Of a DNA stretch of 64,000 bases, positions 1 through 64,000 are shown piece after piece. A program made the translations under genes and the position numbers. The notes beneath the pieces are model-generated. The model worked only from the letters and a program-made list of their open reading frames with translations. It was not told where the DNA came from and searched no databases. How positions within the stretch are numbered: the first letter of the stretch is position 1; each line of letters begins with the position of its first letter. Where the stretch lies: IMG/VR virus record IMGVR_UViG_3300027793_000086; one strand, given 5' to 3'. The DNA is from an uncultured virus (IMG/VR IMGVR_UViG_3300027793_000086). Taxonomy: Duplodnaviria; Heunggongvirae; Uroviricota; Caudoviricetes.

Positions 1-740
1 GTTAAAAGCCCTGCACGAATCGGCGCATCAGTGACGCCGTTCCTAAACTCTGATTCCGTCAGCAGATTGACCGGCGCGTTGGCTACGTTGAGTTGGGCTC
101 CCCAGATGAAGATGCCGGAGGTGCCGTTGCCCGTATAACTGAACGTGGTGGCGTCAGTCATCGTGTACGCACGGAAACTGTTACTTGCTGCTGTGCAAGT
201 TCCGTATATGGCGCAACGATACCAACCGTTACCGGCGTCTGAAATAGTCGCTTCTGCTTGAGGCACACCGGCAACAGTTCCAGAAACCGTGCCATTAGAC
301 AGATTAAACACCCGCCCAAAATTAGCAGTAGCGCTCCAAAGCAAAACGAAAGAACGCTCTGCTGCTTTTACATAAACGCTGTATGAGTGCGGAAGGGCCG
401 CAGTTGTAACGCTTTGAGCGGCGTAGTGAGATGCCAAAGTTGCAGCTTCAACCAGCTTGTCGCCTGTTACCGCGCCGTCCGGGGCAGTTGTGGCGTTAGC
501 AGTAATGCTTGCGTCGGTCTTCGTCCACGCACTAGCCTCAAAGTCCTCCGAGTTCGTCAGCAGGTTGTGCGGCGCGTAGCTCACCCGGCCATTGCTGTCC
601 GTCAGCGTGGCGTTGCTGGTACGGGAGAAGGTGATCCTACTCGGCAGTGAGGTCAGCGATGTGAAGTCGAAGTTGAGCGACGGAGCAGCACCGCCCGCCG
701 CAGCCCTACGAGGAAAGCCGAACCCAAAGCCGAAGGACAT
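1..740 (-). CDS. Virion fibre/spike protein with LamG/ConA-like domains, 5' part (runs off the left edge)
   Basis: Not in the ORF track. ATG at 740-738 overlaps the TGA of the upstream gene and the frame stays open to base 1: MSFGFGFGFPRR...SLNFDFTS...ITFSRTSNAT...HNLLTNSEDF...GNGWYRC...IFIWGAQL, typical of phage lectin-like fibre proteins. Confidence 0.75.
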   Translation of the reverse strand, partial: MSFGFGFGFPRRAAAGGAAPSLNFDFTSLTSLPSRITFSRTSNATLTDSNGRVSYAPHNLLTNSEDFEASAWTKTDASITANATTAPDGAVTGDKLVEAATLASHYAAQSVTTAALPHSYSVYVKAAERSFVLLWSATANFGRVFNLSNGTVSGTVAGVPQAEATISDAGNGWYRCAIYGTCTAASNSFRAYTMTDATTFSYTGNGTSGIFIWGAQLNVANAPVNLLTESEFRNGVTDAPIRAGLL

Positions 741-994
741 CAGAACACCCTGACCAAGCCCGTTGCAGTCGTGTTCGTTGCAAACACGCGGATCACCTGT
801 ACCGGCAGCACAGAGCCACCCAGCACGCCCGTGAAGGTCACATCAGACCCCTGAGCCGTCAACACACGCACGTTGCCCGCAGAACCTACGAACACAACCG
901 AGGGCTCACGCAAGTTATTGGTGTCACTCGTGGTGACAACAGCCGCGTCCCCTGGATACATCGGGAACGTCGGGCTGTAATTGGTCTTAGCCAT
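740..994 (-). CDS. Small virion structural protein (possible spike base)
   Basis: 84 aa, beta-rich (VFVGSAGNVRV...LPVQVIRVFATNTTA), translationally coupled to the fibre gene. Confidence 0.65.
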   Translation of the reverse strand: MAKTNYSPTFPMYPGDAAVVTTSDTNNLREPSVVFVGSAGNVRVLTAQGSDVTFTGVLGGSVLPVQVIRVFATNTTATGLVRVF

Positions 995-1002
995 GAAGCC
1001 TC

Positions 1003-1030
1003 CAAAAGGCTAACCCCGCCGAAGCGGGGC
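1003..1030 (-). terminator. Probable intrinsic terminator/hairpin
   Basis: CCCCGC-TTCG-GCGGGG hairpin followed by TTAGCCTTTT on the minus strand. Confidence 0.5.
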
Positions 1031-1035
1031 CGGGA

Positions 1036-1530
1036 TCAGTTCTGGAACGTGGTCGGAGCCTGAGCGCCGTTGTCAGCACGCTGGATGTACTCAATGGTCA
1101 CCACAGCCACCCCAGCAGTAGGATTACCGCCAGTAGCGGTAAAAGTTCCAGTTACCGTCACATCAGCCGTGCCAATGTTGTCAGTGGCCGAGGAAACCAG
1201 CGCGGCATCCAGCGTAGCCCGAGCGGTTTGAGCAGTGGTCAGACCGATGTCAATCGTGGTCTGGAAGGCGTTGGCCGTACCAGGGCGACCAAACGTGGTG
1301 TTCACAGCGGAAACCGAACCACCAGAGATGGCCGTGGTCTTCTCAACCGTGAAGCGCAGGATCTTGGACCCAGCAGGCAGCGTGAACAGGTTCTGCGCCG
1401 TGGGCGATCCGAGCATCACAGAGAACGGCACACTGGCTGATTGCGTCAGAACCGGCAGGCCGGTGTTCATTCCGGGCGAGTAACGCTGGGTGCCCATGCG
1501 AACCGGGCCGGAGAAGGTGTTGAAGCTCAT
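1036..1530 (-). CDS. Putative head decoration/structural protein
   Basis: 164 aa with N-terminal TFSGPVR motif; Thr/Ala/Gly-rich beta protein downstream of the capsid gene; RBS GAGGA. Confidence 0.65.
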   Translation of the reverse strand: MSFNTFSGPVRMGTQRYSPGMNTGLPVLTQSASVPFSVMLGSPTAQNLFTLPAGSKILRFTVEKTTAISGGSVSAVNTTFGRPGTANAFQTTIDIGLTTAQTARATLDAALVSSATDNIGTADVTVTGTFTATGGNPTAGVAVVTIEYIQRADNGAQAPTTFQN

Positions 1531-1549
1531 GGCTTATTCCTCAATCTGC

Positions 1550-1593
1550 GCCCGTCGTCTCTGAGGAGAAGTCTGCCGAGTCAGTCGGCGGGC
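1550..1593 (-). ncRNA. Structured RNA element, possibly the Mu-gpT-DE RNA motif
   Basis: GCCCGCCG/CGACGGGC closing stem around CUGAC-UCGG-CAGAC and UCUC..GAGA; lies downstream of a Mu gpT-like capsid gene, the context described for Mu-gpT-DE. Identity not verified with a covariance model. Confidence 0.5.
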
Positions 1594-1641
1594 TGTGGTG
1601 AAGCTCGGTTTGTAAGAGGGTAGCACAGGGGCTGGGCGGGG

Positions 1642-3132
1642 TCAAGCCCTCCAGATCCAACGCTGATGCCCAACCCCAAACAATTTTGACCACCCGGCTT
1701 CCGCGCAGACTTGAGCCTCTGTTTTGCCGGGGGCGTAAAACTTTCCAAGCACAGGATGCGTGGGTAGCTTATGTTTTTGGGTCACGTAGCGGGGGATGCG
1801 CTCCACTACGCCGTTGGGCACCCACCAGTAATCAGGCGGGGTAATACTGTCCAATGTGAATCCCGTGGCTTGGTAGAGTTTGCCATCACCGTAGCGTAGA
1901 TCACAAAAACTTACAACTTCCTGCGGTTTGGCGTCTGCCAAAAAACGCTTAAACAGCTTTCCAAACCCGCCGCGCACGCGACCGATAGATGCGTACCGTA
2001 TAACTTCCCAGGCACTGTCTTGTCTCATGCTTGTCATTCCCGCTGCCCGAGCCTTACCAAAAGATGCTACCGCTACAAGCTGCGCCCCCAAACGGAGCCC
2101 ATAGTACATCTGTGCAGCGCCAGCGCCTTGTATGTGCGTCGCGTCTAAAAATGCACGCGCTTCCGGAGCGGCAAGTAGTTCAATAGCACACTTACGTGCA
2201 TCAAATTTATCGCCAATGCCCAGCATTGCGTCTAACCTACGCAGGATCAGCCCCTTCTTATCGCGCCACTCGTCAGCAAAAATTTGAATCAAGCGAAGTC
2301 CTTGCGCCGTAGCAACCTCCCATTTTTCACGATGATAATCTCTACCACGTTTTTGTTCTGTATGCCAGTGCAAACCGTTTAGCTCAATGCCAAAGTTGTA
2401 CTCAGGCAAAAAGATGTCAATGTGCTTACGGTCCAAGACCGGCGCATTGCGCTTGATAACAAACCCCTGTTCGTACAAGTAGTCAAAAAGCTCACGCTCC
2501 CACTTGGGGTCAACAGCCCCACAACTCGGGCAGCCTTGTCCGCCAAGGTGCTTGTTTGGCGTTTGCTCAAAATCGCCGTGCTGTTTGCATGTTATTGTCA
2601 CTTTGCGCACAGCCGTTACGTATTCAGTTTTGGCGTAGTCGTAAGTGTCGCCATGCACCAACTTAGCTTTCTCAAGAAACTGCCCTTGCGTGAGTCTTTG
2701 CGCTTCAAACGAGCACTGAGCACAGCCTGAGTGCTTTCGCACATTGATAAGCCACGCATCAAACGCCCCGTGCGTAGCGCAAATAAACTGCACTTTATGG
2801 GTGTAGCTTACCGGCCCAACTCCTAAGGTTATCTGCGCCCCGAACTTGGCGCGAAGTTCCTGCTCCACGCTGTCGCGGTTCACTCGCTCAATCCCTGTAG
2901 GTGCCTCACCGGTTTTCTGGCGCTGGCGGTACGCAGCGGTGTACTTTGCAAGACGTTCAGGCGCTTGTGTTGCAGCCCAACGTTTGGAAGCTATGGATGT
3001 ACAAGCCGTACAAGAACCACTAGCCACAGCACGAGGCGCAATATGCCCCTGCTTGCAAGACTCTCCGGTGAAATACCGAGCGACGCCCGCTTGCCGTGCG
3101 GCTTCACGAGAGTTGGGCAGTTGTTCAATCAC
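1642..3132 (-). CDS. Hef-like free-standing homing endonuclease (Zn fingers + DUF723-like repeats + Vsr/PD-(D/E)XK nuclease + Mom-like GNAT fold)
   Basis: YFTGESCKQGH..CTAC; KVTITCKQHGDFEQTPNKHLGGQGCPSC; IDIFLPEYNFGIELNGLHWH; C-terminal FLDATHIQG..WEVIRYAS..SFCDLRYGDGKLY. Lower GC than neighbours. Start placed at GTG 3132 behind AAGGAG. Confidence 0.75.
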   Translation of the reverse strand: MIEQLPNSREAARQAGVARYFTGESCKQGHIAPRAVASGSCTACTSIASKRWAATQAPERLAKYTAAYRQRQKTGEAPTGIERVNRDSVEQELRAKFGAQITLGVGPVSYTHKVQFICATHGAFDAWLINVRKHSGCAQCSFEAQRLTQGQFLEKAKLVHGDTYDYAKTEYVTAVRKVTITCKQHGDFEQTPNKHLGGQGCPSCGAVDPKWERELFDYLYEQGFVIKRNAPVLDRKHIDIFLPEYNFGIELNGLHWHTEQKRGRDYHREKWEVATAQGLRLIQIFADEWRDKKGLILRRLDAMLGIGDKFDARKCAIELLAAPEARAFLDATHIQGAGAAQMYYGLRLGAQLVAVASFGKARAAGMTSMRQDSAWEVIRYASIGRVRGGFGKLFKRFLADAKPQEVVSFCDLRYGDGKLYQATGFTLDSITPPDYWWVPNGVVERIPRYVTQKHKLPTHPVLGKFYAPGKTEAQVCAEAGWSKLFGVGHQRWIWRA

Positions 3133-3302
3133 TTTCTTACTCCTTACGTGCCGCAAAGGGGGCCTGTTGTTAGGAAGTGATTATGCCAACAAGGGGCTTA
3201 CACCGCAAGCCAAAGTCCCCACAGAAAGCTCAACCACTTTTTAACATTGTTGGCTAGTAACAACAAAAAGTGATTATGGTGGCTTACGCAACGCGACAAA
3301 AG

Positions 3303-3329
3303 AAAAGGGCCCCGAAGGGCCCTTTGTTT
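3303..3329. terminator. Bidirectional intrinsic terminator after the capsid gene
   Basis: AAAAGGGCCC-CGAA-GGGCCCTTTGTTT. Confidence 0.8.
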
Positions 3330-3363
3330 GCGCTAAGTCCTTGATTTACAAGGCTTTTGCTGC

Positions 3364-4272
3364 TTAGGCTCCCGGCGAACCGAACATACCCAAGGAATCA
3401 CTGACCCCAAATGAATATCTTTCCCGTGCCTTATACCGGTTGTTTCCGGTATCAAAGTCGGTGTCCATTGACGTAGCCAGAGGTACACGCACGAAGTGCT
3501 TCAGGCCGTTAGGAACGTCAGTCTTGAGGAACCATGCGTTGGTGTCGGTCAAGAAATGGTTCACGGTGTAGCCTTCGGGGATGGAGCCGTTGTTCTTCAA
3601 CGCGTTGATATCGTTGTCGGTAGTACCGACACGCAGCGACGTCTCCAGCAGTCGGGTTGCGACGAACTGGAGGTTGGGCGGAACAATCAGCTTGCGGGGC
3701 TTGGCAGCAATCAGCAGACCACGCTCGTCCGTCCAACCAGCGATCTGGATCACAGCCGCTTCGAGGGACGTTTCGTTCAGGTCTGCAGCCGTCGCGGGAC
3801 GGTTGCTGTTGGTGCCACCGGAGACCAGCGGGTGCGCGGTCGAGAACAGGGCTTGGCCGTCACCGTAAACAGTGCTGGCGGAGAAGCCGTTGTTCAGGAT
3901 CGCCGCAGCCTTGACCTGCTTGGTGTAGGCCATAGCGCGAGCCAGGGCCTTGGTGTACCGAGCGGACAGGCTGTCGTACAGGTTGTCTTCCATCGCCTCT
4001 TCGGTGATGGAGAAGCCCATAGCGATGGTCTCGTGGTTGTAACGAGCGGTCCAGGCTTCCTGCGCATTGTCATACGCGATGGCCGAACCTTCGTTCTTCA
4101 CCGGGGCTGCGGAGAAACCAGAGAGCTTGGTTTCCTCTTCGAACGAACGCTCGGAGGTCTCCGTCTCGTAGATCTCCTTGTGCTCTTCGCCGTAGCGCTT
4201 GTACTCCATGCCGAACAGCGCATTCAAGCCGGGCAGGAGTTCCTTCAGTAGTTGGGCACGTGAAATTGCCAT
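3364..4272 (-). CDS. Major capsid protein (Mu gpT-like, HK97 fold)
   Basis: 302 aa MAISRAQLLKELLPGLNALFG...GDGQALFSTAHP...PRKLIVPP...YKARERYSFG; strongly biased codon usage; position in head module. Confidence 0.9.
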   Translation of the reverse strand: MAISRAQLLKELLPGLNALFGMEYKRYGEEHKEIYETETSERSFEEETKLSGFSAAPVKNEGSAIAYDNAQEAWTARYNHETIAMGFSITEEAMEDNLYDSLSARYTKALARAMAYTKQVKAAAILNNGFSASTVYGDGQALFSTAHPLVSGGTNSNRPATAADLNETSLEAAVIQIAGWTDERGLLIAAKPRKLIVPPNLQFVATRLLETSLRVGTTDNDINALKNNGSIPEGYTVNHFLTDTNAWFLKTDVPNGLKHFVRVPLATSMDTDFDTGNNRYKARERYSFGVSDSLGMFGSPGA

Positions 4273-4285
4273 TTTAAGTTACTCC

Positions 4286-5104
4286 TTAGGCGATGTTGTA
4301 GCGATGGACGTTGAAGTTGATCTTCGCCAAGACTTCGGGGCTCTGAACCAACGCCAAGGTGCCCGACGCGGTGGTGTTAGCCGCCATCGTCAAGGTTTGG
4401 GAGGTAGCAGAGGAAACCGTAGCCGCAGTGCTCACAACACCAACCCATTGCAGTTGACCGTTGGCGGCAACCACTTGGAACATGTCCGTGCCCACAGGAA
4501 TGACCTGACCGACCGTCAGACCCGAGACAACGATAGACGTCGTACCCGTGCCGCTGACATAGGTGCAAGAGGTCGCAACTTGCGTGTCCGGAACCAGACC
4601 CAGGATGCGGAAGCCCGCGTTAGCCGTGTTGGCAGACGCAGCCACGACACCGCCAGCAGAATTGCCGGTGGCCGTAGAGCCCGTGGTGGTGTTGGCAGCC
4701 ATGTTCTGACCGACCAGAAGCTGCGATGCCGAAGCAATCGTAGGCGTTCCAGCAGCCGTCACCACAGCCATCTTGAAGACCGTATCAGGGTCGTCACACA
4801 CAATCGCCCGAATGTCGCCTGCCAGGGTGTTGGCGGGGTAGTACTGGGAGAAGCGCTTTTGCTTGGTTACAACGTCGGTGTACGAGCAACCCAGGAAAAC
4901 ACCGACCGTAGTATTGGTGGTGTTGATCGGGGCCGTCGCAATGACGATGAAGCCAGAGGACAACGTTACCGGATCTCCGTAGAAAATCGCGGTGCCGTAG
5001 TTGTAGGCAATCGGGTACTCTCGGGTAGAACCTGAGAATACCTGACCACCGATGAGGTTTACGGGTTTGAAGCCGTAAGGTGCATCAATCGTGGGGTATC
5101 CCAT
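4286..5104 (-). CDS. Putative capsid cement/decoration protein
   Basis: 272 aa, DAPYGFKPV...IFYGDPV...GVFLGCSY...DDPDTVF, directly upstream of the capsid gene. Confidence 0.65.
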   Translation of the reverse strand: MGYPTIDAPYGFKPVNLIGGQVFSGSTREYPIAYNYGTAIFYGDPVTLSSGFIVIATAPINTTNTTVGVFLGCSYTDVVTKQKRFSQYYPANTLAGDIRAIVCDDPDTVFKMAVVTAAGTPTIASASQLLVGQNMAANTTTGSTATGNSAGGVVAASANTANAGFRILGLVPDTQVATSCTYVSGTGTTSIVVSGLTVGQVIPVGTDMFQVVAANGQLQWVGVVSTAATVSSATSQTLTMAANTTASGTLALVQSPEVLAKINFNVHRYNIA

Positions 5105-5118
5105 CTGAGACTCCTAAA

Positions 5119-5565
5119 TTAAGTACCGCGTCCAAACGACACCTCAGAGCGGCGCTCCTTGAACAGAGGCATCCGGGGATCGTTATCGCGCATGAAGTTG
5201 TTGTCCACCGACTGCATCTGTCCATCAGCTTGACGCTGAAAGTACGCGTTGCGTTGTTCAGTGAACTCCTTTGGGGTTTTGCAAAGCAGCAGCCCACCGA
5301 CTTCAATGCTGTCCGGGAAGCGACCTGAGCCACCTCCTCCCAGTTGAATCTCGGGATGTTCGCTTGCTTTCACGGGCTCCCAGCCCTCGCGGAGCTTTGA
5401 AGAAACATTCATCGGGTCATTGGTCCCGAGCGTGCTGACACGAATCCAACGGAAAGCATACCCTTCTTCCGGGTTCGGATCGGGCAGGAGTTGAGGAGGC
5501 ATCCATTGCTTGGGCCGTTCAGCCTTTGCGCGGGTGTCAAACTCACGGGGGATACGTTCAGCCAT
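5119..5565 (-). CDS. Conserved head-module protein
   Basis: 148 aa, W.PP.LL..P..GY.FRWIR...KLREGWEPV...VGGLLLCK; lies between scaffold and capsid genes. Confidence 0.7.
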   Translation of the reverse strand: MAERIPREFDTRAKAERPKQWMPPQLLPDPNPEEGYAFRWIRVSTLGTNDPMNVSSKLREGWEPVKASEHPEIQLGGGGSGRFPDSIEVGGLLLCKTPKEFTEQRNAYFQRQADGQMQSVDNNFMRDNDPRMPLFKERRSEVSFGRGT

Positions 5566-6496
5566 TTTGTTTCCTCATTTCTTCCGCAACCGCACGGGCG
5601 TACTGCTCATTGGTCAGTCCCAGCCGCTTGGCGATTTGAACTTGTGATTGCGTCAACACGATCTTTTTGGGCGCTGTGCTTCGCGTGGCGGGAGCTACAA
5701 CTGCGGCTTTTTTGACCGGCTTTTCCGAGGAGAACGCATCTGGAAAAGTTTGGCGGATCTCGTTGTTGATCCGTTGGTAATACTCGTCGCTTGCTGGATC
5801 TACTCCGTTACTCACAAGTTCTTTGTCAATCTCTAGCGCTACTGCCCTCATCCTGTTGTTCGTCTCAAACCACGGATTGGCTTTTAACCACGCACGGGCT
5901 TTGTCGTCTACAGGAGGCGGCGCAACGCTTGGAGCGGGTTGTACCACAGGTTCTGTAGGCTTTGCAACTGCCTGAGTAACCGGGGGCTTGAAATTGTTTA
6001 CCCGCTCTGCCTTGATCTTGGCAGTGGTAAGTTCTTCCTGAGCCGCGATGAATGCTTCAGTATCGCCAGCCTCATGTGCTGCTTTGAGCTTCTGCTTGGC
6101 CTGTTCAACCTCGTTGGCGACTACCTTCTTGGCTTGCTCAAGCAGTGCCTGCTGGCCTTGCCCGAGGCTGCCCTGAAGACGTTTGTTCTCCTCTACGAGG
6201 TTTTGGGCGAGGCGTAGCGCCTCTTCTCGCTCACGCAGTGCCGCTTCCTTGGCTCGACGCTCCTCGTGATACCCCTTGGAGAAGTGCTGGATGCGCTTCT
6301 TGACTCCTTCGGAGTACTGGGCAAGCTCGTCGTCAGTGACTTCTGCCGGAGCTTCCTTCATGGGCTTGCGCCCACGATCTTCTTCAGGCGTGTCGTCTAC
6401 GACCTCAATCTCGGTCTCGCCTTCGCCTTCAACTTCAATCTGAAGTTCTTCAGGCTTTTCCGCCTCAATCTCGTCCGGGAACTTGAATTCTGACAT
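5558..6496 (-). CDS. Putative scaffolding protein
   Basis: Acidic N-terminus, long coiled coil, W..NPWF motif, C-terminal LTQSQVQIAKRLGLT..QYA. Confidence 0.7.
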   Translation of the reverse strand: MSEFKFPDEIEAEKPEELQIEVEGEGETEIEVVDDTPEEDRGRKPMKEAPAEVTDDELAQYSEGVKKRIQHFSKGYHEERRAKEAALREREEALRLAQNLVEENKRLQGSLGQGQQALLEQAKKVVANEVEQAKQKLKAAHEAGDTEAFIAAQEELTTAKIKAERVNNFKPPVTQAVAKPTEPVVQPAPSVAPPPVDDKARAWLKANPWFETNNRMRAVALEIDKELVSNGVDPASDEYYQRINNEIRQTFPDAFSSEKPVKKAAVVAPATRSTAPKKIVLTQSQVQIAKRLGLTNEQYARAVAEEMRKQNG

Positions 6497-6499
6497 TTG

Positions 6500-6703
6500 T
6501 TACTCCTTGAGTGTCTTCAGTTCTTGCACTTGCCGCTGCAGAAACTGGACGTAGGTGTTTTGTTCATAAGAACGTGCTTTGAGTACGCGTTCCATGTTCT
6601 GGAAGCGTTCCGCGAGGGTGTGCAACTGCTTTGCCATCTCGGTCAGTTCGTACCAAAAGAAGTCGTCCGTTACGCCCAAAAACTCGTTTTCGTCTGGCTT
6701 CAT
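6500..6703 (-). CDS. Hypothetical protein
   Basis: 67 aa coiled coil; ATGA-coupled to the upstream gene. Confidence 0.55.
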   Translation of the reverse strand: MKPDENEFLGVTDDFFWYELTEMAKQLHTLAERFQNMERVLKARSYEQNTYVQFLQRQVQELKTLKE

Positions 6704-7104
6704 CGGCCACCCTTCTGGATTCCGCGAGGATCCTGCACTACCGCTTCAACGCTGTCGTCGTTGATGATGCGGAACTCCGTACCATGAATCTTCAGACGCG
6801 TGCCCGTATTCGGTCGGACCAAGACGAAATCGCCCAACTTGCATGAAGGCCCACTGGGAAAGCGCAGCGGATCTTTGTAGCAGTCGGGGCCCATTTTCAT
6901 CACCCACAGCACCGGGCTCATCAACTCTTCGAAGTGCATGGTCTGGCCTGCTTTGACCAGCCCGCTTTCATACTCTTCTTCTGCTTTAGGGAGCGCACAG
7001 AGCAGGTGATACGTCACAGGATCAGGCACCTGACGGGCCTTTTCTGCATCAGTTTCGGGTAATACCGTGGTGTTTGCACCGTCACTCAGGAGGATTTCAC
7101 TCAT
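6700..7104 (-). CDS. GroES/Cpn10-like co-chaperonin
   Basis: ESGLVK...VMKMGPDCY..CKLGDFVLV...G.EFRIINDDSVEAVV matches the Cpn10 fold; start moved to MSEILL (7104). Confidence 0.8.
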   Translation of the reverse strand: MSEILLSDGANTTVLPETDAEKARQVPDPVTYHLLCALPKAEEEYESGLVKAGQTMHFEELMSPVLWVMKMGPDCYKDPLRFPSGPSCKLGDFVLVRPNTGTRLKIHGTEFRIINDDSVEAVVQDPRGIQKGGR

Positions 7105-7291
7105 CGTCGTTTTCCATCTTTCGCACAAGGTCGGTGATAAAAACATGAGCGCGTAAAAGACCCTGGATTTCACCCGTCATGAACTTGTACTCGGAATAGT
7201 CTTTTGCCGAGCCTGAGATAAGCGCCTGTGCGATGGACTCACGACGCTCCTCAATTTCCTTAACAACCACGTCAAACGCAGTGGTAGCCAT
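7097..7291 (-). CDS. Conserved small protein downstream of portal
   Basis: 64 aa, GSAKDYSEYKFMTGEIQGL; RBS AGGAG. Confidence 0.7.
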   Translation of the reverse strand: MATTAFDVVVKEIEERRESIAQALISGSAKDYSEYKFMTGEIQGLLRAHVFITDLVRKMENDDE

Positions 7292-7294
7292 TTG

Positions 7295-9769
7295 TTACTC
7301 CTTTGCAGGCGCAGCGGTTTGCGCCTTCATTTGCTGTTGCACCGCTTGTTGTCGCATCTTCATCTGTTGCTGCTGAGCCTGATGGTTCAGCTTTTGACGA
7401 TGTGTTTGCTCCTTCTGCTGTAACTCCTGCTGCGCCCGCATAGCCTTCAGGCGAGGGTCTTCACCCTGGTTTTTCTGGGCTTCAAGCTGCAAGCGCTGCG
7501 CCTCAAGCTGCAGCTTTTGCTGCGCGATCTGGAAGTCCATCTGGTCGTTCTGGGCCTTGCGCTGCACTTCGGCCTGCTTCAACTGAAGCTCCACCTGCTG
7601 CATCTGCAAGACGGGGTCCTGCGCCTGCTGCTGAGCTTGTTGTTGAGCCGCCATTGCTTGGTTCTGGACCATCGTGCGCTGTGCAGCGGCGGCAATTAGC
7701 GGAGCCAGGGCCTTCTCGTCTTCGGGGGCGATGGGCGCGTTGTCTTCCTCGTCCAGCGTGGGCAGGGGCACACCCAGGGCCATCTCGACCTGAGCCCGGT
7801 ATGCGAACGCAGCGTGCTCTGCGATGTGCGCCATGAGCGCGGCCATCATCTGCTGCGCCATCGGGTTCTGACCCAGCGTGGCCGCAATCTTCGGATCTTG
7901 CATGAACGCCTGATGGGTTAGGAGGTGCGCCTCATGATCCTGATACGCGAACGCCTTGACGGGCTTGCCACGCAGCACGTTCATGTTCTCCGTCACAGGG
8001 TCCTGGGGTTTCTGGTCTTCAGGGATGGCAACCAACCGTTCAGCGTTCTTGATGCCCAACACCTCCAGCATCTGCCGATGCAACTGAGGCAGGTCGTAGA
8101 TCTGCGGCGCACCTTGAGCCAATTGCAGTGCCGCTTGGTACTGCATGATCCGCTGCGCCATCGTGGCCGCGTTGGGGTCACTGACCGGGATCACCTCTAC
8201 GAGGTCATAGTCAGACTGCTTGACCGACCGGTCTCCGCCTTCTGGCGTGTAGGAATAGTCTGCAGGTAGGAAGTCACGGATGATTCCTTTGAGGAGCTTG
8301 AACTCCATTCTCAGGCTGGCGTGCACGCGGGCCTGAACAGCCGACATCGTCTTGAGTTGGCGCTCCAAAATCGCCAGCGTGGTGCCCACCGGGGCCTGTG
8401 CGCTCATGTCGCTGACCTTCAGGTCTGCGATGGCAGCAAGGCGTCGGCCTTCCTCTGTGATGCGCTCCAGCAGGGCGGCAAGAACCTGACTGGGCTCCTT
8501 GTACGGCAGAGGCATGATGTTGTCCCTGACCGATCCACTGGGGATATCTACGTCCCTGAACTCGCCTGGAGCAATAGGAGTGTCGTCACCCTTAATCCGC
8601 AAACCTCGGCTCTTCAAACCACCGGGCAGGTTGGACAGGGTTCCAGCATCAACGAGTTGGCGAATGATGGAAGTGCCAGCGCGAGCATAACCACCAATAA
8701 GGTGGATATAACCCAAACCATAAGCACCAAAACCAGGAATGTAGGTGTATTGAACGAAGTGTTGTCGCTTGAGTTTTCGGTTGTCGTCTTCGTTCCAGTT
8801 TCTTCGGATTGCCAGAACCGTCTGAGTGCCCCTCTCAACCGTGACCACATACGGCAAAGGAACTTCATCTTCGTACCCCGGCATGTCCCAGTCTACGTGG
8901 ATCTCAAGCACCTGATACCGATCATCATCGGTAAGGGTATACCCTTGTTCTTCCGCTTTTTTCTTCTCAATGTCAGTAAAGAACCTGACAGGTTCACCCA
9001 GTTCTACGTCTCTATAAAAGCCAGCAACCTGCAGTTTTTTAAGCTCGTTCTCCGTCTTGCGCATGATGTGGGTCACGCGCTCGGCTGTGTACACGTTCGA
9101 CGCCCCGTAGGGCATGATCAGATCTTCAGCAGGGACGAATGGTGCAGCAGGCAGTTCTGTGCTCGGGTTGGGGTAGATCTTCTTGAACGCTGCACCTGAC
9201 AGGCCCAGGGAGTACAGCATCCGCTCGTGCTCAGAGCGGTAGTCAATCATCTTCTCGGTCAGCATGTAGTTCATGTCATCGCGGACACGTTCTGCAGCTT
9301 CTTCCTTCAGACGATCAATGGCACCGATGATCTGCGTTTTCACCGGGCCTTGAGCCGGGAACGTCTCAGTGATCATCTCCGACTGGAACCTGATAGCAGC
9401 TTCGGTCAGCAGCGGGCTGTACACCCCACAGGCACCGTTCCACGGCTCAGTGCGCTCTTCATACTTCATCCCCAGGACTTCCAAACCCTTGACGAACATC
9501 TCCGTCCAGTCTTTGCGACTGTTAATGTCTGCGTCTACCAGGGAGACAAGCTCTGAGGCCAGCGTCTGAAGCTCGCCATCGTCCATGTACTCCGCGAGGT
9601 TGGCACCGAAGTCCTCGGCAGTTTCTGGCTCTGACTCAAGGGTGATTTCTACGTCTCCGGTACGGAGGCTTACAGCCTCCGGGTTCTCGATCTCAATCTC
9701 GATGGCAGGCTCGTCGCCCATCATCAGGGGGTCCAGGGGCATGAGGGCTTGGTCGATATTCGTTGCCAT
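7295..9769 (-). CDS. Portal protein
   Basis: 824 aa following TerL; SRKDW, PW.GA.GV..PLL.EA, GFYG.G-like motif, Gln-rich C-terminal barrel as in P22-like portals. Confidence 0.88.
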   Translation of the reverse strand: MATNIDQALMPLDPLMMGDEPAIEIEIENPEAVSLRTGDVEITLESEPETAEDFGANLAEYMDDGELQTLASELVSLVDADINSRKDWTEMFVKGLEVLGMKYEERTEPWNGACGVYSPLLTEAAIRFQSEMITETFPAQGPVKTQIIGAIDRLKEEAAERVRDDMNYMLTEKMIDYRSEHERMLYSLGLSGAAFKKIYPNPSTELPAAPFVPAEDLIMPYGASNVYTAERVTHIMRKTENELKKLQVAGFYRDVELGEPVRFFTDIEKKKAEEQGYTLTDDDRYQVLEIHVDWDMPGYEDEVPLPYVVTVERGTQTVLAIRRNWNEDDNRKLKRQHFVQYTYIPGFGAYGLGYIHLIGGYARAGTSIIRQLVDAGTLSNLPGGLKSRGLRIKGDDTPIAPGEFRDVDIPSGSVRDNIMPLPYKEPSQVLAALLERITEEGRRLAAIADLKVSDMSAQAPVGTTLAILERQLKTMSAVQARVHASLRMEFKLLKGIIRDFLPADYSYTPEGGDRSVKQSDYDLVEVIPVSDPNAATMAQRIMQYQAALQLAQGAPQIYDLPQLHRQMLEVLGIKNAERLVAIPEDQKPQDPVTENMNVLRGKPVKAFAYQDHEAHLLTHQAFMQDPKIAATLGQNPMAQQMMAALMAHIAEHAAFAYRAQVEMALGVPLPTLDEEDNAPIAPEDEKALAPLIAAAAQRTMVQNQAMAAQQQAQQQAQDPVLQMQQVELQLKQAEVQRKAQNDQMDFQIAQQKLQLEAQRLQLEAQKNQGEDPRLKAMRAQQELQQKEQTHRQKLNHQAQQQQMKMRQQAVQQQMKAQTAAPAKE

Positions 9770-9780
9770 GATGTTTTCTT

Positions 9781-11337
9781 TCAGTAATACGCCGCTCTAC
9801 GTGAGCGGTTGAGGTATTCAGGGTCCCGGTAGTCCGTTGGCAGTCTGATGAACCCGCCCTGCCGATATCTCGCCAGCACCATTGATAGGCAGTCCACCAT
9901 GTCGTCATGCGACCCGTAGGGGAACGCAACGGATTGCTCGATCACTTCCTCGGCCCAACGGCGTCCTTCAGGATACCAGACCATCCCTGAGCGCAGGATG
10001 TCAGACACGGCGTTCAGACGTGCAACCTTGTCCCCGGTGCCCCGGTGCGGCGTGAACTCCTGCACGGGTATGCCCATGCGCCGAAGCTCCTGAAACAGTG
10101 GCGTGCCGCTGGACTTCTTCTCCACGATGAACGCATCGGGGTCCCAGTCCTTCCATTCCCGAACCGCAAGGTCCTTCAACTCGGGGAACTCCACCCGCAC
10201 GTTGATCGCGTTCAGCAAGATGATGTGTGACGCACCATCTGTCAGGTCGTCGTCACTGAACACACCAAAGGTCAGCAGGGCTGTAAAGTCAGAGCGGTTG
10301 TTCTTTTCCGCCGCTGCGTCCAGCGCCATGATGATGTATTCGCAGGATGGTGGGTCGTCTTTTTTCCACGGCTGCCACCAATCGCGCTGGATGATCGCAC
10401 CTTGCTCCCCGGTGGGGTTCTGCATGTACTGCGCGTTCCACTGGAACGCAGGCATCGATGCTTTGGTACGCTCAAGCGCTTCTAGATCGAACTTCTCAGG
10501 CCAAAGCGCTTTTTCAACGGTCTTTTCACCCTCGTCAGTGGGCGTTTTTACCGTCATGATGGCAGGAAATTCAAACACTTCGTACTGGTCTGCCTTGGGG
10601 TTGTTAACACCATCCTTTATCAGGTGCCCAATCAGGTCATCTTGGTGCCAACGTGTGTGAATCACTGCAATTCGACCGCCTGACATCAGACGTGTACGTG
10701 CACCAAAGGCAAACCACTGATAGGTTTTCTCAAGTTCCTCGAAATTACCCGCCAAAAGGTCCTGTTCTGAGTGCGGATCGTCCACCAATAGCAGGTCAGC
10801 ACCCCGTCCAGCCAGTGCAGCACCTACACCGGTAGCAAAATACTCCCCTCCGTGGTTCGTAGACCATCTACCAGCGCTTTTTGAGTCAGCAGCGAGGGTG
10901 ATTCCGGGAAAAATTGACGTGTACCGGGGGTCTGCGATGATATTTCGCACTTTTCGACCGAAATCGACGGCCAAATCACCAGTATGGGACACCATCAGCA
11001 CTTTTTTGCCAGGGAATTTACCCAAAAACCATGCAGGAAACAGCGTACTGACGAGGTGTGATTTACCATGCCGGGGCGGGATGGACACAGCAATACGGTC
11101 TTTGTGTCCGAAAGCGATCTGAGTCAGCAGTTCAGCCAGCTTTTTGTGGTGAGGAGCCACGACGTAAGTCGGGTCCATGTGCTTGCAGAACTCCAGCAGG
11201 TTGTCTTGGCAGAGTTTGGCCTGCCTCCTGCGCTCAAGCTCATCAATGATGACCGCGATCTGGCTCTGCTCCTCAGGGCTGAACTGGCTGATGTTGGCAG
11301 CCAGAGCCTCGATCTCAGTTTCGGTGAGAAGCTGCAC
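9781..11337 (-). CDS. terL: Terminase large subunit
   Basis: Walker A region PPRHGKS, Walker B LLLVDD, TRWHQDD, nuclease DAA..SDFTA and HDDMVD motifs. Confidence 0.95.
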   Translation of the reverse strand: MQLLTETEIEALAANISQFSPEEQSQIAVIIDELERRRQAKLCQDNLLEFCKHMDPTYVVAPHHKKLAELLTQIAFGHKDRIAVSIPPRHGKSHLVSTLFPAWFLGKFPGKKVLMVSHTGDLAVDFGRKVRNIIADPRYTSIFPGITLAADSKSAGRWSTNHGGEYFATGVGAALAGRGADLLLVDDPHSEQDLLAGNFEELEKTYQWFAFGARTRLMSGGRIAVIHTRWHQDDLIGHLIKDGVNNPKADQYEVFEFPAIMTVKTPTDEGEKTVEKALWPEKFDLEALERTKASMPAFQWNAQYMQNPTGEQGAIIQRDWWQPWKKDDPPSCEYIIMALDAAAEKNNRSDFTALLTFGVFSDDDLTDGASHIILLNAINVRVEFPELKDLAVREWKDWDPDAFIVEKKSSGTPLFQELRRMGIPVQEFTPHRGTGDKVARLNAVSDILRSGMVWYPEGRRWAEEVIEQSVAFPYGSHDDMVDCLSMVLARYRQGGFIRLPTDYRDPEYLNRSRRAAYY

Positions 11338-11339
11338 AG

Positions 11340-11954
11340 TCAGGAGCCAGCCAGCATAGCTTTGGCACTGATGGGTGCGTCGAGCTTGATCGGCGGGGCA
11401 ATGATCTTGGCGTCTTCGGCACCTGACACGTCCATCAGCTTGCGCAGTTTGTCTCGCAGGGAGGTCTCTAGTTCGACGGTGCTGCGGTTGTTGACGGTGA
11501 TCTCGGTGCGCTCAGTGAACAGCCCCACGTCGCTGACCTTGCCAAGCAGTTCCAGGGCACGCATGCGGATACGTGCATCGACGTTTTCGGTCTCTACGAT
11601 CAGCTTGTTCGTGACGAAGTGTCGCAGGCGCTTGGCGTCCTTCACCACCTCCATGTCGTAGGCAGTCAGGATTCTTTCTACGAACAGCGCACTGGCAGGG
11701 GTGCTGATGGCTGCGTTGACCTCCTCGGAGGGCACTTCCTTGCCTTGGGCCGATCGACGCAGCGCGTTGTGCGTGATGGCTTGGACGAACTCCATGTCCT
11801 CGGGTTCGTCTTTGTAGCCCACGATGTCCAGCAGGTTGGCTGCGTTCACTGCAGCACGGGCCTTGGCTTTGATTTCTGCGTAGCAGAGCTTGGCAGACTG
11901 GGAGCCAGACTTCGTCGGCAGCGGGACGTACTCGTCAACAGGGCATTCAATCAT
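11340..11954 (-). CDS. terS: Terminase small subunit (putative)
   Basis: 204 aa directly upstream of terL; RMRALELLGK..VGLFTER motif. Confidence 0.75.
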   Translation of the reverse strand: MIECPVDEYVPLPTKSGSQSAKLCYAEIKAKARAAVNAANLLDIVGYKDEPEDMEFVQAITHNALRRSAQGKEVPSEEVNAAISTPASALFVERILTAYDMEVVKDAKRLRHFVTNKLIVETENVDARIRMRALELLGKVSDVGLFTERTEITVNNRSTVELETSLRDKLRKLMDVSGAEDAKIIAPPIKLDAPISAKAMLAGS

Positions 11955-11984
11955 GGCAGCACGAAGCAGATCTTCGGTGCGCCG

Positions 11985-12013
11985 AATGTAACGCGAAAAA
12001 TTTGTGCATGCAA
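11985..12013 (-). promoter_or_regulatory. sigma70-like promoter of the virion operon
   Basis: TTGCAT-17 nt-TACATT about 30 nt upstream of terS. Confidence 0.55.
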
Positions 12014-12228
12014 GGGGTGGTAGGAATCCTACCGGGGGGTGTTTCTATATTGGCAGGGGTGGGGGTGTACCCACCCCCGAGTTTATTTTTGTTGTAGCCT
12101 AATTCGTATCAAATTGCGCTCCTAATACCGCCGTAACGCCCAGACGTCCTCGTTGTTTATGCGTAACACAGCGCAAAGCGCGGCGGCGGAGTCCCAACGC
12201 ATACAGGGGTCTCCCGGGTAGGGTGGGT

Positions 12229-12245
12229 GTTATACAGTGTATAAC
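12229..12245. promoter_or_regulatory. Palindromic operator-like site GTTATACA-G-TGTATAAC, copy 1
   Basis: Perfect 8-bp inverted repeat; identical copy at 13116-13132. Confidence 0.6.
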
Positions 12246-12319
12246 CGAAAAACACGCGTTACCCTAGAGTGTAGGCATGACAAACCTACATTAACCTAAC
12301 CCTGTAAAGGAAACGCAAA

Positions 12320-12961
12320 ATGTCACAAGTGCAATTCGATCTTTCCCCCGCAGCCTCAGTCCTCTCAGACGCCGCAAGTGCAGAGAGCACCGCACGTGAT
12401 AAGTGGTCACGCGCTGGTAAGGCGCTGGCAAAGATGGGGCTTGTCTCTGAAATGCTGGTGAAGTCTACTGACAAGCACCCTAATGCTTTGTGGAATCAAT
12501 CAGTCTACACACAAGTCCGGGGCTTCATTGTTCAGGGCGTTTCTGCTTCGAAGAAACCTGTAACTCTCATCACTACAGTTCCAGGTAGCGTATCCGCCGA
12601 AAGCCCGAAAGGGTCAAACAAGTGGTCAGTTGCAATGCTGTTGGACCTGACAACTGATCAGTTGCGGGAAATCGACGACGATGTGCTCAAGTCTCTCCGT
12701 CGGGAATATATGCAACTGGTTGACGGTACGATGATGTCACGGGTGAAGACCCATATCGATAAGGCTAACGGTATCGTCAAAACTAAGGGTTCGAAGGGGA
12801 GCGATAGTGCTGATACAGCCCCGGCGGAATCAACCGATCCGATCGTGATTATCCAGGGCATCATAAACAAGGCGACTCAGATCGTAGACGTTGCCGATGT
12901 TGATAGGTTACAGAATGCTGGACTCGAAATGATCGCATTGATTCGCAAGCACCGCAAGTGA
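12320..12961 (+). CDS. Hypothetical early protein
   Basis: 213 aa, RBS AAGGA, own terminator; no recognisable domain. Confidence 0.75.
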   Translation: MSQVQFDLSPAASVLSDAASAESTARDKWSRAGKALAKMGLVSEMLVKSTDKHPNALWNQSVYTQVRGFIVQGVSASKKPVTLITTVPGSVSAESPKGSNKWSVAMLLDLTTDQLREIDDDVLKSLRREYMQLVDGTMMSRVKTHIDKANGIVKTKGSKGSDSADTAPAESTDPIVIIQGIINKATQIVDVADVDRLQNAGLEMIALIRKHRK

Positions 12962-12967
12962 TCGCAG

Positions 12968-13000
12968 CCCCGCAGGGTACACGCCCTGCGGGGTTTTTTT
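12968..13000 (+). terminator. Intrinsic terminator
   Basis: CCCGCAGGG-tacacg-CCCTGCGGG followed by a T8 run. Confidence 0.88.
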
Positions 13001-13114
13001 GTGCCTGCTCGGGACCGGATGTCAAGAGTACGCGAGTGGCACGCCAGCACGCGAGTCCCCACGCCGCGCCTGTACGCGAGGCCGCGCATCGACGCGCTAT
13101 GCTACCCAAAGCAA

Positions 13115-13133
13115 TGTTATACAGTGTATAACA
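13115..13133. promoter_or_regulatory. Palindromic operator-like site, copy 2
   Basis: TGTTATACA-G-TGTATAACA. Confidence 0.6.
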
Positions 13134-13228
13134 AACTTATAACGCGCCGCAGGGTAGCACCGACACCCGGTCCCCTAGAGTCCGCGAGGCTGAGCAGGGG
13201 TGGCACGCCAGCAGCCCGCCCCGACTTC

Positions 13229-13398
13229 GTTCCTTGTGTTCCTGTACCTCTCTCTCTTTTAAGAAAGTTTCTTAGATTAGTATTAACCCTACTTATTTAT
13301 TTTGTTTTACATGGCTAAGGGGGGGTCTGGGGCATCTTCCTACTCTTTGGCGGGAACTGGAGGAACGCGCGGAACAATCCAATCAAATCAACAACTTA
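13229..13398. other. Candidate replication origin (inverted iterons, AT-rich core, IHF site)
   Basis: GTTCC at 13229 and 13238, AT-rich 13255-13312, GGAAC at 13353, 13362 and 13371, IHF consensus AATCAACAACTTA at 13386-13398. Confidence 0.45.
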
Positions 13399-13572
13399 GC
13401 CGTTATACTAACTTTGTGTCCATAATTCCACCCCCTAATTCCACACACTAACTCCGCGAGCACCCCCCTTCCCAGTCTTACTGGTAGTAAAGCTAGCCCC
13501 TTGCGCACCCCGCTCCAGTTATGCTACCATAACAACTCCTAGCCCCCATCAACCCCCAGGAGCCCCCACACC

Positions 13573-14640
13573 ATGCGCTACCCCGACCCCGAACTGCTCG
13601 CCCGCCGCTGCATCATCCTCACCAACAAGCGTGGCGAGCCCTACATTGCCTACCGCAGCAATGGACTCAATCCGATAGAGATTTGGGGCAAACCCGTACC
13701 TTATACAGCAGGCATCATCTTCGGTACCCCCGAGGACGTGATCCTCACGTTCGAAGACTTCATCGCCCCCTTCACCATCTACTCCCCCGCCCTGCAACTC
13801 ACCAGTGACCTGCCCATCGACGCCCCATCAATGGACATCAAGTTCACCCCTGCCACAGACGCCAAGGTGCACACCCTGCGGGACTACGGTTCAGTTGTGC
13901 AGAACAAAGCCCTGTATCACGAATCAATGGTACAGATACGCAACCACTCCATCGACAAGCTATTCAAGAAAGCCCTCAAGCGCATCGGCAAAGAGGAGAC
14001 TGCATTGGACACACTAGAGCGGTTTGAAGTTGTCTCCGTTGTGGCTAAGTTGATGTGTGTATCCAACGCCGTAGTGAACAAGGCCCTGAAACTGCCGGTC
14101 CCGCCGAAAGCAGATGGTGCACCTAACCTACGCACCACGGGCAGGCAGCACAGCTTCCCCAAGTCGATCTCTTCAGAGCACGCATACAAGCTCAAGGCAC
14201 TGAAGGCTGCTGTGCAGCAGTGCAGGACGAACATGACCAACCGAGGGGGCAGTTCGTTTGTCTTGCAGGACCTATACGCCGTGGGCGAACCGGGCGGGTT
14301 CGTTACCCGCTGCCCCGTGCTGGGTGTGGACCTAGCCTGGGACGAGTTTGCTTCGTACTACGCACCCCGCGTCGGGAGACGCGACACCCGGTCTGCCTTC
14401 ACGTCGGAGAACGTGATGGTGATGAGCATGTTGGCCCGGAAGATGGTCGAGGGCATGACAGTAAGTGCCCTGCCTGTTCTGCTGAAGAGCCGCCCTGCCT
14501 TGGCTGAGCGGTTCAAAGAGTGGTCTGCCAAGCATCCACCTGTGCCAAACGAGAAGACTGCTGAAGCTGTCGAAGAAGCGGTAAAGAAGACTCAACTACA
14601 GAAATTAGTTGACGATTGGAAGGACAGTGGAGAGGATTAA
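13573..14640 (+). CDS. Hypothetical protein with degenerate His-Me finger (HNH-like) C-terminal domain
   Basis: CPVLGVDL...APRVGRRDTRSAFTSENVMVMS resembles CPVLG...PSLDRID..KGY..NV.VIS..AN but lacks the conserved D/N residues. Confidence 0.6.
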   Translation: MRYPDPELLARRCIILTNKRGEPYIAYRSNGLNPIEIWGKPVPYTAGIIFGTPEDVILTFEDFIAPFTIYSPALQLTSDLPIDAPSMDIKFTPATDAKVHTLRDYGSVVQNKALYHESMVQIRNHSIDKLFKKALKRIGKEETALDTLERFEVVSVVAKLMCVSNAVVNKALKLPVPPKADGAPNLRTTGRQHSFPKSISSEHAYKLKALKAAVQQCRTNMTNRGGSSFVLQDLYAVGEPGGFVTRCPVLGVDLAWDEFASYYAPRVGRRDTRSAFTSENVMVMSMLARKMVEGMTVSALPVLLKSRPALAERFKEWSAKHPPVPNEKTAEAVEEAVKKTQLQKLVDDWKDSGED

Positions 14641-14644
14641 ATGC

Positions 14645-14673
14645 TTGACATAAGGAGCTACTTGGCATATAAT
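14645..14673 (+). promoter_or_regulatory. Perfect-consensus sigma70 promoter (main early promoter)
   Basis: TTGACA-17 nt-TATAAT. Confidence 0.9.
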
Positions 14674-14745
14674 AGATACATCGGCTGGGAAATCAAACAG
14701 AGAGACCTTTCGCAGACGATACGCTGCAAGCACTGCTAGCAGCTA

Positions 14746-14762
14746 CGCTCTTTAACAATTTA
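14746..14762 (+). promoter_or_regulatory. boxA (NusB/NusE) antitermination element
   Basis: CGCTCTTTAACAATTTA matches the rrn leader boxA (TGCTCTTTAACAATTT), about 70 nt downstream of the promoter. Confidence 0.75.
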
Positions 14763-15180
14763 GTCTTGCTCAACGCCGTGAGGCGCTGTAGGCATAGTGT
14801 TCAGTCGCGCAGTGATAAGCCCGCAAGGGCGTACAGCGCTATCGTTCATGACTTGTGTTACTGCTGAGTCACATCAACCCGTGCGTGTCGCATCACGCAG
14901 TAAGAGGTCCGTGGCAGGTAGGAAGGTGAATGTATCCCCCTGCAAGGGTGCAGCACATCATGAAGGGTCCGTAGCACTCCCTGCATAGTGGTGATGGGTA
15001 AGAGTCCCATGCTGCTATTACATGAATGAACCTGCACGGGGGCGGAGGTGGTTAGGAAAGACACCACCCAACATGCCCCCTGCTTGATGCGCTTCGCGCT
15101 TTGCGTCCGGGTACTGGACGGGCAACGAGTGCATCAAGCAGCATGTGCAGCCGACAATCGTCGGCGGTGCTGCGAACACC
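14763..15180 (+). ncRNA. Putative large structured non-coding RNA / leader
   Basis: No credible ORF; GNRA-capped hairpins, a T-loop-like hairpin, an 11-bp perfect helix (15080-15090/15131-15141). Confidence 0.55.
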
Positions 15181-15190
15181 GGAGAGTGCT

Positions 15191-15508
15191 ATGAACATCA
15201 TCACAAACAACCGCCCACGCCCGATGGCGTGCTTCGCGGACCTGCCTGCCAAGGTGCAGGCTGACTTTGATTACGTCCTGCTGGCTGACCACTACAGCCC
15301 GCGCTTCGTCCAGTACAAGGGCGAGTGGTATGACGTGTACGACAGCCAGACGATCGGCCCGTGTCCGCGTGACACGAACGTGCTGGGGGGTTTGGGCTTC
15401 AGCCAGTTTGTTGGCTGGCACGGCATCGTGTCGGACTCGTTTTTCAGCGGTGTGCTGTTCAAGTTGTGCGACGACGACACCGTGATCGTCGGTCGGTATT
15501 TCAGTTAA
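15191..15508 (+). CDS. Hypothetical early protein
   Basis: MNIITNNRPR..., RBS GGAG; 105 aa. Confidence 0.75.
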   Translation: MNIITNNRPRPMACFADLPAKVQADFDYVLLADHYSPRFVQYKGEWYDVYDSQTIGPCPRDTNVLGGLGFSQFVGWHGIVSDSFFSGVLFKLCDDDTVIVGRYFS

Positions 15509-15535
15509 CGGGGCGCTGCCCCGAAGGAGAATGCA

Positions 15536-15718
15536 ATGACTTGCAGTAACTGCAACACAACGCAGACCAATCAGTTCTGGCGCCTGCGTGGGTACTACGG
15601 TATCAACGGGACGTTCTGCTCCAAGTGTTACGACCTTGTTGCACACGATCCTTATGGCAACCCGCAGAACCCACAAGCCTACGCCCGCAGTGAGTTTGTG
15701 TTTCAAGTTCTGAATTAA
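15536..15718 (+). CDS. Small Zn-finger protein
   Basis: CxxC...CxxC, RBS AAGGAG. Confidence 0.65.
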   Translation: MTCSNCNTTQTNQFWRLRGYYGINGTFCSKCYDLVAHDPYGNPQNPQAYARSEFVFQVLN

Positions 15719-15728
15719 CCACGGTTAA
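15715..15728. promoter_or_regulatory. Palindromic site TTAACC-AC-GGTTAA
   Basis: Identical copy at 22725-22738; related palindrome at 19155-19172. Confidence 0.55.
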
Positions 15729-15738
15729 GGAGGTAGAT

Positions 15739-15873
15739 ATGAATACTTATCTTCGCTACATGCGTGCTGAGTTGCGTGCGTGGGCCGATGGCAACACTGC
15801 CAAGGCCATCATGCTGGCGCGGTGGAAGGCCCGTGCGTACAAGATGTACGCAGTTGAAACCCCGTACTACTGA
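15739..15873 (+). CDS. 44-aa hypothetical protein
   Basis: Not in the ORF track; MNTYLRYMRAELRAW...ETPYY, RBS GGAGG. Confidence 0.65.
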   Translation: MNTYLRYMRAELRAWADGNTAKAIMLARWKARAYKMYAVETPYY

Positions 15874-15882
15874 GGAGGTGCT

Positions 15883-16287
15883 ATGAATATCGGATTCACT
15901 GAACGTGACGTGCATAACGCTGAGCGTTACGTCGATGCCCTGGCTAAGTCCGGGGCGCAGTATGCCCGCATGGGTAAGGTGTCCGTGGAGACGCTGGAGC
16001 AGGAGCGTGACACGCTGGAGATCGGTGGCGCATACATCATGCAGCACGAAGGCCAGACCACGGGGCTGGTGCCCCGCCCGTGCATCAAGTACTCGGTGCA
16101 GATTCCCTACACCACGCACGGTGGGTACTGGGAACCCGACGAGACGGACTACCACGAGATTGCTACGACGGACTCACTGTTCGAAGCAATCCTCAATCTA
16201 TATTTACAGTTAGCGGATCAGTATTGTCGTGACGTGGCAATGGCTACCGCGTATGAATTGGACAACGAAGCTCTGGAGGAAGTATGA
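15883..16287 (+). CDS. Hypothetical protein
   Basis: 134 aa, RBS GAGGAGG. Confidence 0.75.
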   Translation: MNIGFTERDVHNAERYVDALAKSGAQYARMGKVSVETLEQERDTLEIGGAYIMQHEGQTTGLVPRPCIKYSVQIPYTTHGGYWEPDETDYHEIATTDSLFEAILNLYLQLADQYCRDVAMATAYELDNEALEEV

Positions 16288-16553
16288 ACAAGACACAACT
16301 GGCGCAAGCCTTCGTCGCAGGGCAGCAGGGCCGCTGCCATAACGCAGCAACGGACGGGCAGGCATACACCCTGCACGCGTCACCGATCGCCGTCAAAGAG
16401 GGCGACAACGTGGTGTTCCACTGGCACGGGTACTACACCCATTCAACTGCATCGCATATGAACTTCATCCTCAAGGCTCTGGGTGCACCGGTACGTGCAT
16501 CCTTCGCTCAAGCCCGTGACACAGGGCAGACTCACTTCGTGGTGGCGGTATGA
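16284..16553 (+). CDS. Hypothetical protein
   Basis: 89 aa, ATGA coupling. Confidence 0.7.
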   Translation: MNKTQLAQAFVAGQQGRCHNAATDGQAYTLHASPIAVKEGDNVVFHWHGYYTHSTASHMNFILKALGAPVRASFAQARDTGQTHFVVAV

Positions 16554-16714
16554 AATACGTTTGGATTGTGTGGTCTTCCGACTCGGAAAAACCCTGGATC
16601 GAGCACGTATGTACTGACAAGGTGCTGGCTGAATCGATCCTGCGTCATCTGAAAGACACCGACGATGGTTGTGGGTACATCTACTGGATACAAGAAAAGG
16701 AGATCACGGTATGA
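16550..16714 (+). CDS. 54-aa hypothetical protein
   Basis: Not in the ORF track; MKYVWIVWSS...YWIQEKEITV, ATGA overlaps at both ends. Confidence 0.6.
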   Translation: MKYVWIVWSSDSEKPWIEHVCTDKVLAESILRHLKDTDDGCGYIYWIQEKEITV

Positions 16715-16914
16715 ACTGCATCCACTGCGATGACGACATTGACCCGCGCCGTGCGGCCCTGGGCTACAAGCTCTGCTTGTTCTGCGGCGAGGAGGCTGCC
16801 CGTGAGGAGCGCAAGGGATGGACCATCGTCCCGATGCACAAGAGCAATTACGTCCTGCTGGTGGACCGAAGGGACCTGCCGGGAATCGGTAACAAAGGGG
16901 GATTACATCGATGA
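16711..16914 (+). CDS. C4 zinc-finger protein (DksA/TraR-like finger)
   Basis: CIHCDDDIDPRR...CLFC pattern; RBS AAGGAG. Confidence 0.6.
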   Translation: MNCIHCDDDIDPRRAALGYKLCLFCGEEAAREERKGWTIVPMHKSNYVLLVDRRDLPGIGNKGGLHR

Positions 16915-17090
16915 ACACCGAACCCATGTCCCTACACGAGGCACTGCGCGTGGCGCTGTCCGAGATCTACGCAACGCTGGACACCTTCGAACTGATGGAC
17001 CCCGAAGAGCAGAAGGCCATGTGGATCAACCCACCCGATGCCCTGCGGGAAGCTGCGCGGATCATCGACATACACATGAGAGAGGTATGA
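16911..17090 (+). CDS. 59-aa hypothetical protein
   Basis: Not in the ORF track; MNTEPMSLHEALRVALSEI..., ATGA coupling. Confidence 0.6.
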   Translation: MNTEPMSLHEALRVALSEIYATLDTFELMDPEEQKAMWINPPDALREAARIIDIHMREV

Positions 17091-17094
17091 GGAA

Positions 17095-17352
17095 ATGATT
17101 GTCAACGGTACACAACTGCGACGCGCTCTGCTTACTGGACCGACGCCAACGTGGCGGGCAGGGATGAACACTGCACTGCACATCATCCGCAGTAACAGCG
17201 CTGTCATAGACGATACCTGGGTGGTGGACGACACTGCGTGGAGTAAGGCTATGAACATTCTGTCCCGCTTGCCAAGTGGCGGGCGCTGGGTATGGAAAGC
17301 AAGAGAGCAACTGTTCTGGGCGCTTGACCGCGCAACGAAAGGAACATCATGA
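17095..17352 (+). CDS. Hypothetical protein
   Basis: 85 aa in the coupled early gene array. Confidence 0.6.
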   Translation: MIVNGTQLRRALLTGPTPTWRAGMNTALHIIRSNSAVIDDTWVVDDTAWSKAMNILSRLPSGGRWVWKAREQLFWALDRATKGTS

Positions 17353-17582
17353 AAGTCAACATCGAAGTAACCGACACCTTCAACGGTGAAGCTAACTACG
17401 GGTGGGTGCGTAGATACATCCTCGACGTGCCGATGGCACTGTCGGACTACAGCGTAGTGCGCCGAGTGAAGCATCACATCGGCTGGAACGGTAAACGCTG
17501 CACTACCGTTAAGTATGGTGATATGATAGAATTGAGACCTTACGGTGAATGCACAGTGTGCTTCATCACCTTTGGTGAGTGA
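17349..17582 (+). CDS. Hypothetical protein
   Basis: IEVTDTFNGEANYGWVRR motif seen in small phage proteins. Confidence 0.7.
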   Translation: MKVNIEVTDTFNGEANYGWVRRYILDVPMALSDYSVVRRVKHHIGWNGKRCTTVKYGDMIELRPYGECTVCFITFGE

Positions 17583-17629
17583 GTGAGTGGGTGGCCGCTG
17601 CCCTCCAGCGGTATGTCAATTGAGGAGTA

Positions 17630-18100
17630 ATGCAAATGTTTGATCTGAACCAAATCCTGTCCGCCGCCCTGAACGCTGCTGTTGCCGAGGCTGTCGCTCC
17701 GCTGCTGGAGCGGATCACTGCGCTTGAAGAGGGCTGCGTGGGTATTGACCAGCGTCTGCTGGAGCAGCGTGTTGCTTTGCTTGAGACCAAGCTGACCGAG
17801 GCCAAGCTCTTTGAGCAGACCACCAACGTCACGATCCCCATCGACGAGGCCAAGATGGTCGAGGCACTCAACTCTCAGGAATGGTTCTGGGAGAAGCTGC
17901 GCCGTACCACCGACGCGCAGATCGAGCAGGCAATGGACAACCACCTTGAGACCTACAACCACGACGACTACGACAACGTCGTCAGCAACTGGAACGACGA
18001 AGACCCGGCTGACTTCCTGCGTGAAAGCGAGCTGCATGACCAGATCGACGACCGTGTCAACGAGACGCTGCGTAACGCCACGTTCAGCATCAGCATCTAA
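17630..18100 (+). CDS. Hypothetical acidic coiled-coil protein
   Basis: 156 aa, RBS GAGGAG, biased codons. Confidence 0.75.
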   Translation: MQMFDLNQILSAALNAAVAEAVAPLLERITALEEGCVGIDQRLLEQRVALLETKLTEAKLFEQTTNVTIPIDEAKMVEALNSQEWFWEKLRRTTDAQIEQAMDNHLETYNHDDYDNVVSNWNDEDPADFLRESELHDQIDDRVNETLRNATFSISI

Positions 18101-18107
18101 ACCAACC

Positions 18108-18126
18108 GCCCCGAGAGGGGCTTTTC
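18108..18126 (+). terminator. Probable intrinsic terminator
   Basis: GCCCC-GAGA-GGGGC-TTTT. Confidence 0.55.
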
Positions 18127-18138
18127 AAGGAGAGAGTC

Positions 18139-19152
18139 ATGACGATATCAATCGCTACCGCTGCCATGCTCGGCAGCATCAACATCTCCGTGTGGGAAGC
18201 ACGGAAGCAGGACAAGAAGACTGCCGACGAGGTGACGCAGGCCAAGGGTGCCCGATCGAAACGCGCCGCTACGGTGCACAAGCACCTGTTCAGTGAGTGC
18301 CCTGCCCTTGAGGCCATCAAGTCCCTGCGTGGCGAGGTGCGGGCATGGTTCAACACCCAGACCCTGCCCTGGGATGACAACGGACGCAGGCTCATCACCA
18401 CCGCCCAGTACCTCAACGTGATGGGGCAGGCTGCCAAGTACGAGCAGCGGTTCAACGACCTGATTCAGGTCTTCCTGCGAACCTACTCCACGGAGATCAG
18501 CAAGCAGGCTTTCGAGATGGGTGCGCTGTTCGACCGTGCCGAGTACCCGCCCGAGTCTGAGGTGGCTGCCAAGTTCCGCTTTTCTTTTGCCATCGAGCCC
18601 GTGCCTGAGTCGGGGGACTTCCGCGTGGACATCGGTGCTGCCGCTGCCGCTGACCTGAAGGATCAGTATGACAAGGCGCTGCAGGCCCGCGTAGCCACTG
18701 CCGTGGCCGACGCATGGGATAGGGTACGTGATCAGGTGAATTGGATTCGTGACCGGATGGCTGCCGTGCTGGAGCATGACCCCGACGCCGTGGAGGAAAT
18801 AATCCATCGCGGCCCCGTCAAAGTCGGCACCGAGGAAGTGCCGGAATACGATGACGATGGTAATGTCGTGGGCACAACGACGCGGGACATCACGCAGGAG
18901 GGTGTGGTGTCAGTCGAGATCAAGAAGAAGCGCCGCCCGAAGCTGTACGACAGCATGCTGGAGCAAGGCCTTGAGTTGTGCACTCTGCTCACGTCACTGA
19001 ATGTGACAGGCGATCCGAAGCTGGAGCAGGCCCGTGTGGCGCTGGAGACGGCGCTGTCCCGTGTCGACATGGACAGCCTTAAAACCACTCCCGAACTTCA
19101 GAACCATCTGAAGAACAAAATGGACGAAATTCTTTCTGAATTCTCGTTGTGA
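18139..19152 (+). CDS. DUF3150-like protein accompanying the AAA+/vWA module
   Basis: 337 aa, SVWEARKQDK...TLPWDDNGRRL...FDRAEYP...PVP.SGDFR. Confidence 0.65.
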   Translation: MTISIATAAMLGSINISVWEARKQDKKTADEVTQAKGARSKRAATVHKHLFSECPALEAIKSLRGEVRAWFNTQTLPWDDNGRRLITTAQYLNVMGQAAKYEQRFNDLIQVFLRTYSTEISKQAFEMGALFDRAEYPPESEVAAKFRFSFAIEPVPESGDFRVDIGAAAAADLKDQYDKALQARVATAVADAWDRVRDQVNWIRDRMAAVLEHDPDAVEEIIHRGPVKVGTEEVPEYDDDGNVVGTTTRDITQEGVVSVEIKKKRRPKLYDSMLEQGLELCTLLTSLNVTGDPKLEQARVALETALSRVDMDSLKTTPELQNHLKNKMDEILSEFSL

Positions 19153-19182
19153 GTAATTAAACCGGTTTAATTGGAGGTAGAT

Positions 19183-20235
19183 ATGAAACTCAGCATCAAT
19201 CAATGTGCCAACGCCGTGGCTAACCTTGCCACGCACACCACCGTCCTGATCGAGGGTCCCTCGGGCACAGGCAAGTCCAGCATCCTGCATACCCTTGCGG
19301 AGCGTTTCCCAGACCATCGTCCGGTGTACATCGACTGCACGCAGATCGACGTGGGTGACATTCAGATCCCTGCCGTGAACCATGCGACGAAGACCAGTAC
19401 CTTCTACCCCAACGAGGTGTTTGGTACGCAGAGCGACGAGGCACGCATCATCTGCCTGGATGAGTTCGGTAAGGCGTCTCGCTCTGTGCAGAACGCTCTT
19501 CTGCCTGTGCTGCTCGATCGGCGTGTCGGGCACCGCCCGCTGCCGCAGGGGTCGATTGTCTTCGGTACTACGAACCTCTCATCCGAGGGCGTGGGTGATG
19601 CGATGCAGATGCACGTCCGCAACCGTATGTCTGTCATCACGATGCGTAAGCCGACCGCCCCTGAGTGGGTCGAGTGGGGTGTAGCCAATGGGATACACCA
19701 CGCAGTGCTGGCATGGGTAACCGACACGCCGCAGGTGCTGGCTGAGGAGGACACGGTGCAGACCCCTGCCGAGAACCCGTACATCCACCACCGTGGTGAG
19801 CAGCGCAAAGCGTTCGTGACCCCTCGCTCCCTGGCTGCGGCTGGCCGCATGCTGAATGACCGCGATGCGGTGGGTGACGACGATGTGATGCGCTGTGCCC
19901 TGGCCGGTGCACTGGGTGCCCGTGCGGCGCTGGACCTGATGGCGTATGTGGAGTTGGCAGATGGGCTGCCGTCGTGGGGCTCGATCATCGGTGCGCCTGA
20001 CAAGGCCAAGCTGCCTGCCACGCCGACGACCAACATGATGACTGTGCACCGCGCCGTGCACCGGGTCGAGAAGGACACGCTCGACAACGTGCTGACCTAC
20101 ATGCAGCGCCTGCCCAAGGAGTTGCAGGCTGTGTTCGCTACCAACCTGCTGCGCCAGAAGCACAAGTCAGCGTGGACTGCACTGAACCGTGCGTTCACTC
20201 AATGGTGTGTTACTAACTCTTGGATCTTGAGGTAA
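19183..20235 (+). CDS. MoxR-like AAA+ ATPase
   Basis: Walker A GPSGTGKS, Walker B ICLDE, TTN sensor, NR arginine finger, TPRS; start ATG 19183 behind GGAGG. Confidence 0.88.
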   Translation: MKLSINQCANAVANLATHTTVLIEGPSGTGKSSILHTLAERFPDHRPVYIDCTQIDVGDIQIPAVNHATKTSTFYPNEVFGTQSDEARIICLDEFGKASRSVQNALLPVLLDRRVGHRPLPQGSIVFGTTNLSSEGVGDAMQMHVRNRMSVITMRKPTAPEWVEWGVANGIHHAVLAWVTDTPQVLAEEDTVQTPAENPYIHHRGEQRKAFVTPRSLAAAGRMLNDRDAVGDDDVMRCALAGALGARAALDLMAYVELADGLPSWGSIIGAPDKAKLPATPTTNMMTVHRAVHRVEKDTLDNVLTYMQRLPKELQAVFATNLLRQKHKSAWTALNRAFTQWCVTNSWILR

Positions 20236-20237
20236 TC

Positions 20238-20453
20238 ATGAACAACCGACATTTCTTTGCCGCGTCTTTCTGTACGTGGAAAGTTGACACTGACATCGAG
20301 CGGTTGATCCGCTTCATGAAGAAGGAGAAGTACCCCTTCAGTCTGTATCTCGTGCCTGTCGGCATGGACATGGACTACGACATCGAGTCCTTCAAGCCTA
20401 TGGTCGAGGGCACTGTGTTCCTCACCACTATCCACCCGAAGGAGAAGAAATGA
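20238..20453 (+). CDS. Hypothetical protein
   Basis: 71 aa, RBS GAGG. Confidence 0.65.
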   Translation: MNNRHFFAASFCTWKVDTDIERLIRFMKKEKYPFSLYLVPVGMDMDYDIESFKPMVEGTVFLTTIHPKEKK

Positions 20454-20575
20454 CAACCGAACAGCCAATCACCTGCCCGTACTGCGGACGTGATCTGGAA
20501 GACGGAGAACTTGTTACTGGACTTTGTACCAGTGATGACTGCCCGCGACATGATGACCCACTGGAGGTGGTATGA
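20450..20575 (+). CDS. 41-aa Zn-finger protein
   Basis: Not in the ORF track; CPYC...CTSDDC; ATGA coupling at both ends. Confidence 0.55.
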   Translation: MTTEQPITCPYCGRDLEDGELVTGLCTSDDCPRHDDPLEVV

Positions 20576-21771
20576 ACGCAGAAGACAAAATCACCAAGGC
20601 ACGCACTGCTATCATGCGTGATCCGCGTTTCATGGCTATGAGCGGTGTGCTCATGGTCGGCACCTGGGAGGTACGTGATGACGTGCCAACTGCCGGGACC
20701 AATGGCCGGGACGTGGTGTATGGCCGTGCGTTCATCAACGACGCTGACGACAAGCTGACCCGCTTTGTTGTGCTGCACGAGTATTTCCACGTGATGCTTA
20801 TGCACATGACTGTGTGGCAGAAGATGTTTGAGGAGGACCCGCAGACTGCCAACTTCGCAGCGGACGCAGTGATCAACCTGATGCTGCATGACCTCGACCC
20901 ACGGGGAGACTTCCTCACGGTCTGGGAAAACGCTGTGCTCGACCAGCAGTACCGAGGCATGGACACGGGTGAGATCTACCGTGCCATGAAGAAGCAGGGG
21001 CAGCAACAGCAGCAGCAGCCCAAGGGTGCCAACGGCAAGGGGGCCAAGCAGTTCGACAAGCACGAGCCTGCCAGCCCGGGGCCTGAGGGTGACGGTGAGG
21101 GTATGCAGCCGCTGACGGCTGGCGAAGCCGAGGAGGTTCGCAAGACTGTGGACAGCGCCCTGCGTCAGGGTGCGCTCATCGCTGGGAAGATCGGTGCCGA
21201 TGTGAGCCGTGCGTTCGGTGATCTGCTGGAGCCGCAGGTTGATTGGGCTGAGCAGTTGCGTGAGTGGCTGCGTACCACGGCAGCGGGTAACGATCTGTCC
21301 ACGTGGCGCAAGCCGTCGAGGCGGTGGCTGGCTCAGGATACCTACATGCCCTCGCGTTACACCGAGGCAGTGCGTAGGGTAACCATCGGTGTGGATACGT
21401 CAGGGTCCATCAGTCAGGTGCAGCTTCAGCGTGCGCTGACCGAGATCATGTGTGCCTGTGAGACGGTGCGCCCTGAGATCGTGGACGTTATCTACTGGGA
21501 CTCTCGTGTGGCAGCACATGAGGTGTACGAGGGTGAGGCTGTGCAGACGCTGGCACAGACGACCAAGCCCAAGGGTGGTGGAGGCACTCGCGTCACTTCG
21601 ATGCGTGAGTACATGGAGCGTGAGGACATCAAGCCCGAAGCGACTATCGTGTTCACCGATGGCTACGTCGAGCCCGACTGGGGTGGGCAGTGGCCGGGGC
21701 CGGTGCTGTGGGCAATCAGCACCAAGGGTATGAGAGCACCTTCGGGTGTGTCGTTGTACGTCCCTGTTTGA
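20572..21771 (+). CDS. DUF2201-type HExxH metallopeptidase + vWA domain protein
   Basis: PTAGTNG, LHEYFHV, N.AAD..IN; vWA MIDAS DTSGS, GGGT, FTDG. Confidence 0.85.
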   Translation: MNAEDKITKARTAIMRDPRFMAMSGVLMVGTWEVRDDVPTAGTNGRDVVYGRAFINDADDKLTRFVVLHEYFHVMLMHMTVWQKMFEEDPQTANFAADAVINLMLHDLDPRGDFLTVWENAVLDQQYRGMDTGEIYRAMKKQGQQQQQQPKGANGKGAKQFDKHEPASPGPEGDGEGMQPLTAGEAEEVRKTVDSALRQGALIAGKIGADVSRAFGDLLEPQVDWAEQLREWLRTTAAGNDLSTWRKPSRRWLAQDTYMPSRYTEAVRRVTIGVDTSGSISQVQLQRALTEIMCACETVRPEIVDVIYWDSRVAAHEVYEGEAVQTLAQTTKPKGGGGTRVTSMREYMEREDIKPEATIVFTDGYVEPDWGGQWPGPVLWAISTKGMRAPSGVSLYVPV

Positions 21772-21816
21772 GGGACCGGATGTCGCCCCGCAGCGCGACA
21801 TTTTATGGAGGCCAAC

Positions 21817-22122
21817 ATGGCAACGAAGAAACCTGAGTTTGATTTGGTACTGCTGTCTGGGTTGGGACACCGGCAATACGCCGTGCCCAAAGATGCGGCA
21901 ATGGCAATCTTTGAGTTGTTCGCAGGGCACGATGTGTACGAGATCGACAACGAGTGGGTCGGGGGGTCTATCGGTAGTCGCAAGCTGGCAAAACTTGTCT
22001 GCGCTGATCAGAACCCACAGATCTCCACGCTCGGTGCAGTTCAGTTTCACCAGATGCTGGAGAACCAACGCATGAGAGAGGAAGAAGAGGAAGCCAAGCG
22101 GAAAGCCAAAACCAATGATTGA
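21817..22122 (+). CDS. Hypothetical protein
   Basis: MATKKPEF..., RBS GGAGG. Confidence 0.7.
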   Translation: MATKKPEFDLVLLSGLGHRQYAVPKDAAMAIFELFAGHDVYEIDNEWVGGSIGSRKLAKLVCADQNPQISTLGAVQFHQMLENQRMREEEEEAKRKAKTND

Positions 22123-22366
22123 TCGGCAGCGCAACCTCAGCACAACGTACAGGTTCACCGACGTGGGGGGCCTGTATGAAGTCACGCTGTACCCCAAGGC
22201 ACCGACGCCTATCGTGACCGAGCGGTATCGTCTGGACATGCTGCCTGCATGGGTACAAGAGGCCATCCACCTACTAGACTGGGCGCACCCTGAGGAGGTG
22301 CGGGATGTGGGCAGGAAGGTCGGGCAGACGTACTGGATCGATGCAAAACTTGAAGAACCCGCTTGA
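22115..22366 (+). CDS. Hypothetical protein
   Basis: 83 aa, LPAWVQE...DVGRKVG..YW. Confidence 0.7.
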   Translation: MIDRQRNLSTTYRFTDVGGLYEVTLYPKAPTPIVTERYRLDMLPAWVQEAIHLLDWAHPEEVRDVGRKVGQTYWIDAKLEEPA

Positions 22367-22391
22367 CACGCTGCATGGCAGCGATTAGAGT
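22363..22391 (+). promoter_or_regulatory. sigma70 promoter with palindromic spacer
   Basis: TTGACA-17 nt-TAGAGT; the spacer contains CGCTGC-ATG-GCAGCG. Confidence 0.65.
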
Positions 22392-22485
22392 CAAGTTTCA
22401 AACGGAGTGGCCGTCAACCGCAAGCACCAATCGGTGCAGATCTGCTTCTCGCTGCCACTCAGCGGGAGCCGAAGAAGGAAAACAA

Positions 22486-22728
22486 ATGAGCTTTGAAATC
22501 GAATCTGATGTGCCGATGGTGTCGAACCGCCGTGGGCGTAAGGCTGTTGAGTTCCCATTTGGTGAGATGGACGTGGGCGATAGCTTTCTGGTGCCCTGCG
22601 ATGTGGCTGCCAAGAACGAACTGAGCAACTGGCGTCGCAAGATTGCGATTGCCAAGAAGGCTTTCGGCAAGGGCACGTTCGCTACCGCAACCGTGGGTGA
22701 TGGCATTCGTGTCTGGCGCACCGCTTAA
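22486..22728 (+). CDS. Small putative DNA-binding protein (FPF.EM.VGDSF / GIRVWR family)
   Basis: 80 aa; own promoter and terminator; similar to 36948-37166. Confidence 0.75.
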   Translation: MSFEIESDVPMVSNRRGRKAVEFPFGEMDVGDSFLVPCDVAAKNELSNWRRKIAIAKKAFGKGTFATATVGDGIRVWRTA

Positions 22729-22749
22729 CCACGGTTAACTCCGCACTCA

Positions 22750-22778
22750 ACGCTCTGCTTAGGCAGGGCGTTTTTGTT
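22750..22778 (+). terminator. Intrinsic terminator
   Basis: AACGCTCTGC-TTAG-GCAGGGCGTT followed by TTTGTT. Confidence 0.75.
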
Positions 22779-22804
22779 GCCCGTTTACTTTTGAGGAGAG
22801 CGCA

Positions 22805-23620
22805 ATGACACCGAATATCCTTGAAGGGATGAAGAAACCATTTGGCATCGATAAGCCCACGGACTTCATGTGGTTTGATTTGGGAGACCACAACACGCTG
22901 TCTAATGAAGAATACGACGCGTTAGCACATATAGACAGACCATTTTCCGCAGACCCAAAAGATCTGTACATGCCGTTTGAGCGCATGGCCTTTGTTAGAA
23001 AGAATGACGATGCCTGTTTGGTAGCTACGATAAAGCGAGTGCCGGATAACAAATTGGAGGCTGTCTTACGCAGTTCTTCAGGAGATGTTATGCGTTTGAC
23101 GCATAACCCAAGTAAAACGGACAGGCCAATAGATCTAAACCTAACCGCAAGTGCCTTAGAATTCGCTAAGGAAGAAGGTATGGAAACAAACGGCGATGTC
23201 TTGACCTTCCATTGGGTAGCGATGTTGCAGGACCTGTATTTGGCTTGTATCCAACCAAGCGTGCTGCACAAAGAAACGATCAGAGCATACGAAGCTAGAC
23301 CTGCGGCGAACAACGAGAAGCGCATACGCAAAGGCAAACGCCCGCTGTTTGAGTGGAAGGTCATTGAAGTCACGGCGACGGTGGTGCAGGACACAGCGCC
23401 AACAGGTAGAACACACGCAAGCCCACGCTTGCACAGTCGCAGGGGGCATTTCAGAACCTATGCGTCAGGTAAGCGCGTGTGGGTACGTCAGACGATGGTC
23501 GGGCGTATCGAGTTTGGCTACATCCATCACAGTTACAACCTCAAAGGAGAAGCACATGAGCACCAAAGATTTAGTCCGTCACGCCCGGGAGCTATGGAAC
23601 TCCCCACTGGTCCCGCCTGA
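22805..23620 (+). CDS. Hypothetical protein with C-terminal SPR.H.RRGH.R..GK.VWV motif
   Basis: 271 aa, lower GC; the motif recurs in phage proteins of unknown function. Confidence 0.7.
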   Translation: MTPNILEGMKKPFGIDKPTDFMWFDLGDHNTLSNEEYDALAHIDRPFSADPKDLYMPFERMAFVRKNDDACLVATIKRVPDNKLEAVLRSSSGDVMRLTHNPSKTDRPIDLNLTASALEFAKEEGMETNGDVLTFHWVAMLQDLYLACIQPSVLHKETIRAYEARPAANNEKRIRKGKRPLFEWKVIEVTATVVQDTAPTGRTHASPRLHSRRGHFRTYASGKRVWVRQTMVGRIEFGYIHHSYNLKGEAHEHQRFSPSRPGAMELPTGPA

Positions 23621-23714
23621 GATCAATCGGCACAATCGTAAAGCCTGGGTTCGCAGCGTCCTGCGCCTGGGTGACCGTTGGTTGCTGGCAAGCAAAGTCA
23701 GGAGGATTCAATGA
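23556..23714 (+). CDS. 52-aa hypothetical protein
   Basis: MSTKDLVRHARELW...LGDRWLLA; RBS AAGGAG. Confidence 0.65.
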   Translation: MSTKDLVRHARELWNSPLVPPEINRHNRKAWVRSVLRLGDRWLLASKVRRIQ

Positions 23715-23914
23715 ACAAGTTACCCCAAGGCTGCGACCAGCAAGGCCGCTACCCCGAGGCAGCGGAAGCCGCCACAGACGTAGGCCAGGAAGAGGAGCCG
23801 AACTTCTACAGCAGTCAGATGATGTTGGAGGAAGTTGGCAAGTTTGCCCTCGGTGTCGTAGTTGTCGGCGCTGCTGTAGTTGTTGTTGCGTACCTTGCAG
23901 GGAGGTATTTATGA
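23711..23914 (+). CDS. Small membrane protein
   Basis: C-terminal hydrophobic helix FALGVVVVGAAVVVVAYLAG. Confidence 0.65.
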   Translation: MNKLPQGCDQQGRYPEAAEAATDVGQEEEPNFYSSQMMLEEVGKFALGVVVVGAAVVVVAYLAGRYL

Positions 23915-24126
23915 AACTCGTTGTGAACCCCGTCAAGATTGAGATCTATGACGAAGAGATGCACGGCCATGTTGTAGCTACGGTTGAAGCTGTGGACGGC
24001 ATCGTTGCCCGCGTGGAGATTAAACAGGTAGTCGGCTGGAACGACTGGCTCGACCTGACCGACGCTGTGCGTAAAGCTATGCACATGATGGGTATGCAGC
24101 ACGAAGTGCAGGGGGAGGAGAAATGA
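23911..24126 (+). CDS. Hypothetical protein
   Basis: MKLVVNPVKIEIY..., RBS GGAGG. Confidence 0.65.
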   Translation: MKLVVNPVKIEIYDEEMHGHVVATVEAVDGIVARVEIKQVVGWNDWLDLTDAVRKAMHMMGMQHEVQGEEK

Positions 24127-24392
24127 ACCGCGACGACATCATCAAACTGGCGCGGGAGGCTGGGATTGATTCAATGCCAGCCGATTACACCTATCGCAGT
24201 TCGTACTACGCCGGAACATCAGATGAGATTGAACGCTTCGCCGCCCTTGTCGCCGCTGCCGAGCGCGAGGCCTGCGCGAAGGTGTGTGACCAGAAAGTTG
24301 ATGCCGAATACGCCACGGGGAAGGTTGACCACAACGAGATGGGATGGACGCAGGCTTGCGCTATTGCCATCCGCGCAAGGGGGAACACATGA
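24123..24392 (+). CDS. Hypothetical protein (MNRDDII..AREAG / EREACAK family)
   Basis: Recognisable small-phage-gene motif; ATGA coupling. Confidence 0.7.
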   Translation: MNRDDIIKLAREAGIDSMPADYTYRSSYYAGTSDEIERFAALVAAAEREACAKVCDQKVDAEYATGKVDHNEMGWTQACAIAIRARGNT

Positions 24393-24610
24393 CCGTCAAA
24401 CTAAACAACGACCGTTCCGTTGCGGTTGACCAGACTTACTTCTGGCAGCCGTTACATACCTGCCCGCTGTCGGCCAAAGTCCAGTTGCTGACCGCAGGTG
24501 GCGTTGCTGTTTACGGCCAATACCAACCCGGTATTGGCGGTTACGTTGGCTGGGCACCGCTGCCCAAGAAACCGGAGTGGATGGAAGGGAGCACACCACA
24601 TGGGTATTAA
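24389..24610 (+). CDS. Hypothetical protein
   Basis: W.P..TCP...KVQLL..GGVA..G..WAPLP. Confidence 0.65.
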   Translation: MTVKLNNDRSVAVDQTYFWQPLHTCPLSAKVQLLTAGGVAVYGQYQPGIGGYVGWAPLPKKPEWMEGSTPHGY

Positions 24611-24788
24611 ACCTAAGACCCGCGTCATCCTTGAGGATGCCATCGACCGTGGGATTGAACGCGGCTTGCGCCGTGCGTATAAACACACCGATACCCCGAG
24701 TCAGCACGAGATCATTGAACAAATCAAAAACGCAGTTTGGGGTGATATCCACGAAGTGTTTGAGTTTGAGGAGAACAGCCATGACTGA
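24600..24788 (+). CDS. Hypothetical protein
   Basis: MGIKPKTRVILEDAI..RRAYKHTD.P. Confidence 0.6.
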   Translation: MGIKPKTRVILEDAIDRGIERGLRRAYKHTDTPSQHEIIEQIKNAVWGDIHEVFEFEENSHD

Positions 24789-25095
24789 CCGCGAACTGCT
24801 TGAGGCCGCTGCGAAGGCAGCGGGTCTGACCATCGGCGCTTGGAGCGACAACTACGGCGCGTTTATGTACCGAGGTGTGGAGCCGGGTAAAAGTTGGTGG
24901 AACCCCCTCACCGACGACGGCGATGCGCTGCGGTTGGCGGTGAAGTTGGAACTGCAGCTTGACCTGCGGCACAGTTTCCACACGGTGCGCGTATACGGCG
25001 CAGCGGAAGGCCGAATTGACGAAAGTGGTGACCCCTACGCCGCCACCCGCCGCGCCGTCGTCAGGGCTGCGGCTGAGATATTGGAAGGAGCATGA
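24781..25095 (+). CDS. Hypothetical protein (WNPL.DDGDALRLAV family)
   Basis: MTDRELLEAAAKAAG...ATRRAVVRAAAEI. Confidence 0.7.
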   Translation: MTDRELLEAAAKAAGLTIGAWSDNYGAFMYRGVEPGKSWWNPLTDDGDALRLAVKLELQLDLRHSFHTVRVYGAAEGRIDESGDPYAATRRAVVRAAAEILEGA

Positions 25096-25096
25096 A

Positions 25097-25429
25097 ATGA
25101 CTGACTTGATGTACACACTGAGCTATTACAAGCCGCAGACCACAACGGTGCTGGTGAGCCGACCTTGGTGGGCCTTCTGGCGTCACGACAAACTGGAGCA
25201 CAAGCAGACGATGACGCGGTTCGTCTTTGCCGGATTGCCAGAAGACGAAGCCAAGATTCTGATGGACGGTGGGGAATCCAGCGGCAAGCGACTCGCGTAC
25301 AGACTGATGGGCTCTGACGCCACCATGTTTCAAATGACAACACGACCGGCAACGACTTACGCGACAACAACGGGCCACTACGTTGAAACGGCGGGGCACA
25401 ACCTGATACGAAAGAGCGAACCGAAATGA
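25097..25429 (+). CDS. Hypothetical protein
   Basis: MTDLMYTL...RPWWAFW; RBS AAGGAG. Confidence 0.55.
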   Translation: MTDLMYTLSYYKPQTTTVLVSRPWWAFWRHDKLEHKQTMTRFVFAGLPEDEAKILMDGGESSGKRLAYRLMGSDATMFQMTTRPATTYATTTGHYVETAGHNLIRKSEPK

Positions 25430-25788
25430 CAACACTACGCGAAGTTGCTCAGCAGGCGCTGGAGGCGTTGGAGACGGTATTCATGCCGCACCATCCTGCA
25501 GTCATCTCCCTACGCGCCGCGCTGGAGCAGCCGGAGCAGGAGCCGGTGGCGTGGATGGTTTACACGCAGGATGGGAAGTCTGTGTGCGTGACCGACAACC
25601 CTGCTGACTTCATTGAGTGGCGCTCGTTTCCCCTCTACACCCACCCACCCCGCCGCGAGTGGCGAGGGCTGAGCAAGGATGAATCGCTGAAGATGTGGGG
25701 CATGCGCAGCGACGGCCCCAGCAACCTTGAAATTATCGGCTTTGCCCGCGCCATTGAGGCCGCTTTAAGGAGCAAGAACTATGAGTGA
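25426..25788 (+). CDS. Hypothetical protein (QQALEALE/EPVAW/PLYT modular family)
   Basis: 120 aa; partly paralogous to the next gene. Confidence 0.7.
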   Translation: MTTLREVAQQALEALETVFMPHHPAVISLRAALEQPEQEPVAWMVYTQDGKSVCVTDNPADFIEWRSFPLYTHPPRREWRGLSKDESLKMWGMRSDGPSNLEIIGFARAIEAALRSKNYE

Positions 25789-26029
25789 CCTGCGAGACGC
25801 TGCGCGTCAGGCGCTGGAGGCTTTAGAGTTCATGGCAGACGAATGGGGCTTTACGCAAAAGGCAAACAGACCTGAACGATGGCAAGCAATTGACTCCCTC
25901 CGCGCCGCGTTGGAGCAGCCCGAACGCACTCTCACCGACGAGGTCATCGCTGACCTGTGGCATGCCAACGGTGGGTTCCATCATCACTTCGCTCGGGCGG
26001 TAGAGCGGTATCTGAAGGGGGAGAAATGA
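25781..26029 (+). CDS. Hypothetical protein (paralog of the preceding gene)
   Basis: LR..A.QALEALE...LRAALEQPE...FARA.E. Confidence 0.7.
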   Translation: MSDLRDAARQALEALEFMADEWGFTQKANRPERWQAIDSLRAALEQPERTLTDEVIADLWHANGGFHHHFARAVERYLKGEK

Positions 26030-26229
26030 AATGTCCGACATGCAATGCCTGGACGGAGGTGGTATCCACGCGCAGTGTTTGGAGGCGCAGGCAGTGTGCG
26101 AACGGTCACCGTTTCAACACCGTCGAAACCCTGACAAAACTTGGCCCTTCCTCTTTTCATACAAAGAAGACAAAGTCTTCGTCAACCGAGCCAGACGAAC
26201 AACCAAAGCGGACGCCACGAGAATGGTAG
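26026..26229 (+). CDS. NrdR-like Zn-ribbon protein
   Basis: MKCPTC...V..TR..RRRQC..GHRFNT.E. Confidence 0.65.
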   Translation: MKCPTCNAWTEVVSTRSVWRRRQCANGHRFNTVETLTKLGPSSFHTKKTKSSSTEPDEQPKRTPREW

Positions 26230-26245
26230 AAGACGCACTGTTTTA

Positions 26246-26403
26246 AGCGGGCATTGCATAGCTGCGGAAGCGGTTCTATCCTCACAGATGTGAAGCCGAC
26301 ACAAGACGCGGGCAACCGCGTCGCTCCGCGCAGTACACGCTGCCCGCTACATACTTTTGTGGCGTGTGCTGCCCCTCCGAAACCCAGAACCGAGGGGGCT
26401 GGG
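26246..26403 (+). ncRNA. Putative structured RNA (long hairpin plus possible pseudoknot)
   Basis: AGCGGGCA/TGCCCGCT closing stem, GACGCGG-GCAA-CCGCGTC hairpin, interleaved CCCCTC/GAGGGG and CCCAG/CTGGG pairings. Confidence 0.45.
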
Positions 26404-26452
26404 AATCTGTGTATCCCCCTCAACCCCCAACAACTAACCACACCCCAACATC

Positions 26453-26728
26453 ATGCACAAACTCATGACCGAAGCAGACCTACAGATGCTGCAGGCCAAA
26501 GCGGTGGCGAATGCCACACAAGTGGGCGGCGCTCACTACAAACAGCACACCTACGAAACGTGGGATGTCATCCTCGACTGGCAGCTAGGGTATCTAGACG
26601 GCAACGCTGTCAAGTACCTATCCCGCTGGCGCTCAAAGGGCGGCGTGCAAGACCTGAAGAAGGCGGCACACTACATCCAGAAACTCATTGAAGTGGAGGA
26701 ATTCAACGATGGCAACCCCGGAAAATAA
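26453..26728 (+). CDS. DUF3310 family (T7 gp1.7-like nucleotide kinase) protein
   Basis: QVGGAHY...GNAVKYLSR...K.G.QDLKKA.HY. Confidence 0.8.
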   Translation: MHKLMTEADLQMLQAKAVANATQVGGAHYKQHTYETWDVILDWQLGYLDGNAVKYLSRWRSKGGVQDLKKAAHYIQKLIEVEEFNDGNPGK

Positions 26729-27011
26729 AGTCAAAGCTAAGTGCGTTGACATCATCAAGAAGTACAAAGGCTATTACTTCTTCCCTGCACAGAATGGCTA
26801 CGGTCGAGCAGGCATACCAGACATCATCGTGTGCTACCGAGGCATGTTCCTGGGTGTAGAATGCAAGGCTGGATTCAATAAGCCCACTGCTCTACAAGAG
26901 CGTGAGATGGCAGACATCCACCGTGCCGGTGGGTCCGCGATGGTGGTGCGCGAAGACACTACTGAACTGCTAGAAGAGTGGTTCCATGAGAGATCACAAT
27001 GGACATCCTGA
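26709..27011 (+). CDS. VRR-NUC domain nuclease
   Basis: TPE.KVK, G.PDII, F.GVECKA, PTALQ. Confidence 0.85.
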   Translation: MATPENKVKAKCVDIIKKYKGYYFFPAQNGYGRAGIPDIIVCYRGMFLGVECKAGFNKPTALQEREMADIHRAGGSAMVVREDTTELLEEWFHERSQWTS

Positions 27012-28933
27012 CGTTGGATTTCGAGACCTATTACGACAAGGATTTCAGTCTCAGCAAGCTGACGATGGAGCACTACATCCGCGACCCGCGCTTCGAAGTC
27101 ATCATGCTCGGGATTCGCTGGCCGGATGGCACCAAGGAGATCGTCACCGGCAGCCACGAGGAGGTGCAGTACCGGCTCGATGGCATCGAGTGGGGTAAGT
27201 ACGCGGTGCTGTGCCACAACACGCTCTTCGATGCTGCCATCCTGTCATGGAGGTTTGGGGTCAATCCCGCTGCGTGGCTGGACACCCTGTCGATGGCACG
27301 TGCCATGTTCGGTATGAAGGGCAACTCGCTGGCCCTGCTTGCCAAGCGGTACGGGCTGGAGGACAAGGGCACTGCCGTGCAGAACGCGATGGGCAAACGT
27401 CGCTGTGACTTCACGCCGCAAGAGTTCAAGGAGTACGCTGACTACTGCCTGCACGACGTGCAGCTATGCCATGAACTGTTCTTCCTGATGTCCAACGGGT
27501 GGTACAAGCCCGAGACGTTCGACCATCGAGACCCCTACCCCCGCAAGGAACTGGAGTTGATCGACCGGCTCATCAGGATGTACACCGAGCCCACGCTGCG
27601 CTTGAACGCGCAGAAGCTGGAGGAGCACCTTGCCGATGTGGTGCGGCGCAAGGATGAACTGCTGACCAAGGCGGGTATCGCCAAGGAAGACCTGATGTCC
27701 AACCCGAAGTTCGCTTTGGTGCTGGAGTCGTTCGGTGTGTCCCCGCCGATGAAGATCAGTGCCACGACAGGCAAGCAAGCGTTCGCTTTCGCCAAGACCG
27801 ACCCGGGTATGAAGGCCCTGCTGGAGCACCCTGACGACCGAGTGCAGGCTGTGGTGGCTGCCCGGATGGGGGTCAAGAGCACCCTGGAGGAGACGCGCAC
27901 GCAGCGGTTCATCGACATGGCGCAGCGCAACCCGCTGTTCCCGGTGCCTCTGAGATATTCTGCTGCGAGAACGCACCGCTTGGGTGGCACTGATGGTATA
28001 AACCTGCAGAACCTACCGGCCCGTGGGGCACAAGCCAACAAGCTCAAGAAGTGCATCGAGGCACCTCCGGGCCATGTGATCATCGACTGCGACTCGTCCA
28101 ACATCGAGGCGCGGATGCTTGCGTGGCTGGCGGGGCAGGATGACCTCGTGCAAGACTTCGCCAACGGCGTGGATGTGTACTGCAAGATGGCGAGTAAGAT
28201 CTTCGGTAGGCCGATAACGAAGGCGGATAAGGTAGAGCGGTTCGTAGGCAAGACGGTAGTTTTAGGTTGCGGCTACCAAACGGGGGCGATGAAACTTCAG
28301 ATCACACTGAAGGCGTCCGAGATGAACATGGACTTGGAATTGAGCGAGTGCAAGAACATCATCGACACGTACCGTAACTCAGTGCCTGCCATCACGAGAC
28401 TATGGAGGACGGGGGATAGCGCGATTGAAGCTATGCACAGGAATACGTCCATGTGGTTCGGGCGTGAAGGTGTTGCACTGGTCGAGGGTAACAAAGGCAT
28501 CAAGCTACCCAGCGGACTGTACATCAGCTACCCGCAGCTACACCGTGCGGTGAAGAGCAAGAACGGCATGGCGTTTGAAGCATGGCAGTACAAAGACGAA
28601 ACCGGACTGGTGGATATATACGGAGGAAAAAGTGTTGAAAATCTGGTGCAGGCGCTGGCGCGTATCATTGTGATGCAGCAGCTACTAAAGATCTCTAAGA
28701 AGCTGCACGTGGTGTTGACTGTTCATGATGCGGTGGCTGCGATAGTTCCGGTAGGCGACGTGTCCAAGGCTATAAGGTACGACGAAGAGAAACGGTGCTA
28801 CGTACCTGTTTCTGAAGAGGCGAAGGGCGCTGTTGCATACGTTGAGGAATGTATGCGTTGGGTTCCGAAGTGGGCAGCGGGCTGCCCTATCAACTGTGAA
28901 AGTGGGATTGGAAGGACGTACGGTGATTGCTGA
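26999..28933 (+). CDS. polA: Family A DNA polymerase with 3'-5' exonuclease domain
   Basis: ExoI DFET, HNTLFD, YCLHD; NLQN; motif A DSSNIEAR; motif B RFVGKTVVLGCGY; motif C VHD. Confidence 0.93.
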   Translation: MDILTLDFETYYDKDFSLSKLTMEHYIRDPRFEVIMLGIRWPDGTKEIVTGSHEEVQYRLDGIEWGKYAVLCHNTLFDAAILSWRFGVNPAAWLDTLSMARAMFGMKGNSLALLAKRYGLEDKGTAVQNAMGKRRCDFTPQEFKEYADYCLHDVQLCHELFFLMSNGWYKPETFDHRDPYPRKELELIDRLIRMYTEPTLRLNAQKLEEHLADVVRRKDELLTKAGIAKEDLMSNPKFALVLESFGVSPPMKISATTGKQAFAFAKTDPGMKALLEHPDDRVQAVVAARMGVKSTLEETRTQRFIDMAQRNPLFPVPLRYSAARTHRLGGTDGINLQNLPARGAQANKLKKCIEAPPGHVIIDCDSSNIEARMLAWLAGQDDLVQDFANGVDVYCKMASKIFGRPITKADKVERFVGKTVVLGCGYQTGAMKLQITLKASEMNMDLELSECKNIIDTYRNSVPAITRLWRTGDSAIEAMHRNTSMWFGREGVALVEGNKGIKLPSGLYISYPQLHRAVKSKNGMAFEAWQYKDETGLVDIYGGKSVENLVQALARIIVMQQLLKISKKLHVVLTVHDAVAAIVPVGDVSKAIRYDEEKRCYVPVSEEAKGAVAYVEECMRWVPKWAAGCPINCESGIGRTYGDC

Positions 28934-29102
28934 AGTTATTGACTACGCTTACCCCTGCATGATGGCAGAGAAGGCACTGAAGGAACTGCATCAAGCGATG
29001 CTGAATAACGACTACGACGCTGCGCTTGAGCATGCGTTGACTGCGATGGCAGAGACCAAGCTGGCCTACAACGCCATCCGGCACACCAAGGAATCGCAAT
29101 GA
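28923..29102 (+). CDS. Hypothetical protein
   Basis: GTG start, IDYAYPCMMAEKALK..., helical. Confidence 0.6.
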   Translation: MIAEVIDYAYPCMMAEKALKELHQAMLNNDYDAALEHALTAMAETKLAYNAIRHTKESQ

Positions 29103-29779
29103 GTCTGCCCGGTGCTTGGTCGTACAGTGGCCTGAAGAAGTTCAAGACGTGCCCGAAGCAGTTTGCCGAGGTCAAGGTCTACAAGAACTTCACCGAGCCG
29201 CCCTTCACTGAGGCCACACTGTACGGGACCAACTTCCACGAGGCGGCAGAACTCTACGTGCGCGATGGCACCCCGCTGTCTGAAGCGTTCGCATACGTCA
29301 AGCCGCATCTGGATGCCCTGCGGTCCATACCGGGGACCAAGCACTGCGAGTACAAGATGGGTCTGACCGAGGCTATGGAGCCTTGCGCGTTCGACGCCCC
29401 TGGGGTATGGTGCCGGGGTGTGGCAGACCTGCTCATCGTTAACGAGGAGAAGGGTGTCGCCCGGGTGGTGGACTACAAGACCGGCAAGTCAGCCAAGTAC
29501 GCGGACACCGCGCAGTTGGAACTCATGGCGCTGATGGTCTTCAAGCACTTCCCCTCGGTGCACCGGGTCAAGGCAGGACTGCTCTTCGTGGTGGCGAACG
29601 ACTTCAAGCGGGCCGAGTACGACAAGACTCAGGAGAAGAACTACTGGCGCACATGGATGCAGGACATCCACCGCCTGGAGACCGCGTACAAGACCGGGGT
29701 GTGGAACCCAAACCCGTCAGGACTGTGCCGTAAGCACTGCGTAGTTACATCCTGCCCACACAACGGAGTCAACAAATGA
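29099..29779 (+). CDS. PD-(D/E)XK exonuclease (RecB/Cas4-like)
   Basis: WSYS..K.F..CP, GT.FH, RG.AD, VDYKTG, QL, C-terminal Cys cluster. Confidence 0.85.
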   Translation: MSLPGAWSYSGLKKFKTCPKQFAEVKVYKNFTEPPFTEATLYGTNFHEAAELYVRDGTPLSEAFAYVKPHLDALRSIPGTKHCEYKMGLTEAMEPCAFDAPGVWCRGVADLLIVNEEKGVARVVDYKTGKSAKYADTAQLELMALMVFKHFPSVHRVKAGLLFVVANDFKRAEYDKTQEKNYWRTWMQDIHRLETAYKTGVWNPNPSGLCRKHCVVTSCPHNGVNK

Positions 29780-29819
29780 GCAAATGGGTGCAGTTAGAAC
29801 TTGATTTTGGAGATCCATC

Positions 29820-30089
29820 ATGCCCTACAAAGATCCCAACGATAGAGACCATCGTAAAGAGTACGCTGACTTCCTTGCAAACGGAGGCAGAGCAAAGCAG
29901 TCTGAGCGACAGCGTGCACGCCGAGCCTGGGACAAAGAACACGGTAAGGATTCTCGAAAGGGAAAAGCCCTTGATCACGTGAAGCCGATCAAGGACGGGG
30001 GCAAGAGCACCCCGGGTAACGTGAAGCTCAAGAGCTTCAGCGCAAACAGCGCAAAGAATTTCAAAGGTCCCCGCTCAGGCGGGCGTTGA
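29820..30089 (+). CDS. Small HNH-like protein
   Basis: GKALDHVKPIKDGG...N......N; RBS GGAG. Confidence 0.7.
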   Translation: MPYKDPNDRDHRKEYADFLANGGRAKQSERQRARRAWDKEHGKDSRKGKALDHVKPIKDGGKSTPGNVKLKSFSANSAKNFKGPRSGGR

Positions 30090-30114
30090 CGTGTAGCCCC
30101 GCTGGGGCTATGCT
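30086..30114 (+). promoter_or_regulatory. sigma70 promoter with palindromic spacer
   Basis: TTGACG-17 nt-TATGCT; TAGCCCC-GCT-GGGGCTA overlaps the spacer and -10. Confidence 0.6.
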
Positions 30115-30197
30115 TGTTTCCCCCGGCTCGACCGGGACTCGTGGCTCGATGGGATCACCCTATCGAGCCGTTCTGCCATTCTCACTAGGAGATAAAA

Positions 30198-30734
30198 ATG
30201 ACACAGATGAAGAACGTCATGATAGACATTGAGACGCTGGGTACTCGTCCCGGAGATACGATCTTGTCGATCGGTGCTGTGAAATTCACAGCCGAAGAAG
30301 GTATCACTGAAGAGTTCTATGTGACCATCGACCCAGAGACCTGCAAGAATGCGGGTTTGCGTGCGCAGAAGAGCACGCTGGAGTGGTGGGAAAAGCAATC
30401 CCCCGAGGCCCGCGCCGCTGCGTTCAAAGGGGAACTGTCCCTCAACGTAGCACTCACCAAGCTGACGATGTGGATGCCCCCGCTGGACAGCGTGCTGGTG
30501 TGGGGTAACGGAGCGAACTTCGACAATACGCTGGTGGCTGCGGCGTACCGAGCCATGAAGATGGACGTGCCTTGGCACTACTGGAACGATAGGTGCTACC
30601 GCACCATCGCCAATATGTTCCTGAAGACCCGCGTGGAGCGAGTAGGCACCGGACACCATGCGCTTGACGACGCCAAGACACAGACCTTGCGCCTGCTGAA
30701 GATGCAAGAAGAAGCCAAGTTCACGCTGAAGTGA
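30198..30734 (+). CDS. DEDDh 3'-5' exonuclease (ExoVIII N-terminal/DUF5051-like)
   Basis: MIDIETLG, WGNGANFD, RCYRT, HHALDDA. Confidence 0.88.
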   Translation: MTQMKNVMIDIETLGTRPGDTILSIGAVKFTAEEGITEEFYVTIDPETCKNAGLRAQKSTLEWWEKQSPEARAAAFKGELSLNVALTKLTMWMPPLDSVLVWGNGANFDNTLVAAAYRAMKMDVPWHYWNDRCYRTIANMFLKTRVERVGTGHHALDDAKTQTLRLLKMQEEAKFTLK

Positions 30735-30742
30735 GGTAAGTC

Positions 30743-30940
30743 ATGGCTACGCAAAAAGAACTCAAAGATATCTGTCATCTTATGTTTGAAATCTTGAGTG
30801 ACAGTGACCTAACAAACTCAGAAGCACTGGAGATAGCACTCAACTTTTACGGGACAGTCTGCGTTCAAACTGATGTAACTGTTCATGATGCTGTAGGTGG
30901 GGTCATGACCTTCTACAAAAAACAACATGCAAATAGTTGA
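30743..30940 (+). CDS. Hypothetical protein
   Basis: 65 aa, RBS GAGG, AT-richer. Confidence 0.6.
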   Translation: MATQKELKDICHLMFEILSDSDLTNSEALEIALNFYGTVCVQTDVTVHDAVGGVMTFYKKQHANS

Positions 30941-32468
30941 AGACAAAGCTCTGCTGCTCAAGCTCAAGCACCCCGAGCGGGTGCTGAACACCATCCCGAA
31001 AAGCAAACGCTTGGACGATGGGCAGGTGCTGGTGCGGTGGGGGCTTGAGGAAGCACAGGTGCTGAAGAACCTCGGTGTTCGGTCGGTGCCTTCTCCCATC
31101 GAGCGCAGGTACAAGTGGCCTGGGCTGTTCAAGCCCTTCGAACACCAGAAGGACACCGCATCGTTCCTTACCCTGCACCGCAGGGCGTTCTGCTTCAACG
31201 ACCCGGGCACGGGCAAGACTGCATCCTTCGCCTGGGCTGCTGACTACCTGCTGGACAAAAAGTACATCAGCCGTGTGCTGGTGATCTGCCCGCTGTCAAT
31301 CATGAACTCGGCGTGGAGAGCAGACCTGTTCAAGACGCTGATGCACCGCAGGGTGGATGTGGCCCACGGCAGTCGGGACAAGCGGGTCAAGGTGATCAAG
31401 TCCGACGCTGAGTTTGTCATCATCAACTTCGATGGTGTGGAGACGGTGCTCGATGAACTCAGAGCAGGTGGGTTTGACCTTGTGATTATTGATGAAGCAA
31501 ATGCGGTGAAGACCGCTACGACGAAAAGATGGAAAGCAATCAACTCATTACTAACTCCCAACACATGGCTGTGGATGGCAACGGGGACACCAGCATCTCA
31601 GGCCCCGACAGACGCATACGGTTTGGCCCGTATGTTGAACCCTTCCTCCGTGCCTCCGTACTTCTATTCCTTCAGGGATACAGTCATGTACAAGGCAACG
31701 CAATTCAAATGGACCGCAAAGAAAAACGCAGCAGAGATCGTCAACAAGGTGCTGCAACCCGCCATACGTTACACCAAGGATGAGTGCCTGGACCTGCCTG
31801 AGCTTCTGTACACGACACGTGAGGTAGACCTGACCCCGCAGCAGTCGAAGTATTACAAGATGCTCAAGGATCAGTTCATCATGGCAGCGGCAGGGGAGAC
31901 AGTCACCTCAGTCAACGCAGCGACCAACCTGAATAAACTTCTTCAAGTGGCAAGCGGTGCGGTTTATACGGACGATGGCAACACCGTCGAGTTCGACATC
32001 ACGAACCGGTACAACGTGCTGGTAGAAGCTATCGATGAGAGCACCCACAAGGTGCTGGTCTTCGTCCCGTTCCGCCATGCCATCGAGGTTCTGCGCGACA
32101 GGCTGCGCAAGGATGGGTACGCAGTGGAGGTGATTCACGGGGGCGTCTCAGTGACCCGCCGCACAGAGATCTTCCAAGCGTTTCAGACCGAGCCCGAGCC
32201 GCGCATCCTCCTCATACAGCCTGCGGCTGCATCGCATGGCGTCACCCTGCACGCTGCCAACACAGTGGTGTGGTGGGGTCCTGTCACTTCGAACGAGATC
32301 TGGCACCAAGCCAATGCACGGGTGCACCGTGCAGGCCAGAAGAACCCCTGCCTCGTGGTCAGGCTTTGCGGCTGCAACGTCGAGCGCAAGCTCTACGCGG
32401 CTCTGGACCTGAAGACCGAGGACATGGACTCCCTTCTCAATTTGTACAAGGAGGAGCTTGACGTTTGA
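30927..32468 (+). CDS. SNF2-family helicase
   Basis: PGTGKT, IIDEA, TGTP, HGVTL, QANARVHRAGQ. Confidence 0.9.
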   Translation: MQIVEDKALLLKLKHPERVLNTIPKSKRLDDGQVLVRWGLEEAQVLKNLGVRSVPSPIERRYKWPGLFKPFEHQKDTASFLTLHRRAFCFNDPGTGKTASFAWAADYLLDKKYISRVLVICPLSIMNSAWRADLFKTLMHRRVDVAHGSRDKRVKVIKSDAEFVIINFDGVETVLDELRAGGFDLVIIDEANAVKTATTKRWKAINSLLTPNTWLWMATGTPASQAPTDAYGLARMLNPSSVPPYFYSFRDTVMYKATQFKWTAKKNAAEIVNKVLQPAIRYTKDECLDLPELLYTTREVDLTPQQSKYYKMLKDQFIMAAAGETVTSVNAATNLNKLLQVASGAVYTDDGNTVEFDITNRYNVLVEAIDESTHKVLVFVPFRHAIEVLRDRLRKDGYAVEVIHGGVSVTRRTEIFQAFQTEPEPRILLIQPAAASHGVTLHAANTVVWWGPVTSNEIWHQANARVHRAGQKNPCLVVRLCGCNVERKLYAALDLKTEDMDSLLNLYKEELDV

Positions 32469-32486
32469 AAAGTTGCGAAGTAAACT
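32458..32486 (+). promoter_or_regulatory. sigma70 promoter
   Basis: TTGACG-17 nt-TAAACT. Confidence 0.6.
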
Positions 32487-32512
32487 CTGGTTTCCCTCAC
32501 TAGGAGCACAAC

Positions 32513-32917
32513 ATGGACGAGCAAGAAGAACTGCCGCCAACCAAAACTCTGGTCAAGGCGTACATCAAGATGCGCGATGCCCGAGCGGCGTTGAGCGCAG
32601 AGTTTGAGGCGAAGGATAAGGACCTCAAAGAACAAATGAGGGTGGTTGAAAACTACCTGCAAGAAGCCTGCAAACGTGCAGGCGGCAACGTCAGCATTCC
32701 CGGTGTTGGCGTAGTCATTCGCGGCGTGGATACACGCTACTGGACTTCTGACTGGGAGTCTATGCACAACTTCATCAAGGAGAACAACGCACTAGAACTG
32801 CTTGAACGACGCATAGCACAACGCGCTATGGGGGAATTCTTGAAAACCAATCCTGACAAAATGCCCAAGGGCATGAACGTCGAATCGAAGTACACAGTGA
32901 CCGTAAGGAGGTCTTAA
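32513..32917 (+). CDS. Conserved replication-module protein
   Basis: LVKAYIKMRD...YWTSDWESM..FI...LLERRI. Confidence 0.75.
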   Translation: MDEQEELPPTKTLVKAYIKMRDARAALSAEFEAKDKDLKEQMRVVENYLQEACKRAGGNVSIPGVGVVIRGVDTRYWTSDWESMHNFIKENNALELLERRIAQRAMGEFLKTNPDKMPKGMNVESKYTVTVRRS

Positions 32918-32920
32918 ATC

Positions 32921-33850
32921 ATGTCTGAACTCACACTTTTCCAATCTGGCAGCGCTCTTCCTGCGCATCTTCGTCGCGGTGAACTCAGCGGCCTGACCAA
33001 GTCCCTGATGGGTGGCGGCAGCAGCAAGCGCATCAGCGTTGAAGGCAGTGTCTTCCGTATGCTGGTCGGTGGTAAAGAGGTTGCGGTCAACGAAGACCGT
33101 GCCATGCAGATGATCATCGTCCGTGCTGCTGAAGCAAACGCCCGCACCTACTACGGTGGACAGTACGAGAAGGGCGTCAAGGCCCGCCCCAAGTGCTGGT
33201 CCGACGACAGCGTCAAGCCGCACGACAAGGTGCAGAACCCGCAGCACAAGTCCTGCACGGGCTGCCCGCAAGACATCAAGGGCTCGGGCCAAGGTGACTC
33301 CAAGGCGTGCCGTTACAGCCGTCGTCTGGCAGTGCTGCTGTCATCTGATATCCACGGTGACATCTACGCCATGAACATCAACGCATCCAGCCTGTTCGCG
33401 CAGGGTGAGGGGCGCAAGATGGGCCTGCAACAGTACGCACGGTTCCTTGGTGGTCACGGTATCGAGGTCAACGCAGTGGTGACTGAGATGCGCTTCGACA
33501 CGAGCGGCCCGATGAAGCTGGTGTTCAGCGCTGTGCGTCCTCTGGAAGAGGATGAGTGGAAGCTGGTGCAGTCGCGCATGGACGAGCAGGCTGCGATCGA
33601 CGCAGTGACCATGACCATCGCTGACATCGACGGTGTGGAAGAGGCTGCCCCTGCGGAGTCTCCTGTGTTCATCCAGCCACGCGCTGCGGCTCCAGCCCCT
33701 GCCGCTGAGTTCAAGGTGGACAAGCCCAAGAAGACCAACCCGGCTAAGGTTGAGGAAGTCGAAGAGCCCGTGGTCCGGGAGGCGAAGGCACCGGCACCGC
33801 CGAATGTCAAGTCCATCCTGTCCGACTGGGGTGATGACGCGGACGACTGA
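32921..33850 (+). CDS. Putative ssDNA-binding/annealing protein
   Basis: RTYY, CWS.D, CxxC..GSG..KAC Zn motif; acidic C-terminal tail WGDDADD; biased codons. Confidence 0.65.
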   Translation: MSELTLFQSGSALPAHLRRGELSGLTKSLMGGGSSKRISVEGSVFRMLVGGKEVAVNEDRAMQMIIVRAAEANARTYYGGQYEKGVKARPKCWSDDSVKPHDKVQNPQHKSCTGCPQDIKGSGQGDSKACRYSRRLAVLLSSDIHGDIYAMNINASSLFAQGEGRKMGLQQYARFLGGHGIEVNAVVTEMRFDTSGPMKLVFSAVRPLEEDEWKLVQSRMDEQAAIDAVTMTIADIDGVEEAAPAESPVFIQPRAAAPAPAAEFKVDKPKKTNPAKVEEVEEPVVREAKAPAPPNVKSILSDWGDDADD

Positions 33851-33857
33851 GTAGGGA

Positions 33858-33880
33858 CGGGGGCTACGGCCCCCGCTTTG
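33858..33880 (+). terminator. Probable terminator hairpin
   Basis: CGGGGGC-TACG-GCCCCCG-CTTT. Confidence 0.55.
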
Positions 33881-33884
33881 CCAT

Positions 33885-34118
33885 ATGACCTACTCCGCCA
33901 AGATCATTCGGCTGAACGCGGATGCGGACCCGACGCTGCTGGGTGTCCAACTCGGACGCCTGTGCATCTACCGTCAGCACCCTGTCTCACAAGTCTGCCA
34001 AGACCTCGACGTTTCCAAGGCTGCCGTCTATCGGTGGTTCTCGGGTAAACACGAGGTCGGAAAGCACTTGCGCGACAAGGTGCTGGCGTACTATCGTCGC
34101 CTCCTCCCTCCGGCCTGA
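33885..34118 (+). CDS. HTH DNA-binding protein
   Basis: VSQVCQDLDVSKAAVYRWFSG (Cro/CI-like HTH). Confidence 0.75.
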   Translation: MTYSAKIIRLNADADPTLLGVQLGRLCIYRQHPVSQVCQDLDVSKAAVYRWFSGKHEVGKHLRDKVLAYYRRLLPPA

Positions 34119-34174
34119 TCAGCCGTCCCTTCACCGCACCACGGTCCTGCACCTGTGGTCACCCCCTCGTCACC

Positions 34175-36982
34175 ATGTCTCATCTTGGATTCTTAGAAGG
34201 CATTCTTCCAGAAGGAACACGGTACTCTCTCAGGCACATCAACAAAGCATCTAATTCAGCGTTCAATAAGTTCTACGACTCCGTCGCCAGCATGGCGGAG
34301 GCCGTGGCAAATCCGAAGGAAGGCTTTGACATTTACTACGTCACAGCAGGATTCGGAGCAGGACAGAGCGCAGTATCAGAGAACGCTGTAGCAAAGAGAG
34401 AACTGTACGTTGACATCGATTGTGGCCCGACGAAGTCATACGCCGACAAAACTGCGGGCATCGCTGCACTGAAAGATTTCTGTGTAGCCACAGAACTGCC
34501 AAGACCTACGATTGTGGATTCAGGCAATGGCCTGCATGCACATTGGATTTTCAAAGAAGCCGTGCCTGTGCACGAGTGGATCGGAGCAGCTAACGCGCTA
34601 AAAGCGCTGTGCAAAAACAAAGGGTTCGAAGTTGACAACGCATGTACCGCAGACATCGTGCGGGTGCTGCGCATACCGGGCACCGTTAATAGCAAGGGGG
34701 GCAACACAGTCGCTCTGTTAACCCCACTCAGGTACTACGATTTTGAGAAGCTGAAAGGCATCCTTGGCGGTGGCCCACCCGTCATGTCGTTTGAGAAAGC
34801 CAGGGAGCTTTCGAAGGGCGCATCGTCTAGCGTGACGAAGCATCTGGCAGCAAGTGATCCCAACAGGGTGAGCTTGTTTGAAACAATCTGGATGCGTTCT
34901 GTTGGAGGTACGGGCTGTGCTCAAATCAAAAATGCGATTGAGAATTCGGAGACACTTCCCGAGCCAACGTGGCGGGCAGTTCTATCTATCGCTTACCACT
35001 CAGAGGACAAAGACTGGGCAATACATAAGGTATCGGAAAATCATCCGAATTACTCTGCGCAAGAGACTGAACAAAAAGCTGCTGCGACAAAAGGTCCGTA
35101 CACTTGCGAGACGTTCCAAGGTCTAGATACAGGGCACCTGTGCAAGGACTGCCCGCAAGCTAGCAAGATCAAGTCCCCGATCCAGTTGGGTGTGCAGATC
35201 AAGACAGCACCGGAAGGCCCAGCTAAGGTTGAGATTGCTGGCAGGAAGTTTGAGATTCCTGCCTTCGTGTGGCCCTACAAGCGTGGTGCAAACGGTGGGG
35301 TGTACTTAGAAACCACCTCTGACAACGGCACCAAAGATGAATTGATCTACCCGTATGACCTGTATGTGTACCGACGCATGCGGGACTCAGAGATGGGTGA
35401 TGTGATCTGGATGCGGCACCATCTGCCAAACGATGGCGTGCGTGAGTTCATGGTCGCGCAGAGGGAAGTGGGCTCCATCGACAAGTTCCGGGACCGTCTC
35501 AACGAGCAGGGGGTCGCCGTATTCGGCCAAGCGCAACTGGTCAAGTTGCAGGGCTACGTAGCGAAGTCTATTCAGGATCTACAACATCGGGATAAGGCAG
35601 AAGAAATGTACGGCAGGTTCGGTTGGACGAAGAACAACACGTTCATCGTAGGTGATCGGGAGTACACCAAGAAGGGTGTGATCTATGCACCTGTGACTCG
35701 GAATCTGGAGAAGTACATACATTGGTTCTCTCCCAAGGGTTCCCTGGAAGAGTGGAAGCGCATCGCCGCTGCCTACGAAGACCCGAGGTTCGACCTGCAC
35801 GCATTCGGTGTGCTGGCAGGGTTTGGCAGTGTCCTGATGAATCTGTCGCCTGAGAACGGCGCGGTGGTCAACTACTACTCCAAGCGCAGCGGCACGGGCA
35901 AGACCACCATCCTGCGGGTGGTCAACTCGATCTTCGGAGACCCCAAGGCGCTGATGAAGGATGCGCAGGACACGCAGTTGACCAAGGTGCACCGCATGGG
36001 TGTGCTGAACGGCATCGCCATGTGCCTTGACGAGATGACCAACACCAGCCCGCAGGAGATGTCTGGGCTGCTCTACGGTAGCACGCAGGGGCGGGCACGG
36101 GACCGTATGGAGGCAGGGCGCAACATGGAGCGCATCAACGACCTGATCTGGAAGCTGATTACCATCTGGTCGAGCAACACCAACATCGAAGACCGGCTGA
36201 GCATGATCAAGGTGGACCCGCAGGGGGAGATGGCTCGCGTCATCGAGTTCTACCTACAGACACCCGTACCCTCTGATGTGCTGGGGGCGCAGAAGTTGTT
36301 CAACGGTTTGAGTGATCACTATGGTCACGCAGGTGATGTGTTCTTGAAGTATGTGGTGCCCCACCTCGACGCAGTGCAGGGCATCTGGGAAGAGACGCGA
36401 GATGTTATCTACACGATGGGTAACTGGACGCAGACTGAACGGTATCGTCTTAATGCTGTGATCTGCGCTATTGCAGCGGGGGTAGTCACAAACACGCTGG
36501 GGCTGACCAACTACAACGTCAAGCGGATCATGCGTACTGTGCTTGACCACATCAAGAACACGGTAGAGCAGGCCAAGCAGCAGTCCACCAAGGCTACGGA
36601 AACCTTTGCCTCGTTCATCAACAAGAACGTCGGTAACATGCTGAGCATCGACTCCAGGCAGCGGGCGAATGGCTTGCAGAACGAAGCCTATGTGAAGCCC
36701 AAGGGGTCACTCATGATCCGCTACGAGCCTGATACGAAGGACCTGTACGTCGTGCAGAAGGACTTCAACAGGTGGTGTGCGGAGATCTACATCAACACAC
36801 GGGAACTGCCCGACCTGTTCTTTGCAGAGACAGGGCATAGATTGGAAGTTATCAAGAAGCGTATGGGTGCTGGGTGGGACGCTGACTTTGGCGCAGTCAA
36901 TGTCTACTGCATAAAGAATGCAGGGGCTGTGCTAGGATTTGCAGACCATGAGATGGTTACCGACAAGACCACTGAAGATTAA
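34175..36982 (+). CDS. Primase-helicase (RepB/AEP-like primase + DUF927 + ATPase)
   Basis: VDID, SGNGLHAHW, RVLRIPGT; Walker A SGTGKT, Walker B CLDE. Confidence 0.85.
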   Translation: MSHLGFLEGILPEGTRYSLRHINKASNSAFNKFYDSVASMAEAVANPKEGFDIYYVTAGFGAGQSAVSENAVAKRELYVDIDCGPTKSYADKTAGIAALKDFCVATELPRPTIVDSGNGLHAHWIFKEAVPVHEWIGAANALKALCKNKGFEVDNACTADIVRVLRIPGTVNSKGGNTVALLTPLRYYDFEKLKGILGGGPPVMSFEKARELSKGASSSVTKHLAASDPNRVSLFETIWMRSVGGTGCAQIKNAIENSETLPEPTWRAVLSIAYHSEDKDWAIHKVSENHPNYSAQETEQKAAATKGPYTCETFQGLDTGHLCKDCPQASKIKSPIQLGVQIKTAPEGPAKVEIAGRKFEIPAFVWPYKRGANGGVYLETTSDNGTKDELIYPYDLYVYRRMRDSEMGDVIWMRHHLPNDGVREFMVAQREVGSIDKFRDRLNEQGVAVFGQAQLVKLQGYVAKSIQDLQHRDKAEEMYGRFGWTKNNTFIVGDREYTKKGVIYAPVTRNLEKYIHWFSPKGSLEEWKRIAAAYEDPRFDLHAFGVLAGFGSVLMNLSPENGAVVNYYSKRSGTGKTTILRVVNSIFGDPKALMKDAQDTQLTKVHRMGVLNGIAMCLDEMTNTSPQEMSGLLYGSTQGRARDRMEAGRNMERINDLIWKLITIWSSNTNIEDRLSMIKVDPQGEMARVIEFYLQTPVPSDVLGAQKLFNGLSDHYGHAGDVFLKYVVPHLDAVQGIWEETRDVIYTMGNWTQTERYRLNAVICAIAAGVVTNTLGLTNYNVKRIMRTVLDHIKNTVEQAKQQSTKATETFASFINKNVGNMLSIDSRQRANGLQNEAYVKPKGSLMIRYEPDTKDLYVVQKDFNRWCAEIYINTRELPDLFFAETGHRLEVIKKRMGAGWDADFGAVNVYCIKNAGAVLGFADHEMVTDKTTED

Positions 36983-37166
36983 AGGGGCGGAGTTCAACGT
37001 GCCCTTTGGGCTCAACGTGAATCAGAGCTTCTTCATCCCGTCTCTGAAGCACAAGGAGACCTTCCACAAGGTGGCAGATTACTACTCACCCCACCTGTAC
37101 AAACTGGTCTGGTCTGAGCGGATTGAGTCGGGGGTGCTTGGCATCCGCGTCTGGCGCGTTGCATAA
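36948..37166 (+). CDS. Small GIRVWR-family protein
   Basis: QSFFIP...GVLGIRVWR; similar to 22486-22728. Confidence 0.65.
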   Translation: MRWLPTRPLKIKGAEFNVPFGLNVNQSFFIPSLKHKETFHKVADYYSPHLYKLVWSERIESGVLGIRVWRVA

Positions 37167-37173
37167 TGCCCCT

Positions 37174-37243
37174 GCCGGTCAACCGGCGTCTCCCCTAGTG
37201 AGTGTTGCCCCCGGGTGTGGCGTAAGCCCCCGGGGGATTTTTT
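37174..37243 (+). ncRNA. Candidate small regulatory RNA ending in the convergent terminator
   Basis: Upstream TTGGCA-18 nt-CATAAT; 5' hairpin, unpaired CTCCCCTAGTGAG, terminator hairpin with T6. Confidence 0.4.
37208..37243 (+). terminator. Terminator between the convergent arms
   Basis: CCCCCGGG...CCCGGGGG-ATTTTTT. Confidence 0.75.
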
Positions 37244-37244
37244 C

Positions 37245-40200
37245 TCACCGACCCATCTGGATGTCCCGCGCCATCTTGCGCAGCATCTGCGCCTGCTGTG
37301 CCAGCTTGTTCTGCTCCACACGCAGTTCATCGATGCGCTTGCGCCGCTCCTCAGGGCTCAGGGAGGTGTCGCGGTCGATCATCATGGCGGCTTGGTTCAG
37401 GGCGCGGATGCCGCTCATGACCCCCTGCACCGGGCCACGGATCGAGTACAGGCCGATGTTGTCTTGGATGAACTGATCCACGTCCTCAGGCTTGCGCTCC
37501 ATCAGGCGGTTCACCGTGCCGTTGACCTGCTCCACGCGCTTCTCCAAGTCGTAGATGAAGTCAAGTTGGCGGGTGCCGATGGGGTCCTTGATGACCGCGC
37601 TCAGGCCCGTAAGTTGTGCACCTAGCTGCTGGTTCAGTGGCCGGTCGGTACGCCCGGGGTTGATCATCATGTCAGCCATCGACAGGCCCAGCCCTGCAGC
37701 CGTGCCGAAGATACCGCGCACAGCGTTCTCCAGCTTGATCGGAGAGACAGCGAAGGCTTCGATACCTGTGGCGTTGGCAGCGTCCTCCAAACTCTTGGCG
37801 AGGGCCTTCATCGCATCTGATGTGCCAGTACCGTACCGCTCAAACGGACGCAGTGCCTGCTGAGCCTGAGACTCCAGTGGTCTGCCAAGGAACCACGAGT
37901 AGTTCGTCATGTTCTCAACGAACGGGCGCAACACCTGCGGTGTGATGTTGGGCGATGAGAAAACATCGACCCCCCGCTTGGCTAAGTTACCCACCACGTC
38001 GAGTGCAGTCTGCTCCTCCTCGGTGCCATACATCTTGTAGTAGCGGACGATGCGCTCAGGGATGGCCTTGAAGAAGAACGCGAGTTCAGCAGGAATCGGG
38101 ATGGCAGGTACGAAGCCCAGTTCCTTCCCGTAGGGCAGTATCCAGTTGGTATCCCGCACGTGGTCAGGTAGCTGCTGGTACTCCTCATCATCCTGCATCA
38201 ACAGCGCATACAACAAGCCCATCGAGGTCATCACCCCCATGCGCTTGTAGAACATGGACCGTGCGGTGCCTGTGCTCTGCCCAACAACACCCCCAGCCGC
38301 TGCCGTTGCCAGCTTGTCCATGCCTCGCGCATAGGCATTGAAGAAGGGGATGACGCTGATCAGCAGATTCATTACCTGGGATGAACCACGGCGGCTGAAG
38401 TTGATGATCTCCCGTGCAGCAGACTCAGCCTGAGCCTTGTCACCGTTGGTCTCCTTCATCACCTGATCGTAGACAGCTTGACGCACTGCGAGGTCCGATG
38501 CCTTGGCACCGGCTTCCATCACGCGCATGATCTTGGAGCCAAGACCTTCTTCCTTCGCCCCAGCTTCCTCAAGGATGTTCTTGAGGTTGCCCTGCTGGCT
38601 GAAGTCGAACGTGCCGACGATACCGAGGGCCTCCAAGTTCTTGATGTCCTTGGGCTTCTTCTTGAAGATCTCGTTCACCCAGTTCTTGGGGAAGTTCAGC
38701 ATCACGCTCTTGACAAGCGCTGCGTTGTTCTTCACCCCTGCGTAGGTGTAGGCACGGACGATGTCGTCGAAGACCTGCTTGATCGCAAACGGTGGCATGG
38801 ATGTCACACCAGCACGCAGGATCTGAGAACCTTTCTGTAGTAGCTTGAACGAGTCTGGGATGACCGGGTCTTGGATACTGAACGCAATGAAGTGCGCTGG
38901 GTCCGGTACGTAGTACTCGACGGGCTTGCCGTTGTCGTAGACGGTGACCATGTCCCCCGGTGAGTCCTTGGCAGGCTTGGTCGGGCGCTTGAATGCTGCA
39001 CCCATCAGGGCCATATCCTTGAGTGCACTCAGGGCGGCGTGGTTCTTCATCGCCTCCTTTGTTGCCCAGTCAACCAGCCCGGAGAAGTTCTCGACCGGTG
39101 AAGTCGTTTTGCGCCCACTGCCTTCCAGCTTGCGGATGTTACGTAGGGCTGCGACACCACGGTTGGCACCCTTGGTGGACTGATACGCCTTCTCGTAGTC
39201 ACCGAGTCGGTTGAAGGGGATGTAGCCCGTGGCGTCCTTGTAGTCCTGGGCTCGATCCTTGGAGATGCGCCCTGTATCAACCAGCGTGTCCAGCAGGTTG
39301 AAGCGGATGGTGTCGAGGTCGGCGGAGATCTGCTTGATGAAGTCGTCTTTCTGGAAGGCTGCTTCCAGTTCATCGATCTTGGCGTCGGGCAGGAGTAGTT
39401 CGATCCGATCAGTCTTAGGCAGGGTCTTGTTGGTCTCACGCAGACCGTGCTCCCGGTGCCCGTAGAGAACCGTGTCGAGCTTGGTGCGGAAGGCTTCGTA
39501 GGTCTCACCCCGCTGTTTGGCAGCCTCAGCGATGCGGTTCAGCACGCCTGTGTAGCTGACGGGTCGGCCCTCGGCATCCTGCAGATCCTTGGCAACGATG
39601 AGCCCGCTGTCGAAGCCCAGCCCACCTTGTTCCTGCACAGCCTTGCTGACGCGCAATGAGTCGAGCGCCCGGGACAAGAGCACCATCGGGTTCAACCGCC
39701 CCTTGGCAGTACGGGTAGCGCCACCGTAGGCGTTGACGAAGAAGTCTTCCAGCGGGGCCAGCGAGTCGGTGAACTTCATCCGCAGCTTGAGTGCGGGGTT
39801 GCCCTTGAGGTCCTGCGCGATGCGTTGGGTCAGCGTCTGACGCTCTTTCTCACCGATGACATCTACATCCTTGACGGCTGCTTCGGTCTGCGGGGTGAGG
39901 CGCGGGCTGGCCTGCGGGGTGAGATTGTCTGCAGCCTGCTTCAATTCAGCGAGTTCAGCGGGGGTAAATCCAGCACCACTGTAGCTGCGAATGTCTACGT
40001 TAGTGACTATTACACCTTGCTTGGCAGCAACGTAGATTGTCTTGTTTGCAGTTGACGTACCTTCGTACAGGGCAACAGGGCCTTTGTTCCATACAGGCTT
40101 CAGGCCACGAGATTCTTTCAGCACCCAACTTGGGATACCAGTTGTGTTAGCTTGCTTACCGAAAGACAACCCCCGCCTATTTGCTTCAGCGATATACGGA

Positions 40201-43200
40201 ACCAGAGACTCGTCAAGAATCTCTTCAGACACAGCCATCAACCGTGCAAGCGCACTGGTTTCCTTACCCTTCAGCCCAAGCACCTGGGAGACGATGTTGA
40301 ACATCCGACTGAGGAACGTGCCCCCAGACGGGTCAGTAATCGACGCTAGCCAGTTTTGGGTTTCTCCGTTGGTAAGGCCGTATGCTAGGAGTTCCTTGGG
40401 GTTCTCCAAAGCGTTGAGGATCACGCCCTTTTCAGTAGCAGTGAGAGTTTTAGCTTTATACCTTTGGTTATAGATACTGACGAGTTCTTGCTGGAGAGCA
40501 CGGAGCTTGATCGCTGCTGTACTCTGCGGAGCATATGTGATTTGGGCTGACGTTACGGCGTGAATTAGCTCGTGTACCAACGTCTCTTGATTGATGGTGT
40601 TGCTTGGATTGCCTGTAAAGCCATTGAGTGTGACCTTGACAGCCATAGCGTCACCGAGCCCAGCAGGAGTCGTTGTTGCAACGCCAAGAGCACCTGTCAG
40701 AACCCTACCCTGCGGGGTAAGTTCGAAGTCGAACTGCACGCCGTTGTTCGCTAGTTCCTCAGCGCGGCGCTTGACTTTGACCAGAATCTGTCGATCGAGG
40801 TCATCTCGGGCGTTCCTGATCGCGTAGTCGATCGACTCGGTGAAAGACTTCCCACGCAGGGCGGCGTCCATCTGCTTGGAGTTTTCCAAGTCAACGGGGC
40901 CGGTGCGGGTCTGTTGGAAGTCAGTGTCTTCGTCGCTCAGTCGTCGTGTAGTGCTATCCCGCGCTGCCTCTGCTTCCGCTTCTGCCGCTGCCTCTGCTTG
41001 TGCTGCTTCCTCTTCGGTCAGCACTTGATCCGGTGCAACTTCCTCAGGGATGATTCCTTCTTCCTCTGTCTGCGCTTCTTCCTCTGCAACCAGCTTGCCA
41101 TAGGCACGGTTGATAGCTGCGTCAGTACCCACTCTGTCAGCTTTGCGGCGGGCTGCAACCTCTGCGTTCAACTGCTGCATCACAGCAGTGTTGTCCTTGG
41201 CGTCGTACCGAGAAGCGCGTGAGTAGATGTCAGCCAGTTGGCGGGTGTCGAGCTTGCTGAAGTCAAAAGAACCCGTCTTGGTCAGTGCGGGGCGGAAGAA
41301 AGCCTGCACCTTTGGTGTAGCCTGCTTAAGCGCTTTCTCAGCTTCTTTGTATTCCTTGAAGTTAGGAGCGTCTTTCTTAGGAGCTTTACCGTCAACTTGT
41401 AGGGCTTTTACACGAGCAACAAGCGCGTCGTATTCCGCATCTGTTTGAACAGGTTTTGCAGGGGCTTCATACAGAATCCCAGCCTTGGGGTTCTCCACCG
41501 AGATGCCGGATAGGCTTGCCTCAGAGACGTTCTTGGCAATACCGATAGCCCCAGTCTGCGCAGCCTGGAACCGGCTAATCACGTCAGCCGTGATGCCCAA
41601 GGTCTCAGCGATGCGGCGCACGTTGGCACCGGAGCTTTTTGCAAGTCCTACAGACTGTGCAGCTTCGTCGGCAGAGTAGGTAGTGGGCAGGTAGTCACCG
41701 TCCTCATCCACGCCAATGTAGGTCAGCACCGCCTTGAGCATCTTGGGGTCACGCCCCTTGAGCGCTTGCCGTACAGCCGGTATGTCGAGGATGGGCTTGC
41801 CGTCCCTCACTTCAAAGACGCCGGTTGCACCAGCCTTCTCCAGCTTCTGCTTGAGCGTGCCAGTTTCAGCAGGGCTGAGCGCATCCGACTGCGCTTGCCC
41901 CATCACTGTCGTGGGGGCTTCTTCAGCTTCACCCAGCAGTTCAGCACGGTAGTCGGCGGCCTGCTCTTCAGTGATCCGACCAGACTCAATCAGCGAAGTG
42001 AGTTCACGCTCAATCTGAGCGGGCGTGGGAGGCGTTACTGCAGGCGGCTCTGTTCCTTCTCTTCCAGCAGCCCCTGTAACATCCGCGACAGGAGAAACCA
42101 CTCCATCTGGTTCAGGTCCAACTCCTTCGGCGGTGCTGACGGCAGCGGGTCCGCCAGCCACTGGAACGCCTGCTCCACCTGCTTCTGGCTGAGGTTCTGC
42201 AACACTTGGGGTCTCCGGTTGTACTGGGGGTGGAGCAAACTTGGCCTTGAACTCCGTCAGCTTGGTACGGGACTCTTCAGTGCCGTTACCCCGCACAAGG
42301 TAGTTCTCGATGTCAGCAAGGACAGCGTCTCGTTGCGCAGGGTCCTCAAGATCTTTGCCCAACATGCGCCGATAGATCGGCTGCTTTTTACTGACGCCGA
42401 GGGCTTCAATGTCAGCGGGCTGCAAGCCAGTCGCAGGGGGTTCACCGGGCTTTCTAACCTTGGGCTCTTCGATAGCTGCTGCGGGCTGCTCTTCAGCCGC
42501 TGCCGTGACTTCTTCACGGGGGGTGATCTGTGCTGCTGCCGCTTCTTCGGCAGTCATGAACCCCTTGGCTGCTTCGCTAGTGGAGCGCTGCTCCTCAATG
42601 TACGCTACGTTGAGTGCCTTGCGTTTTTCAGCCGCTGCCTTCAACGCCTCATCACGCTCCTTGGATTTCGGAAGCGTCTTCAGTTGTTCGCTGTACAGAA
42701 CAAGTTCAGCGTAGGTGTCAGGCGGAGGTAGGATGCCCGCCGCAGGAGGTGCAGGGGGTTGTGCAGCAGCTTTAGCCGCAGCTTGTTCAGCAGCAAGGCG
42801 CTCGGCACGCTCGATGGGCTTTTCCCCGGGTAGGGTTCCCGGGGCAGGCTGCGCAGCACGTGCGCGACGACCCAAGGCCAAGTCCATCAAGCCCTGCACG
42901 ATGGCACCAGTTGCACCACCGTAGGCCGCTGCCTCACCCAGCCCCTCGATGAGTTCCTGCTCAGGCTTGTAGACGCCCTTGGCGATCAGGTTCTGGGCGA
43001 AGTTCGACGCTGCTTCCTGAGCAGCTTCCTCACCACCTGCAAGCGCAGCACGCTTGACCAACTGCACGCCCTGAGCCGTGGCAGCATCAGGGATACGAGA
43101 CAGGATGCGGAAGGGTGCGAAGACTTCCATCGCCCCGGGGATGATCCCGAGCGCCGTCGCGGTGCTGCGCTGCTCCGCAGTAGCACCTTCCTTCTCGGCA

Positions 43201-43658
43201 CGTCCACGTGCTTCACCAGCACCGGCTCCAACACCCAAACCAACCGCACCGATACGACCCGCAAGGCCAAGAGGACCCGCAGCCAAGAACGGCACCGTTG
43301 AGCCGAGGGCTTCGCCCAGCTTACGCCCGACTGACTCCTCGTACCCTGCAGAGGCAGCGAACGGTGCTTTGGCTGCGCCAGCGATGCTGGCAATCTTCTC
43401 CCGCGCCGTCTTCTCGTAGTCCTCAGGCAAGAGCGCAGAGGCACCCACAGCCGCTGATTCAACCAGCCCTACAGCACCGGGCACCAAGCCCTTGAACGCT
43501 TCACCAACCTGCCCGAGGACGGTTGTTTCAGGCGGCGGCTTCGCCGCATCAGGGTACTGAGCAAGCAGGGCCTGGACGATCAGCGCTTGAGGTGCCCCCG
43601 CAGGTCCCTCGATCTGATATGTCTTACCGTTCGGGGCTTGGACACGGTACAGCGCCAT
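37245..43658 (-). CDS. Large internal virion/ejection protein (polyvalent: HExxH peptidase + LPD38-like C-terminus)
   Basis: 2137 aa; Gly/Ala membrane-like N-terminus, LVHELIHA, INFSRRG..PFFNA..Y..LP...RD.NW..IP.P.E. Confidence 0.75.
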   Translation of the reverse strand: MALYRVQAPNGKTYQIEGPAGAPQALIVQALLAQYPDAAKPPPETTVLGQVGEAFKGLVPGAVGLVESAAVGASALLPEDYEKTAREKIASIAGAAKAPFAASAGYEESVGRKLGEALGSTVPFLAAGPLGLAGRIGAVGLGVGAGAGEARGRAEKEGATAEQRSTATALGIIPGAMEVFAPFRILSRIPDAATAQGVQLVKRAALAGGEEAAQEAASNFAQNLIAKGVYKPEQELIEGLGEAAAYGGATGAIVQGLMDLALGRRARAAQPAPGTLPGEKPIERAERLAAEQAAAKAAAQPPAPPAAGILPPPDTYAELVLYSEQLKTLPKSKERDEALKAAAEKRKALNVAYIEEQRSTSEAAKGFMTAEEAAAAQITPREEVTAAAEEQPAAAIEEPKVRKPGEPPATGLQPADIEALGVSKKQPIYRRMLGKDLEDPAQRDAVLADIENYLVRGNGTEESRTKLTEFKAKFAPPPVQPETPSVAEPQPEAGGAGVPVAGGPAAVSTAEGVGPEPDGVVSPVADVTGAAGREGTEPPAVTPPTPAQIERELTSLIESGRITEEQAADYRAELLGEAEEAPTTVMGQAQSDALSPAETGTLKQKLEKAGATGVFEVRDGKPILDIPAVRQALKGRDPKMLKAVLTYIGVDEDGDYLPTTYSADEAAQSVGLAKSSGANVRRIAETLGITADVISRFQAAQTGAIGIAKNVSEASLSGISVENPKAGILYEAPAKPVQTDAEYDALVARVKALQVDGKAPKKDAPNFKEYKEAEKALKQATPKVQAFFRPALTKTGSFDFSKLDTRQLADIYSRASRYDAKDNTAVMQQLNAEVAARRKADRVGTDAAINRAYGKLVAEEEAQTEEEGIIPEEVAPDQVLTEEEAAQAEAAAEAEAEAARDSTTRRLSDEDTDFQQTRTGPVDLENSKQMDAALRGKSFTESIDYAIRNARDDLDRQILVKVKRRAEELANNGVQFDFELTPQGRVLTGALGVATTTPAGLGDAMAVKVTLNGFTGNPSNTINQETLVHELIHAVTSAQITYAPQSTAAIKLRALQQELVSIYNQRYKAKTLTATEKGVILNALENPKELLAYGLTNGETQNWLASITDPSGGTFLSRMFNIVSQVLGLKGKETSALARLMAVSEEILDESLVPYIAEANRRGLSFGKQANTTGIPSWVLKESRGLKPVWNKGPVALYEGTSTANKTIYVAAKQGVIVTNVDIRSYSGAGFTPAELAELKQAADNLTPQASPRLTPQTEAAVKDVDVIGEKERQTLTQRIAQDLKGNPALKLRMKFTDSLAPLEDFFVNAYGGATRTAKGRLNPMVLLSRALDSLRVSKAVQEQGGLGFDSGLIVAKDLQDAEGRPVSYTGVLNRIAEAAKQRGETYEAFRTKLDTVLYGHREHGLRETNKTLPKTDRIELLLPDAKIDELEAAFQKDDFIKQISADLDTIRFNLLDTLVDTGRISKDRAQDYKDATGYIPFNRLGDYEKAYQSTKGANRGVAALRNIRKLEGSGRKTTSPVENFSGLVDWATKEAMKNHAALSALKDMALMGAAFKRPTKPAKDSPGDMVTVYDNGKPVEYYVPDPAHFIAFSIQDPVIPDSFKLLQKGSQILRAGVTSMPPFAIKQVFDDIVRAYTYAGVKNNAALVKSVMLNFPKNWVNEIFKKKPKDIKNLEALGIVGTFDFSQQGNLKNILEEAGAKEEGLGSKIMRVMEAGAKASDLAVRQAVYDQVMKETNGDKAQAESAAREIINFSRRGSSQVMNLLISVIPFFNAYARGMDKLATAAAGGVVGQSTGTARSMFYKRMGVMTSMGLLYALLMQDDEEYQQLPDHVRDTNWILPYGKELGFVPAIPIPAELAFFFKAIPERIVRYYKMYGTEEEQTALDVVGNLAKRGVDVFSSPNITPQVLRPFVENMTNYSWFLGRPLESQAQQALRPFERYGTGTSDAMKALAKSLEDAANATGIEAFAVSPIKLENAVRGIFGTAAGLGLSMADMMINPGRTDRPLNQQLGAQLTGLSAVIKDPIGTRQLDFIYDLEKRVEQVNGTVNRLMERKPEDVDQFIQDNIGLYSIRGPVQGVMSGIRALNQAAMMIDRDTSLSPEERRKRIDELRVEQNKLAQQAQMLRKMARDIQMGR

Positions 43659-43662
43659 TTAC

Positions 43663-45384
43663 TTATCCCCCGACAGGAGTTACTTTGAACAGCTTGAGGA
43701 TGTCAGGATCAATCCCACCAGCGGCAGGAGCAGCGGGGGTTTCTTTACCTACGATCCGATTGTATTCACGCTGAATCAGAGTGTCGATAAACTTTTGCTG
43801 GTCAAACGGCCTACCAGTTTTCTGTGCTTCTATCTTCGCGTTCTGCAAAAGCAGGGGTAGGTTCTTGTCCTGCCTCACATTGTCCGTAGCTTTTTCACGC
43901 AGGTTAGCCTTTTGAGATTCAGTCAGTTCACCAGATCCACGCATCGATGCAGCTTTTAGGGTGGCAGCTATCTGTTCTTGAGCGCTCAGTCGTTGCAGGT
44001 CCTGACCACGAGCAGTGAGTCTACGCTGTTCAGCGCGGTCCGCTTCGGTGGCACGCTCCTTCTGAATATTCAACCGGGTCAAGCCAAGGTTAGCCTTGGC
44101 TTCTTCAACCTTGAGCGCCGCATTGCGTTCACCCTGGACATCACCGGTTGTCTGCGCCAACTTGAGATCCGCTTGAGCTTGACGGAGTTGATCAAGTGCG
44201 TTCTGTTCTGCACGGTTCTCACGTTGTACAAGCTCTAGTGCCCTGCGCTGTTCGCCACGAATAGCCCCAGCTTCCTGACCGATGCTGCTGAACGCATCAC
44301 CAATACGCTTGCCGCCCTTCATCGCGCCGAGCATGCGGAACAAGGCTTCTTGGTTGTCGAAGAGGCTTTGAGATAGCGGCATACCCGCAGCTTCCAACGC
44401 TCCTGCAGCGCGTTTTTCACGCTCACCAATACCCCGCTGGGCAAGCTCAGCGGCTTCCTTCCGAGCAGCGACGATGCGCGGGTCAACTTGAGCCTGCGAC
44501 GCCAAAAGTTTCTGCAGTCCTTCGACTCGGGCGCGTTCATCTGCCTCAAGCTCAGCCAGCCGATCAGGCGCAGGGGTTCCCGTCTGCTCTACAGCACTAC
44601 CAAGTTGTTGCAGGGGTGTAGCGGGTGCCGCTTGTGGGCGGTTTTGAGGACGCGGTAGCCCAGTACCCGGACGTGTCGCGCCTGGAGGGCGTGGTGCTGC
44701 AACGGGGGCAGCCTGCATTGCCGCTTCCATTTGTTGTGCAGTCATTGCTGTAGGAGTACGTGCTTTCTCAGCCGCAAGCACCTCGTCAATCCCGCTGGAA
44801 TACGAAGGAGCAGCAAACTTACGAGACGTAAGCTCTATACCAGCAGCGCGGAGTTTTTCATTCTCCTCCGGCGTCCGTATCAGCGGACTCTTTTTCAGGA
44901 TACGTTCGATTTCAGGGTTACCCCCGCTTTGGAACGCCACCGCACCGCCACCTGCGTAGCTGTGCATCTCGCCACCGTGCGCTGCCATGACGGGTGCTGC
45001 CTGGGGTTGGAGTTGACGACGGGCCTGTGCCACAACTTCGTCTGCAATCGTGCCTTGCTGCGCAGCGTTTTGTCGCATAGCAAGTTCGTTTGCAACCGCC
45101 TTCTTCGTAGCAAAATTCTTCTGCTGTTCAATAATCGCAGCAAGAACTCGGTTCGCGGGCACTGGTGACCTGGGGTCAAACAGCATTTTCGTAAGTTCTT
45201 CAGTGTCGTAGCCCGCTGTCAAGGCAGGCACAAACGCCGTCAACCCAGGTTTCGGCCCCGACTGGCTAGGCATCATCCCCGGCATCGGTGGTGTTTGCAT
45301 AGGCGCTTGACCGGGCATCGGAGCTTGCGCCCCTTGTGGCATCTGCGCCCCTTGTGGCATCACCGAACGAATACCTTGCTGCAT
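43663..45384 (-). CDS. Internal virion/ejection protein
   Basis: 573 aa, Gln/Ala-rich coiled coil; AHGG/YAGGG/FQSGG motifs. Confidence 0.65.
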   Translation of the reverse strand: MQQGIRSVMPQGAQMPQGAQAPMPGQAPMQTPPMPGMMPSQSGPKPGLTAFVPALTAGYDTEELTKMLFDPRSPVPANRVLAAIIEQQKNFATKKAVANELAMRQNAAQQGTIADEVVAQARRQLQPQAAPVMAAHGGEMHSYAGGGAVAFQSGGNPEIERILKKSPLIRTPEENEKLRAAGIELTSRKFAAPSYSSGIDEVLAAEKARTPTAMTAQQMEAAMQAAPVAAPRPPGATRPGTGLPRPQNRPQAAPATPLQQLGSAVEQTGTPAPDRLAELEADERARVEGLQKLLASQAQVDPRIVAARKEAAELAQRGIGEREKRAAGALEAAGMPLSQSLFDNQEALFRMLGAMKGGKRIGDAFSSIGQEAGAIRGEQRRALELVQRENRAEQNALDQLRQAQADLKLAQTTGDVQGERNAALKVEEAKANLGLTRLNIQKERATEADRAEQRRLTARGQDLQRLSAQEQIAATLKAASMRGSGELTESQKANLREKATDNVRQDKNLPLLLQNAKIEAQKTGRPFDQQKFIDTLIQREYNRIVGKETPAAPAAGGIDPDILKLFKVTPVGG

Positions 45385-45393
45385 GTCGATTCC

Positions 45394-46443
45394 TTACTTC
45401 GGGTTCATGGCGTTGTACAGCGCCAGTCCAGCCAGTGCGCCTTGCAGGCCGGTAAACATCCCAGACTGTCCAGAGGTTTCAGAGTACGGTGTAGCTTGCA
45501 GCGGCAGACCACCCAACAGAGACTGCATGTACGTAGCTTGCTGATACGGGAACTTCACCGACTCTTGGAACTGCTGATAGCCAAAGTCCAGAGGCTGCTG
45601 TGCAATTGCACGTTCCTTCTCTCCCGCTGCCATCTGCGCCTGCAAGCCCTGAAGCCCTGCGCCAAACTGCTCCAAACCATACTTGGCACCGAATTGGCTG
45701 GACTGTTCGCCCAACTGCTGCGACTCAAGACCCAACTTGGACTCTGCCAAGCGTTGTTGCATAGCGCGATCATAGGCACCTTGCAGGCCCTTGGTCGTGA
45801 TGTCCTCCATCTGCTGCTGCAGATTGCGTTGACGCTCAGACTCCATGATGGCTTGGCGTGACCCACCATACGCACCGGCTTGAGCCAGACGCGCTTGCTC
45901 TGCTTGCCGCCCGATGTCCGCTTGGCGGCGCATCTCCCGCGAAGTAATGTCCGTGACAGCCGTTGTGTACGGACTCATGTAGTCTTCGACAGACTTGAGC
46001 GAACCAAGACCAGTATCAAACTTAGTGCCCTGATACTCGCCAGTAGGTGCTGTTAACCCGGCAATACCCTTAAAAGCCGCTTTCAGACTTTCTGGTGTCT
46101 CAGCAAAACGCTGTCCTGTGAACGACTTATACGGCAGATTCGCCGCAATTTGCCCCTTCGCCAGCATGTCATAGACATACGACGAGAAGTTAGGGCTCAA
46201 TGTGGACTGTGCCGCAGGGATTGTGGTGGTAGTTGCTGTGACAGGCGTGCCGGTATAGCCTTTGGTTTTCATCCAGTTAATGTCATTCTGAGGCACCCCA
46301 GCTTGTAAAAGCTGCGCTTCTGTAATGCCTTGCTTATTGAAGTAATCGATCTTCTCCAACGCATCATCGTATGCGCCACCTGCTACGCCCCATGTTGAGG
46401 GTAGTGTTTTACCAATTCTTGCGGCCATTTCTTGGGGGGTCAT
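45394..46443 (-). CDS. DNA pilot/ejection protein
   Basis: Y.GQRFA, YMSPY, AGAYGGSRQA, FPYQQ; hydrophobic Gly-rich C-terminus. Confidence 0.7.
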   Translation of the reverse strand: MTPQEMAARIGKTLPSTWGVAGGAYDDALEKIDYFNKQGITEAQLLQAGVPQNDINWMKTKGYTGTPVTATTTTIPAAQSTLSPNFSSYVYDMLAKGQIAANLPYKSFTGQRFAETPESLKAAFKGIAGLTAPTGEYQGTKFDTGLGSLKSVEDYMSPYTTAVTDITSREMRRQADIGRQAEQARLAQAGAYGGSRQAIMESERQRNLQQQMEDITTKGLQGAYDRAMQQRLAESKLGLESQQLGEQSSQFGAKYGLEQFGAGLQGLQAQMAAGEKERAIAQQPLDFGYQQFQESVKFPYQQATYMQSLLGGLPLQATPYSETSGQSGMFTGLQGALAGLALYNAMNPK

Positions 46444-47315
46444 TACGCACTCCTCTGCAACTTGTTCATGATTGCGTACATACGCTGTGCACCGCCTTGG
46501 TCATCAACTGCGGCTTTGGGGACGTACGCTTCACCGTTGGACACTTTGGCAGGGGTTATCCCGTTGGGGCCTCTGATCACGGCGGGGGTGAGATCTTTGC
46601 GTCCTGTTGGATCAGGGGGGCCTCCGATCATTCTCGCACCGGGCACCAGTTGCTGTATACCCCTTGGGCCACCCGCACCGTCCACAGCCTTCTTGGTCAT
46701 GACGAAGCCGCCATCTTCCATTTGTACCTTACCGCCGTTGGCGTAAGCCTGCATCAAGCCGCCGTTGGCTGCGTAGGTCACCAGCGGGCCGTACTTGCCC
46801 TGGACTGTAGTTGGCGTGAGTTGCCTGGACGGACCTGCGTAGGCCTCTGTCGTACCACCGCCGTAGCTGGTGCCCTTCTGCCGGTCGAGGTAGCTGAGCA
46901 GCGCTAGGATACCCGCCATGCCGGTCTTTGATGTGGCAGCGTCGGCAGCCTTGGAGCCGAAAGACTTGATGAGATCCCACGCGCCCTTCCCCGACTTCAG
47001 GTATGACAGGTCGTAGTTTTTGCCAAGAGGATCTGTCCATGTCTGCTTGGACGCATCATATTTCCAATCTTTCCAGCGCTCGTTTGGCCCCGCTGCGATA
47101 TCGCCAGGAGTTGTGCCGCTGGCAAAGTCAATAACCCATTTACCAGACGTCTCATCGTAATAGCCTGGAAGGGCATTTAAAAACTCACTGCTGTCCCCAG
47201 CAGGTAGGGGCGTTGCGTTTTGCTGACTGAAATAGTCTGTCCAATCAAAATCTTCGACAGATGGCGTACCACCTGACAGCCAGTTGAAATCGCCGAAGTC
47301 TACGTTATCACTCAT
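46443..47315 (-). CDS. Internal virion protein with ANGG repeats and D..PA..SNGE.Y.P domain
   Basis: YAANGG/YANGG, TGRKDLTPA..AKVSNGEAYVP. Confidence 0.65.
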   Translation of the reverse strand: MSDNVDFGDFNWLSGGTPSVEDFDWTDYFSQQNATPLPAGDSSEFLNALPGYYDETSGKWVIDFASGTTPGDIAAGPNERWKDWKYDASKQTWTDPLGKNYDLSYLKSGKGAWDLIKSFGSKAADAATSKTGMAGILALLSYLDRQKGTSYGGGTTEAYAGPSRQLTPTTVQGKYGPLVTYAANGGLMQAYANGGKVQMEDGGFVMTKKAVDGAGGPRGIQQLVPGARMIGGPPDPTGRKDLTPAVIRGPNGITPAKVSNGEAYVPKAAVDDQGGAQRMYAIMNKLQRSA

Positions 47316-47316
47316 A

Positions 47317-49050
47317 TCAACCTCTCAAATCGTACATCAAGTCAAACGGCGATTCTGGTGTGCCGCGTGCCACGTTAACCTGTGCGGGCGCTTGCCGATC
47401 CTGACCTTGTCCGCCCATAGCGCCGAGGAGTGCAGCAAGCCACTCCAAGTTGGGATCACTGCTGGTGGCAGGTGTAGCCGGTTTCGTCCCAGGCGTGGTC
47501 GGTTTCGTCCCAGGCTTCATGGTGTCAACCTTGGCAGAGGGCAAGCCCGTGACCAGATCCGGCTCTTTGATCTCGGTGCCTTCCAGCTTCTCATCTGGGC
47601 TGACCTTGGTCACGGTGCCAATGTCTCGAATGCTCTTGGGCTCAATCGGCGGGAAGAGATCCAACGTGTAGTCAGGTATTGGCGTTGTCTCGCGCTTACC
47701 CGTAACCTCGATAGTCTGCGGCTCACCTTCGGTTACGTTGACACGACGCTCAGGATCTACAAACGGTTGCAGCCACGGATCAATGTTCAGGTCATCTCTA
47801 CGGCCCGTAACACCCACTGTTTGGCTCGTCTCTTCACTCGGTACTTTGCCTGCCTGCAGTGCGGCATCTAACGCATCATCCCATTCAGGTACGCCCGAAT
47901 ATGTAGGCGTTGCACCTTCTTGATACCAATCATCGGCAGTTGCGGCTGCAGTTACGTCAATGGTCGGCCTATAAGGATCAAGCGCCCAGTCAGGTAGGTC
48001 CCCTGCGTCGGGCTCCATGTACCCTGGTCCATCGACATCAAAGAAGCCTTCTTGAATTTCTCCCGGGGTTTCGTATCCAGGGAAGTAACCCTTGCCCCCT
48101 GTCGAAGAGGGTAGTTCTTTCATCAAGCTGCCAATGAAAGAATTGATAACCGCCTTCTCGGGGTCTTTACCAAGCATGCCTGCCGTAGCGGCGGAGGTTA
48201 CCGCATTGCGTACTGGTGCAGGTACATCCTTGAGATACTCGTTAAGCGTAGAGTTTGTGCCTTTGACAAGTACGTCAGTCCCCGCGCTTGTAGCACCGCT
48301 AGCTGCGCCCGTAAGCAAAGCATCAACAATGCTGTCACCAGTCATTGCAGCACCAAGAGCCGAACGCCCAGCGCCTTGCACAGCACCAGAAGCAATTTTG
48401 CCCAGCATATCGCCACCAACGGCTTGACTTGCTGTCTTGCCAAGGTCTGCTAAATACGGAGAAGCAAGCTGCCCGATACCGCCAGTGACGCCCCCCATGA
48501 GAGCGCCCTTAAGAATATCCCCGCCAGTGACGGCTGCGCGAGTGCCACCTAGCAATGCGCCTGCCCCAGCGGCACCACCTAGACCACCGCCAAGCATTCC
48601 TGCAAGACCGGGAGCCGCCCATGCAGAAGCTAAAGTGAGCGCAATATTTCGCGCTTTACCCGCATCGCTACTTGATCCCCAGACGGGAACTAAACGCCCA
48701 TCTTGTGTGGCTACAAGGCTTACATTACCCTTACCTTCAGGAGTCCATGCCGCTTGGGCACCGGGATCAAACTTGGCTTGGCTAAGATCTGTGATGCCTT
48801 GCTGCTGTAAACGTCGAGCAAAGTCCTCTGCAACATATGGCAATAACCTACCGCCAATTTCTGCTTGATCTGTCCCAGCACTACCAATACCGACGTTCTC
48901 GCCAAGCCCCTGCCACCCGGCAAGAAGTTGAGTCTTCAGCTTTTCAAGCGAAGCGTCCTGGGCCTTCTGCTGGTCAAGGATCTTCACCAAGTCTTCTTGG
49001 GAGACAAAGTCTCGGACATAGTCCGGCAGGAAGGATGTTAGGTCTTCCAT
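47317..49050 (-). CDS. Gly/Ala-rich membrane-associating ejection protein
   Basis: Long GxxxG-rich hydrophobic segments followed by an acidic Pro/Thr-rich tail. Confidence 0.6.
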   Translation of the reverse strand: MEDLTSFLPDYVRDFVSQEDLVKILDQQKAQDASLEKLKTQLLAGWQGLGENVGIGSAGTDQAEIGGRLLPYVAEDFARRLQQQGITDLSQAKFDPGAQAAWTPEGKGNVSLVATQDGRLVPVWGSSSDAGKARNIALTLASAWAAPGLAGMLGGGLGGAAGAGALLGGTRAAVTGGDILKGALMGGVTGGIGQLASPYLADLGKTASQAVGGDMLGKIASGAVQGAGRSALGAAMTGDSIVDALLTGAASGATSAGTDVLVKGTNSTLNEYLKDVPAPVRNAVTSAATAGMLGKDPEKAVINSFIGSLMKELPSSTGGKGYFPGYETPGEIQEGFFDVDGPGYMEPDAGDLPDWALDPYRPTIDVTAAATADDWYQEGATPTYSGVPEWDDALDAALQAGKVPSEETSQTVGVTGRRDDLNIDPWLQPFVDPERRVNVTEGEPQTIEVTGKRETTPIPDYTLDLFPPIEPKSIRDIGTVTKVSPDEKLEGTEIKEPDLVTGLPSAKVDTMKPGTKPTTPGTKPATPATSSDPNLEWLAALLGAMGGQGQDRQAPAQVNVARGTPESPFDLMYDLRG

Positions 49051-50408
49051 TACGTCAGATCCCAGAATGAGAGGCTACCGATGGCGCTATGGGTGCCGGA
49101 CAGCGACCGGACGGCCAGCGTGTAAATGTCCGATGTACCAGCAATGGTTGCGCCAAACTGCAAGTCCCAGTTGTAATCCCCGACCCCAACAGCGATGCCA
49201 TTGGCAAGGTTGCTAGACAGAACGTACTGCTGTTGCACTATGGTCCCGCCTGTGTACGATGTGGCCGAGAGATCTTGCTGGACATTGCTGGAGTCCGACG
49301 CCACCCATGAGGCTCCGGTCAGCGTTGGGTTTTTGACCAGCACAATCTCAAAGGTCGTGGCCGAAGTCGCCGTGGGCAGAACCGAGTATCCATCAGGAAT
49401 CACGATAGCGCCAGTCCTTCCCGAAGCAAGGCGCAGGGAAACCAACGGGACAAAGGTCGTGGAGATAGACCCGTTTACCGTGGTCATCCGCGCCACATTC
49501 AGCGCAACCTTCTTCTCGTAGCCGCCCTCAGAAATCACTGTGGAGCAGATTTGCTTGAGTGTGCTGGCACTTGCCGCAGTCCCGGTATTTGTGATCTCGT
49601 AACGCACCGGCAGCATGGCCGTGGTCATGTAGACCGAGTTCAGATTGTTGGCATTCTGGAACGTGTGGCAGATAATGTACCCGCCGTCAATCACGAATCC
49701 AACCCGCACCGAGCCGACACCCAACCATTCAAAGTCTTCCCAGAGGATCTGCGCTTTGGTCAGGTCGAGGGTATACCCTGAATCTCCAGTGCCGTCGAGC
49801 TTGTCGCCGTTCCAACTGGACTGAGGCACCACCGTATCCACGGGCGCACCGGAGGTGTATGTGCGCCTGACGATGTTGGTGTCCAGCCCGTTGCGCTCAA
49901 GAAAGACGCCGTTCTGTTCGTTGAAGTAACCTACCCTGGTGCGGACGTTGGCCTTGGCGGTATCCATCACAAAGGTGTTGAGCGAGAGCAGGCCCTTCCC
50001 AGGCTGATATGAGAACGAGCGGTATGACTGCCGCACCACTGAGCTACCTGAGCTTGTCGTAACATTGAGCAACACCGTGCTGGCGTTGGCGTCATAGGTC
50101 ACCGTGCCGCCCGTGGCGGTAGTCTCGTCAAACAGATCGTTCTTGACGTAACGGTTTTGAGAGTCAAACAGCGTGTATGGCCCGCTGGTGCGTAAACGCC
50201 CAAAAGCATCTGTGTTTGTGCCGCCAATCGAAACTGGAACAGCGCTTCCTGTTGTAGTCACGATCTGCTCCAGCAGGTTATCTAGTTGGTTGAAGTACAG
50301 ACGTAGGATGTTGACGAGGTTGTCAAGGTAACCCTTGTCGTAGTCCTGTGTGGGCTTTGGCAGCGGAGGCGCTTTGAAGCGCTTGATGATGGTGGACCAG
50401 ATAGTCAC
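49050..50408 (-). CDS. Tail fibre/spike-like virion protein
   Basis: N-terminal P.LP....Y..LRLYFNQLD anchor followed by a DAFGRLR..LFDS / YQPGK / WLGVG.VR.GF beta domain. Confidence 0.65.
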   Translation of the reverse strand: MTIWSTIIKRFKAPPLPKPTQDYDKGYLDNLVNILRLYFNQLDNLLEQIVTTTGSAVPVSIGGTNTDAFGRLRTSGPYTLFDSQNRYVKNDLFDETTATGGTVTYDANASTVLLNVTTSSGSSVVRQSYRSFSYQPGKGLLSLNTFVMDTAKANVRTRVGYFNEQNGVFLERNGLDTNIVRRTYTSGAPVDTVVPQSSWNGDKLDGTGDSGYTLDLTKAQILWEDFEWLGVGSVRVGFVIDGGYIICHTFQNANNLNSVYMTTAMLPVRYEITNTGTAASASTLKQICSTVISEGGYEKKVALNVARMTTVNGSISTTFVPLVSLRLASGRTGAIVIPDGYSVLPTATSATTFEIVLVKNPTLTGASWVASDSSNVQQDLSATSYTGGTIVQQQYVLSSNLANGIAVGVGDYNWDLQFGATIAGTSDIYTLAVRSLSGTHSAIGSLSFWDLT

Positions 50409-52321
50409 GATTTACGCCCATCCAAGCGAACATCAATTCTGGGTGAACCCAACTGCCACTGCACGCCGATCTGATCTGATGCTGCCTTGATAGACATTTG
50501 CCTACCGCGCACGCGGATGTTGACCTGTCCTGTGTACTGATCAATCGGCACCGTTGTGCTTCGCACCACAGGATAGGAGTTATCCCCGGCCACCGACATA
50601 TCTGTAGTCACAGACGGAACCGGCACAGTGCCTCGGGTATACCCTGAGCCCGAATTCTGCAAAGGCAGCAGCGTCAGATTCATCGTCGGGCTGGTAGCCG
50701 TAGATCCTGTGAAATTGACGTCAGGGATTACTCGCCAGACAAAACCAAAGTTGTGTCCGTCGTCTATGTCAAACTCGGACGAAGTAATAAACGCTGCAAT
50801 TGGAAGTGTCGTGACTGTAGCGTTGTCGTCTACTCCGGTTTCTTGATACAGCAAGCGGTTGTTGTAATCCGCAGCCATCGGCACATCGCTTGAAACGCTT
50901 GTGTCAATCCAAGCCGTGCGGCCCAGGTTGCCGTAGTACCATGCCTTTTCTACATAGTTGTATATGACGTAGCGATCCACAACCGTAGAGCTTGCGGAGC
51001 AGTAGAACCACCAGATCTCGTTAAACTGCTCGTTGGTGGATGCAAAAACTTGTTGTGCTTGGTTGGCATTAAAGTCGCTAAAGACATACTGCCTGAGGTC
51101 GCAGACAAGCGTTTCAACGCGACCGTCGTAGCGATAAAACTTGCCGTTACCCATCCAATAGTTAATGCCTGCAGCAGTGGCCCAGGCTCTGTCGCTGACA
51201 ATGGAGGTGTTGTCGGACAGAAGCTGCGTGCCCCAGACAATTGGCGGGCCGAGGTACTGCAGTGAGTACATAGCCGTATCAGTCCACACCAAAAACTCTT
51301 GGCGAACCTGCGCTACAGCTTCGATTCTTGAGCCGTGGGACAAACGCACACTGCCCGCTTGGTTAGTGGCTGCAGGAGTCCAGTTGACAGCGCTCTCTTG
51401 GTCCGACCAGCGAATGAGCATGGTGTCCTGCACGCTGGAACCGTAGTCGTTGCAGCCGAACGCCAGCACAAACCGAGAAGTGTCAGATACCGTTAAAAGA
51501 TGCTGCACCGTTGGAACGTCTGAAGCTCCAGCCAATGAACTGAGCGCTACACCACGAGTCGTTAATCCAGAAGAATGATCCCAGTAATACATCCCGCCAT
51601 CTAACGGGCCAAAGATCAGGTCTTCACCAAAGTTGTCGTGGTTCCAAATGCGGATGTTTGTAAGCGCGGCACCTGTAGTGCCAATACCCCACCCACCACC
51701 GCCCCAGCCACCCGCGCCCCACCCGGTAAGCGGCACTTGGATAGCGTCGCCTGTATTAACTTGGTAATTGGCGACAACTGCCGCACCACCATACGAACCC
51801 GCTGCGATTGACGAGCCCGTAGTGATTGTGTACGTATCAACGGTCAGAACCGTAATTTGAAACTCAGCATTGAATGTGGAAGCATAAGTGCCTGTAGCTC
51901 CACTGAACGTAACGTAATCTCCGGTGATGCCGCCATGAGCGACATCTGTCACAGTTACTGTGGTTGTACCATTACCCGCAAAAGGATTGCCTGTGCCAGG
52001 AGGATTAGGCCCCAGCATTGGATTGACAGTCTTCCTGATCGGGGTAATATCGTTGTACACGCCGCCGCCAGCAAGCGCAATGTAGTATTTTAGGTGCGTA
52101 CCTACGCCAACGTATTTAAGCCCGTTAAGCGCCGCCCAAGCCCACAACGTTCGACAGACCCCGATGAATTGATCGTTGGTAATTTGTTGCCAACCGCCAA
52201 TCTTTTCAGGCTGTCCTGAGCGAAAGCGAATCTTGTCGCACGAAAACCAACCGCCCTCAGTGGAATAGCGGGTTCCTTCGCGGTTGACACCGGGCTTGAG
52301 TTGTAGCTTCTTGAGCGGCAT
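50405..52321 (-). CDS. Tail tube/nozzle (stabilisation) protein
   Basis: 638 aa, PG.NRE.T.Y, P.KIGGW, IRWSDQE, EIWWFY, beta-propeller-like. Confidence 0.75.
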   Translation of the reverse strand: MPLKKLQLKPGVNREGTRYSTEGGWFSCDKIRFRSGQPEKIGGWQQITNDQFIGVCRTLWAWAALNGLKYVGVGTHLKYYIALAGGGVYNDITPIRKTVNPMLGPNPPGTGNPFAGNGTTTVTVTDVAHGGITGDYVTFSGATGTYASTFNAEFQITVLTVDTYTITTGSSIAAGSYGGAAVVANYQVNTGDAIQVPLTGWGAGGWGGGGWGIGTTGAALTNIRIWNHDNFGEDLIFGPLDGGMYYWDHSSGLTTRGVALSSLAGASDVPTVQHLLTVSDTSRFVLAFGCNDYGSSVQDTMLIRWSDQESAVNWTPAATNQAGSVRLSHGSRIEAVAQVRQEFLVWTDTAMYSLQYLGPPIVWGTQLLSDNTSIVSDRAWATAAGINYWMGNGKFYRYDGRVETLVCDLRQYVFSDFNANQAQQVFASTNEQFNEIWWFYCSASSTVVDRYVIYNYVEKAWYYGNLGRTAWIDTSVSSDVPMAADYNNRLLYQETGVDDNATVTTLPIAAFITSSEFDIDDGHNFGFVWRVIPDVNFTGSTATSPTMNLTLLPLQNSGSGYTRGTVPVPSVTTDMSVAGDNSYPVVRSTTVPIDQYTGQVNIRVRGRQMSIKAASDQIGVQWQLGSPRIDVRLDGRKS

Positions 52322-52323
52322 GT

Positions 52324-52776
52324 TTACCCCAGCAGCGCCGCCTCTGCGGCTCTACGCTTGACCAGACCGGGCAGTACACGCCCGCCACCGCGCACCCACT
52401 TCATCAACTCGGCCTGTGCGCCGCCTACATCGTCGGCGTTGATTCTCCGGCGCAACGTGCTGCTTGACAAGGCTCCAGTGCCACAGTTAAACGCGAAGTC
52501 AAGGATGGCCCCCACAGCGTTATCACCCCAGTCCTTAAGCCCTGGGCACAGCGCCCTGACCCTGGGCAGGCAGTGGTTCAGTTCCCACTCTAGTAGCGCC
52601 ATCGCTCTCTGACGAGTGATCGCAGGATCAGCAAGCGTAACACGCGCACCTGATTCGTAGAACGTGGAGCCAACCCCAATTGTTGGGACATTGGCTGGGC
52701 AAAGGTATGGCTTGAGGTACATCCCCTCAAAGACGAGGCATAGGTCACGCGCCACCTGTATAGCCTTATTTTCCAC
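52324..52776 (-). CDS. Endolysin, GH24 lysozyme
   Basis: FEG....PY.CPA.VPTIG.G (catalytic E..T), FAFNCG, KWV.GGG..LPGL.KRR.AE; GTG start at 52776. Confidence 0.92.
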   Translation of the reverse strand: MENKAIQVARDLCLVFEGMYLKPYLCPANVPTIGVGSTFYESGARVTLADPAITRQRAMALLEWELNHCLPRVRALCPGLKDWGDNAVGAILDFAFNCGTGALSSSTLRRRINADDVGGAQAELMKWVRGGGRVLPGLVKRRAAEAALLG

Positions 52777-53233
52777 GCTTGCCAAGGCTCCGGTCGGCAA
52801 AGAAAAAACCCAAGATGGTCCCCGCCAACGTGATGTCCCACTCCTGCATCAGCCAATTCTGAGAGTTGAGCTTCAGGACCCAGAGCACCAAAGCGATGGT
52901 TGCAGCAGAAGGCCGGATGATACCGTTCCAGATGTCCACGATGGCCCAGCCAGTGGGCTTGAATGCGTTCTCGATAGCTTTGGTGAAGGCGTCAGCTTCC
53001 GCTACCGCAACATCTGCCTCAGCCTTGGCCTCTACCGTCTTGATGCCCAGTTCGCTTTGAAGCCTGAGCATCTCTTGAGTACGCTGATGTTGGGCAGCGT
53101 CCAGATCACCTTGAAGGCGCAGGCGCTCAATTTCAAACGCATGGTCTTGCTTCTTGTTATACCAAGCAGAGATTTCGCCCCAAACCATCCGGAATACGGA
53201 GCCGCCAAGGAAGGAGAAAAGGGCTTCAAGCAT
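52766..53233 (-). CDS. Putative holin
   Basis: N-terminal hydrophobic segment, coiled coil, IRP motif, two TM helices, FFF.DRS.GK. Confidence 0.7.
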   Translation of the reverse strand: MLEALFSFLGGSVFRMVWGEISAWYNKKQDHAFEIERLRLQGDLDAAQHQRTQEMLRLQSELGIKTVEAKAEADVAVAEADAFTKAIENAFKPTGWAIVDIWNGIIRPSAATIALVLWVLKLNSQNWLMQEWDITLAGTILGFFFADRSLGKRGK

Positions 53234-53252
53234 GCTAAACGCCTTAAATGGA

Positions 53253-54506
53253 TTACAACTGCGTCAAATTTAACGTCAAAGACGCGGTACCTATGGTTCC
53301 AGTTGGGCTAGTTCTCGTCACAGACAGGGCACTATCTGTTGCGATACTATCACCCCAAAAATCTGTTGTAGTTGTGTTTGTCCATGCACTAGACGCGTAC
53401 ACCACCGAAGAGCTGCCTACTGTGTACGTTCCTGTTAAAGACCCGTCTGAAGGTAGCTTGGCAAATGAAGTGTTTGTGCCGACGTAAAGATTGTTTGACC
53501 TATCGATCTTTAGGCTGTATCCGAACCCACCCGCAGTGAGGCTTCTTTGCCATACTATAGAACCTGAACTGTTGTATTTTGTTATCTGTGCTTTTCCATC
53601 CATGTCGCCTAACGCATACACGTTATTGAAAGCGTCTACAGCGACAGATTGGTTACCACCGGTAGCTCCTGTTAAAGTCCTTTGCCACTGTATCGCCCCA
53701 CTGCTATCAGTCTTCAACAAACGTGGCACAGAAGTAACACCTGAAAAACCAGCAGCGTAGATATTATTGTTTTGATCCACCGCAAGATCGTTTGCAGCGC
53801 CATACCCAGATAAATACTTTTTCCATTGTTGAGTACCGCTAGTGTTGTACTTTGAAACGTAAGTACCCCCGTTGTCCCAGCCTCCAACGTAGATATTTTT
53901 AGAGCTGTCAAGAACTACACCTGACAGATAATGGCTTCCTACATATGCTGTTGTTTCGAAACTAGTTTGCTCCACGCCCGACGCATTGAATTTAATAAAA
54001 AATCCTAGCTCTTGCGTAGGTCCTGATTTCCCTACGATATAAACCTCCCCTGTCGCTTTATCTAAAAAACCACCTTGGGACCCTAAAAAGTATTGTTGTA
54101 CAAAGTTATTGTAAACTATTGAACCAGAAGAGTTAAGTTTAACTATTGCAAAACCAAGAGCGCCTGTTGAGATCTCGGGTATGGATGTAGAAAAGTAAAT
54201 ATTGCCGTTATTGTCAACGTCAAAAAATGAAAGGCCGTGGACGCCACTAAACCCAGAAACTGTAGTATTCCAAGTTTTTTGCCACTGTAATACACCGATA
54301 GAATTGTATTTTATAATATAGACATCATATGGAAATCCGGGACTTGATGCCAATAAGTACACGTTACCGTCGTAGTCTACGGTGGTAAAAATATAATAGT
54401 TATAAGATGAGATAGAGCCAATCCAATACGGGCCACCGATATTAGCAACGGATAGAAACCCAACTCCTCTTGATGAGGCGACACCACGAGTACCGATTAA
54501 CGGCAT
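53253..54506 (-). CDS. Beta-propeller receptor-binding/adhesin protein
   Basis: Repeats of VD..NNIY..G / KYNSSG..QWQ; markedly AT-rich; N-terminal MPLIGTRG attachment motif. Confidence 0.75.
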   Translation of the reverse strand: MPLIGTRGVASSRGVGFLSVANIGGPYWIGSISSYNYYIFTTVDYDGNVYLLASSPGFPYDVYIIKYNSIGVLQWQKTWNTTVSGFSGVHGLSFFDVDNNGNIYFSTSIPEISTGALGFAIVKLNSSGSIVYNNFVQQYFLGSQGGFLDKATGEVYIVGKSGPTQELGFFIKFNASGVEQTSFETTAYVGSHYLSGVVLDSSKNIYVGGWDNGGTYVSKYNTSGTQQWKKYLSGYGAANDLAVDQNNNIYAAGFSGVTSVPRLLKTDSSGAIQWQRTLTGATGGNQSVAVDAFNNVYALGDMDGKAQITKYNSSGSIVWQRSLTAGGFGYSLKIDRSNNLYVGTNTSFAKLPSDGSLTGTYTVGSSSVVYASSAWTNTTTTDFWGDSIATDSALSVTRTSPTGTIGTASLTLNLTQL

Positions 54507-55495
54507 TATGCAAACCTCGTTTGAGAGGCCAAAACGGTGAAAGCTGCTGCCCCCGTTTTAATAATTGTGTAGGCGTACACGTCAATACCTGATACGTTAC
54601 CCACCGTTGGTGCGGAGCCACCCTGCCATTTCGGCGTTACCGAAGCACCATCCACCTGCACTGCACTGTTGTAGTACGCCGTGGTTCCTTGGGTAACAAG
54701 GAACGCCACCGTCACGCTCTGCCCCGTGCTCATCGCCGTGTTCAGGCTTGTGCCGCTGCTGGCGCGGAAGTTCACCGTCCAGTTGGCCGAGGCGTTCGTG
54801 GTGTAGTACAGCACCGACTGCGTGGTGATGTCGTAGTTGATCGTACCCGTTGCCGCCGTGGCGGAAATCGTCACTACTTCTGCGGCGTCCGTCAAGACAG
54901 TAGCCAACGTACTGGACGAACCACTGAAGGTTTGCGTTGCCGTGAAAGTTGTGGCTGTTCCGGGGGCCACGTAGTCAGTGCCCGCAGTAGCGGCAGTGAA
55001 CGCCGAAGTGCCGTTGCCTTTGAGAACGCCAGTCAGAGTGGCTGCTCCCGTACCACCAGAAGCTACGGGCAGCGCTGAGCCAAGCGTCAGGGAGCCAAAG
55101 TAGTTCGTCGCCGTTACTACGTCTGTGCCATTGCAACGCAGAAAGGCCGTGGACCCATTGGGGACCGAGATCCCAGACCCAGCAGAGGTCTTGAGCGTTT
55201 GTGCAAAGCCCGTGTTGTTGAAGACGATGTAAACCTTGCTGACCGCAGGACAGATCACATTTCGCGCCAGTCCAGGGGAGCCCGTCAGGTTCAGCACCAT
55301 CGCCCGCGCTTCGTCGGTTGCGCCGTTGTTTGAGGACAGCGTGTAGTCCGCTGCCGTCATGGTAATCGTGGCGGTCCCCGCGATGGAGGTGTCCACCAGC
55401 GCCGTCAAGCCCGTATTGACCTGGGTGCCCCACGTACCAGAGTACTCCCCGGTATTAGGCTGGACCAGCCGAAGACTTGTGGTGTATGAAGCCAT
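54506..55495 (-). CDS. Tail fibre protein
   Basis: GE.SGTWG..N, LPVASGGTG, AGTDYV, C-terminal KWQGG.AP..DVY.YTIIK. Confidence 0.78.
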   Translation of the reverse strand: MASYTTSLRLVQPNTGEYSGTWGTQVNTGLTALVDTSIAGTATITMTAADYTLSSNNGATDEARAMVLNLTGSPGLARNVICPAVSKVYIVFNNTGFAQTLKTSAGSGISVPNGSTAFLRCNGTDVVTATNYFGSLTLGSALPVASGGTGAATLTGVLKGNGTSAFTAATAGTDYVAPGTATTFTATQTFSGSSSTLATVLTDAAEVVTISATAATGTINYDITTQSVLYYTTNASANWTVNFRASSGTSLNTAMSTGQSVTVAFLVTQGTTAYYNSAVQVDGASVTPKWQGGSAPTVGNVSGIDVYAYTIIKTGAAAFTVLASQTRFA

Positions 55496-55498
55496 GAT

Positions 55499-56008
55499 TT
55501 AGTGCCAGTTCGGAGACTGGGGGTTAGAGATCTGCGCCCATGCAGGGGCTTGCGTATCGGGCACTACCGACCATCCCGGCGTTTGACTTGTTCCCGCTGC
55601 GGTCCATCCCGGTGTTTGAATCGTCCCTGCCGCTGCCCACCCCGGTGATTGGGCGTCTAATATCAGTTGCCAGTTAGGCGTTTGCCCAGATGGGATGGTA
55701 ATCCAAGAGCCCGATGCCGTAAAGGAACTTTGCCAGTTTGGACTCTGCGTGCTCAGCACATCTGCCCAGCCCGGAGCTGGCGGTGTTGGAACATTGCCCC
55801 ACGATGAAGTCTGCGTATTTACAACAATCTGCCAATTTGGGATCTGCGTGTCATCAATGATGTTCCACAGTGCCGTAGTGACAGAGACATTCCCAATGAA
55901 ACCTTGGGCTTGAACTCCAATAACCTGAACAATGACACTTGTACCAGAGGAAACTGCTCCGTTGTAACTACCGAAGTAGCTGCCGAAGTAAGTGCCTGCG
56001 TAACTCAT
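55499..56008 (-). CDS. Virion protein with 11-aa Trp-periodic repeats
   Basis: W-x5-Q-(T/S)-P-(N/G) repeats in the C-terminal two thirds. Confidence 0.7.
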   Translation of the reverse strand: MSYAGTYFGSYFGSYNGAVSSGTSVIVQVIGVQAQGFIGNVSVTTALWNIIDDTQIPNWQIVVNTQTSSWGNVPTPPAPGWADVLSTQSPNWQSSFTASGSWITIPSGQTPNWQLILDAQSPGWAAAGTIQTPGWTAAGTSQTPGWSVVPDTQAPAWAQISNPQSPNWH

Positions 56009-56856
56009 GTCGGGTTCAAAGTTGTTACGTCTCTTGTACCGGTTGTGTAAGAAGCCTGCACTCGGATAGTCGCGCCGTCAACACTGCGGAACACCATTGT
56101 GCTCCCTTCCAAACCAGTGGCATCTCCAGCATTGACCGCAAGCAATAGCCGCATAACGTCACGCAAGGTCAGAGTGCCTTCTACGATACCTAGCAGTGGA
56201 TCAGCCGCCGTACCCGCAGAGTTTAGCAACTCGCCCATCGTGCCGGGGTCGTTGTATGCGCTGGACAAAGCACTCCATACCGCCGCCGCTAAATTTTGCG
56301 GGCTGAGTTCTGTAAACGGCGTGATGTCGCCCGACAGGTTGCCCGTGGCGCGTGGCGTGGCGCTAGCCGAGAACTGCACCAGCGTGGCGCCGACAGCGTC
56401 AACGATGGCCCCAAGCGTGGCGTTGTTGACCGTGAACGTGACTGCTGTGCTGCCCGATGCCGACAGAGCGCCGGCCAAGTTGGCCGCAAGGTTGAACGTG
56501 ATGGAGGCGTTGCCGACCGCCGAGACGATCAGTTGCCCGTCTGCCGGGTTGACAGTAATCGTGACCGTCGTAGAGCCGTTAATATTAACGCCAGCCGCAA
56601 GATTTAGCAGCCCCGGCGTGACCGTCACCACCAGATTGGTGAACGACGACATCGCCCCCGGCTTGTACGGTAGCACCCACGACGATGGCGCGAGGTGCCC
56701 GGAGGGGATGCCCGCCAGCTTGGACGGGATGCCCTGGCCCACGGACTGGTTGCGCAGATCCGTGCGGCCCCACATCGGGCGCAGCGTGCCCACCGCGCCC
56801 CCGAGGTGGCGCAGCGGCATCTGAGCCAGCAATGTGGTGTTCTGCTTCAGCCCCAC
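56005..56856 (-). CDS. Tail/fibre-associated structural protein
   Basis: GTG start at 56856 behind GGAG (the ORF-track N-extension overlaps the upstream gene); LSPQNLAAAVW..GTMG motif. Confidence 0.65.
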   Translation of the reverse strand: MGLKQNTTLLAQMPLRHLGGAVGTLRPMWGRTDLRNQSVGQGIPSKLAGIPSGHLAPSSWVLPYKPGAMSSFTNLVVTVTPGLLNLAAGVNINGSTTVTITVNPADGQLIVSAVGNASITFNLAANLAGALSASGSTAVTFTVNNATLGAIVDAVGATLVQFSASATPRATGNLSGDITPFTELSPQNLAAAVWSALSSAYNDPGTMGELLNSAGTAADPLLGIVEGTLTLRDVMRLLLAVNAGDATGLEGSTMVFRSVDGATIRVQASYTTGTRDVTTLNPT

Positions 56857-57725
56857 GCCATCTCCAGCGAGCCGTAGAAGTTGGTGCTCGCCGCCGTGGC
56901 CGCGCCCGCGAAGTACAGCCACACCAAGCACGCGCCGTCTTTGACCTGGGGCAGGCTCGGGATCTGGTTCAACAGGTCGCGCTCGCCCGCCACCGAGGCT
57001 GTCGTGATCGGCAAGGTCAGCAAAGGCCGCGCAAGGCACAGCGCCCCGGTGCCGGTGTTTGCGGCGGACATGGTGACCGAGGCCACGTTGGACACGCCTG
57101 TGTCGCCGGACGCCAGGGGCAGGAACGGCCCGTAGTTGTTGGCCGCAGTGCCGGAGTGGCTGATGTGGCCTGCAATCGCCGAGGCAGTCATGGCGACTGT
57201 GACCGGCAGCGCCCTGCCCGAAGTCGGCACCGTGTTGCTGTAGCTGAGCGCGATGTTTTGGGCCGTGGCACCCGCTGCGGCGGTCTGCACCCAGAACAGT
57301 CGGCACCCGGCCCCGTTGGTGTAGCGCAGGCTCGGCGTGCCCGTCAGCGTCTGAGCCACAGCACTGTTGTTGCTGATGCCGGGCCAGTAGCCTTGCAGGT
57401 CCACCAGCATCAGTTGTGCAGGCACGCCCGTGGCCACCGCCGTCACTGCCGAGACGTTCAGGATGTGCTTGGTGTCCGGGCTGACGTTGCCACCGTGCGG
57501 GATGCCGAAGATCTGCGTGCCGTTGCCCGTGGCCTCATCGCAAGTGCGCCACGCCAGCGCAGTGCCCGCCCAAGCGTTTGCCACGGGAGTGCCGTTCAGG
57601 TTGCTCATGTCATACCACCGGCCCGCCGCGTAGGCGGCAGCGCCTGTCAGCTTGTTCCAGTCGGCACGACTGAACTTGCCGCTGGTCATCTCGTTGATCA
57701 GATCATCCATCGATGAGAAAGGCAT
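56847..57725 (-). CDS. Virion structural protein (paralog A)
   Basis: 292 aa, RYTNG.G, PFLPLASGD.G, LPQVKDGACL; high GC. Confidence 0.7.
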   Translation of the reverse strand: MPFSSMDDLINEMTSGKFSRADWNKLTGAAAYAAGRWYDMSNLNGTPVANAWAGTALAWRTCDEATGNGTQIFGIPHGGNVSPDTKHILNVSAVTAVATGVPAQLMLVDLQGYWPGISNNSAVAQTLTGTPSLRYTNGAGCRLFWVQTAAAGATAQNIALSYSNTVPTSGRALPVTVAMTASAIAGHISHSGTAANNYGPFLPLASGDTGVSNVASVTMSAANTGTGALCLARPLLTLPITTASVAGERDLLNQIPSLPQVKDGACLVWLYFAGAATAASTNFYGSLEMAWG

Positions 57726-57728
57726 GCT

Positions 57729-58583
57729 TTATCCCCAGACAAATTGCACCCACCCGCGCAGGGGGGTGTAGTTGGTTGTGTTCAACAGCGCGATCATGTT
57801 CAGATACGCGCCTTCTTTGATCTCAGGCACGTTGGCGTTCTGATTGAAGAACGTCTTTTCGGCTTGTGTGTTGGCCTCGAAGATCTGAATCTGCGCCAGC
57901 GGCTTGACCAGCACGAAGTTCACAAACCCACCCGCACCACCCAAGAAGGTGACGCTTTCAATCGACCGGATGCCCTTGTCGCCATTAGCCAGGGGCGCGA
58001 ACGGGCTCACCGCCGTGCTTACGATGCTGTCGCTGCCTGTGTTGCCGATCAGGCCAATGTTGCCCGATGCAGTGACCCCGAAGGTCACTATGCGACCCGC
58101 CACACCATTGCTGTTGGTGTAGTTGACCGTGCACTGCACCGAGTTTGCAGTCGGCGTTGCAATCACGCACATCAGCCTCACGCCATGGCCATCCATGTAT
58201 CTGGGCAGCGTGAGCGCGTTGTCCATCGCCTGCGGGTCGGCATCGTCGCCGTCAACCAGCGGGTAGAACATGAGGTAGTCGCACAGCATGAAGTGCGACG
58301 GCACCCCCACGCCCGCTGTGCCGATGGACATGGCGTGCAGGTACTTGGTCAGCCCGACTGGCGGCGTCGGCCCGGCGTAGATGCCCCGGTTGCCCTCGCC
58401 GTAGACAGGTGTGGCCTGGAACTGTGAGCCGACGTAAGCCTGATAGACCGGGATGCCCGAACCCACCGAGGTGTCCACCCAGCGCCCGCCGACGTTGGGG
58501 CCTGTGGTCTTGTAGAAGAATGACTGCCAAGTGTTGCTGCCATCCGCAGCATCGCCCAGCACGCGAACGCTATTCAGCGACAT
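57729..58583 (-). CDS. Virion structural protein (paralog B)
   Basis: 284 aa, LPRYMDG.G, PF.PLANGDKG, PEIKEGAYL. Confidence 0.7.
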   Translation of the reverse strand: MSLNSVRVLGDAADGSNTWQSFFYKTTGPNVGGRWVDTSVGSGIPVYQAYVGSQFQATPVYGEGNRGIYAGPTPPVGLTKYLHAMSIGTAGVGVPSHFMLCDYLMFYPLVDGDDADPQAMDNALTLPRYMDGHGVRLMCVIATPTANSVQCTVNYTNSNGVAGRIVTFGVTASGNIGLIGNTGSDSIVSTAVSPFAPLANGDKGIRSIESVTFLGGAGGFVNFVLVKPLAQIQIFEANTQAEKTFFNQNANVPEIKEGAYLNMIALLNTTNYTPLRGWVQFVWG

Positions 58584-58704
58584 CGGGTGTCACCTCAACA
58601 TGCCAATCCACCGCGCCATCTGGGTGCTCCGGGCACTGTTGCACCTCGTTGTCCACAAGCTCAAGGCCTCGCAGACAGTGGGCGCAAAAGTACCGCAGAG
58701 TCAC
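58570..58704 (-). CDS. 44-aa Zn-binding protein
   Basis: Not in the ORF track; MTLRYFCAHC...CPEHPDG; fills the gap between two genes. Confidence 0.55.
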   Translation of the reverse strand: MTLRYFCAHCLRGLELVDNEVQQCPEHPDGAVDWHVEVTPDVAE

Positions 58705-58705
58705 A

Positions 58706-59146
58706 TCAGTCCACGGTGGCGGTCATGGCACCGGCAGCGAACTGCGGCTGGATGCCGTTGCTGATCGACAGGCTGCTGTTCAGCGCACCCTTGAGCAGCA
58801 GATTGCCCGCGCCGCTGGAGTCCGTGCCGATGCCGAAATGTGTGGCCGTGGCGGTGCCCGCCGTACATTGACCGAACTGCACCAGCGCGGTGTTGGCAAT
58901 GGTAGACACCGTTCGCGTCCAGCCGCCTGCGGTGCGGTTCACAGCCACGCGGGCGTAGCCGGTGTAGCTGATCTCGTTGGTGCTCTGGTTGCCCGCCTCT
59001 CCAGGGTCTGCGCTGTGCAAGCTAATAAAGAACGAGCCTGCCGTAGCCGAGTTCTGCAGGCCAGCGGCGTCCCCGATGTTCGCCCAATCGACGTTCAGGA
59101 ACAGAAGGTCGAGAAGTGCCGCTTCGGCGGCGTTGGTCATGGACAT
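58706..59146 (-). CDS. Tail fibre/baseplate-associated small protein
   Basis: ISLHSADPGE..NE.SY.GYARV..F..C..THFGIG. Confidence 0.7.
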   Translation of the reverse strand: MSMTNAAEAALLDLLFLNVDWANIGDAAGLQNSATAGSFFISLHSADPGEAGNQSTNEISYTGYARVAVNRTAGGWTRTVSTIANTALVQFGQCTAGTATATHFGIGTDSSGAGNLLLKGALNSSLSISNGIQPQFAAGAMTATVD

Positions 59147-59155
59147 GGTATTTCC

Positions 59156-59578
59156 TTACGCGATACGAATGATTGCGTTGGTTGCATTTGCAACAGGGAA
59201 CTGGACGGTAAACGTACTACTAGAGGAGGACTTATCCTGCCCAAAGTCCAGCACCGCGACAGATTTATTTCCCTTGCTGGAGTTGTATATCAACGCTCCT
59301 CGGGCCGTGATGGTCGCAGAGGTAAATGAGATATTGTCAAACGTCACCCAAGCGGTAGTGCCAGAACTTGCCACTGTTACGCCTGTCAGCGTCCCGCCAC
59401 CAGCAACGTATGACCCGCTTGCAGCCACTTCGTTGGTTGAGGAATAGACCGTGGTCGCAGCGCCTAGATCCGCAGCAGAAGTGTACAAGGCAAGTTTGAA
59501 CGTGTCCGTACCAAAAACCTGGGTGCCCGTGAATAGCTCCGCTTTGAAGCTGGTGGTCATCGTTTGAACGATAGCCAT
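59156..59578 (-). CDS. Virion structural protein
   Basis: SFK.EL, FKLALYT, Y.AGG..L, ARGALIYN, VLDFG.DK. Confidence 0.72.
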   Translation of the reverse strand: MAIVQTMTTSFKAELFTGTQVFGTDTFKLALYTSAADLGAATTVYSSTNEVAASGSYVAGGGTLTGVTVASSGTTAWVTFDNISFTSATITARGALIYNSSKGNKSVAVLDFGQDKSSSSSTFTVQFPVANATNAIIRIA

Positions 59579-59579
59579 A

Positions 59580-60230
59580 TCAGATCACCTGTGTCCTTAC
59601 CTGCCCACTGCGGTAGGCATCTTGACGGTTCTTGCCATCACCCAGGTTCTTCAGCAGCGTCAGGGACTGCACGTACTGCTTGTCCGTATCGGCCACGATG
59701 TCAGGCTCCTGCTTCATAAACCGAGCAGCCTCGACCAGCACCGCGTTGAACAGCACGGAGTCAAAGTTGTCGCCCAACCAAGACGTACCGGCAGTGACAA
59801 TGCTGACCGGGTAGTAGAAGTAGTGCAGTTCTGCTGACAGATTCGCACTGGGCGTCGGCCCAAGGATGAACGTCAACTCCGTCAAATTTGACGAGTCAGG
59901 GCCAAACAGCGCGTAGTACTTTGGAGTACCCGTCGTGGACGGGTTAGGAAACGCGGAGCGGATGAAGTTCACATCCTTGTTCAGCAGATACTCGTAGTTT
60001 CCTGAAGCATCAATGACTGCAAGACTGAAGACAGACAAGAAGTCTGTCGGCGCGGACAGGTACTGATTGCCAGACGTCAACGTACCAGTAACGTTTTTCC
60101 GAAGCGCCGGAAGCTGAACAGAGTTGTAGATGCGCTGCTCTGCCAACTTCGTCATTGTGGCAAAGTCAGTCGCCGAGAACGTGTTCTCGACGTAATCCTC
60201 GCAGGCAACCTTGAGCGCAGCGTAGTCCAA
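59580..60230 (-). CDS. Head-tail adaptor (tail tubular A-like)
   Basis: AEQRI, P.DFL, G.PKYYA, GPTP, ELHYFY.P. Confidence 0.75.
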   Translation of the reverse strand: MDYAALKVACEDYVENTFSATDFATMTKLAEQRIYNSVQLPALRKNVTGTLTSGNQYLSAPTDFLSVFSLAVIDASGNYEYLLNKDVNFIRSAFPNPSTTGTPKYYALFGPDSSNLTELTFILGPTPSANLSAELHYFYYPVSIVTAGTSWLGDNFDSVLFNAVLVEAARFMKQEPDIVADTDKQYVQSLTLLKNLGDGKNRQDAYRSGQVRTQVI

Positions 60231-60238
60231 GGCTCACC

Positions 60239-60430
60239 TCACGCCATCGGCCCGCGAGACATGAAGCCCCGCGTAGCAGCACCAGACCCACGCTGCTTGA
60301 TGCCGGAAGTTTTGGCGGATGGAGCAGGATGCTTGGAGATGTTGTTCACCACCATGCAGAGGTCCCGAGGGTTCTCGGCTTCCTGGGGGTATGCCTGCTT
60401 GGCAGGCGGCAGCTTTGTGATCTTGCCCAT
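60239..60430 (-). CDS. Small basic protein
   Basis: KTSGIKQRG.GAATRG..RGPMA. Confidence 0.65.
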   Translation of the reverse strand: MGKITKLPPAKQAYPQEAENPRDLCMVVNNISKHPAPSAKTSGIKQRGSGAATRGFMSRGPMA

Positions 60431-60433
60431 GGC

Positions 60434-60592
60434 TCACCCCGTCTTCTGGTTCATGGCGCGGGACATATTCTTGCCCAGGCGCATGCGGTCCTCAGAGGTG
60501 GGACCACCCTTTTTGAAGCCCTTGCTGTGCATGGCCTTCACGTGCTTGCCAACTTCTTGCTTGGCAACCTTACGCATTGCTTTTTCCATCAT
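60434..60592 (-). CDS. 52-aa basic protein
   Basis: Not in the ORF track; MMEKAMRK...HSKGFKKGGPT...NQKTG; RBS AGGAG. Confidence 0.65.
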   Translation of the reverse strand: MMEKAMRKVAKQEVGKHVKAMHSKGFKKGGPTSEDRMRLGKNMSRAMNQKTG

Positions 60593-60597
60593 GGCTC

Positions 60598-60990
60598 CTA
60601 TGCCGTTATAACGGTGACTGTACCTACTAAACCACTTGGTGCCAAGGCATTTGGCGTCAAGGCGGCATCAAAACTTCTGGACCCACCAACCGGGTTCCAG
60701 CCCCACTCAATCACCCGGCTACCCCCGCCGAACGAGCCCGTAGCAGTCACACCAGACGAGTACCAAGTGTTCGTGTCTGGACGCGGATCTCGTATGGCGA
60801 TTGGGTCGCTGACCGGGTACATGCCAAGCTGCAACTGCGGATGATCCATCGACCAGCATTGAGGACACGCTTTGATCTGCGTTTGTTTGGTCTTTACGAC
60901 TTCGTTTTTAAGCCTCTTTAGTGGAAACCTAAAATTGCAATAATCGCAAAACCCGAAGGCCTTAGCACCATTTGCGAAGCGGTTGCTCAT
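60598..60990 (-). CDS. Zn-ribbon virion-assembly protein
   Basis: CDYC...CPQCW..DHPQLQ...RDPRPD. Confidence 0.7.
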   Translation of the reverse strand: MSNRFANGAKAFGFCDYCNFRFPLKRLKNEVVKTKQTQIKACPQCWSMDHPQLQLGMYPVSDPIAIRDPRPDTNTWYSSGVTATGSFGGGSRVIEWGWNPVGGSRSFDAALTPNALAPSGLVGTVTVITA

Positions 60991-61682
60991 GATATGAATT
61001 GTTGACGCGGGACGAACCGGACAGCACTCTTATCTCTGTCCTCGGAACTAGCCAGATCCCACGCCATATCGTATTGCTCTTTCAGCACCTGCATGCGCTC
61101 CATCGCGCCGGGGATCTTCATGGACAGGTAGTAGGCAAGTCCCGATACCAAAGCAGGGATGAACCTAAACGGTACATCTTGTGTGTACGTCCCGCCCGCA
61201 CCAGCGTCCTGAATCCTGCGAAGCCGCCAGTAGACAAGCGTATACGTCTGCGAATTGTCAGGCGTAGGCCACACCGTGAACTGCGGAGCAGGGCCTTGGC
61301 GGTTGATCCAAATTTGGATTGGCCTTGCCTGCTGCAGTTTGTTCGGGATAGACGAGTAGGTAGAAACACTGATGCGCGTGATGGTCAAGTCCGTCTGCGT
61401 AGATGCAGAGCCCGCACCCGTGCGGATCACATGCTCAATCAAATCCACCGTGTCGGCGGGCAGCGTGTAGGTATTGGTGCCAGGAGTCAGGACTTGTTGG
61501 CCCTGCTCAATGGTCCACATATTGATGCCACGGTTCGCCCAATCTGCAAAGAGAAGATTTAGGCTACGTCTTGCAGTACGGAGATCGTAGCCCGTGCGCA
61601 ACTCAGCACCACAACGCTCAAAGGCTTCTTCAACAGCCTCGTTGAGGTCGAGATTAAACGTAGTGGTGCCGGATGTGGTCAT
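60987..61682 (-). CDS. Head-to-tail adaptor/connector protein
   Basis: EEAFERCG, TARRSLNL..W.NRG..W, IPNK, WP.PD, RF.P...GLAYY. Confidence 0.75.
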   Translation of the reverse strand: MTTSGTTTFNLDLNEAVEEAFERCGAELRTGYDLRTARRSLNLLFADWANRGINMWTIEQGQQVLTPGTNTYTLPADTVDLIEHVIRTGAGSASTQTDLTITRISVSTYSSIPNKLQQARPIQIWINRQGPAPQFTVWPTPDNSQTYTLVYWRLRRIQDAGAGGTYTQDVPFRFIPALVSGLAYYLSMKIPGAMERMQVLKEQYDMAWDLASSEDRDKSAVRFVPRQQFIS

Positions 61683-61685
61683 GGC

Positions 61686-61961
61686 TTACTTTGCTGTCAG
61701 CGCAGAACGCTTGAAGGCTTTGGCAGTAGGAGCGCCGGGAGAACCCGGCTTACGCATCTTCTCACCTGATCCAGCGGCAATGCGTTTACGCTTTGCATTG
61801 ATGTTGGCGTAGAGGCCAACTTCCCCACCTTCGGCGTACTCAGTAAAGTCTGTGTTGTCCCTGCGGGCATGGCGCTTGCCACCTTCCAAAAAGTCGGTGT
61901 TGTCACGGCGCTTCTTCACCACACCCTTGCGGATGGCTCCCATGCCACGACTTGCGATCAA
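61686..61961 (-). CDS. Small basic protein
   Basis: SRGMGAI, duplicated RRDNTDF, YAEGG, GLYANI.AKR.R. Confidence 0.7.
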   Translation of the reverse strand: MIASRGMGAIRKGVVKKRRDNTDFLEGGKRHARRDNTDFTEYAEGGEVGLYANINAKRKRIAAGSGEKMRKPGSPGAPTAKAFKRSALTAK

Positions 61962-62446
61962 AGTACACCTCCGCAGCGAGCGCCACTAACAATTCTACTG
62001 ATGTGCGGCTGATTGACGGCAAAAATTTTGGCAAGCTGCGATTGGCTAAACTTTGCAAACTTGTACATTCCACGTATTTGCCGCACTTGCATGTCTGTTA
62101 GTTTTGACGCCCCATTTGCTTGCCCATAAAGCGGTCTACTACCACTTCTCCCTTTGGAAACCCTATCCGCAACATTATCTAGATTTGTTCCTAAAAACAA
62201 ATGCTTAGGATTGCAGCATTTCGGGTTATCACATTTGTGCAAAACATGCAGGGGGTTATCTAAGCTACCTAACAAACCAGCAAGCAAAGCTGCAACTCTT
62301 TGCGCCGCTCTTGCACCGGCAGATGTGTGCACCCAGCCATAACCTGAGCGCGTAAGTGCACCTGTCCACTCCCAGCAAACATCGTCGGTTTTCACCGCAA
62401 CTTTTGTCCAAAAGCGTTGCTCAAGCGGGGCGCACTTGCGGCTCAT
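61958..62446 (-). CDS. HNH homing endonuclease
   Basis: RFW.KV..CWEWTG, VLHKCDNPKCCNPKHL..GT..DN..D..KGR, C-terminal HTH; lower GC. Confidence 0.9.
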   Translation of the reverse strand: MSRKCAPLEQRFWTKVAVKTDDVCWEWTGALTRSGYGWVHTSAGARAAQRVAALLAGLLGSLDNPLHVLHKCDNPKCCNPKHLFLGTNLDNVADRVSKGRSGSRPLYGQANGASKLTDMQVRQIRGMYKFAKFSQSQLAKIFAVNQPHISRIVSGARCGGVL

Positions 62447-62447
62447 G

Positions 62448-62669
62448 TCAGATCACCTTGCACTTGCGAAGGCCACGCTGTTCGCAACCACCGCCCTTTA
62501 CAGAGCCGCCCTTGGCAAGTTTCCGGCCTTCGTGAGCCTTCATGCCCGCTTCGTTGGCCTTCTCTTGCTTCATGGCGTCCAGTTCTGCGCGGATGCCAGC
62601 AGGAGGTTTTTCGGGGTGGCGGCTTCTCAGTGACTTAACTTCGCGCTTAGATTCGGCTGCGTAGTCCAT
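62448..62669 (-). CDS. Small basic protein
   Basis: LAKGGSV..G....G.RK; RBS GAGGAG. Confidence 0.65.
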   Translation of the reverse strand: MDYAAESKREVKSLRSRHPEKPPAGIRAELDAMKQEKANEAGMKAHEGRKLAKGGSVKGGGCEQRGLRKCKVI

Positions 62670-62678
62670 GATTGCTCC

Positions 62679-62978
62679 TCAGCAGGCTTTGCCGCCCATT
62701 GCCATCTTGATCTTCGTGCCCTTGGTCTTGCCCTTGGACTCGATGCCGCCACCCTTGGCGTAGGCCATGCCGCCGCCCATCATCTTCTTGGCGGGCTTCT
62801 TCTTGTCGTCCTTCTTGCCCTTCATCAGGAAAGCAGGCATCGGCTTTTTCATTTCGGACTCCTTATGGGCCTTCGGCCCGACAAACTTCTCGGCAACGCT
62901 ACGGGGGATGCCTGTGCCCTTTGGATCTTTCAACGCAGCGTACATCAGACGCCGCTGAGCATCGGATTTAACTGGCAA
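62679..62978 (-). CDS. Small Lys/Met-rich protein
   Basis: TTG start (MPVKSDAQRRLM); YAKGG, KGKTKG, MAMGG. Confidence 0.65.
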   Translation of the reverse strand: MPVKSDAQRRLMYAALKDPKGTGIPRSVAEKFVGPKAHKESEMKKPMPAFLMKGKKDDKKKPAKKMMGGGMAYAKGGGIESKGKTKGTKIKMAMGGKAC

Positions 62979-63213
62979 CTTGCTTGCTCCGCAGAGTATC
63001 CAGCTTGGCTTCGATCCTGTCAAAGCGCTCCAGCAACTCTTTCATGTCAGCCCGGAACTCAGACCGTGTGATGTGGTCACGGGCAATCTCTTCCCGCGTG
63101 CGGTTGAGCAGGATGGAGATGCGGTCAAGCTCCCGGAATTTGGAAGACATGAAGAACGCCACTGCACCGATTAGGATGGTCAGGACGAGGTTCCAAAGTA
63201 TTGTGGCTTCCAT
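62968..63213 (-). CDS. Small membrane protein with coiled coil
   Basis: N-terminal TM helix, LLNRTREE.ARD...RFDRIEAKLD. Confidence 0.7.
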   Translation of the reverse strand: MEATILWNLVLTILIGAVAFFMSSKFRELDRISILLNRTREEIARDHITRSEFRADMKELLERFDRIEAKLDTLRSKQVAS

Positions 63214-63214
63214 C

Positions 63215-63469
63215 TCAACACTTCCATGCCCGCAGGCTTTTGTTGATACGAGAGTTTGGGTCTTTGGCTGTCTTCTCAGAAGTCAGCTTGTTCTTCATTC
63301 CGGTCATTCTGGCGCAGAATGACTTCTTGCGGGGGCCACCTTCGGGTTGGGGCGCTTTCAGCCCAGGCTTGCCGGGGTTGGCTTTGTTGTAGCTGGCACG
63401 GCCTTTGGCGTTTAGCCCGCCTGATTCTGCCTTGCCTTCCTTGCGCTGCCAAGCGAGTGACTTAGCCAT
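63215..63469 (-). CDS. DUF6321-like small basic protein
   Basis: WQRKEGK..GGLN.KG, R.KSFCARM.G, SRINKSLRAWKC. Confidence 0.75.
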   Translation of the reverse strand: MAKSLAWQRKEGKAESGGLNAKGRASYNKANPGKPGLKAPQPEGGPRKKSFCARMTGMKNKLTSEKTAKDPNSRINKSLRAWKC

Positions 63470-63470
63470 A

Positions 63471-63836
63471 TTAAGCCCACACGCGAAGGGGGGTTACGGG
63501 AGGTGGTGTTACCAAGAACACATCCAGCTCAGGCGCTGGGCCGATGTTGCGCACGTTGGCGTGGTAGCCCGTGTACGGCAGTGGCTTGTAGTTCTCAGGC
63601 ACCGGATCAGGCGCAGGCTCGTAGATCGTGCCGATCATGTCCACCGCAGTGAACTTGGGCGTCAGCGTCACGTTGCCTTCGTCGTCAGTGGCTGAGTCGT
63701 ACAGGACCGAATAGGCCTCTTCCTCATCAGCAAAAACAACCATGTAGTCGCAGTAGCCCTCGGTGACGATGGGCTCTGCTGGGGCTTCAGCAAGCACCTC
63801 GGGAGGTGCTTCTAGCGTGTCAACGGTGTCGGTCAT
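63471..63836 (-). CDS. Acidic fibre-associated (assembly) protein
   Basis: DY...F.DE, D.IG.IY, GYH.N.R, P.TP.RVWA; follows the fibre C-terminus. Confidence 0.65.
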   Translation of the reverse strand: MTDTVDTLEAPPEVLAEAPAEPIVTEGYCDYMVVFADEEEAYSVLYDSATDDEGNVTLTPKFTAVDMIGTIYEPAPDPVPENYKPLPYTGYHANVRNIGPAPELDVFLVTPPPVTPLRVWA

Positions 63837-64000
63837 TGTGTTATTGCCTGAAGAGTTGCGTTGGGTAGGCGTTGGTTGTAGTAGCTGATGGAGCGCAATC
63901 GCCCATTGATGTAGTTATTGTTTGAAAAACCATCAAAACCAAGCGCCACCAGAGTGCCCGCCCCTGCTGAAAAAGCCACGGTAGAAGTTACGGCAGTGCC
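63833..64000 (-). CDS. LamG-like fibre protein, 3' end (runs in from the right edge)
   Basis: Frame open from base 64000: ...YINGRLRSISYYNQRLPNATLQAITQ*. Confidence 0.7.
   Translation of the reverse strand, partial: GTAVTSTVAFSAGAGTLVALGFDGFSNNNYINGRLRSISYYNQRLPNATLQAITQ

Follow-up and report, generated by a model that had tools for sequence, protein, structure and literature searches.

Genomic context of the leader

The stretch of DNA analyzed here, referred to as the window, comprises 64,000 nucleotides from an uncultured virus. It is phage DNA: the large terminase subunit (9781–11337) and the portal protein (7295–9769) are encoded on the − strand, a DNA polymerase (26999–28933), a helicase (30927–32468) and a primase (34175–36982) on the + strand. 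The DNA polymerase shares at most 35% identity with its counterparts in GenBank phages (Rhizobium phage RHph_TM3_14A), and the next-best relatives belong to the Pseudomonas KPP25/phiR18 group (~32%). A virion protein of 2137 residues (37245–43658, − strand) contains an LPD38 domain (E = 3.5e-35); its residues 1021–1151 give a weak local match to a PHROG of N4-type virion RNA polymerases (E = 1.3e-8). No other phage RNA polymerase was found among the 24 proteins scanned, a subset of the window ORFs.

The structured RNA described here is located at the head of the + strand gene arm, between a promoter and the first early gene. Its features are collected in Table 1. A PHROG or Pfam function was found neither for 11 tested ORFs of this arm (15191–19152) nor for the genes upstream of the promoter (12320–12961 and 13573–14640). 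An earlier note on the window had listed a number of motifs in this gap, all of which are present, including CGCC-GTGA-GGCG (14774–14785), GCCC-GCAA-GGGC (14819–14830), ATGGG-TAAGAGT-CCCAT (14994–15010, extended by TAGTGGT/GCTGCTA) and GCCGAC-AATC-GTCGGC (15150–15165). The strong promoter and the boxA that it had placed ahead of the gap are equally borne out, with a sigma-70 match of 12/12 and an exact boxA.

Table 1. Features of the early leader and their positions in the window.
Feature	Position	Strand	Remarks
Sigma-70-type promoter TTGACA-17-TATAAT	14645–14673	+	12/12 consensus match
Hairpin GCUGC...GCAGC	14723–14743	+	directly 5' of boxA, the position of boxB in rrn leaders
boxA GCUCUUUAACAA	14747–14758	+	rrn/T7-type, exact
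Variable hairpin array, including CGCC-GUGA-GGCG, GCCC-GCAA-GGGC and UGCGUG/CACGCA	14774–14984	+	replaced, deleted or compensated in relatives
Two-part hairpin with conserved 7-nt loop G[UAAGAGU]C	14985–15018	+	T-loop-like; loop in 16/16 distinct leaders
Three-way junction	15032–15150	+	25 pairs, covariation; junction strand GCAU
Closing stem S0, CUGCAC/GUGCAG	15032–15037 with 15145–15150	+	part of the three-way junction
Arm Sa, GGGGGCG/UGCCCCC	15038–15044 with 15074–15080	+	variable cap
Sa cap hairpin GGUGG...CCACC	15047–15051/15064–15068	+	loop contains GGAAAGAC
Arm P1, 13 bp	15081–15093 with 15128–15140	+	encloses a sub-hairpin; the "11-bp helix" of the earlier note
Swappable hairpin GCCGAC-AAUC-GUCGGC	15150–15165	+	optional, directly after the junction
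Conserved tail GGUGCUGCGAACACC	15166–15193	+	then SD GGAGAG 15181–15186, ATG 15191
First early gene	15191–15508	+	105 aa; no PHROG or Pfam match

Several other elements were observed in the surroundings. The palindrome GTTATACAGTGTATAAC occurs twice (12229–12245 and 13116–13132), each time upstream of a + strand gene (starting at 12320 and 13573) and followed after 17–41 nt by CCCTAGAGT (12262–12270 and 13173–13181); a role as phage-specific promoter or operator is conceivable. The gene at 12320–12961 encodes 213 residues without a family assignment and is followed by a strong terminator (12966–12995, 13-bp stem plus T-run); contigs from all four RNA libraries described below cover it and stop at 12949–12958. 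A pyrimidine- and AT-rich stretch (13240–13300), perhaps an origin or one end of the genome, lies within a 570-nt gap without a convincing gene (13000–13570). Further downstream, two intergenic terminator-like hairpins with 10-bp stems are found in the + arm (22749–22772 and 30091–30113), the former directly 3' of a promoter-like site with a 10/12 match (22363–22391). They could mark operon boundaries or sites needing read-through. Overall, the 22 terminator-like sites of the + arm are not above chance (16 ± 4 in shuffled sequences).

Occurrence in related phages

The promoter/boxA/leader module is present in 19 other phage contigs. Together with the window this gives 20 sequences containing 16 distinct leaders, which measure about 470–660 nt from the −35 element to the start codon, as determined by reading. 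Two of these contigs were retrieved with a flanking protein, one viral and three metagenome contigs with exact pieces of the 3' block, and 16 loci with an ATPase gene located 4 kb downstream (63–98% protein identity). The module is present in all 14 of the ATPase-found relatives whose upstream DNA extends over 3.7 kb or more; L097 and L102 were left out of this count because their upstream DNA is too short. In the metagenome scan, five of eight stretches (L064, L066, L069, L070 and L071) were discarded as chance matches.

No known RNA family was recognized, as the earlier note had also stated. Rfam 15 gave no match at gathering score in the whole window, none at E-values up to 10 in 14500–15400, and none inside the leaders of L001, L002, L004, L065 and L068, and ARAGORN found no tRNA. 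A blastn search with 14600–15250 against the GenBank phage collection, T7 included, was without a match. The nearest record (G001, 26 kb) does not match the leader stretch, and exact copies of two pieces from the conserved block were absent from the genomes of 185,579 species. A full-text literature search yielded no description of the leader. In PMC10690425, a screen of more than 5 million viral sequences is reported to have predicted 10,006 structured RNAs. The motif may be listed in the supplement of that paper; six sample numbers of the leader contigs are absent from the six supplementary files searched. We conclude that the leader is a real, conserved structured RNA family that is absent from Rfam 15.

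Promoter, boxA and the adjoining hairpin

Transcription presumably starts near 14680. TTGACA together with TAYAAT or TATACT is kept in every relative in which the 5' part is present. The sequence GCTCTTTAACAA occurs as a single exact copy in the window (14747–14758). A boxA consensus for gamma-proteobacteria, GYTCTTTAANA, is given in PMC5725501. The window sequence GCTCTTTAACA (14747–14757) fits 11/11 of its positions. Among the 15 leaders with a 5' part, ten fit this consensus fully and five have one or two mismatches (by reading). The element is found 25–80 nt into the transcript.

A hairpin adjoins boxA in all six leaders that were folded, with differing stem tops, and by eye also in L088, L090, L091 and L101. 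It is missing, again by eye, in 5 of 15 leaders (L093, L094, L095, L096 and L100). A boxC was not recognized in the leader by inspection. A pattern search that included boxA returned two additional loci, L084 and L087, both of which are chance matches.

In the minimum-energy folds of all six full-length leaders folded, the CUCUUU of boxA is paired with the purines of the Shine-Dalgarno (SD) sequence. This pairing between 14747–14758 and 15181–15186 may represent a genuine long-range closing helix or result from composition. We also observed that the UCUUU of boxA is complementary to AAAGA in the GAAAGA loops (15055–15062 in the window); nearly all leaders contain UCUUU at this site only. An "anti-boxA" pairing of the UAAGAG loop was rejected as a conserved interaction: the 5-nt complement of the loop is found only at boxA in nine leaders (those with a UAAGAG loop and a 5' part), and the seven leaders with UAAGAAU have none at this site.

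Variable and conserved hairpins

The middle of the leader is highly variable, and at least two types that cannot be aligned with each other exist among close relatives. Within one type, entire hairpins are swapped, lost or compensated. The first hairpin 3' of boxA, for example, has a GUGA loop in the window and a UUCG loop in L001. In an alignment of the window-type leaders, 13 of 166 predicted pairs are changed on both sides with pairing kept.

Two hairpins with conserved loops stand out from this array. The loop G[UAAGARN]C is present in 16/16 leaders as UAAGAGU, UAAGAGA or UAAGAAU. Its upper stem (5 pairs, 8 distinct rows) is 95% paired compared to 77% in shuffled alignments, none of 1000 being as good, and two of the five pairs are changed on both sides. 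The second hairpin, G[GAAAGA]C, occurs in one or two copies in 13/16 leaders. It is 100% paired (7 pairs, 6 distinct rows; 0/1000 shuffles as good), with five pairs changed on both sides. Neither loop motif has a further occurrence elsewhere in the window. A T-loop is a five-nucleotide unit with U at position 1, a purine at position 4 and A at position 5, embedded in a seven-nucleotide loop closed by a G-C pair. The UAAGA(R)N loop agrees with this consensus at positions 1, 4 and 5 in 16/16 leaders. Compared to the tRNA T-arm, GGUUCGAAUCC, the window sequence GGUAAGAAUCC differs at two loop positions.

The repeat GGTCCGTRGCA, which the earlier note had pointed out, is indeed present at 14906 and 14966. 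However, it is not above chance (four occurrences with at most one mismatch in the window vs. 2.7 expected) and not kept in relatives: in L001 two positions of the second copy are changed, and no copy was seen by eye in the other leader type. Inspection by eye further showed a perfect hairpin, formed by an AT-rich palindrome (TATTTACCAGTAAATA type), in the leaders of L095, L100 and L101. The palindrome recurs in inverted orientation before the downstream (second) gene in L100 and could be an operator.

Structure and covariation of the three-way junction

The 3' part of the leader folds into a three-way junction composed of the closing stem S0 and the arms Sa and P1. P1 corresponds to the 11-bp helix CTGCTTGATGC/GCATCAAGCAG (15080–15090/15131–15141). 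An alignment of the junction in 16 sequences (A5, 25 named pairs) has 95.9% of its 388 cells paired, compared to 85.5 ± 1.0% after shuffling, and none of 500 shuffles was as good. Sliding one strand by one to three columns reduces pairing to 33–58%. Eleven pairs are changed on both sides, and eight of these belong to the 13 P1 pairs. The earlier note had called for a collection of homologs and a covariation check; with 16 distinct leaders, this check thus comes out in favor of the fold.

S0 is mostly invariant, with a change from C-G to U-A at columns 12/194 and from U-A to C-G at columns 8/198. The latter, outermost pair is unpaired in 10 of 15 sequences. In distant relatives the register of S0 is shifted by 3 nt (CGCAG/CUGCG), which is invisible to the column count. 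Since GCAG and CUGC each occur twice in these distant members, their bases can form two alternative folds, the three-way junction or three tandem hairpins. The window subgroup has the three-way fold only.

P1 varies in size. It spans 60 nt in the window and 55, 61, 47, 58, 77, 35, 115, 40 and 74 nt in the variants, and its interior ranges from a loop of 5 nt to over 80 nt. Including its extensions, the arm comprises ~25 bp with small bulges and would be a plausible substrate for RNase III. In L096 (1284–1451) the interior of P1 contains a tandem duplication of ~37 nt relative to L094, showing that the arm can grow freely.

The six closest relatives are 75–98% identical to the window in the flanks of the leader. 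Five of them have only one to three varying positions in 15026–15148, and L002 keeps only 15075–15148. In L088, L090, L091 and L093 the CUGCUU/AAGCAG part is kept and the inner half of the stem has been replaced by compensation. This inner half is changed again and the interior reshaped in L094–L101; distant relatives keep the base of P1, with a different interior and length. An "invariant core" under exceptional constraint was considered and dropped, as the invariance holds only within the window subgroup. This local invariance may reflect recent spread by recombination at the boundary as much as constraint.

The earlier note had also regarded the gap as structured. The RNA 14683–15195 has a predicted folding energy of −205.4 kcal/mol compared to −185.0 ± 6.0 kcal/mol for 100 shuffled sequences, none of which was as good (z = −3.38), and the covariation in relatives puts this structure under selection. 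The opposite strand reaches z = −3.51. Since both strands fold better than shuffled sequences, energy alone does not name the strand. The junction alignment, in contrast, contains 31 G-U or U-G cells among its 388 cells. These would be A-C mismatches on the complementary strand, so the fold is selected in the RNA of the + strand. The covariance model R1 finds a single copy in the window, with 152.8 bits on the + strand vs. 16.5 bits on the − strand, a difference that arises partly by construction.

A pattern of the stems alone retrieved 55 stretches. Three of these are known contigs, and the other 52 score 21 bits or less with model R1 and are chance matches. Nine contigs of 73–82 kb (L009, L011, L014, L021, L035, L036, L048, L054 and L058) share the 9+9 stem pattern with an identical spacing of 63 nt. 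Clearly, they belong to a single, unrelated phage group that has a conserved inverted repeat of its own; model R1 gave no match in any of them.

The tail, the start codon and the first gene

The hairpin that follows the junction is exchangeable. GCUGGCC-GNC-GGCCAGC takes its place in L001, L002, L065, L067 and L068, and it is absent from L100 and L101. The tail, ending in GCGAACACCGGAGAG-N4-AUG, recurs in the relatives ahead of different first genes. On the + strand no terminator-like site was found from the promoter up to the start codon at 15191, and none of the 16 leaders has a run of five or more T. Since there is no terminator and the conserved 3' tail continues into the SD sequence and the start codon in every relative, the RNA is a 5' leader. 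The candidate "large phage ncRNA" of the earlier note is thus non-coding, structured and represented in RNA libraries, but its reading as a separate RNA gene is not supported.

That the gap has no credible ORF likewise holds. Its ORFs are short (63, 48, 69 residues and similar), and their frames are not conserved among relatives. The length of P1 differs from the 60 nt of the window by −5, +1, −13, −2, +17, −25, +55, −20 and +14 nt, a multiple of three in none of nine cases, and the hairpin 3' of the junction has 17 or 19 nt. Because these indels are not multiples of three, a conserved frame through the junction domain is ruled out. Blastp matches between ORFs of different leaders reflect only shared nucleotides, and a coding reading was rejected.

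Behind the 16 leaders, eight different N-termini are encoded (first residues read from the DNA). In L001, L004, L088 and L100 an extra gene is inserted between the leader and the homolog of the first gene of the window. The leader acts as a constant platform ahead of a gene-swapping slot.

Representation in RNA libraries

The region 12000–18000 is represented at 99% identity or higher in contigs of four freshwater metatranscriptomes from four studies. Single contigs span the sequence from the promoter to the junction (X2, 14630–15085; X3, 14544–15051), and another one joins the tail to the first gene (X1, 15150–15895). Contigs of this kind give no ends, strand or ranking of transcript parts, and RNA libraries can contain DNA. 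The segment 15086–15149 is not covered by contigs X1–X4, and the contigs of the leader end at 15025–15085. This break fits assembly-graph breaks at a block common to co-occurring variants and, equally, processing. The contigs also leave 13005–13808 uncovered, and contig depth is higher over the leader, which holds the deepest contig in three of the four runs; we draw no inference from any of these points.

Comparison with known systems

The closest parallel in layout is found in the early region of T7. T7 contains GCTCTTTAACAA at 813–824, the same 12-nt boxA as the window. Downstream of the host promoters A1–A3 (498, 626 and 750), this boxA is followed by a hairpin (844–911), an SD sequence and the ATG of gene 0.3 at 925. 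The hairpin is long and irregular, encloses a sub-hairpin and adjoins the SD sequence, so that the order of elements is like that in the window. Strong host-type promoters and a leader of several hundred untranslated nucleotides are common to the window and T7/T3. The first gene of T7 is an anti-restriction gene. According to PMC3276506, the RNase III site R0.3 of T7 lies between A3 and gene 0.3. There are, however, clear differences. Beyond boxA, neither T7 nor T3 has sequence similarity to the window. The window has a single promoter, and its boxA is located near the 5' end, whereas that of T7 adjoins the hairpin. About 350 nt of additional conserved and variable hairpins together with the three-way junction have no counterpart in T7, in which nothing resembles the UAAGAR or GAAAGA hairpins. 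Early phage leaders that combine boxA with a processing-type hairpin are of a known kind; the long conserved fold is new.

With the leaders of rRNA operons (rrn), the window shares a boxA matching at 11/11 positions and a hairpin directly 5' of it. In PMC8632103, the rrn nut-like site is described with the order boxB-boxA-boxC, and boxA is the main requirement of the rrn antitermination complexes. As in rrn operons, a long, structured, untranslated RNA comes after boxA, and its folding could profit from a tethered complex as described there. In contrast to rrn, the downstream RNA is not rRNA, no boxC was identified, and the 5' hairpin is missing in 5/15 leaders.

The location of boxA on the early transcript, directly behind the early promoter, is reminiscent of lambda nut, and the purine-rich GAAAGA loops may resemble lambda boxB loops. 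The hairpin 3' of boxA, however, changes in both loop and stem among close relatives, and the GAAAGA hairpins are more than 250 nt away. An N-like arginine-rich protein was not seen among the window proteins scanned. A lambda-type, N-dependent nut site was rejected on these grounds, that is, for want of a conserved boxB 3' of boxA and of an N-like protein among the proteins scanned. The put element of HK022 is described, again in PMC8632103, as a double hairpin of ~65 nt that acts without boxA and needs co-transcriptional folding. Like put, the leader is a folded RNA that acts in cis behind early promoters, in a phage without a visible antiterminator protein. It is set apart by that description, being roughly eight times longer and carrying a boxA.

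Proposed mechanism

Most probably, the leader controls early transcription and is not an RNA gene in its own right. Based on the arrangement of its elements and the comparison with T7 and rrn, we propose that it serves as a cis-acting early-operon leader in which boxA loads the Nus complex of the host and a processing or stability hairpin similar to T7 R0.3 adjoins the SD sequence. To this reading we assign a probability of about 50%. The cycle would start with initiation by the host sigma-70 polymerase at the consensus promoter (14645–14673). Once boxA is transcribed, it would recruit NusB-NusE(S10) and further Nus factors to form a Rho-resistant elongation complex. Rho resistance would be needed because the polymerase still has to traverse about 450–600 untranslated nucleotides and a long + strand arm. 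In the next step the RNA folds, on the evidence of covariation, into a string of changeable hairpins, the hairpin with the UAAGAR loop (often accompanied by one with a GAAAGA loop) and the junction beside the ribosome binding site. The long, imperfect P1 would be a double-stranded processing or stability element like R0.3, and would provide any early gene recombined in behind it with the same 5' context and translation start.

Some observations are not accounted for by this proposal. Neither the conservation of the UAAGAR and GAAAGA loops nor the near-invariance of 15026–15148 is explained by a plain RNase III or stability hairpin. The mismatches of boxA in 5/15 leaders, the missing 5' hairpin in 5/15 and the lack of an identified boxC speak against it as well.

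The readings offered in the earlier note (a put-like antiterminator, a decoy or sponge, a precursor of several sRNAs) gained no direct support. The conserved loops, in combination with a junction of covarying stems, would find a role in a processive antiterminator made of RNA only, similar to HK022 put, in which the junction or the UAAGAR and GAAAGA pair rides the polymerase through terminators and boxA is accessory. The placement directly behind the early promoter, the lack of a recognizable N-like protein and the two intergenic terminator-like sites in the + arm are in line with this. We nevertheless consider it unlikely: put acts without boxA, yet boxA is the best-conserved short element here, the folded domains are 250–450 nt away from the promoter, and the terminator count in the + arm does not exceed chance. 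A similarly low probability is assigned to a stable trans-acting RNA that is set free by cleavage in or near P1 and serves as decoy or sponge, its target being a host RNA-binding factor or a defence protein. Against it speak the lack of a terminator and of a mapped 3' end, loop motifs that occur nowhere else in the window, and hairpins with no Rfam match at E-values up to 10, CRISPR repeat families included. The rapid turnover of hairpins beside a changeable first-gene slot is, on the other hand, the usual look of host-phage conflict loci, two loops are conserved in the manner of binding sites, and the leader stretch is found in contigs of four RNA libraries, the depth of which cannot rank transcript parts.

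The junction and tail might instead gate the SD sequence for a protein or a small ligand, as a riboswitch-like or autoregulatory translational operator. The most conserved domain adjoins the SD sequence, the bases of distant relatives can form either the three-way junction or three tandem hairpins, and the pyrimidines of boxA pair with the SD purines in the minimum-energy folds of 6/6 full-length leaders folded. Yet the window subgroup adopts the three-way fold only, which is backed by covariation at columns 12/194 and 8/198, the boxA-SD pairing could stem from the complementarity of CUCUU to any SD sequence of the GGAG type, and there is no candidate for the ligand or protein. We regard an operator of this kind as quite improbable. 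Least of all do we favor an element acting at the level of DNA, such as a replication origin, a packaging site or a recombination linker that mimics RNA structure. Although both strands fold equally well by energy and the block forms a mosaic boundary with different genes to the right and different hairpins to the left, it is part of a transcription unit and follows directly on a promoter, and its helices are kept through compensatory change rather than by sequence. In addition, 31 G-U pairs are valid only in the + strand RNA, and model R1 scores 152.8 bits on the + strand and 16.5 on the − strand, partly by construction. Taken together, these points make a DNA-level function very improbable.

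As a more speculative idea, which we put forward tentatively and hold to be possible rather than probable, the RNA could be a "pseudo-rRNA" leader. In addition to the loading of the ribosomal antitermination machinery of the host by boxA, the UAAGAR and GAAAGA loops and the junction would dock a second host component (polymerase, ribosome, tRNA or a defence protein). This would couple processive early transcription to takeover or counter-defence and provide a fixed platform for interchangeable early genes.

Significance

These results add a structured RNA family with 16 distinct sequences and strong covariation to an uncultured clade of freshwater phages in which none of the early genes has a known function. 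They suggest that a lytic, non-lambdoid phage without a visible antiterminator protein borrows the boxA of host rRNA operons, as T7 may do, and that it places ~400 nt of conserved, folded RNA between this boxA and a slot in which early genes are swapped. The leader bears on the role of boxA outside rRNA operons and lambda and on RNA-only antiterminators beyond HK022. It also bears on the question of how phages hold the expression context constant for changeable, possibly anti-defence, genes.

Follow-up and report, generated by a model that had tools for sequence, protein, structure and literature searches.

Does the short stretch between the plus-strand replication module and the minus-strand structural module of this uncultured phage encode a regulatory RNA, and which genes would such an RNA control? 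The window, i.e. the whole stretch of DNA that was analysed, comprises 64,000 nucleotides, and the element in question ends 1 nt from the stop codon of a convergent gene for a 2137-aa protein. The original prediction was a phage sRNA directed against a ribosome-binding motif shared by two replication-module genes. According to the present analysis, 37174-37243 (+) is probably a new trans-acting phage sRNA, which would block ribosome binding on the early and replication mRNAs of its own phage. This reading is based on features of the sequence, namely the anatomy of the element, its conservation, the constraint on its promoter, the compensation in its hairpins and the way in which seed and targets have changed together. 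From these, we infer that the RNA is produced with the ends given below, that it pairs with its targets in vivo and that repression is the effect.

Structure of the predicted RNA

The locus contains the following features:

36948-37166, plus strand: 72-aa ORF, the last gene of the plus-strand replication module; conserved, family unassigned
37138-37167, plus strand: sigma-70-like promoter, TTGGCA (37138-37143), 18 nt, CATAAT (37162-37167)
37174-37243, plus strand: predicted sRNA of about 70 nt, its start placed by the -10 hexamer and its end by the U-tract
37174-37187, plus strand: 5'-terminal hairpin GCCGG-UCAA-CCGGC (predicted fold)
37188-37207, plus strand: open seed region of 20 nt with the core UCUCC (37189-37193) and the extension CCUAGUGAG (37194-37202)
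37208-37243, plus strand: rho-independent terminator, stem 37208-37236 and U-tract 37238-37243

The region 37174-37243 folds with -33.4 kcal/mol (z = -2.79), and 1/200 shuffled sequences was as stable. The predicted fold agrees with the sRNA architecture originally proposed, i.e. a 5' hairpin, an open stretch and a terminator. Most variants have an open seed in their minimum-energy fold; the window's own seed forms a weak 4-bp helix. The anti-Shine-Dalgarno core UCUCC is present in all lineages (CCUCC in L046) and the extension is variable. Rfam 15 gave no match in 29000-39000 at E-values up to 1 and none at gathering score in the entire window.

The terminator adjoins the stop codon of the convergent 2137-aa gene at 37245. 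Its U-tract is found on the plus strand only, a T-run is present in 10/10 variants, and RNAalifold predicted 11 pairs, four of which show compensating double changes. Since MAFFT misaligned the 5' hairpin, it could not be scored on the alignment and was compared by stem sequence and position instead of an alignment-based pair count or covariance model. The hairpin is retained through three unrelated stem sequences at a constant distance from the -10 hexamer: besides the stem of the window, the GCUGG/CCAGC type occurs in lineages B-E and the GUCAA/UUGAC type in lineage F, all at the same position.

Predicted promoter within the 72-aa ORF

A promoter TTGGCA-18 nt-CATAAT had been predicted for the RNA. 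It is present at the predicted position with 10/12 matching positions and is the best of four promoter-like sites in 29500-38500, a number which is no excess over shuffled sequences (3.8 +/- 1.9). While the location was correct, its context needs to be amended, as the promoter sits within the end of a conserved gene. It is contained in the last 11 codons of the 72-aa ORF, the stop codon TAA of which lies inside the -10 hexamer. The encoded protein is kept in 9/9 lineage representatives and has no match in Pfam or PHROG.

Across the promoter hexamers of related contigs, CTTGGCAT and the -10 positions A2 and T6 are invariant in 10/10 variants. In lineage F, the -10 hexamer reads TATAGT and the ORF stops with TAG; the key -10 positions are kept despite the change from TAA. 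Within the -35 hexamer, the Leu and Gly codons do not vary at their silent third positions, and elsewhere in the ORF none of 10 conserved four- or sixfold-degenerate codons has an invariant third position (Fisher's exact test computed by hand, 1/66). About 6 nt separate the -10 hexamer from the first hairpin base in every lineage. These observations support the view that the predicted promoter is under constraint at the nucleotide level.

Seed and target sites

The predicted targets and their surroundings are:

30181-30192, plus strand: target site 1, CTCACTAGGAGA, overlapping the Shine-Dalgarno sequence of the exonuclease gene
30198-30734, plus strand: exonuclease gene, Rv2179c-like DEDD 3'-5' exonuclease (Pfam PF16473, E = 2.3e-48)
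32458-32486, plus strand: predicted promoter of the 134-aa gene, TTGACG-17-TAAACT (9/12 match), within the end of the helicase gene
32496-32506, plus strand: target site 2, CTCACTAGGAG, overlapping the Shine-Dalgarno sequence of the 134-aa gene
32513-32917, plus strand: 134-aa gene, function unassigned (PHROG 13900 'minor head protein', E = 8.6e-19; no match of the protein in Pfam)

The word CTCACTAGG occurs three times in the window, at 30181 (+), 32496 (+) and 37194 (-), compared to a chance expectation of 0.27, and 0/100 shuffled sequences reached three copies. Both plus-strand copies are part of CTCACTAGGAG and are located 6 nt before the ATG codons at 30198 and 32513. The complementarity of nine nucleotides to the Shine-Dalgarno regions of the exonuclease gene and the gene at 32513, on which the original prediction was built, is exact, and its proposed continuation into GGAG was reproduced by duplexfold: at both ribosome-binding sites, nine contiguous pairs are followed by GGAG across a 2-nt bulge. 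The energies are -17.6 kcal/mol for the exonuclease site and -16.1 kcal/mol for the site of the 134-aa gene. Ranked by duplex energy with the window's own seed, the start region of the exonuclease gene is 3rd and that of the 134-aa gene 6th among 92. The target sites, that in the exonuclease leader among them, lie in weakly structured leader stretches.

Both targets had also been taken as first genes behind promoters of their own, which is plausible for the 134-aa gene only. The motif TTGAC(G/A)-17-TA(A/G)ACT is kept upstream of this gene in 9/10 compared sequences, being present in lineages A, B, D, E and F and absent from lineage C (L020); the leader produced from it would be about 20 nt long and start at the target site. 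The site at 30086-30114, considered as the promoter of the exonuclease gene, overlaps a terminator-like hairpin.

Conservation and joint change in related phages

The element was found in the same place in 11/11 IMG/VR contigs extending past the primase gene, in 5/5 metagenome loci and in 7/7 loci of lineage F, where primase identity is down to 55-56%. No related contig which reaches the region is without it, and each of them retains the 5' hairpin, the open seed and the terminator along with the promoter, which supports the interpretation as an sRNA. A DNA search of 36000-38500 against cultured phages gave no match, the nearest virus record (G001) is without this region, and a scan of genome contigs returned a single locus, where 30 residues of an unrelated MAG matched. 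In the Pseudomonas phage Rollin, a distant cultured relative with 28.6% primase identity, the convergent genes overlap and leave no spacer for the element.

A search for compensating changes of seed and target in related phages had been proposed as a check, and its result was positive. In lineages A, B and C, seeds of the CUAG type go with ACTAGGAG-type sites. In lineages D and E, the seed UUUCUCCUGAUGAUU faces the exonuclease site CATCAGGAGAAA and the site TCATCAGGAGA of the 134-aa gene, forming 10-12 contiguous pairs. The duplex energies of all genomes with their own seeds sum to -199.0 kcal/mol versus a mean of -160.8 kcal/mol for permutations, and 4/720 assignments of seeds to genomes paired as well as the true one (1/24 in a version using four lineages). 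In L005 and L015, a C-to-U change in the seed stands opposite an unchanged G in the target, giving a G-U pair which RNA tolerates. Lineage B contains six forward copies of the motif and lineage D at least four, all of which belong to early genes on the plus strand. Every sense copy is located on the coding strand, 5-8 nt upstream of a start codon.

The seed and the two target sites vary together across the lineages, with weak or absent agreement in lineage F and at the exonuclease sites of L017 and lineage C. In lineage F, the site of the 134-aa gene matches through the Shine-Dalgarno core only; L017 combines a seed identical to that of the window with a weakened exonuclease site (CACTAGGTGA, -14.2 kcal/mol); and the exonuclease site of lineage C pairs at only -10.9 kcal/mol. 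In the sequences compared, the joint change is essentially one large event, from the CUAG type to the UGAUGA type, plus smaller ones, which makes about three documented events.

Significance within single genomes

From the window alone, the match between seed and targets is only moderately significant. When free duplex energy was calculated for all 42,648 30-nt windows (mean -9.8, sd 3.3), neither target was among the best 30. Under a loose null model, which allows all candidate starts of 494 ORFs, 549/2000 shuffled seeds gave at least two 9-nt matches; this model was not significant in other lineages either (B, 287/2000; F, 1456/2000). Under a strict null model with one start region per gene (92 genes), at least two 9-nt matches were obtained with 29/5000 shuffled seeds. 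This is the value for lineage A (k = 9); the observed count was reached by 8/5000 shuffles in lineage B (k = 8) and by 6/5000 in lineage D (k = 9). Lineage F showed no enrichment with one start region per gene (1275/5000).

These nulls overstate significance, because shuffling destroys the anti-Shine-Dalgarno core of the seed. A fairer control is the cross-seed matrix, in which clean specificity is seen for lineage D alone: its seed finds four start regions with at least 8 matching nucleotides in its own genome versus 1, 0 and 0 in those of A, B and F. The seed of lineage F has more matching sites in genome B than in genome F. The exonuclease start region ranked 3rd of 92, tied 2nd of 94, 2nd of 111 and 1st of 86 with the own seed in the four genomes. 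Genes were called with a GC3-weighted caller, which misplaced some starts (helicase, primase) and missed the 134-aa gene of lineage D.

Metatranscriptome contigs

The phage is present in four metatranscriptome runs as Logan contigs with a depth of about 2-17. Three of the RNA contigs cover 36900-37284, 36882-37343 and 37118-37268, i.e. ORF, element and the end of the convergent gene; as these contigs carry neither strand nor ends and may stem from DNA carry-over, they are neutral with respect to a 70-nt RNA.

Alternative explanations

The shared motif might be read by a protein, either as a DNA operator or promoter element or as an RNA operator for a repressor or nuclease, and 37174-37243 would then be a mere 3' UTR. 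Concerted change of the motif copies is equally expected in this case, because a change in the specificity of the protein would alter all three copies, the inverted one included. Moreover, two genes in lineage B share bases beyond the seed match (GGGCATCACTAGGAG), and the 2137-aa protein weakly matches a PHROG of the N4 virion RNA polymerase (E = 1.3e-8, about 130 residues). The minus-strand copy in the window reads CTCACTAGGGGAGA, which may resemble the core sequence that phage promoters of the T7 type share; the idea of such a promoter on the minus strand was dropped, since no single-subunit RNA polymerase is found among the 32 ORFs scanned. We consider a protein site unlikely. The inverted copy of the window has a 2-nt insertion compared to the targets, which is a tolerable bulge for RNA but would break a rigid protein site, and L005 alters a core base of the inverted copy only, as the G-U pair allows. 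In every lineage, the complementarity reaches the Shine-Dalgarno core and, at different targets, differing flanks (e.g., GAAA at the exonuclease site of D and CGCA across a 1-nt bulge in F). The inverted copy is always found in the open stretch between the promoter-proximal hairpin and the terminator, and the position of the sense copies before start codons on the coding strand likewise argues against a protein site.

An ordinary junction of convergent operons, consisting of a 3' UTR, a stabilising hairpin and a terminator, with a pyrimidine-rich spacer which matches by composition or chance, would fit the location of the element exactly between convergent modules, where terminators are expected, as well as the weak statistics within the window and the metatranscriptome contigs bridging the junction. 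It is nevertheless quite unlikely: the UCUCC core and the promoter hexamers persist down to 55% primase identity, whereas neighbouring silent sites are saturated, and chance explains neither that the spacer tracks the same two ribosome-binding sites (4/720) nor that the exonuclease site is in the top three of four genomes. The spacer-free junction of phage Rollin indicates that a junction as such does not require the element. The RNA could also exist solely as the 3' UTR of a long primase-operon mRNA, acting in cis or after processing, without an own promoter; this is a variant of the trans-acting sRNA which differs in biogenesis. In its favour, no terminator separates the element from the operon's last ORF, which immediately precedes it, RNA contigs connect ORF and element, and the conserved protein end LGIRVW could explain part of the -35 conservation. 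What makes this variant improbable is the promoter itself, whose silent third positions in the -35 hexamer are invariant while comparable ones elsewhere vary, whose key -10 positions survive the change of the stop codon, and whose distance to the hairpin start is fixed. Finally, the minus-strand copy may be viewed as the ribosome-binding site of a small minus-strand gene, since GGGGAGAC is followed after 7 nt by a TTG (37182) opening a 49-aa ORF. This is hardly credible: the TTG is part of the hairpin loop and is lost in L005 and L026, the loops of which read TTGA or TTAA on the plus strand, and the ORF is antisense to a conserved plus-strand protein. It was dropped, as the start codon is not conserved in close relatives. 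Also discarded was the idea that the sites pair more extensively with the host's 16S rRNA tail; this tail hardly varies and so cannot account for lineage-specific words or for their complement in the RNA.

Proposed mechanism

As a trans-acting sRNA, the element would function as follows. Host RNA polymerase would start at the sigma-70-type promoter in the final ORF of the replication module and stop at the intrinsic terminator; alternatively, read-through from the primase operon may deliver the same RNA as a 3' UTR. The 5' hairpin and the terminator hairpin would frame the open 20-nt seed, in which the UCUCC core is followed by the lineage-specific extension. The seed is predicted to pair with about 11-13 nt, comprising the Shine-Dalgarno sequence and the 7 nt preceding it, on the mRNAs of the 3'-5' exonuclease gene (30198) and the 134-aa gene (32513). 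Pairing would bar the 30S subunit and lower translation of the targets, and it may expose the mRNAs to decay. In sister lineages, the RNA would match four to six early or replication genes, including an AAA ATPase of the clamp- or helicase-loader type; therefore, these genes may form a small translational regulon which is marked by a motif in the ribosome-binding site.

Comparison with known systems

Among trans-acting sRNAs encoded by phages, few are understood; the majority belong to temperate model phages, and work on them has centred on host targets. Our literature search found no description of the present RNA family. The c4 antisense RNA of phages P1 and P7 has about 77 nt and acts in trans on an mRNA of its own phage around the ribosome-binding site, and its seed and target differ jointly between related phages, which sets specificity. 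The predicted RNA resembles c4 in pairing with ribosome-binding sites of its own phage and in seed and target differing together. While c4 arises by processing from the same transcript, regulates a single antirepressor operon and serves immunity in temperate phages, the RNA proposed here has a separate predicted promoter and dispersed replication and early targets, and the scanned ORFs showed no lysogeny genes.

VpdS of phage VP882 and PreS of phage lambda are trans-acting phage sRNAs which alter mRNA expression in lytic growth, VpdS acting on phage and host mRNAs. Both are Hfq-dependent, belong to cultured temperate phages and have key studied targets in the host (dnaN for PreS), in contrast to the present targets, which are predicted from sequence and are genes of the phage itself. 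The bacterial 3'-end sRNAs MicL and DapZ have their promoter within the coding sequence that precedes them and share the terminator of the mRNA. These chromosomal stress-response regulators use an open seed to block the Shine-Dalgarno sequence of mRNAs made elsewhere. A promoter in the end of a coding sequence, a terminator in common with the mRNA and an open seed against Shine-Dalgarno sites are common to them and the predicted RNA, but the latter is phage-borne, and its seed is largely anti-Shine-Dalgarno plus a specificity extension.

If true, this would be a new RNA family of uncultured freshwater phages which regulates the phage's own replication genes. The lineages, in which a seed and several ribosome-binding sites were rewritten together, represent a natural experiment, and A-type and D-type seeds with their matching leaders would be a ready orthogonal pair.

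The start-associated sequence (SAS) of Cluster K mycobacteriophages (PMC3203893) is an asymmetric AGGAG-containing motif 3-7 bp before the starts of non-structural genes only, which extends beyond the pairing reach of the 16S rRNA; a number of these phages contain one further copy, which is oppositely oriented and not associated with a gene start. Its role has been open since 2011 and was still termed unknown in 2024-2025. Likewise, the window has two forward copies 6 nt before an ATG and one inverted copy without a gene start. The numbers differ, with 11-19 SAS copies of 13 bp compared to two copies of 11 nt in the window (six in lineage B), as do motif sequence, phage group and host, and for the inverted SAS copy an RNA has been neither proposed nor shown. 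By inspection, CTCACTAGGAG and the variants of the relatives do not fit the 13-bp SAS consensus GGGATAGGAGCCC with up to two deviations. The comparison shows that the system of the window would work like SAS but is not thereby a member of it.

A more general view is possible, although we regard it as doubtful: in an 'anti-start-sequence' system, early and replication genes would carry an extended ribosome-binding-site word and one complementary sRNA would control them all. Lineages would re-code seed and word together, as in the CUAG and UGAUGA types, and the pair would serve as a specificity label among relatives infecting the same cell; the RNA could silence the replication genes of a superinfecting relative with the same word, and divergence would mean escape. 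If this held, it would explain the Cluster K SAS with an inverted copy in the hairpin loop of a non-coding gap, and it offers a concrete hypothesis for the role of start-associated sequences. The SAS consensus was searched in a single genome, that of phage Anaya, which contains 16 forward copies and one inverted copy; the latter, at about 59,870-59,882 of the record, occupies the 10-nt apical loop of a hairpin predicted to be strong, within a gap of 385 bp.

Genomic setting and architecture of the element

The window is a phage genome, in which the element occupies the 78 nt separating the last plus-strand ORF from the convergent gene of a 2137-aa protein. The plus-strand block holds genes for a family A DNA polymerase, a PD-(D/E)XK nuclease, a small HNH protein and an exonuclease, the latter followed downstream by a helicase, a 134-aa gene, a 309-aa gene and a 935-aa primase-helicase. 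The setting and the element, the latter delineated by promoter scan and by RNA folding of 37174-37243, comprise the following features:

about 12 kb to 37.2 kb (+): early and replication block
30198 (+): Rv2179c-like DEDD 3'-5' exonuclease gene
36948-37166 (+): last plus-strand ORF, 72 aa, conserved, no known family
37138-37167 (+): predicted promoter TTGGCA-18-CATAAT, 10 of 12 positions matched
37174-37187 (+): 5' hairpin
37188-37207 (+): essentially open 20-nt stretch
37208-37236 (+): terminator stem, then six U
begins at 37245 (-): structural block, first protein 2137 aa

Thus, the sRNA architecture described in the original prediction was recovered in all its parts. The promoter ranks best among four promoter-like sites in 29500-38500, a number not in excess of shuffled sequence (3.8 +/- 1.9). 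It sits in the final 11 codons of the 72-aa ORF, which encodes a real protein, and the TAA stop codon belongs to the -10 hexamer. The -10 hexamer is followed after about 6 nt, in every lineage, by the first hairpin base, where transcription would start. The fold of 37174-37243 has -33.4 kcal/mol (z = -2.79; 1 of 200 shuffles equally stable). The U-tract is confined to the plus strand. Since the terminator has no U-tract on the minus strand, late minus-strand transcripts may, speculatively, continue past it and run antisense to the candidate RNA. Searches of the window sequence for Rfam families and tRNAs found none. A minus-strand ORF at the element was rejected, as it is not conserved in relatives.

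The 2137-aa protein (37245-43658, -) contains an LPD38 domain (PF18857, E = 3.5e-35) and matches weakly, over about 130 residues, the PHROG of N4-type virion RNA polymerases (E = 1.3e-8). It probably belongs to the large virion or ejection proteins.

Conservation among related phages

The element is real and conserved. No DNA match was found in cultured phages; related uncultured contigs were found by protein-guided scans and grouped into lineages by element sequence. The element is at the same position in all 11 IMG/VR contigs, 5/5 metagenome loci and 7/7 lineage F loci reaching past the primase gene, and none of the contigs found to cover the region is without it. Some metagenome and IMG/VR records are of equal length and probably represent one contig; the alignment comprised ten distinct variants.

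In the terminator, RNAalifold predicted 11 pairs, four with compensating double changes. The 5' hairpin occurs in every lineage with stems unrelated in sequence (GCCGG/CCGGC in A, GCUGG/CCAGC-type in B-E, GUCAA/UUGAC-type in F), which MAFFT could not align; hence, no alignment-based pair count is given for it. Between the hairpins, the ten variants retain a UCUCC core (CCUCC in L046, a lineage F contig), while its 3' extension is variable.

In the promoter, CTTGGCAT is identical in 10/10 variants, and the -10 hexamer is CATAAT in lineages A-E and TATAGT in lineage F, which uses TAG as the stop codon. The 72-aa ORF ends in a conserved LGIRVW, so protein constraint could account for part of this conservation. 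The silent sites argue otherwise. They were compared in 18 degenerate codon columns with an identical residue across all nine representatives: the third positions of the Leu (CTT) and Gly (GGC) codons within the -35 hexamer are invariant, compared to 0/10 of the other 4- or 6-fold-degenerate columns (Fisher test, 1/66, computed by hand).

Joint change of seed and target sites

The original prediction placed the complement of a seed 9-mer at the Shine-Dalgarno sequences of two genes, and CTCACTAGG was indeed found there, at 30181 (+) and 32496 (+). The only other copy in the window is at 37194 (-); 0.27 copies are expected and 0/100 shuffles reach three. Both plus-strand copies read CTCACTAGGAG, 6 nt upstream of the ATGs at 30198 (exonuclease gene) and 32513 (134-aa gene).

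Seed parts and target sites by lineage (contigs; primase identity to the window)
A (window, L005, L026; 93-100%): seed ...UCUCCCCUAGUGAG...; exonuclease CTCACTAGGAG; 134-aa gene CTCACTAGGAG
B (L008; 68-69%): seed UCUCCCUCCUAGUC; exonuclease ACTAGGAGG; 134-aa gene ACTAGGAG
C (L009; 68-69%): exonuclease CTAGGAG; 134-aa gene ACTAGGAG
D/E (L010/L011; 68-69% each): seed UUUCUCCUGAUGAUU; exonuclease CATCAGGAGAAA / CATCAGGAGA; 134-aa gene TCATCAGGAGA
F (L044, L046, L048; 55-56%): seed UGCG-U-CUCCUAG; exonuclease CTAGGAG-CGCA (1-nt bulge); 134-aa gene, little match beyond AGGAG

Compensatory seed and target changes, proposed as a check of the original prediction, were thus looked for and found. Lineages D/E have 10-12 contiguous seed-target pairs. 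In L046, seed and exonuclease site are both changed with pairing retained at -18.2 kcal/mol, and in the contigs L005/L015 a C-to-U change in the seed faces an unchanged target G, giving a wobble pair. Over six lineages, the own-seed duplex energies sum to -199.0 kcal/mol versus a permutation mean of -160.8. Only 4/720 seed permutations are as good as the true assignment (1/24 for four lineages); according to the duplex matrix, these four are presumably swaps of about equally pairing seeds (B/C, F1/F2). There are two exceptions. The lineage C exonuclease site pairs with a mere -10.9 kcal/mol. In L017, an IMG/VR contig with 96% primase identity, the seed is the same as in the window and the exonuclease site is CACTAGGTGA, with a weakened Shine-Dalgarno sequence and -14.2 kcal/mol; in this close relative, the target apparently drifts.

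Predicted target sets and statistical strength within genomes

Target sets of lineages B and D were taken from the plus-strand early regions of two complete relatives (G002 and G003; L056-L063). The complete lineage B genome has (A)CTAGGAG(G) at the ribosome-binding site of six plus-strand early genes. In lineage D, at least four early genes, the two core targets included, carry their own lineage motif at this site; among them are an AAA ATPase gene of clamp/helicase-loader type (TCATCAGGAGAA, 12 nt, -24.3 kcal/mol) and a 144-aa gene. Window orthologues of the extra B/D target genes are without the motif and the lineage A set consists of two genes.

When duplex free energy was scanned over all 42,648 stretches of 30 nt, the core targets fell outside the best 30. 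With a loose null (494 unfiltered ORFs, all candidate starts), shuffled seeds were as good in 549/2000 cases for A, 287/2000 for B and 1456/2000 for F; lineage D alone stands out (0/2000). With one start region per gene, the observed count was reached by 29/5000 shuffles for A (k = 9), 8/5000 for B (k = 8), 6/5000 for D (k = 9) and 1275/5000 for F. These nulls are generous, because shuffling destroys the anti-Shine-Dalgarno core, and the cross-seed matrix is the fairer control. In this matrix, sites matching the D seed over at least 8 nt number four in its own genome and 1, 0 and 0 in A, B and F. A CUAG core is common to the other three seeds, which cross-match. By own-seed duplex energy, the exonuclease start region ranks 3rd of 92 in A, tied 2nd of 94 in B, 2nd of 111 in D and 1st of 86 in F, and that of the 134-aa gene 6th of 92 in A.

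The best seed duplex in the window is formed at the start region (24097-24125, +) of an 89-aa ORF, where GGGGGAGGAG precedes the ATG at 24123 (-18.5 kcal/mol, 1st of 92 start regions); pairing there is limited to the UCUCCCC run. By energy alone, this site may be a third target, or it may simply be a strong Shine-Dalgarno sequence.

Interpretation and alternative explanations

The element probably represents a new family of phage sRNAs that act on early and replication mRNAs of the same phage. The trans-acting sRNA would cover the Shine-Dalgarno sequence and the preceding 7 nt, whereupon initiation would be blocked; we infer repression as the sign of the effect, and likewise its timing. This mechanism is of a known kind; the family and its regulon logic would be new. 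Biogenesis from the operon 3' end, instead of or besides the own promoter, is possible. The architecture matches that of bacterial 3'-end sRNAs whose promoters lie within coding sequences.

Concerted change of the copies would equally be expected of a motif read by a protein. Such a motif does not account, however, for the 2-nt bulge, for the wobble change, for complementarity that extends in a target-specific way, or for the inverted copy always being located in the open part of an sRNA-shaped unit. Nor would a plain terminator at the convergent junction explain the silent-site constraint or the tracking of two particular genes. In freshwater metatranscriptomes, the phage was present in four runs, solely as low-depth contigs spanning the whole junction, which are uninformative on the RNA.

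Comparison with known systems

The closest mechanistic precedent is the c4 RNA of P1/P7, whose seed and ribosome-binding-site target differ jointly between P1 and P7. VpdS and PreS are recent examples of trans-acting phage sRNAs. The start-associated sequences (SAS) of Cluster K mycobacteriophages resemble the target side of the system. Their role is still termed unknown. Several Cluster K phages have one inverted SAS copy away from gene starts (PMC3203893).

In one such genome, Mycobacterium phage Anaya (JF704106), 16 forward copies and 1 inverted copy were found. The latter (34871-34883 of locus L069, about 59870-59882 of the Anaya record) is situated in a non-coding gap of 385 bp that separates gp96 from gp97. 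On the plus strand it makes up the 10-nt apical loop (CCUCCUAUCC) of a predicted hairpin that is long and strong. The surrounding 171 nt fold with -81.8 kcal/mol (z = -4.29; 0/200 shuffles as stable). A simple scan found no σ70-like promoter. The parallel between this predicted hairpin and the element is a lead, not a result.

Additional observations

In 4/4 metatranscriptome runs, the contig that spans both the 134-aa and the 309-aa gene (32603-34012) is the deepest of a 10-kb stretch (10.2, 16.6, 6.8 and 3.8 versus about 1-7 elsewhere). Genes cannot be ranked by contig depth, so this is no more than a hint of high expression.

Three hairpins are predicted in the exonuclease gene leader (30086-30170). 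The one that comes first (30091-30113) lies within the spacer of a promoter-like site, TTGACG-17-TATGCT; a T-rich run follows it, and lineage B shows compensating changes in it. This hairpin could act as terminator of the small HNH gene, as a promoter or as both. An apparent 418-bp intergenic gap holds an 89-aa ORF (29820-30089, +) with a weak HNH match (E = 0.004, short of the Pfam cut-off). Larger HNH or homing endonuclease genes are located at 20572-21771 (+) and 1642-3156 (-).
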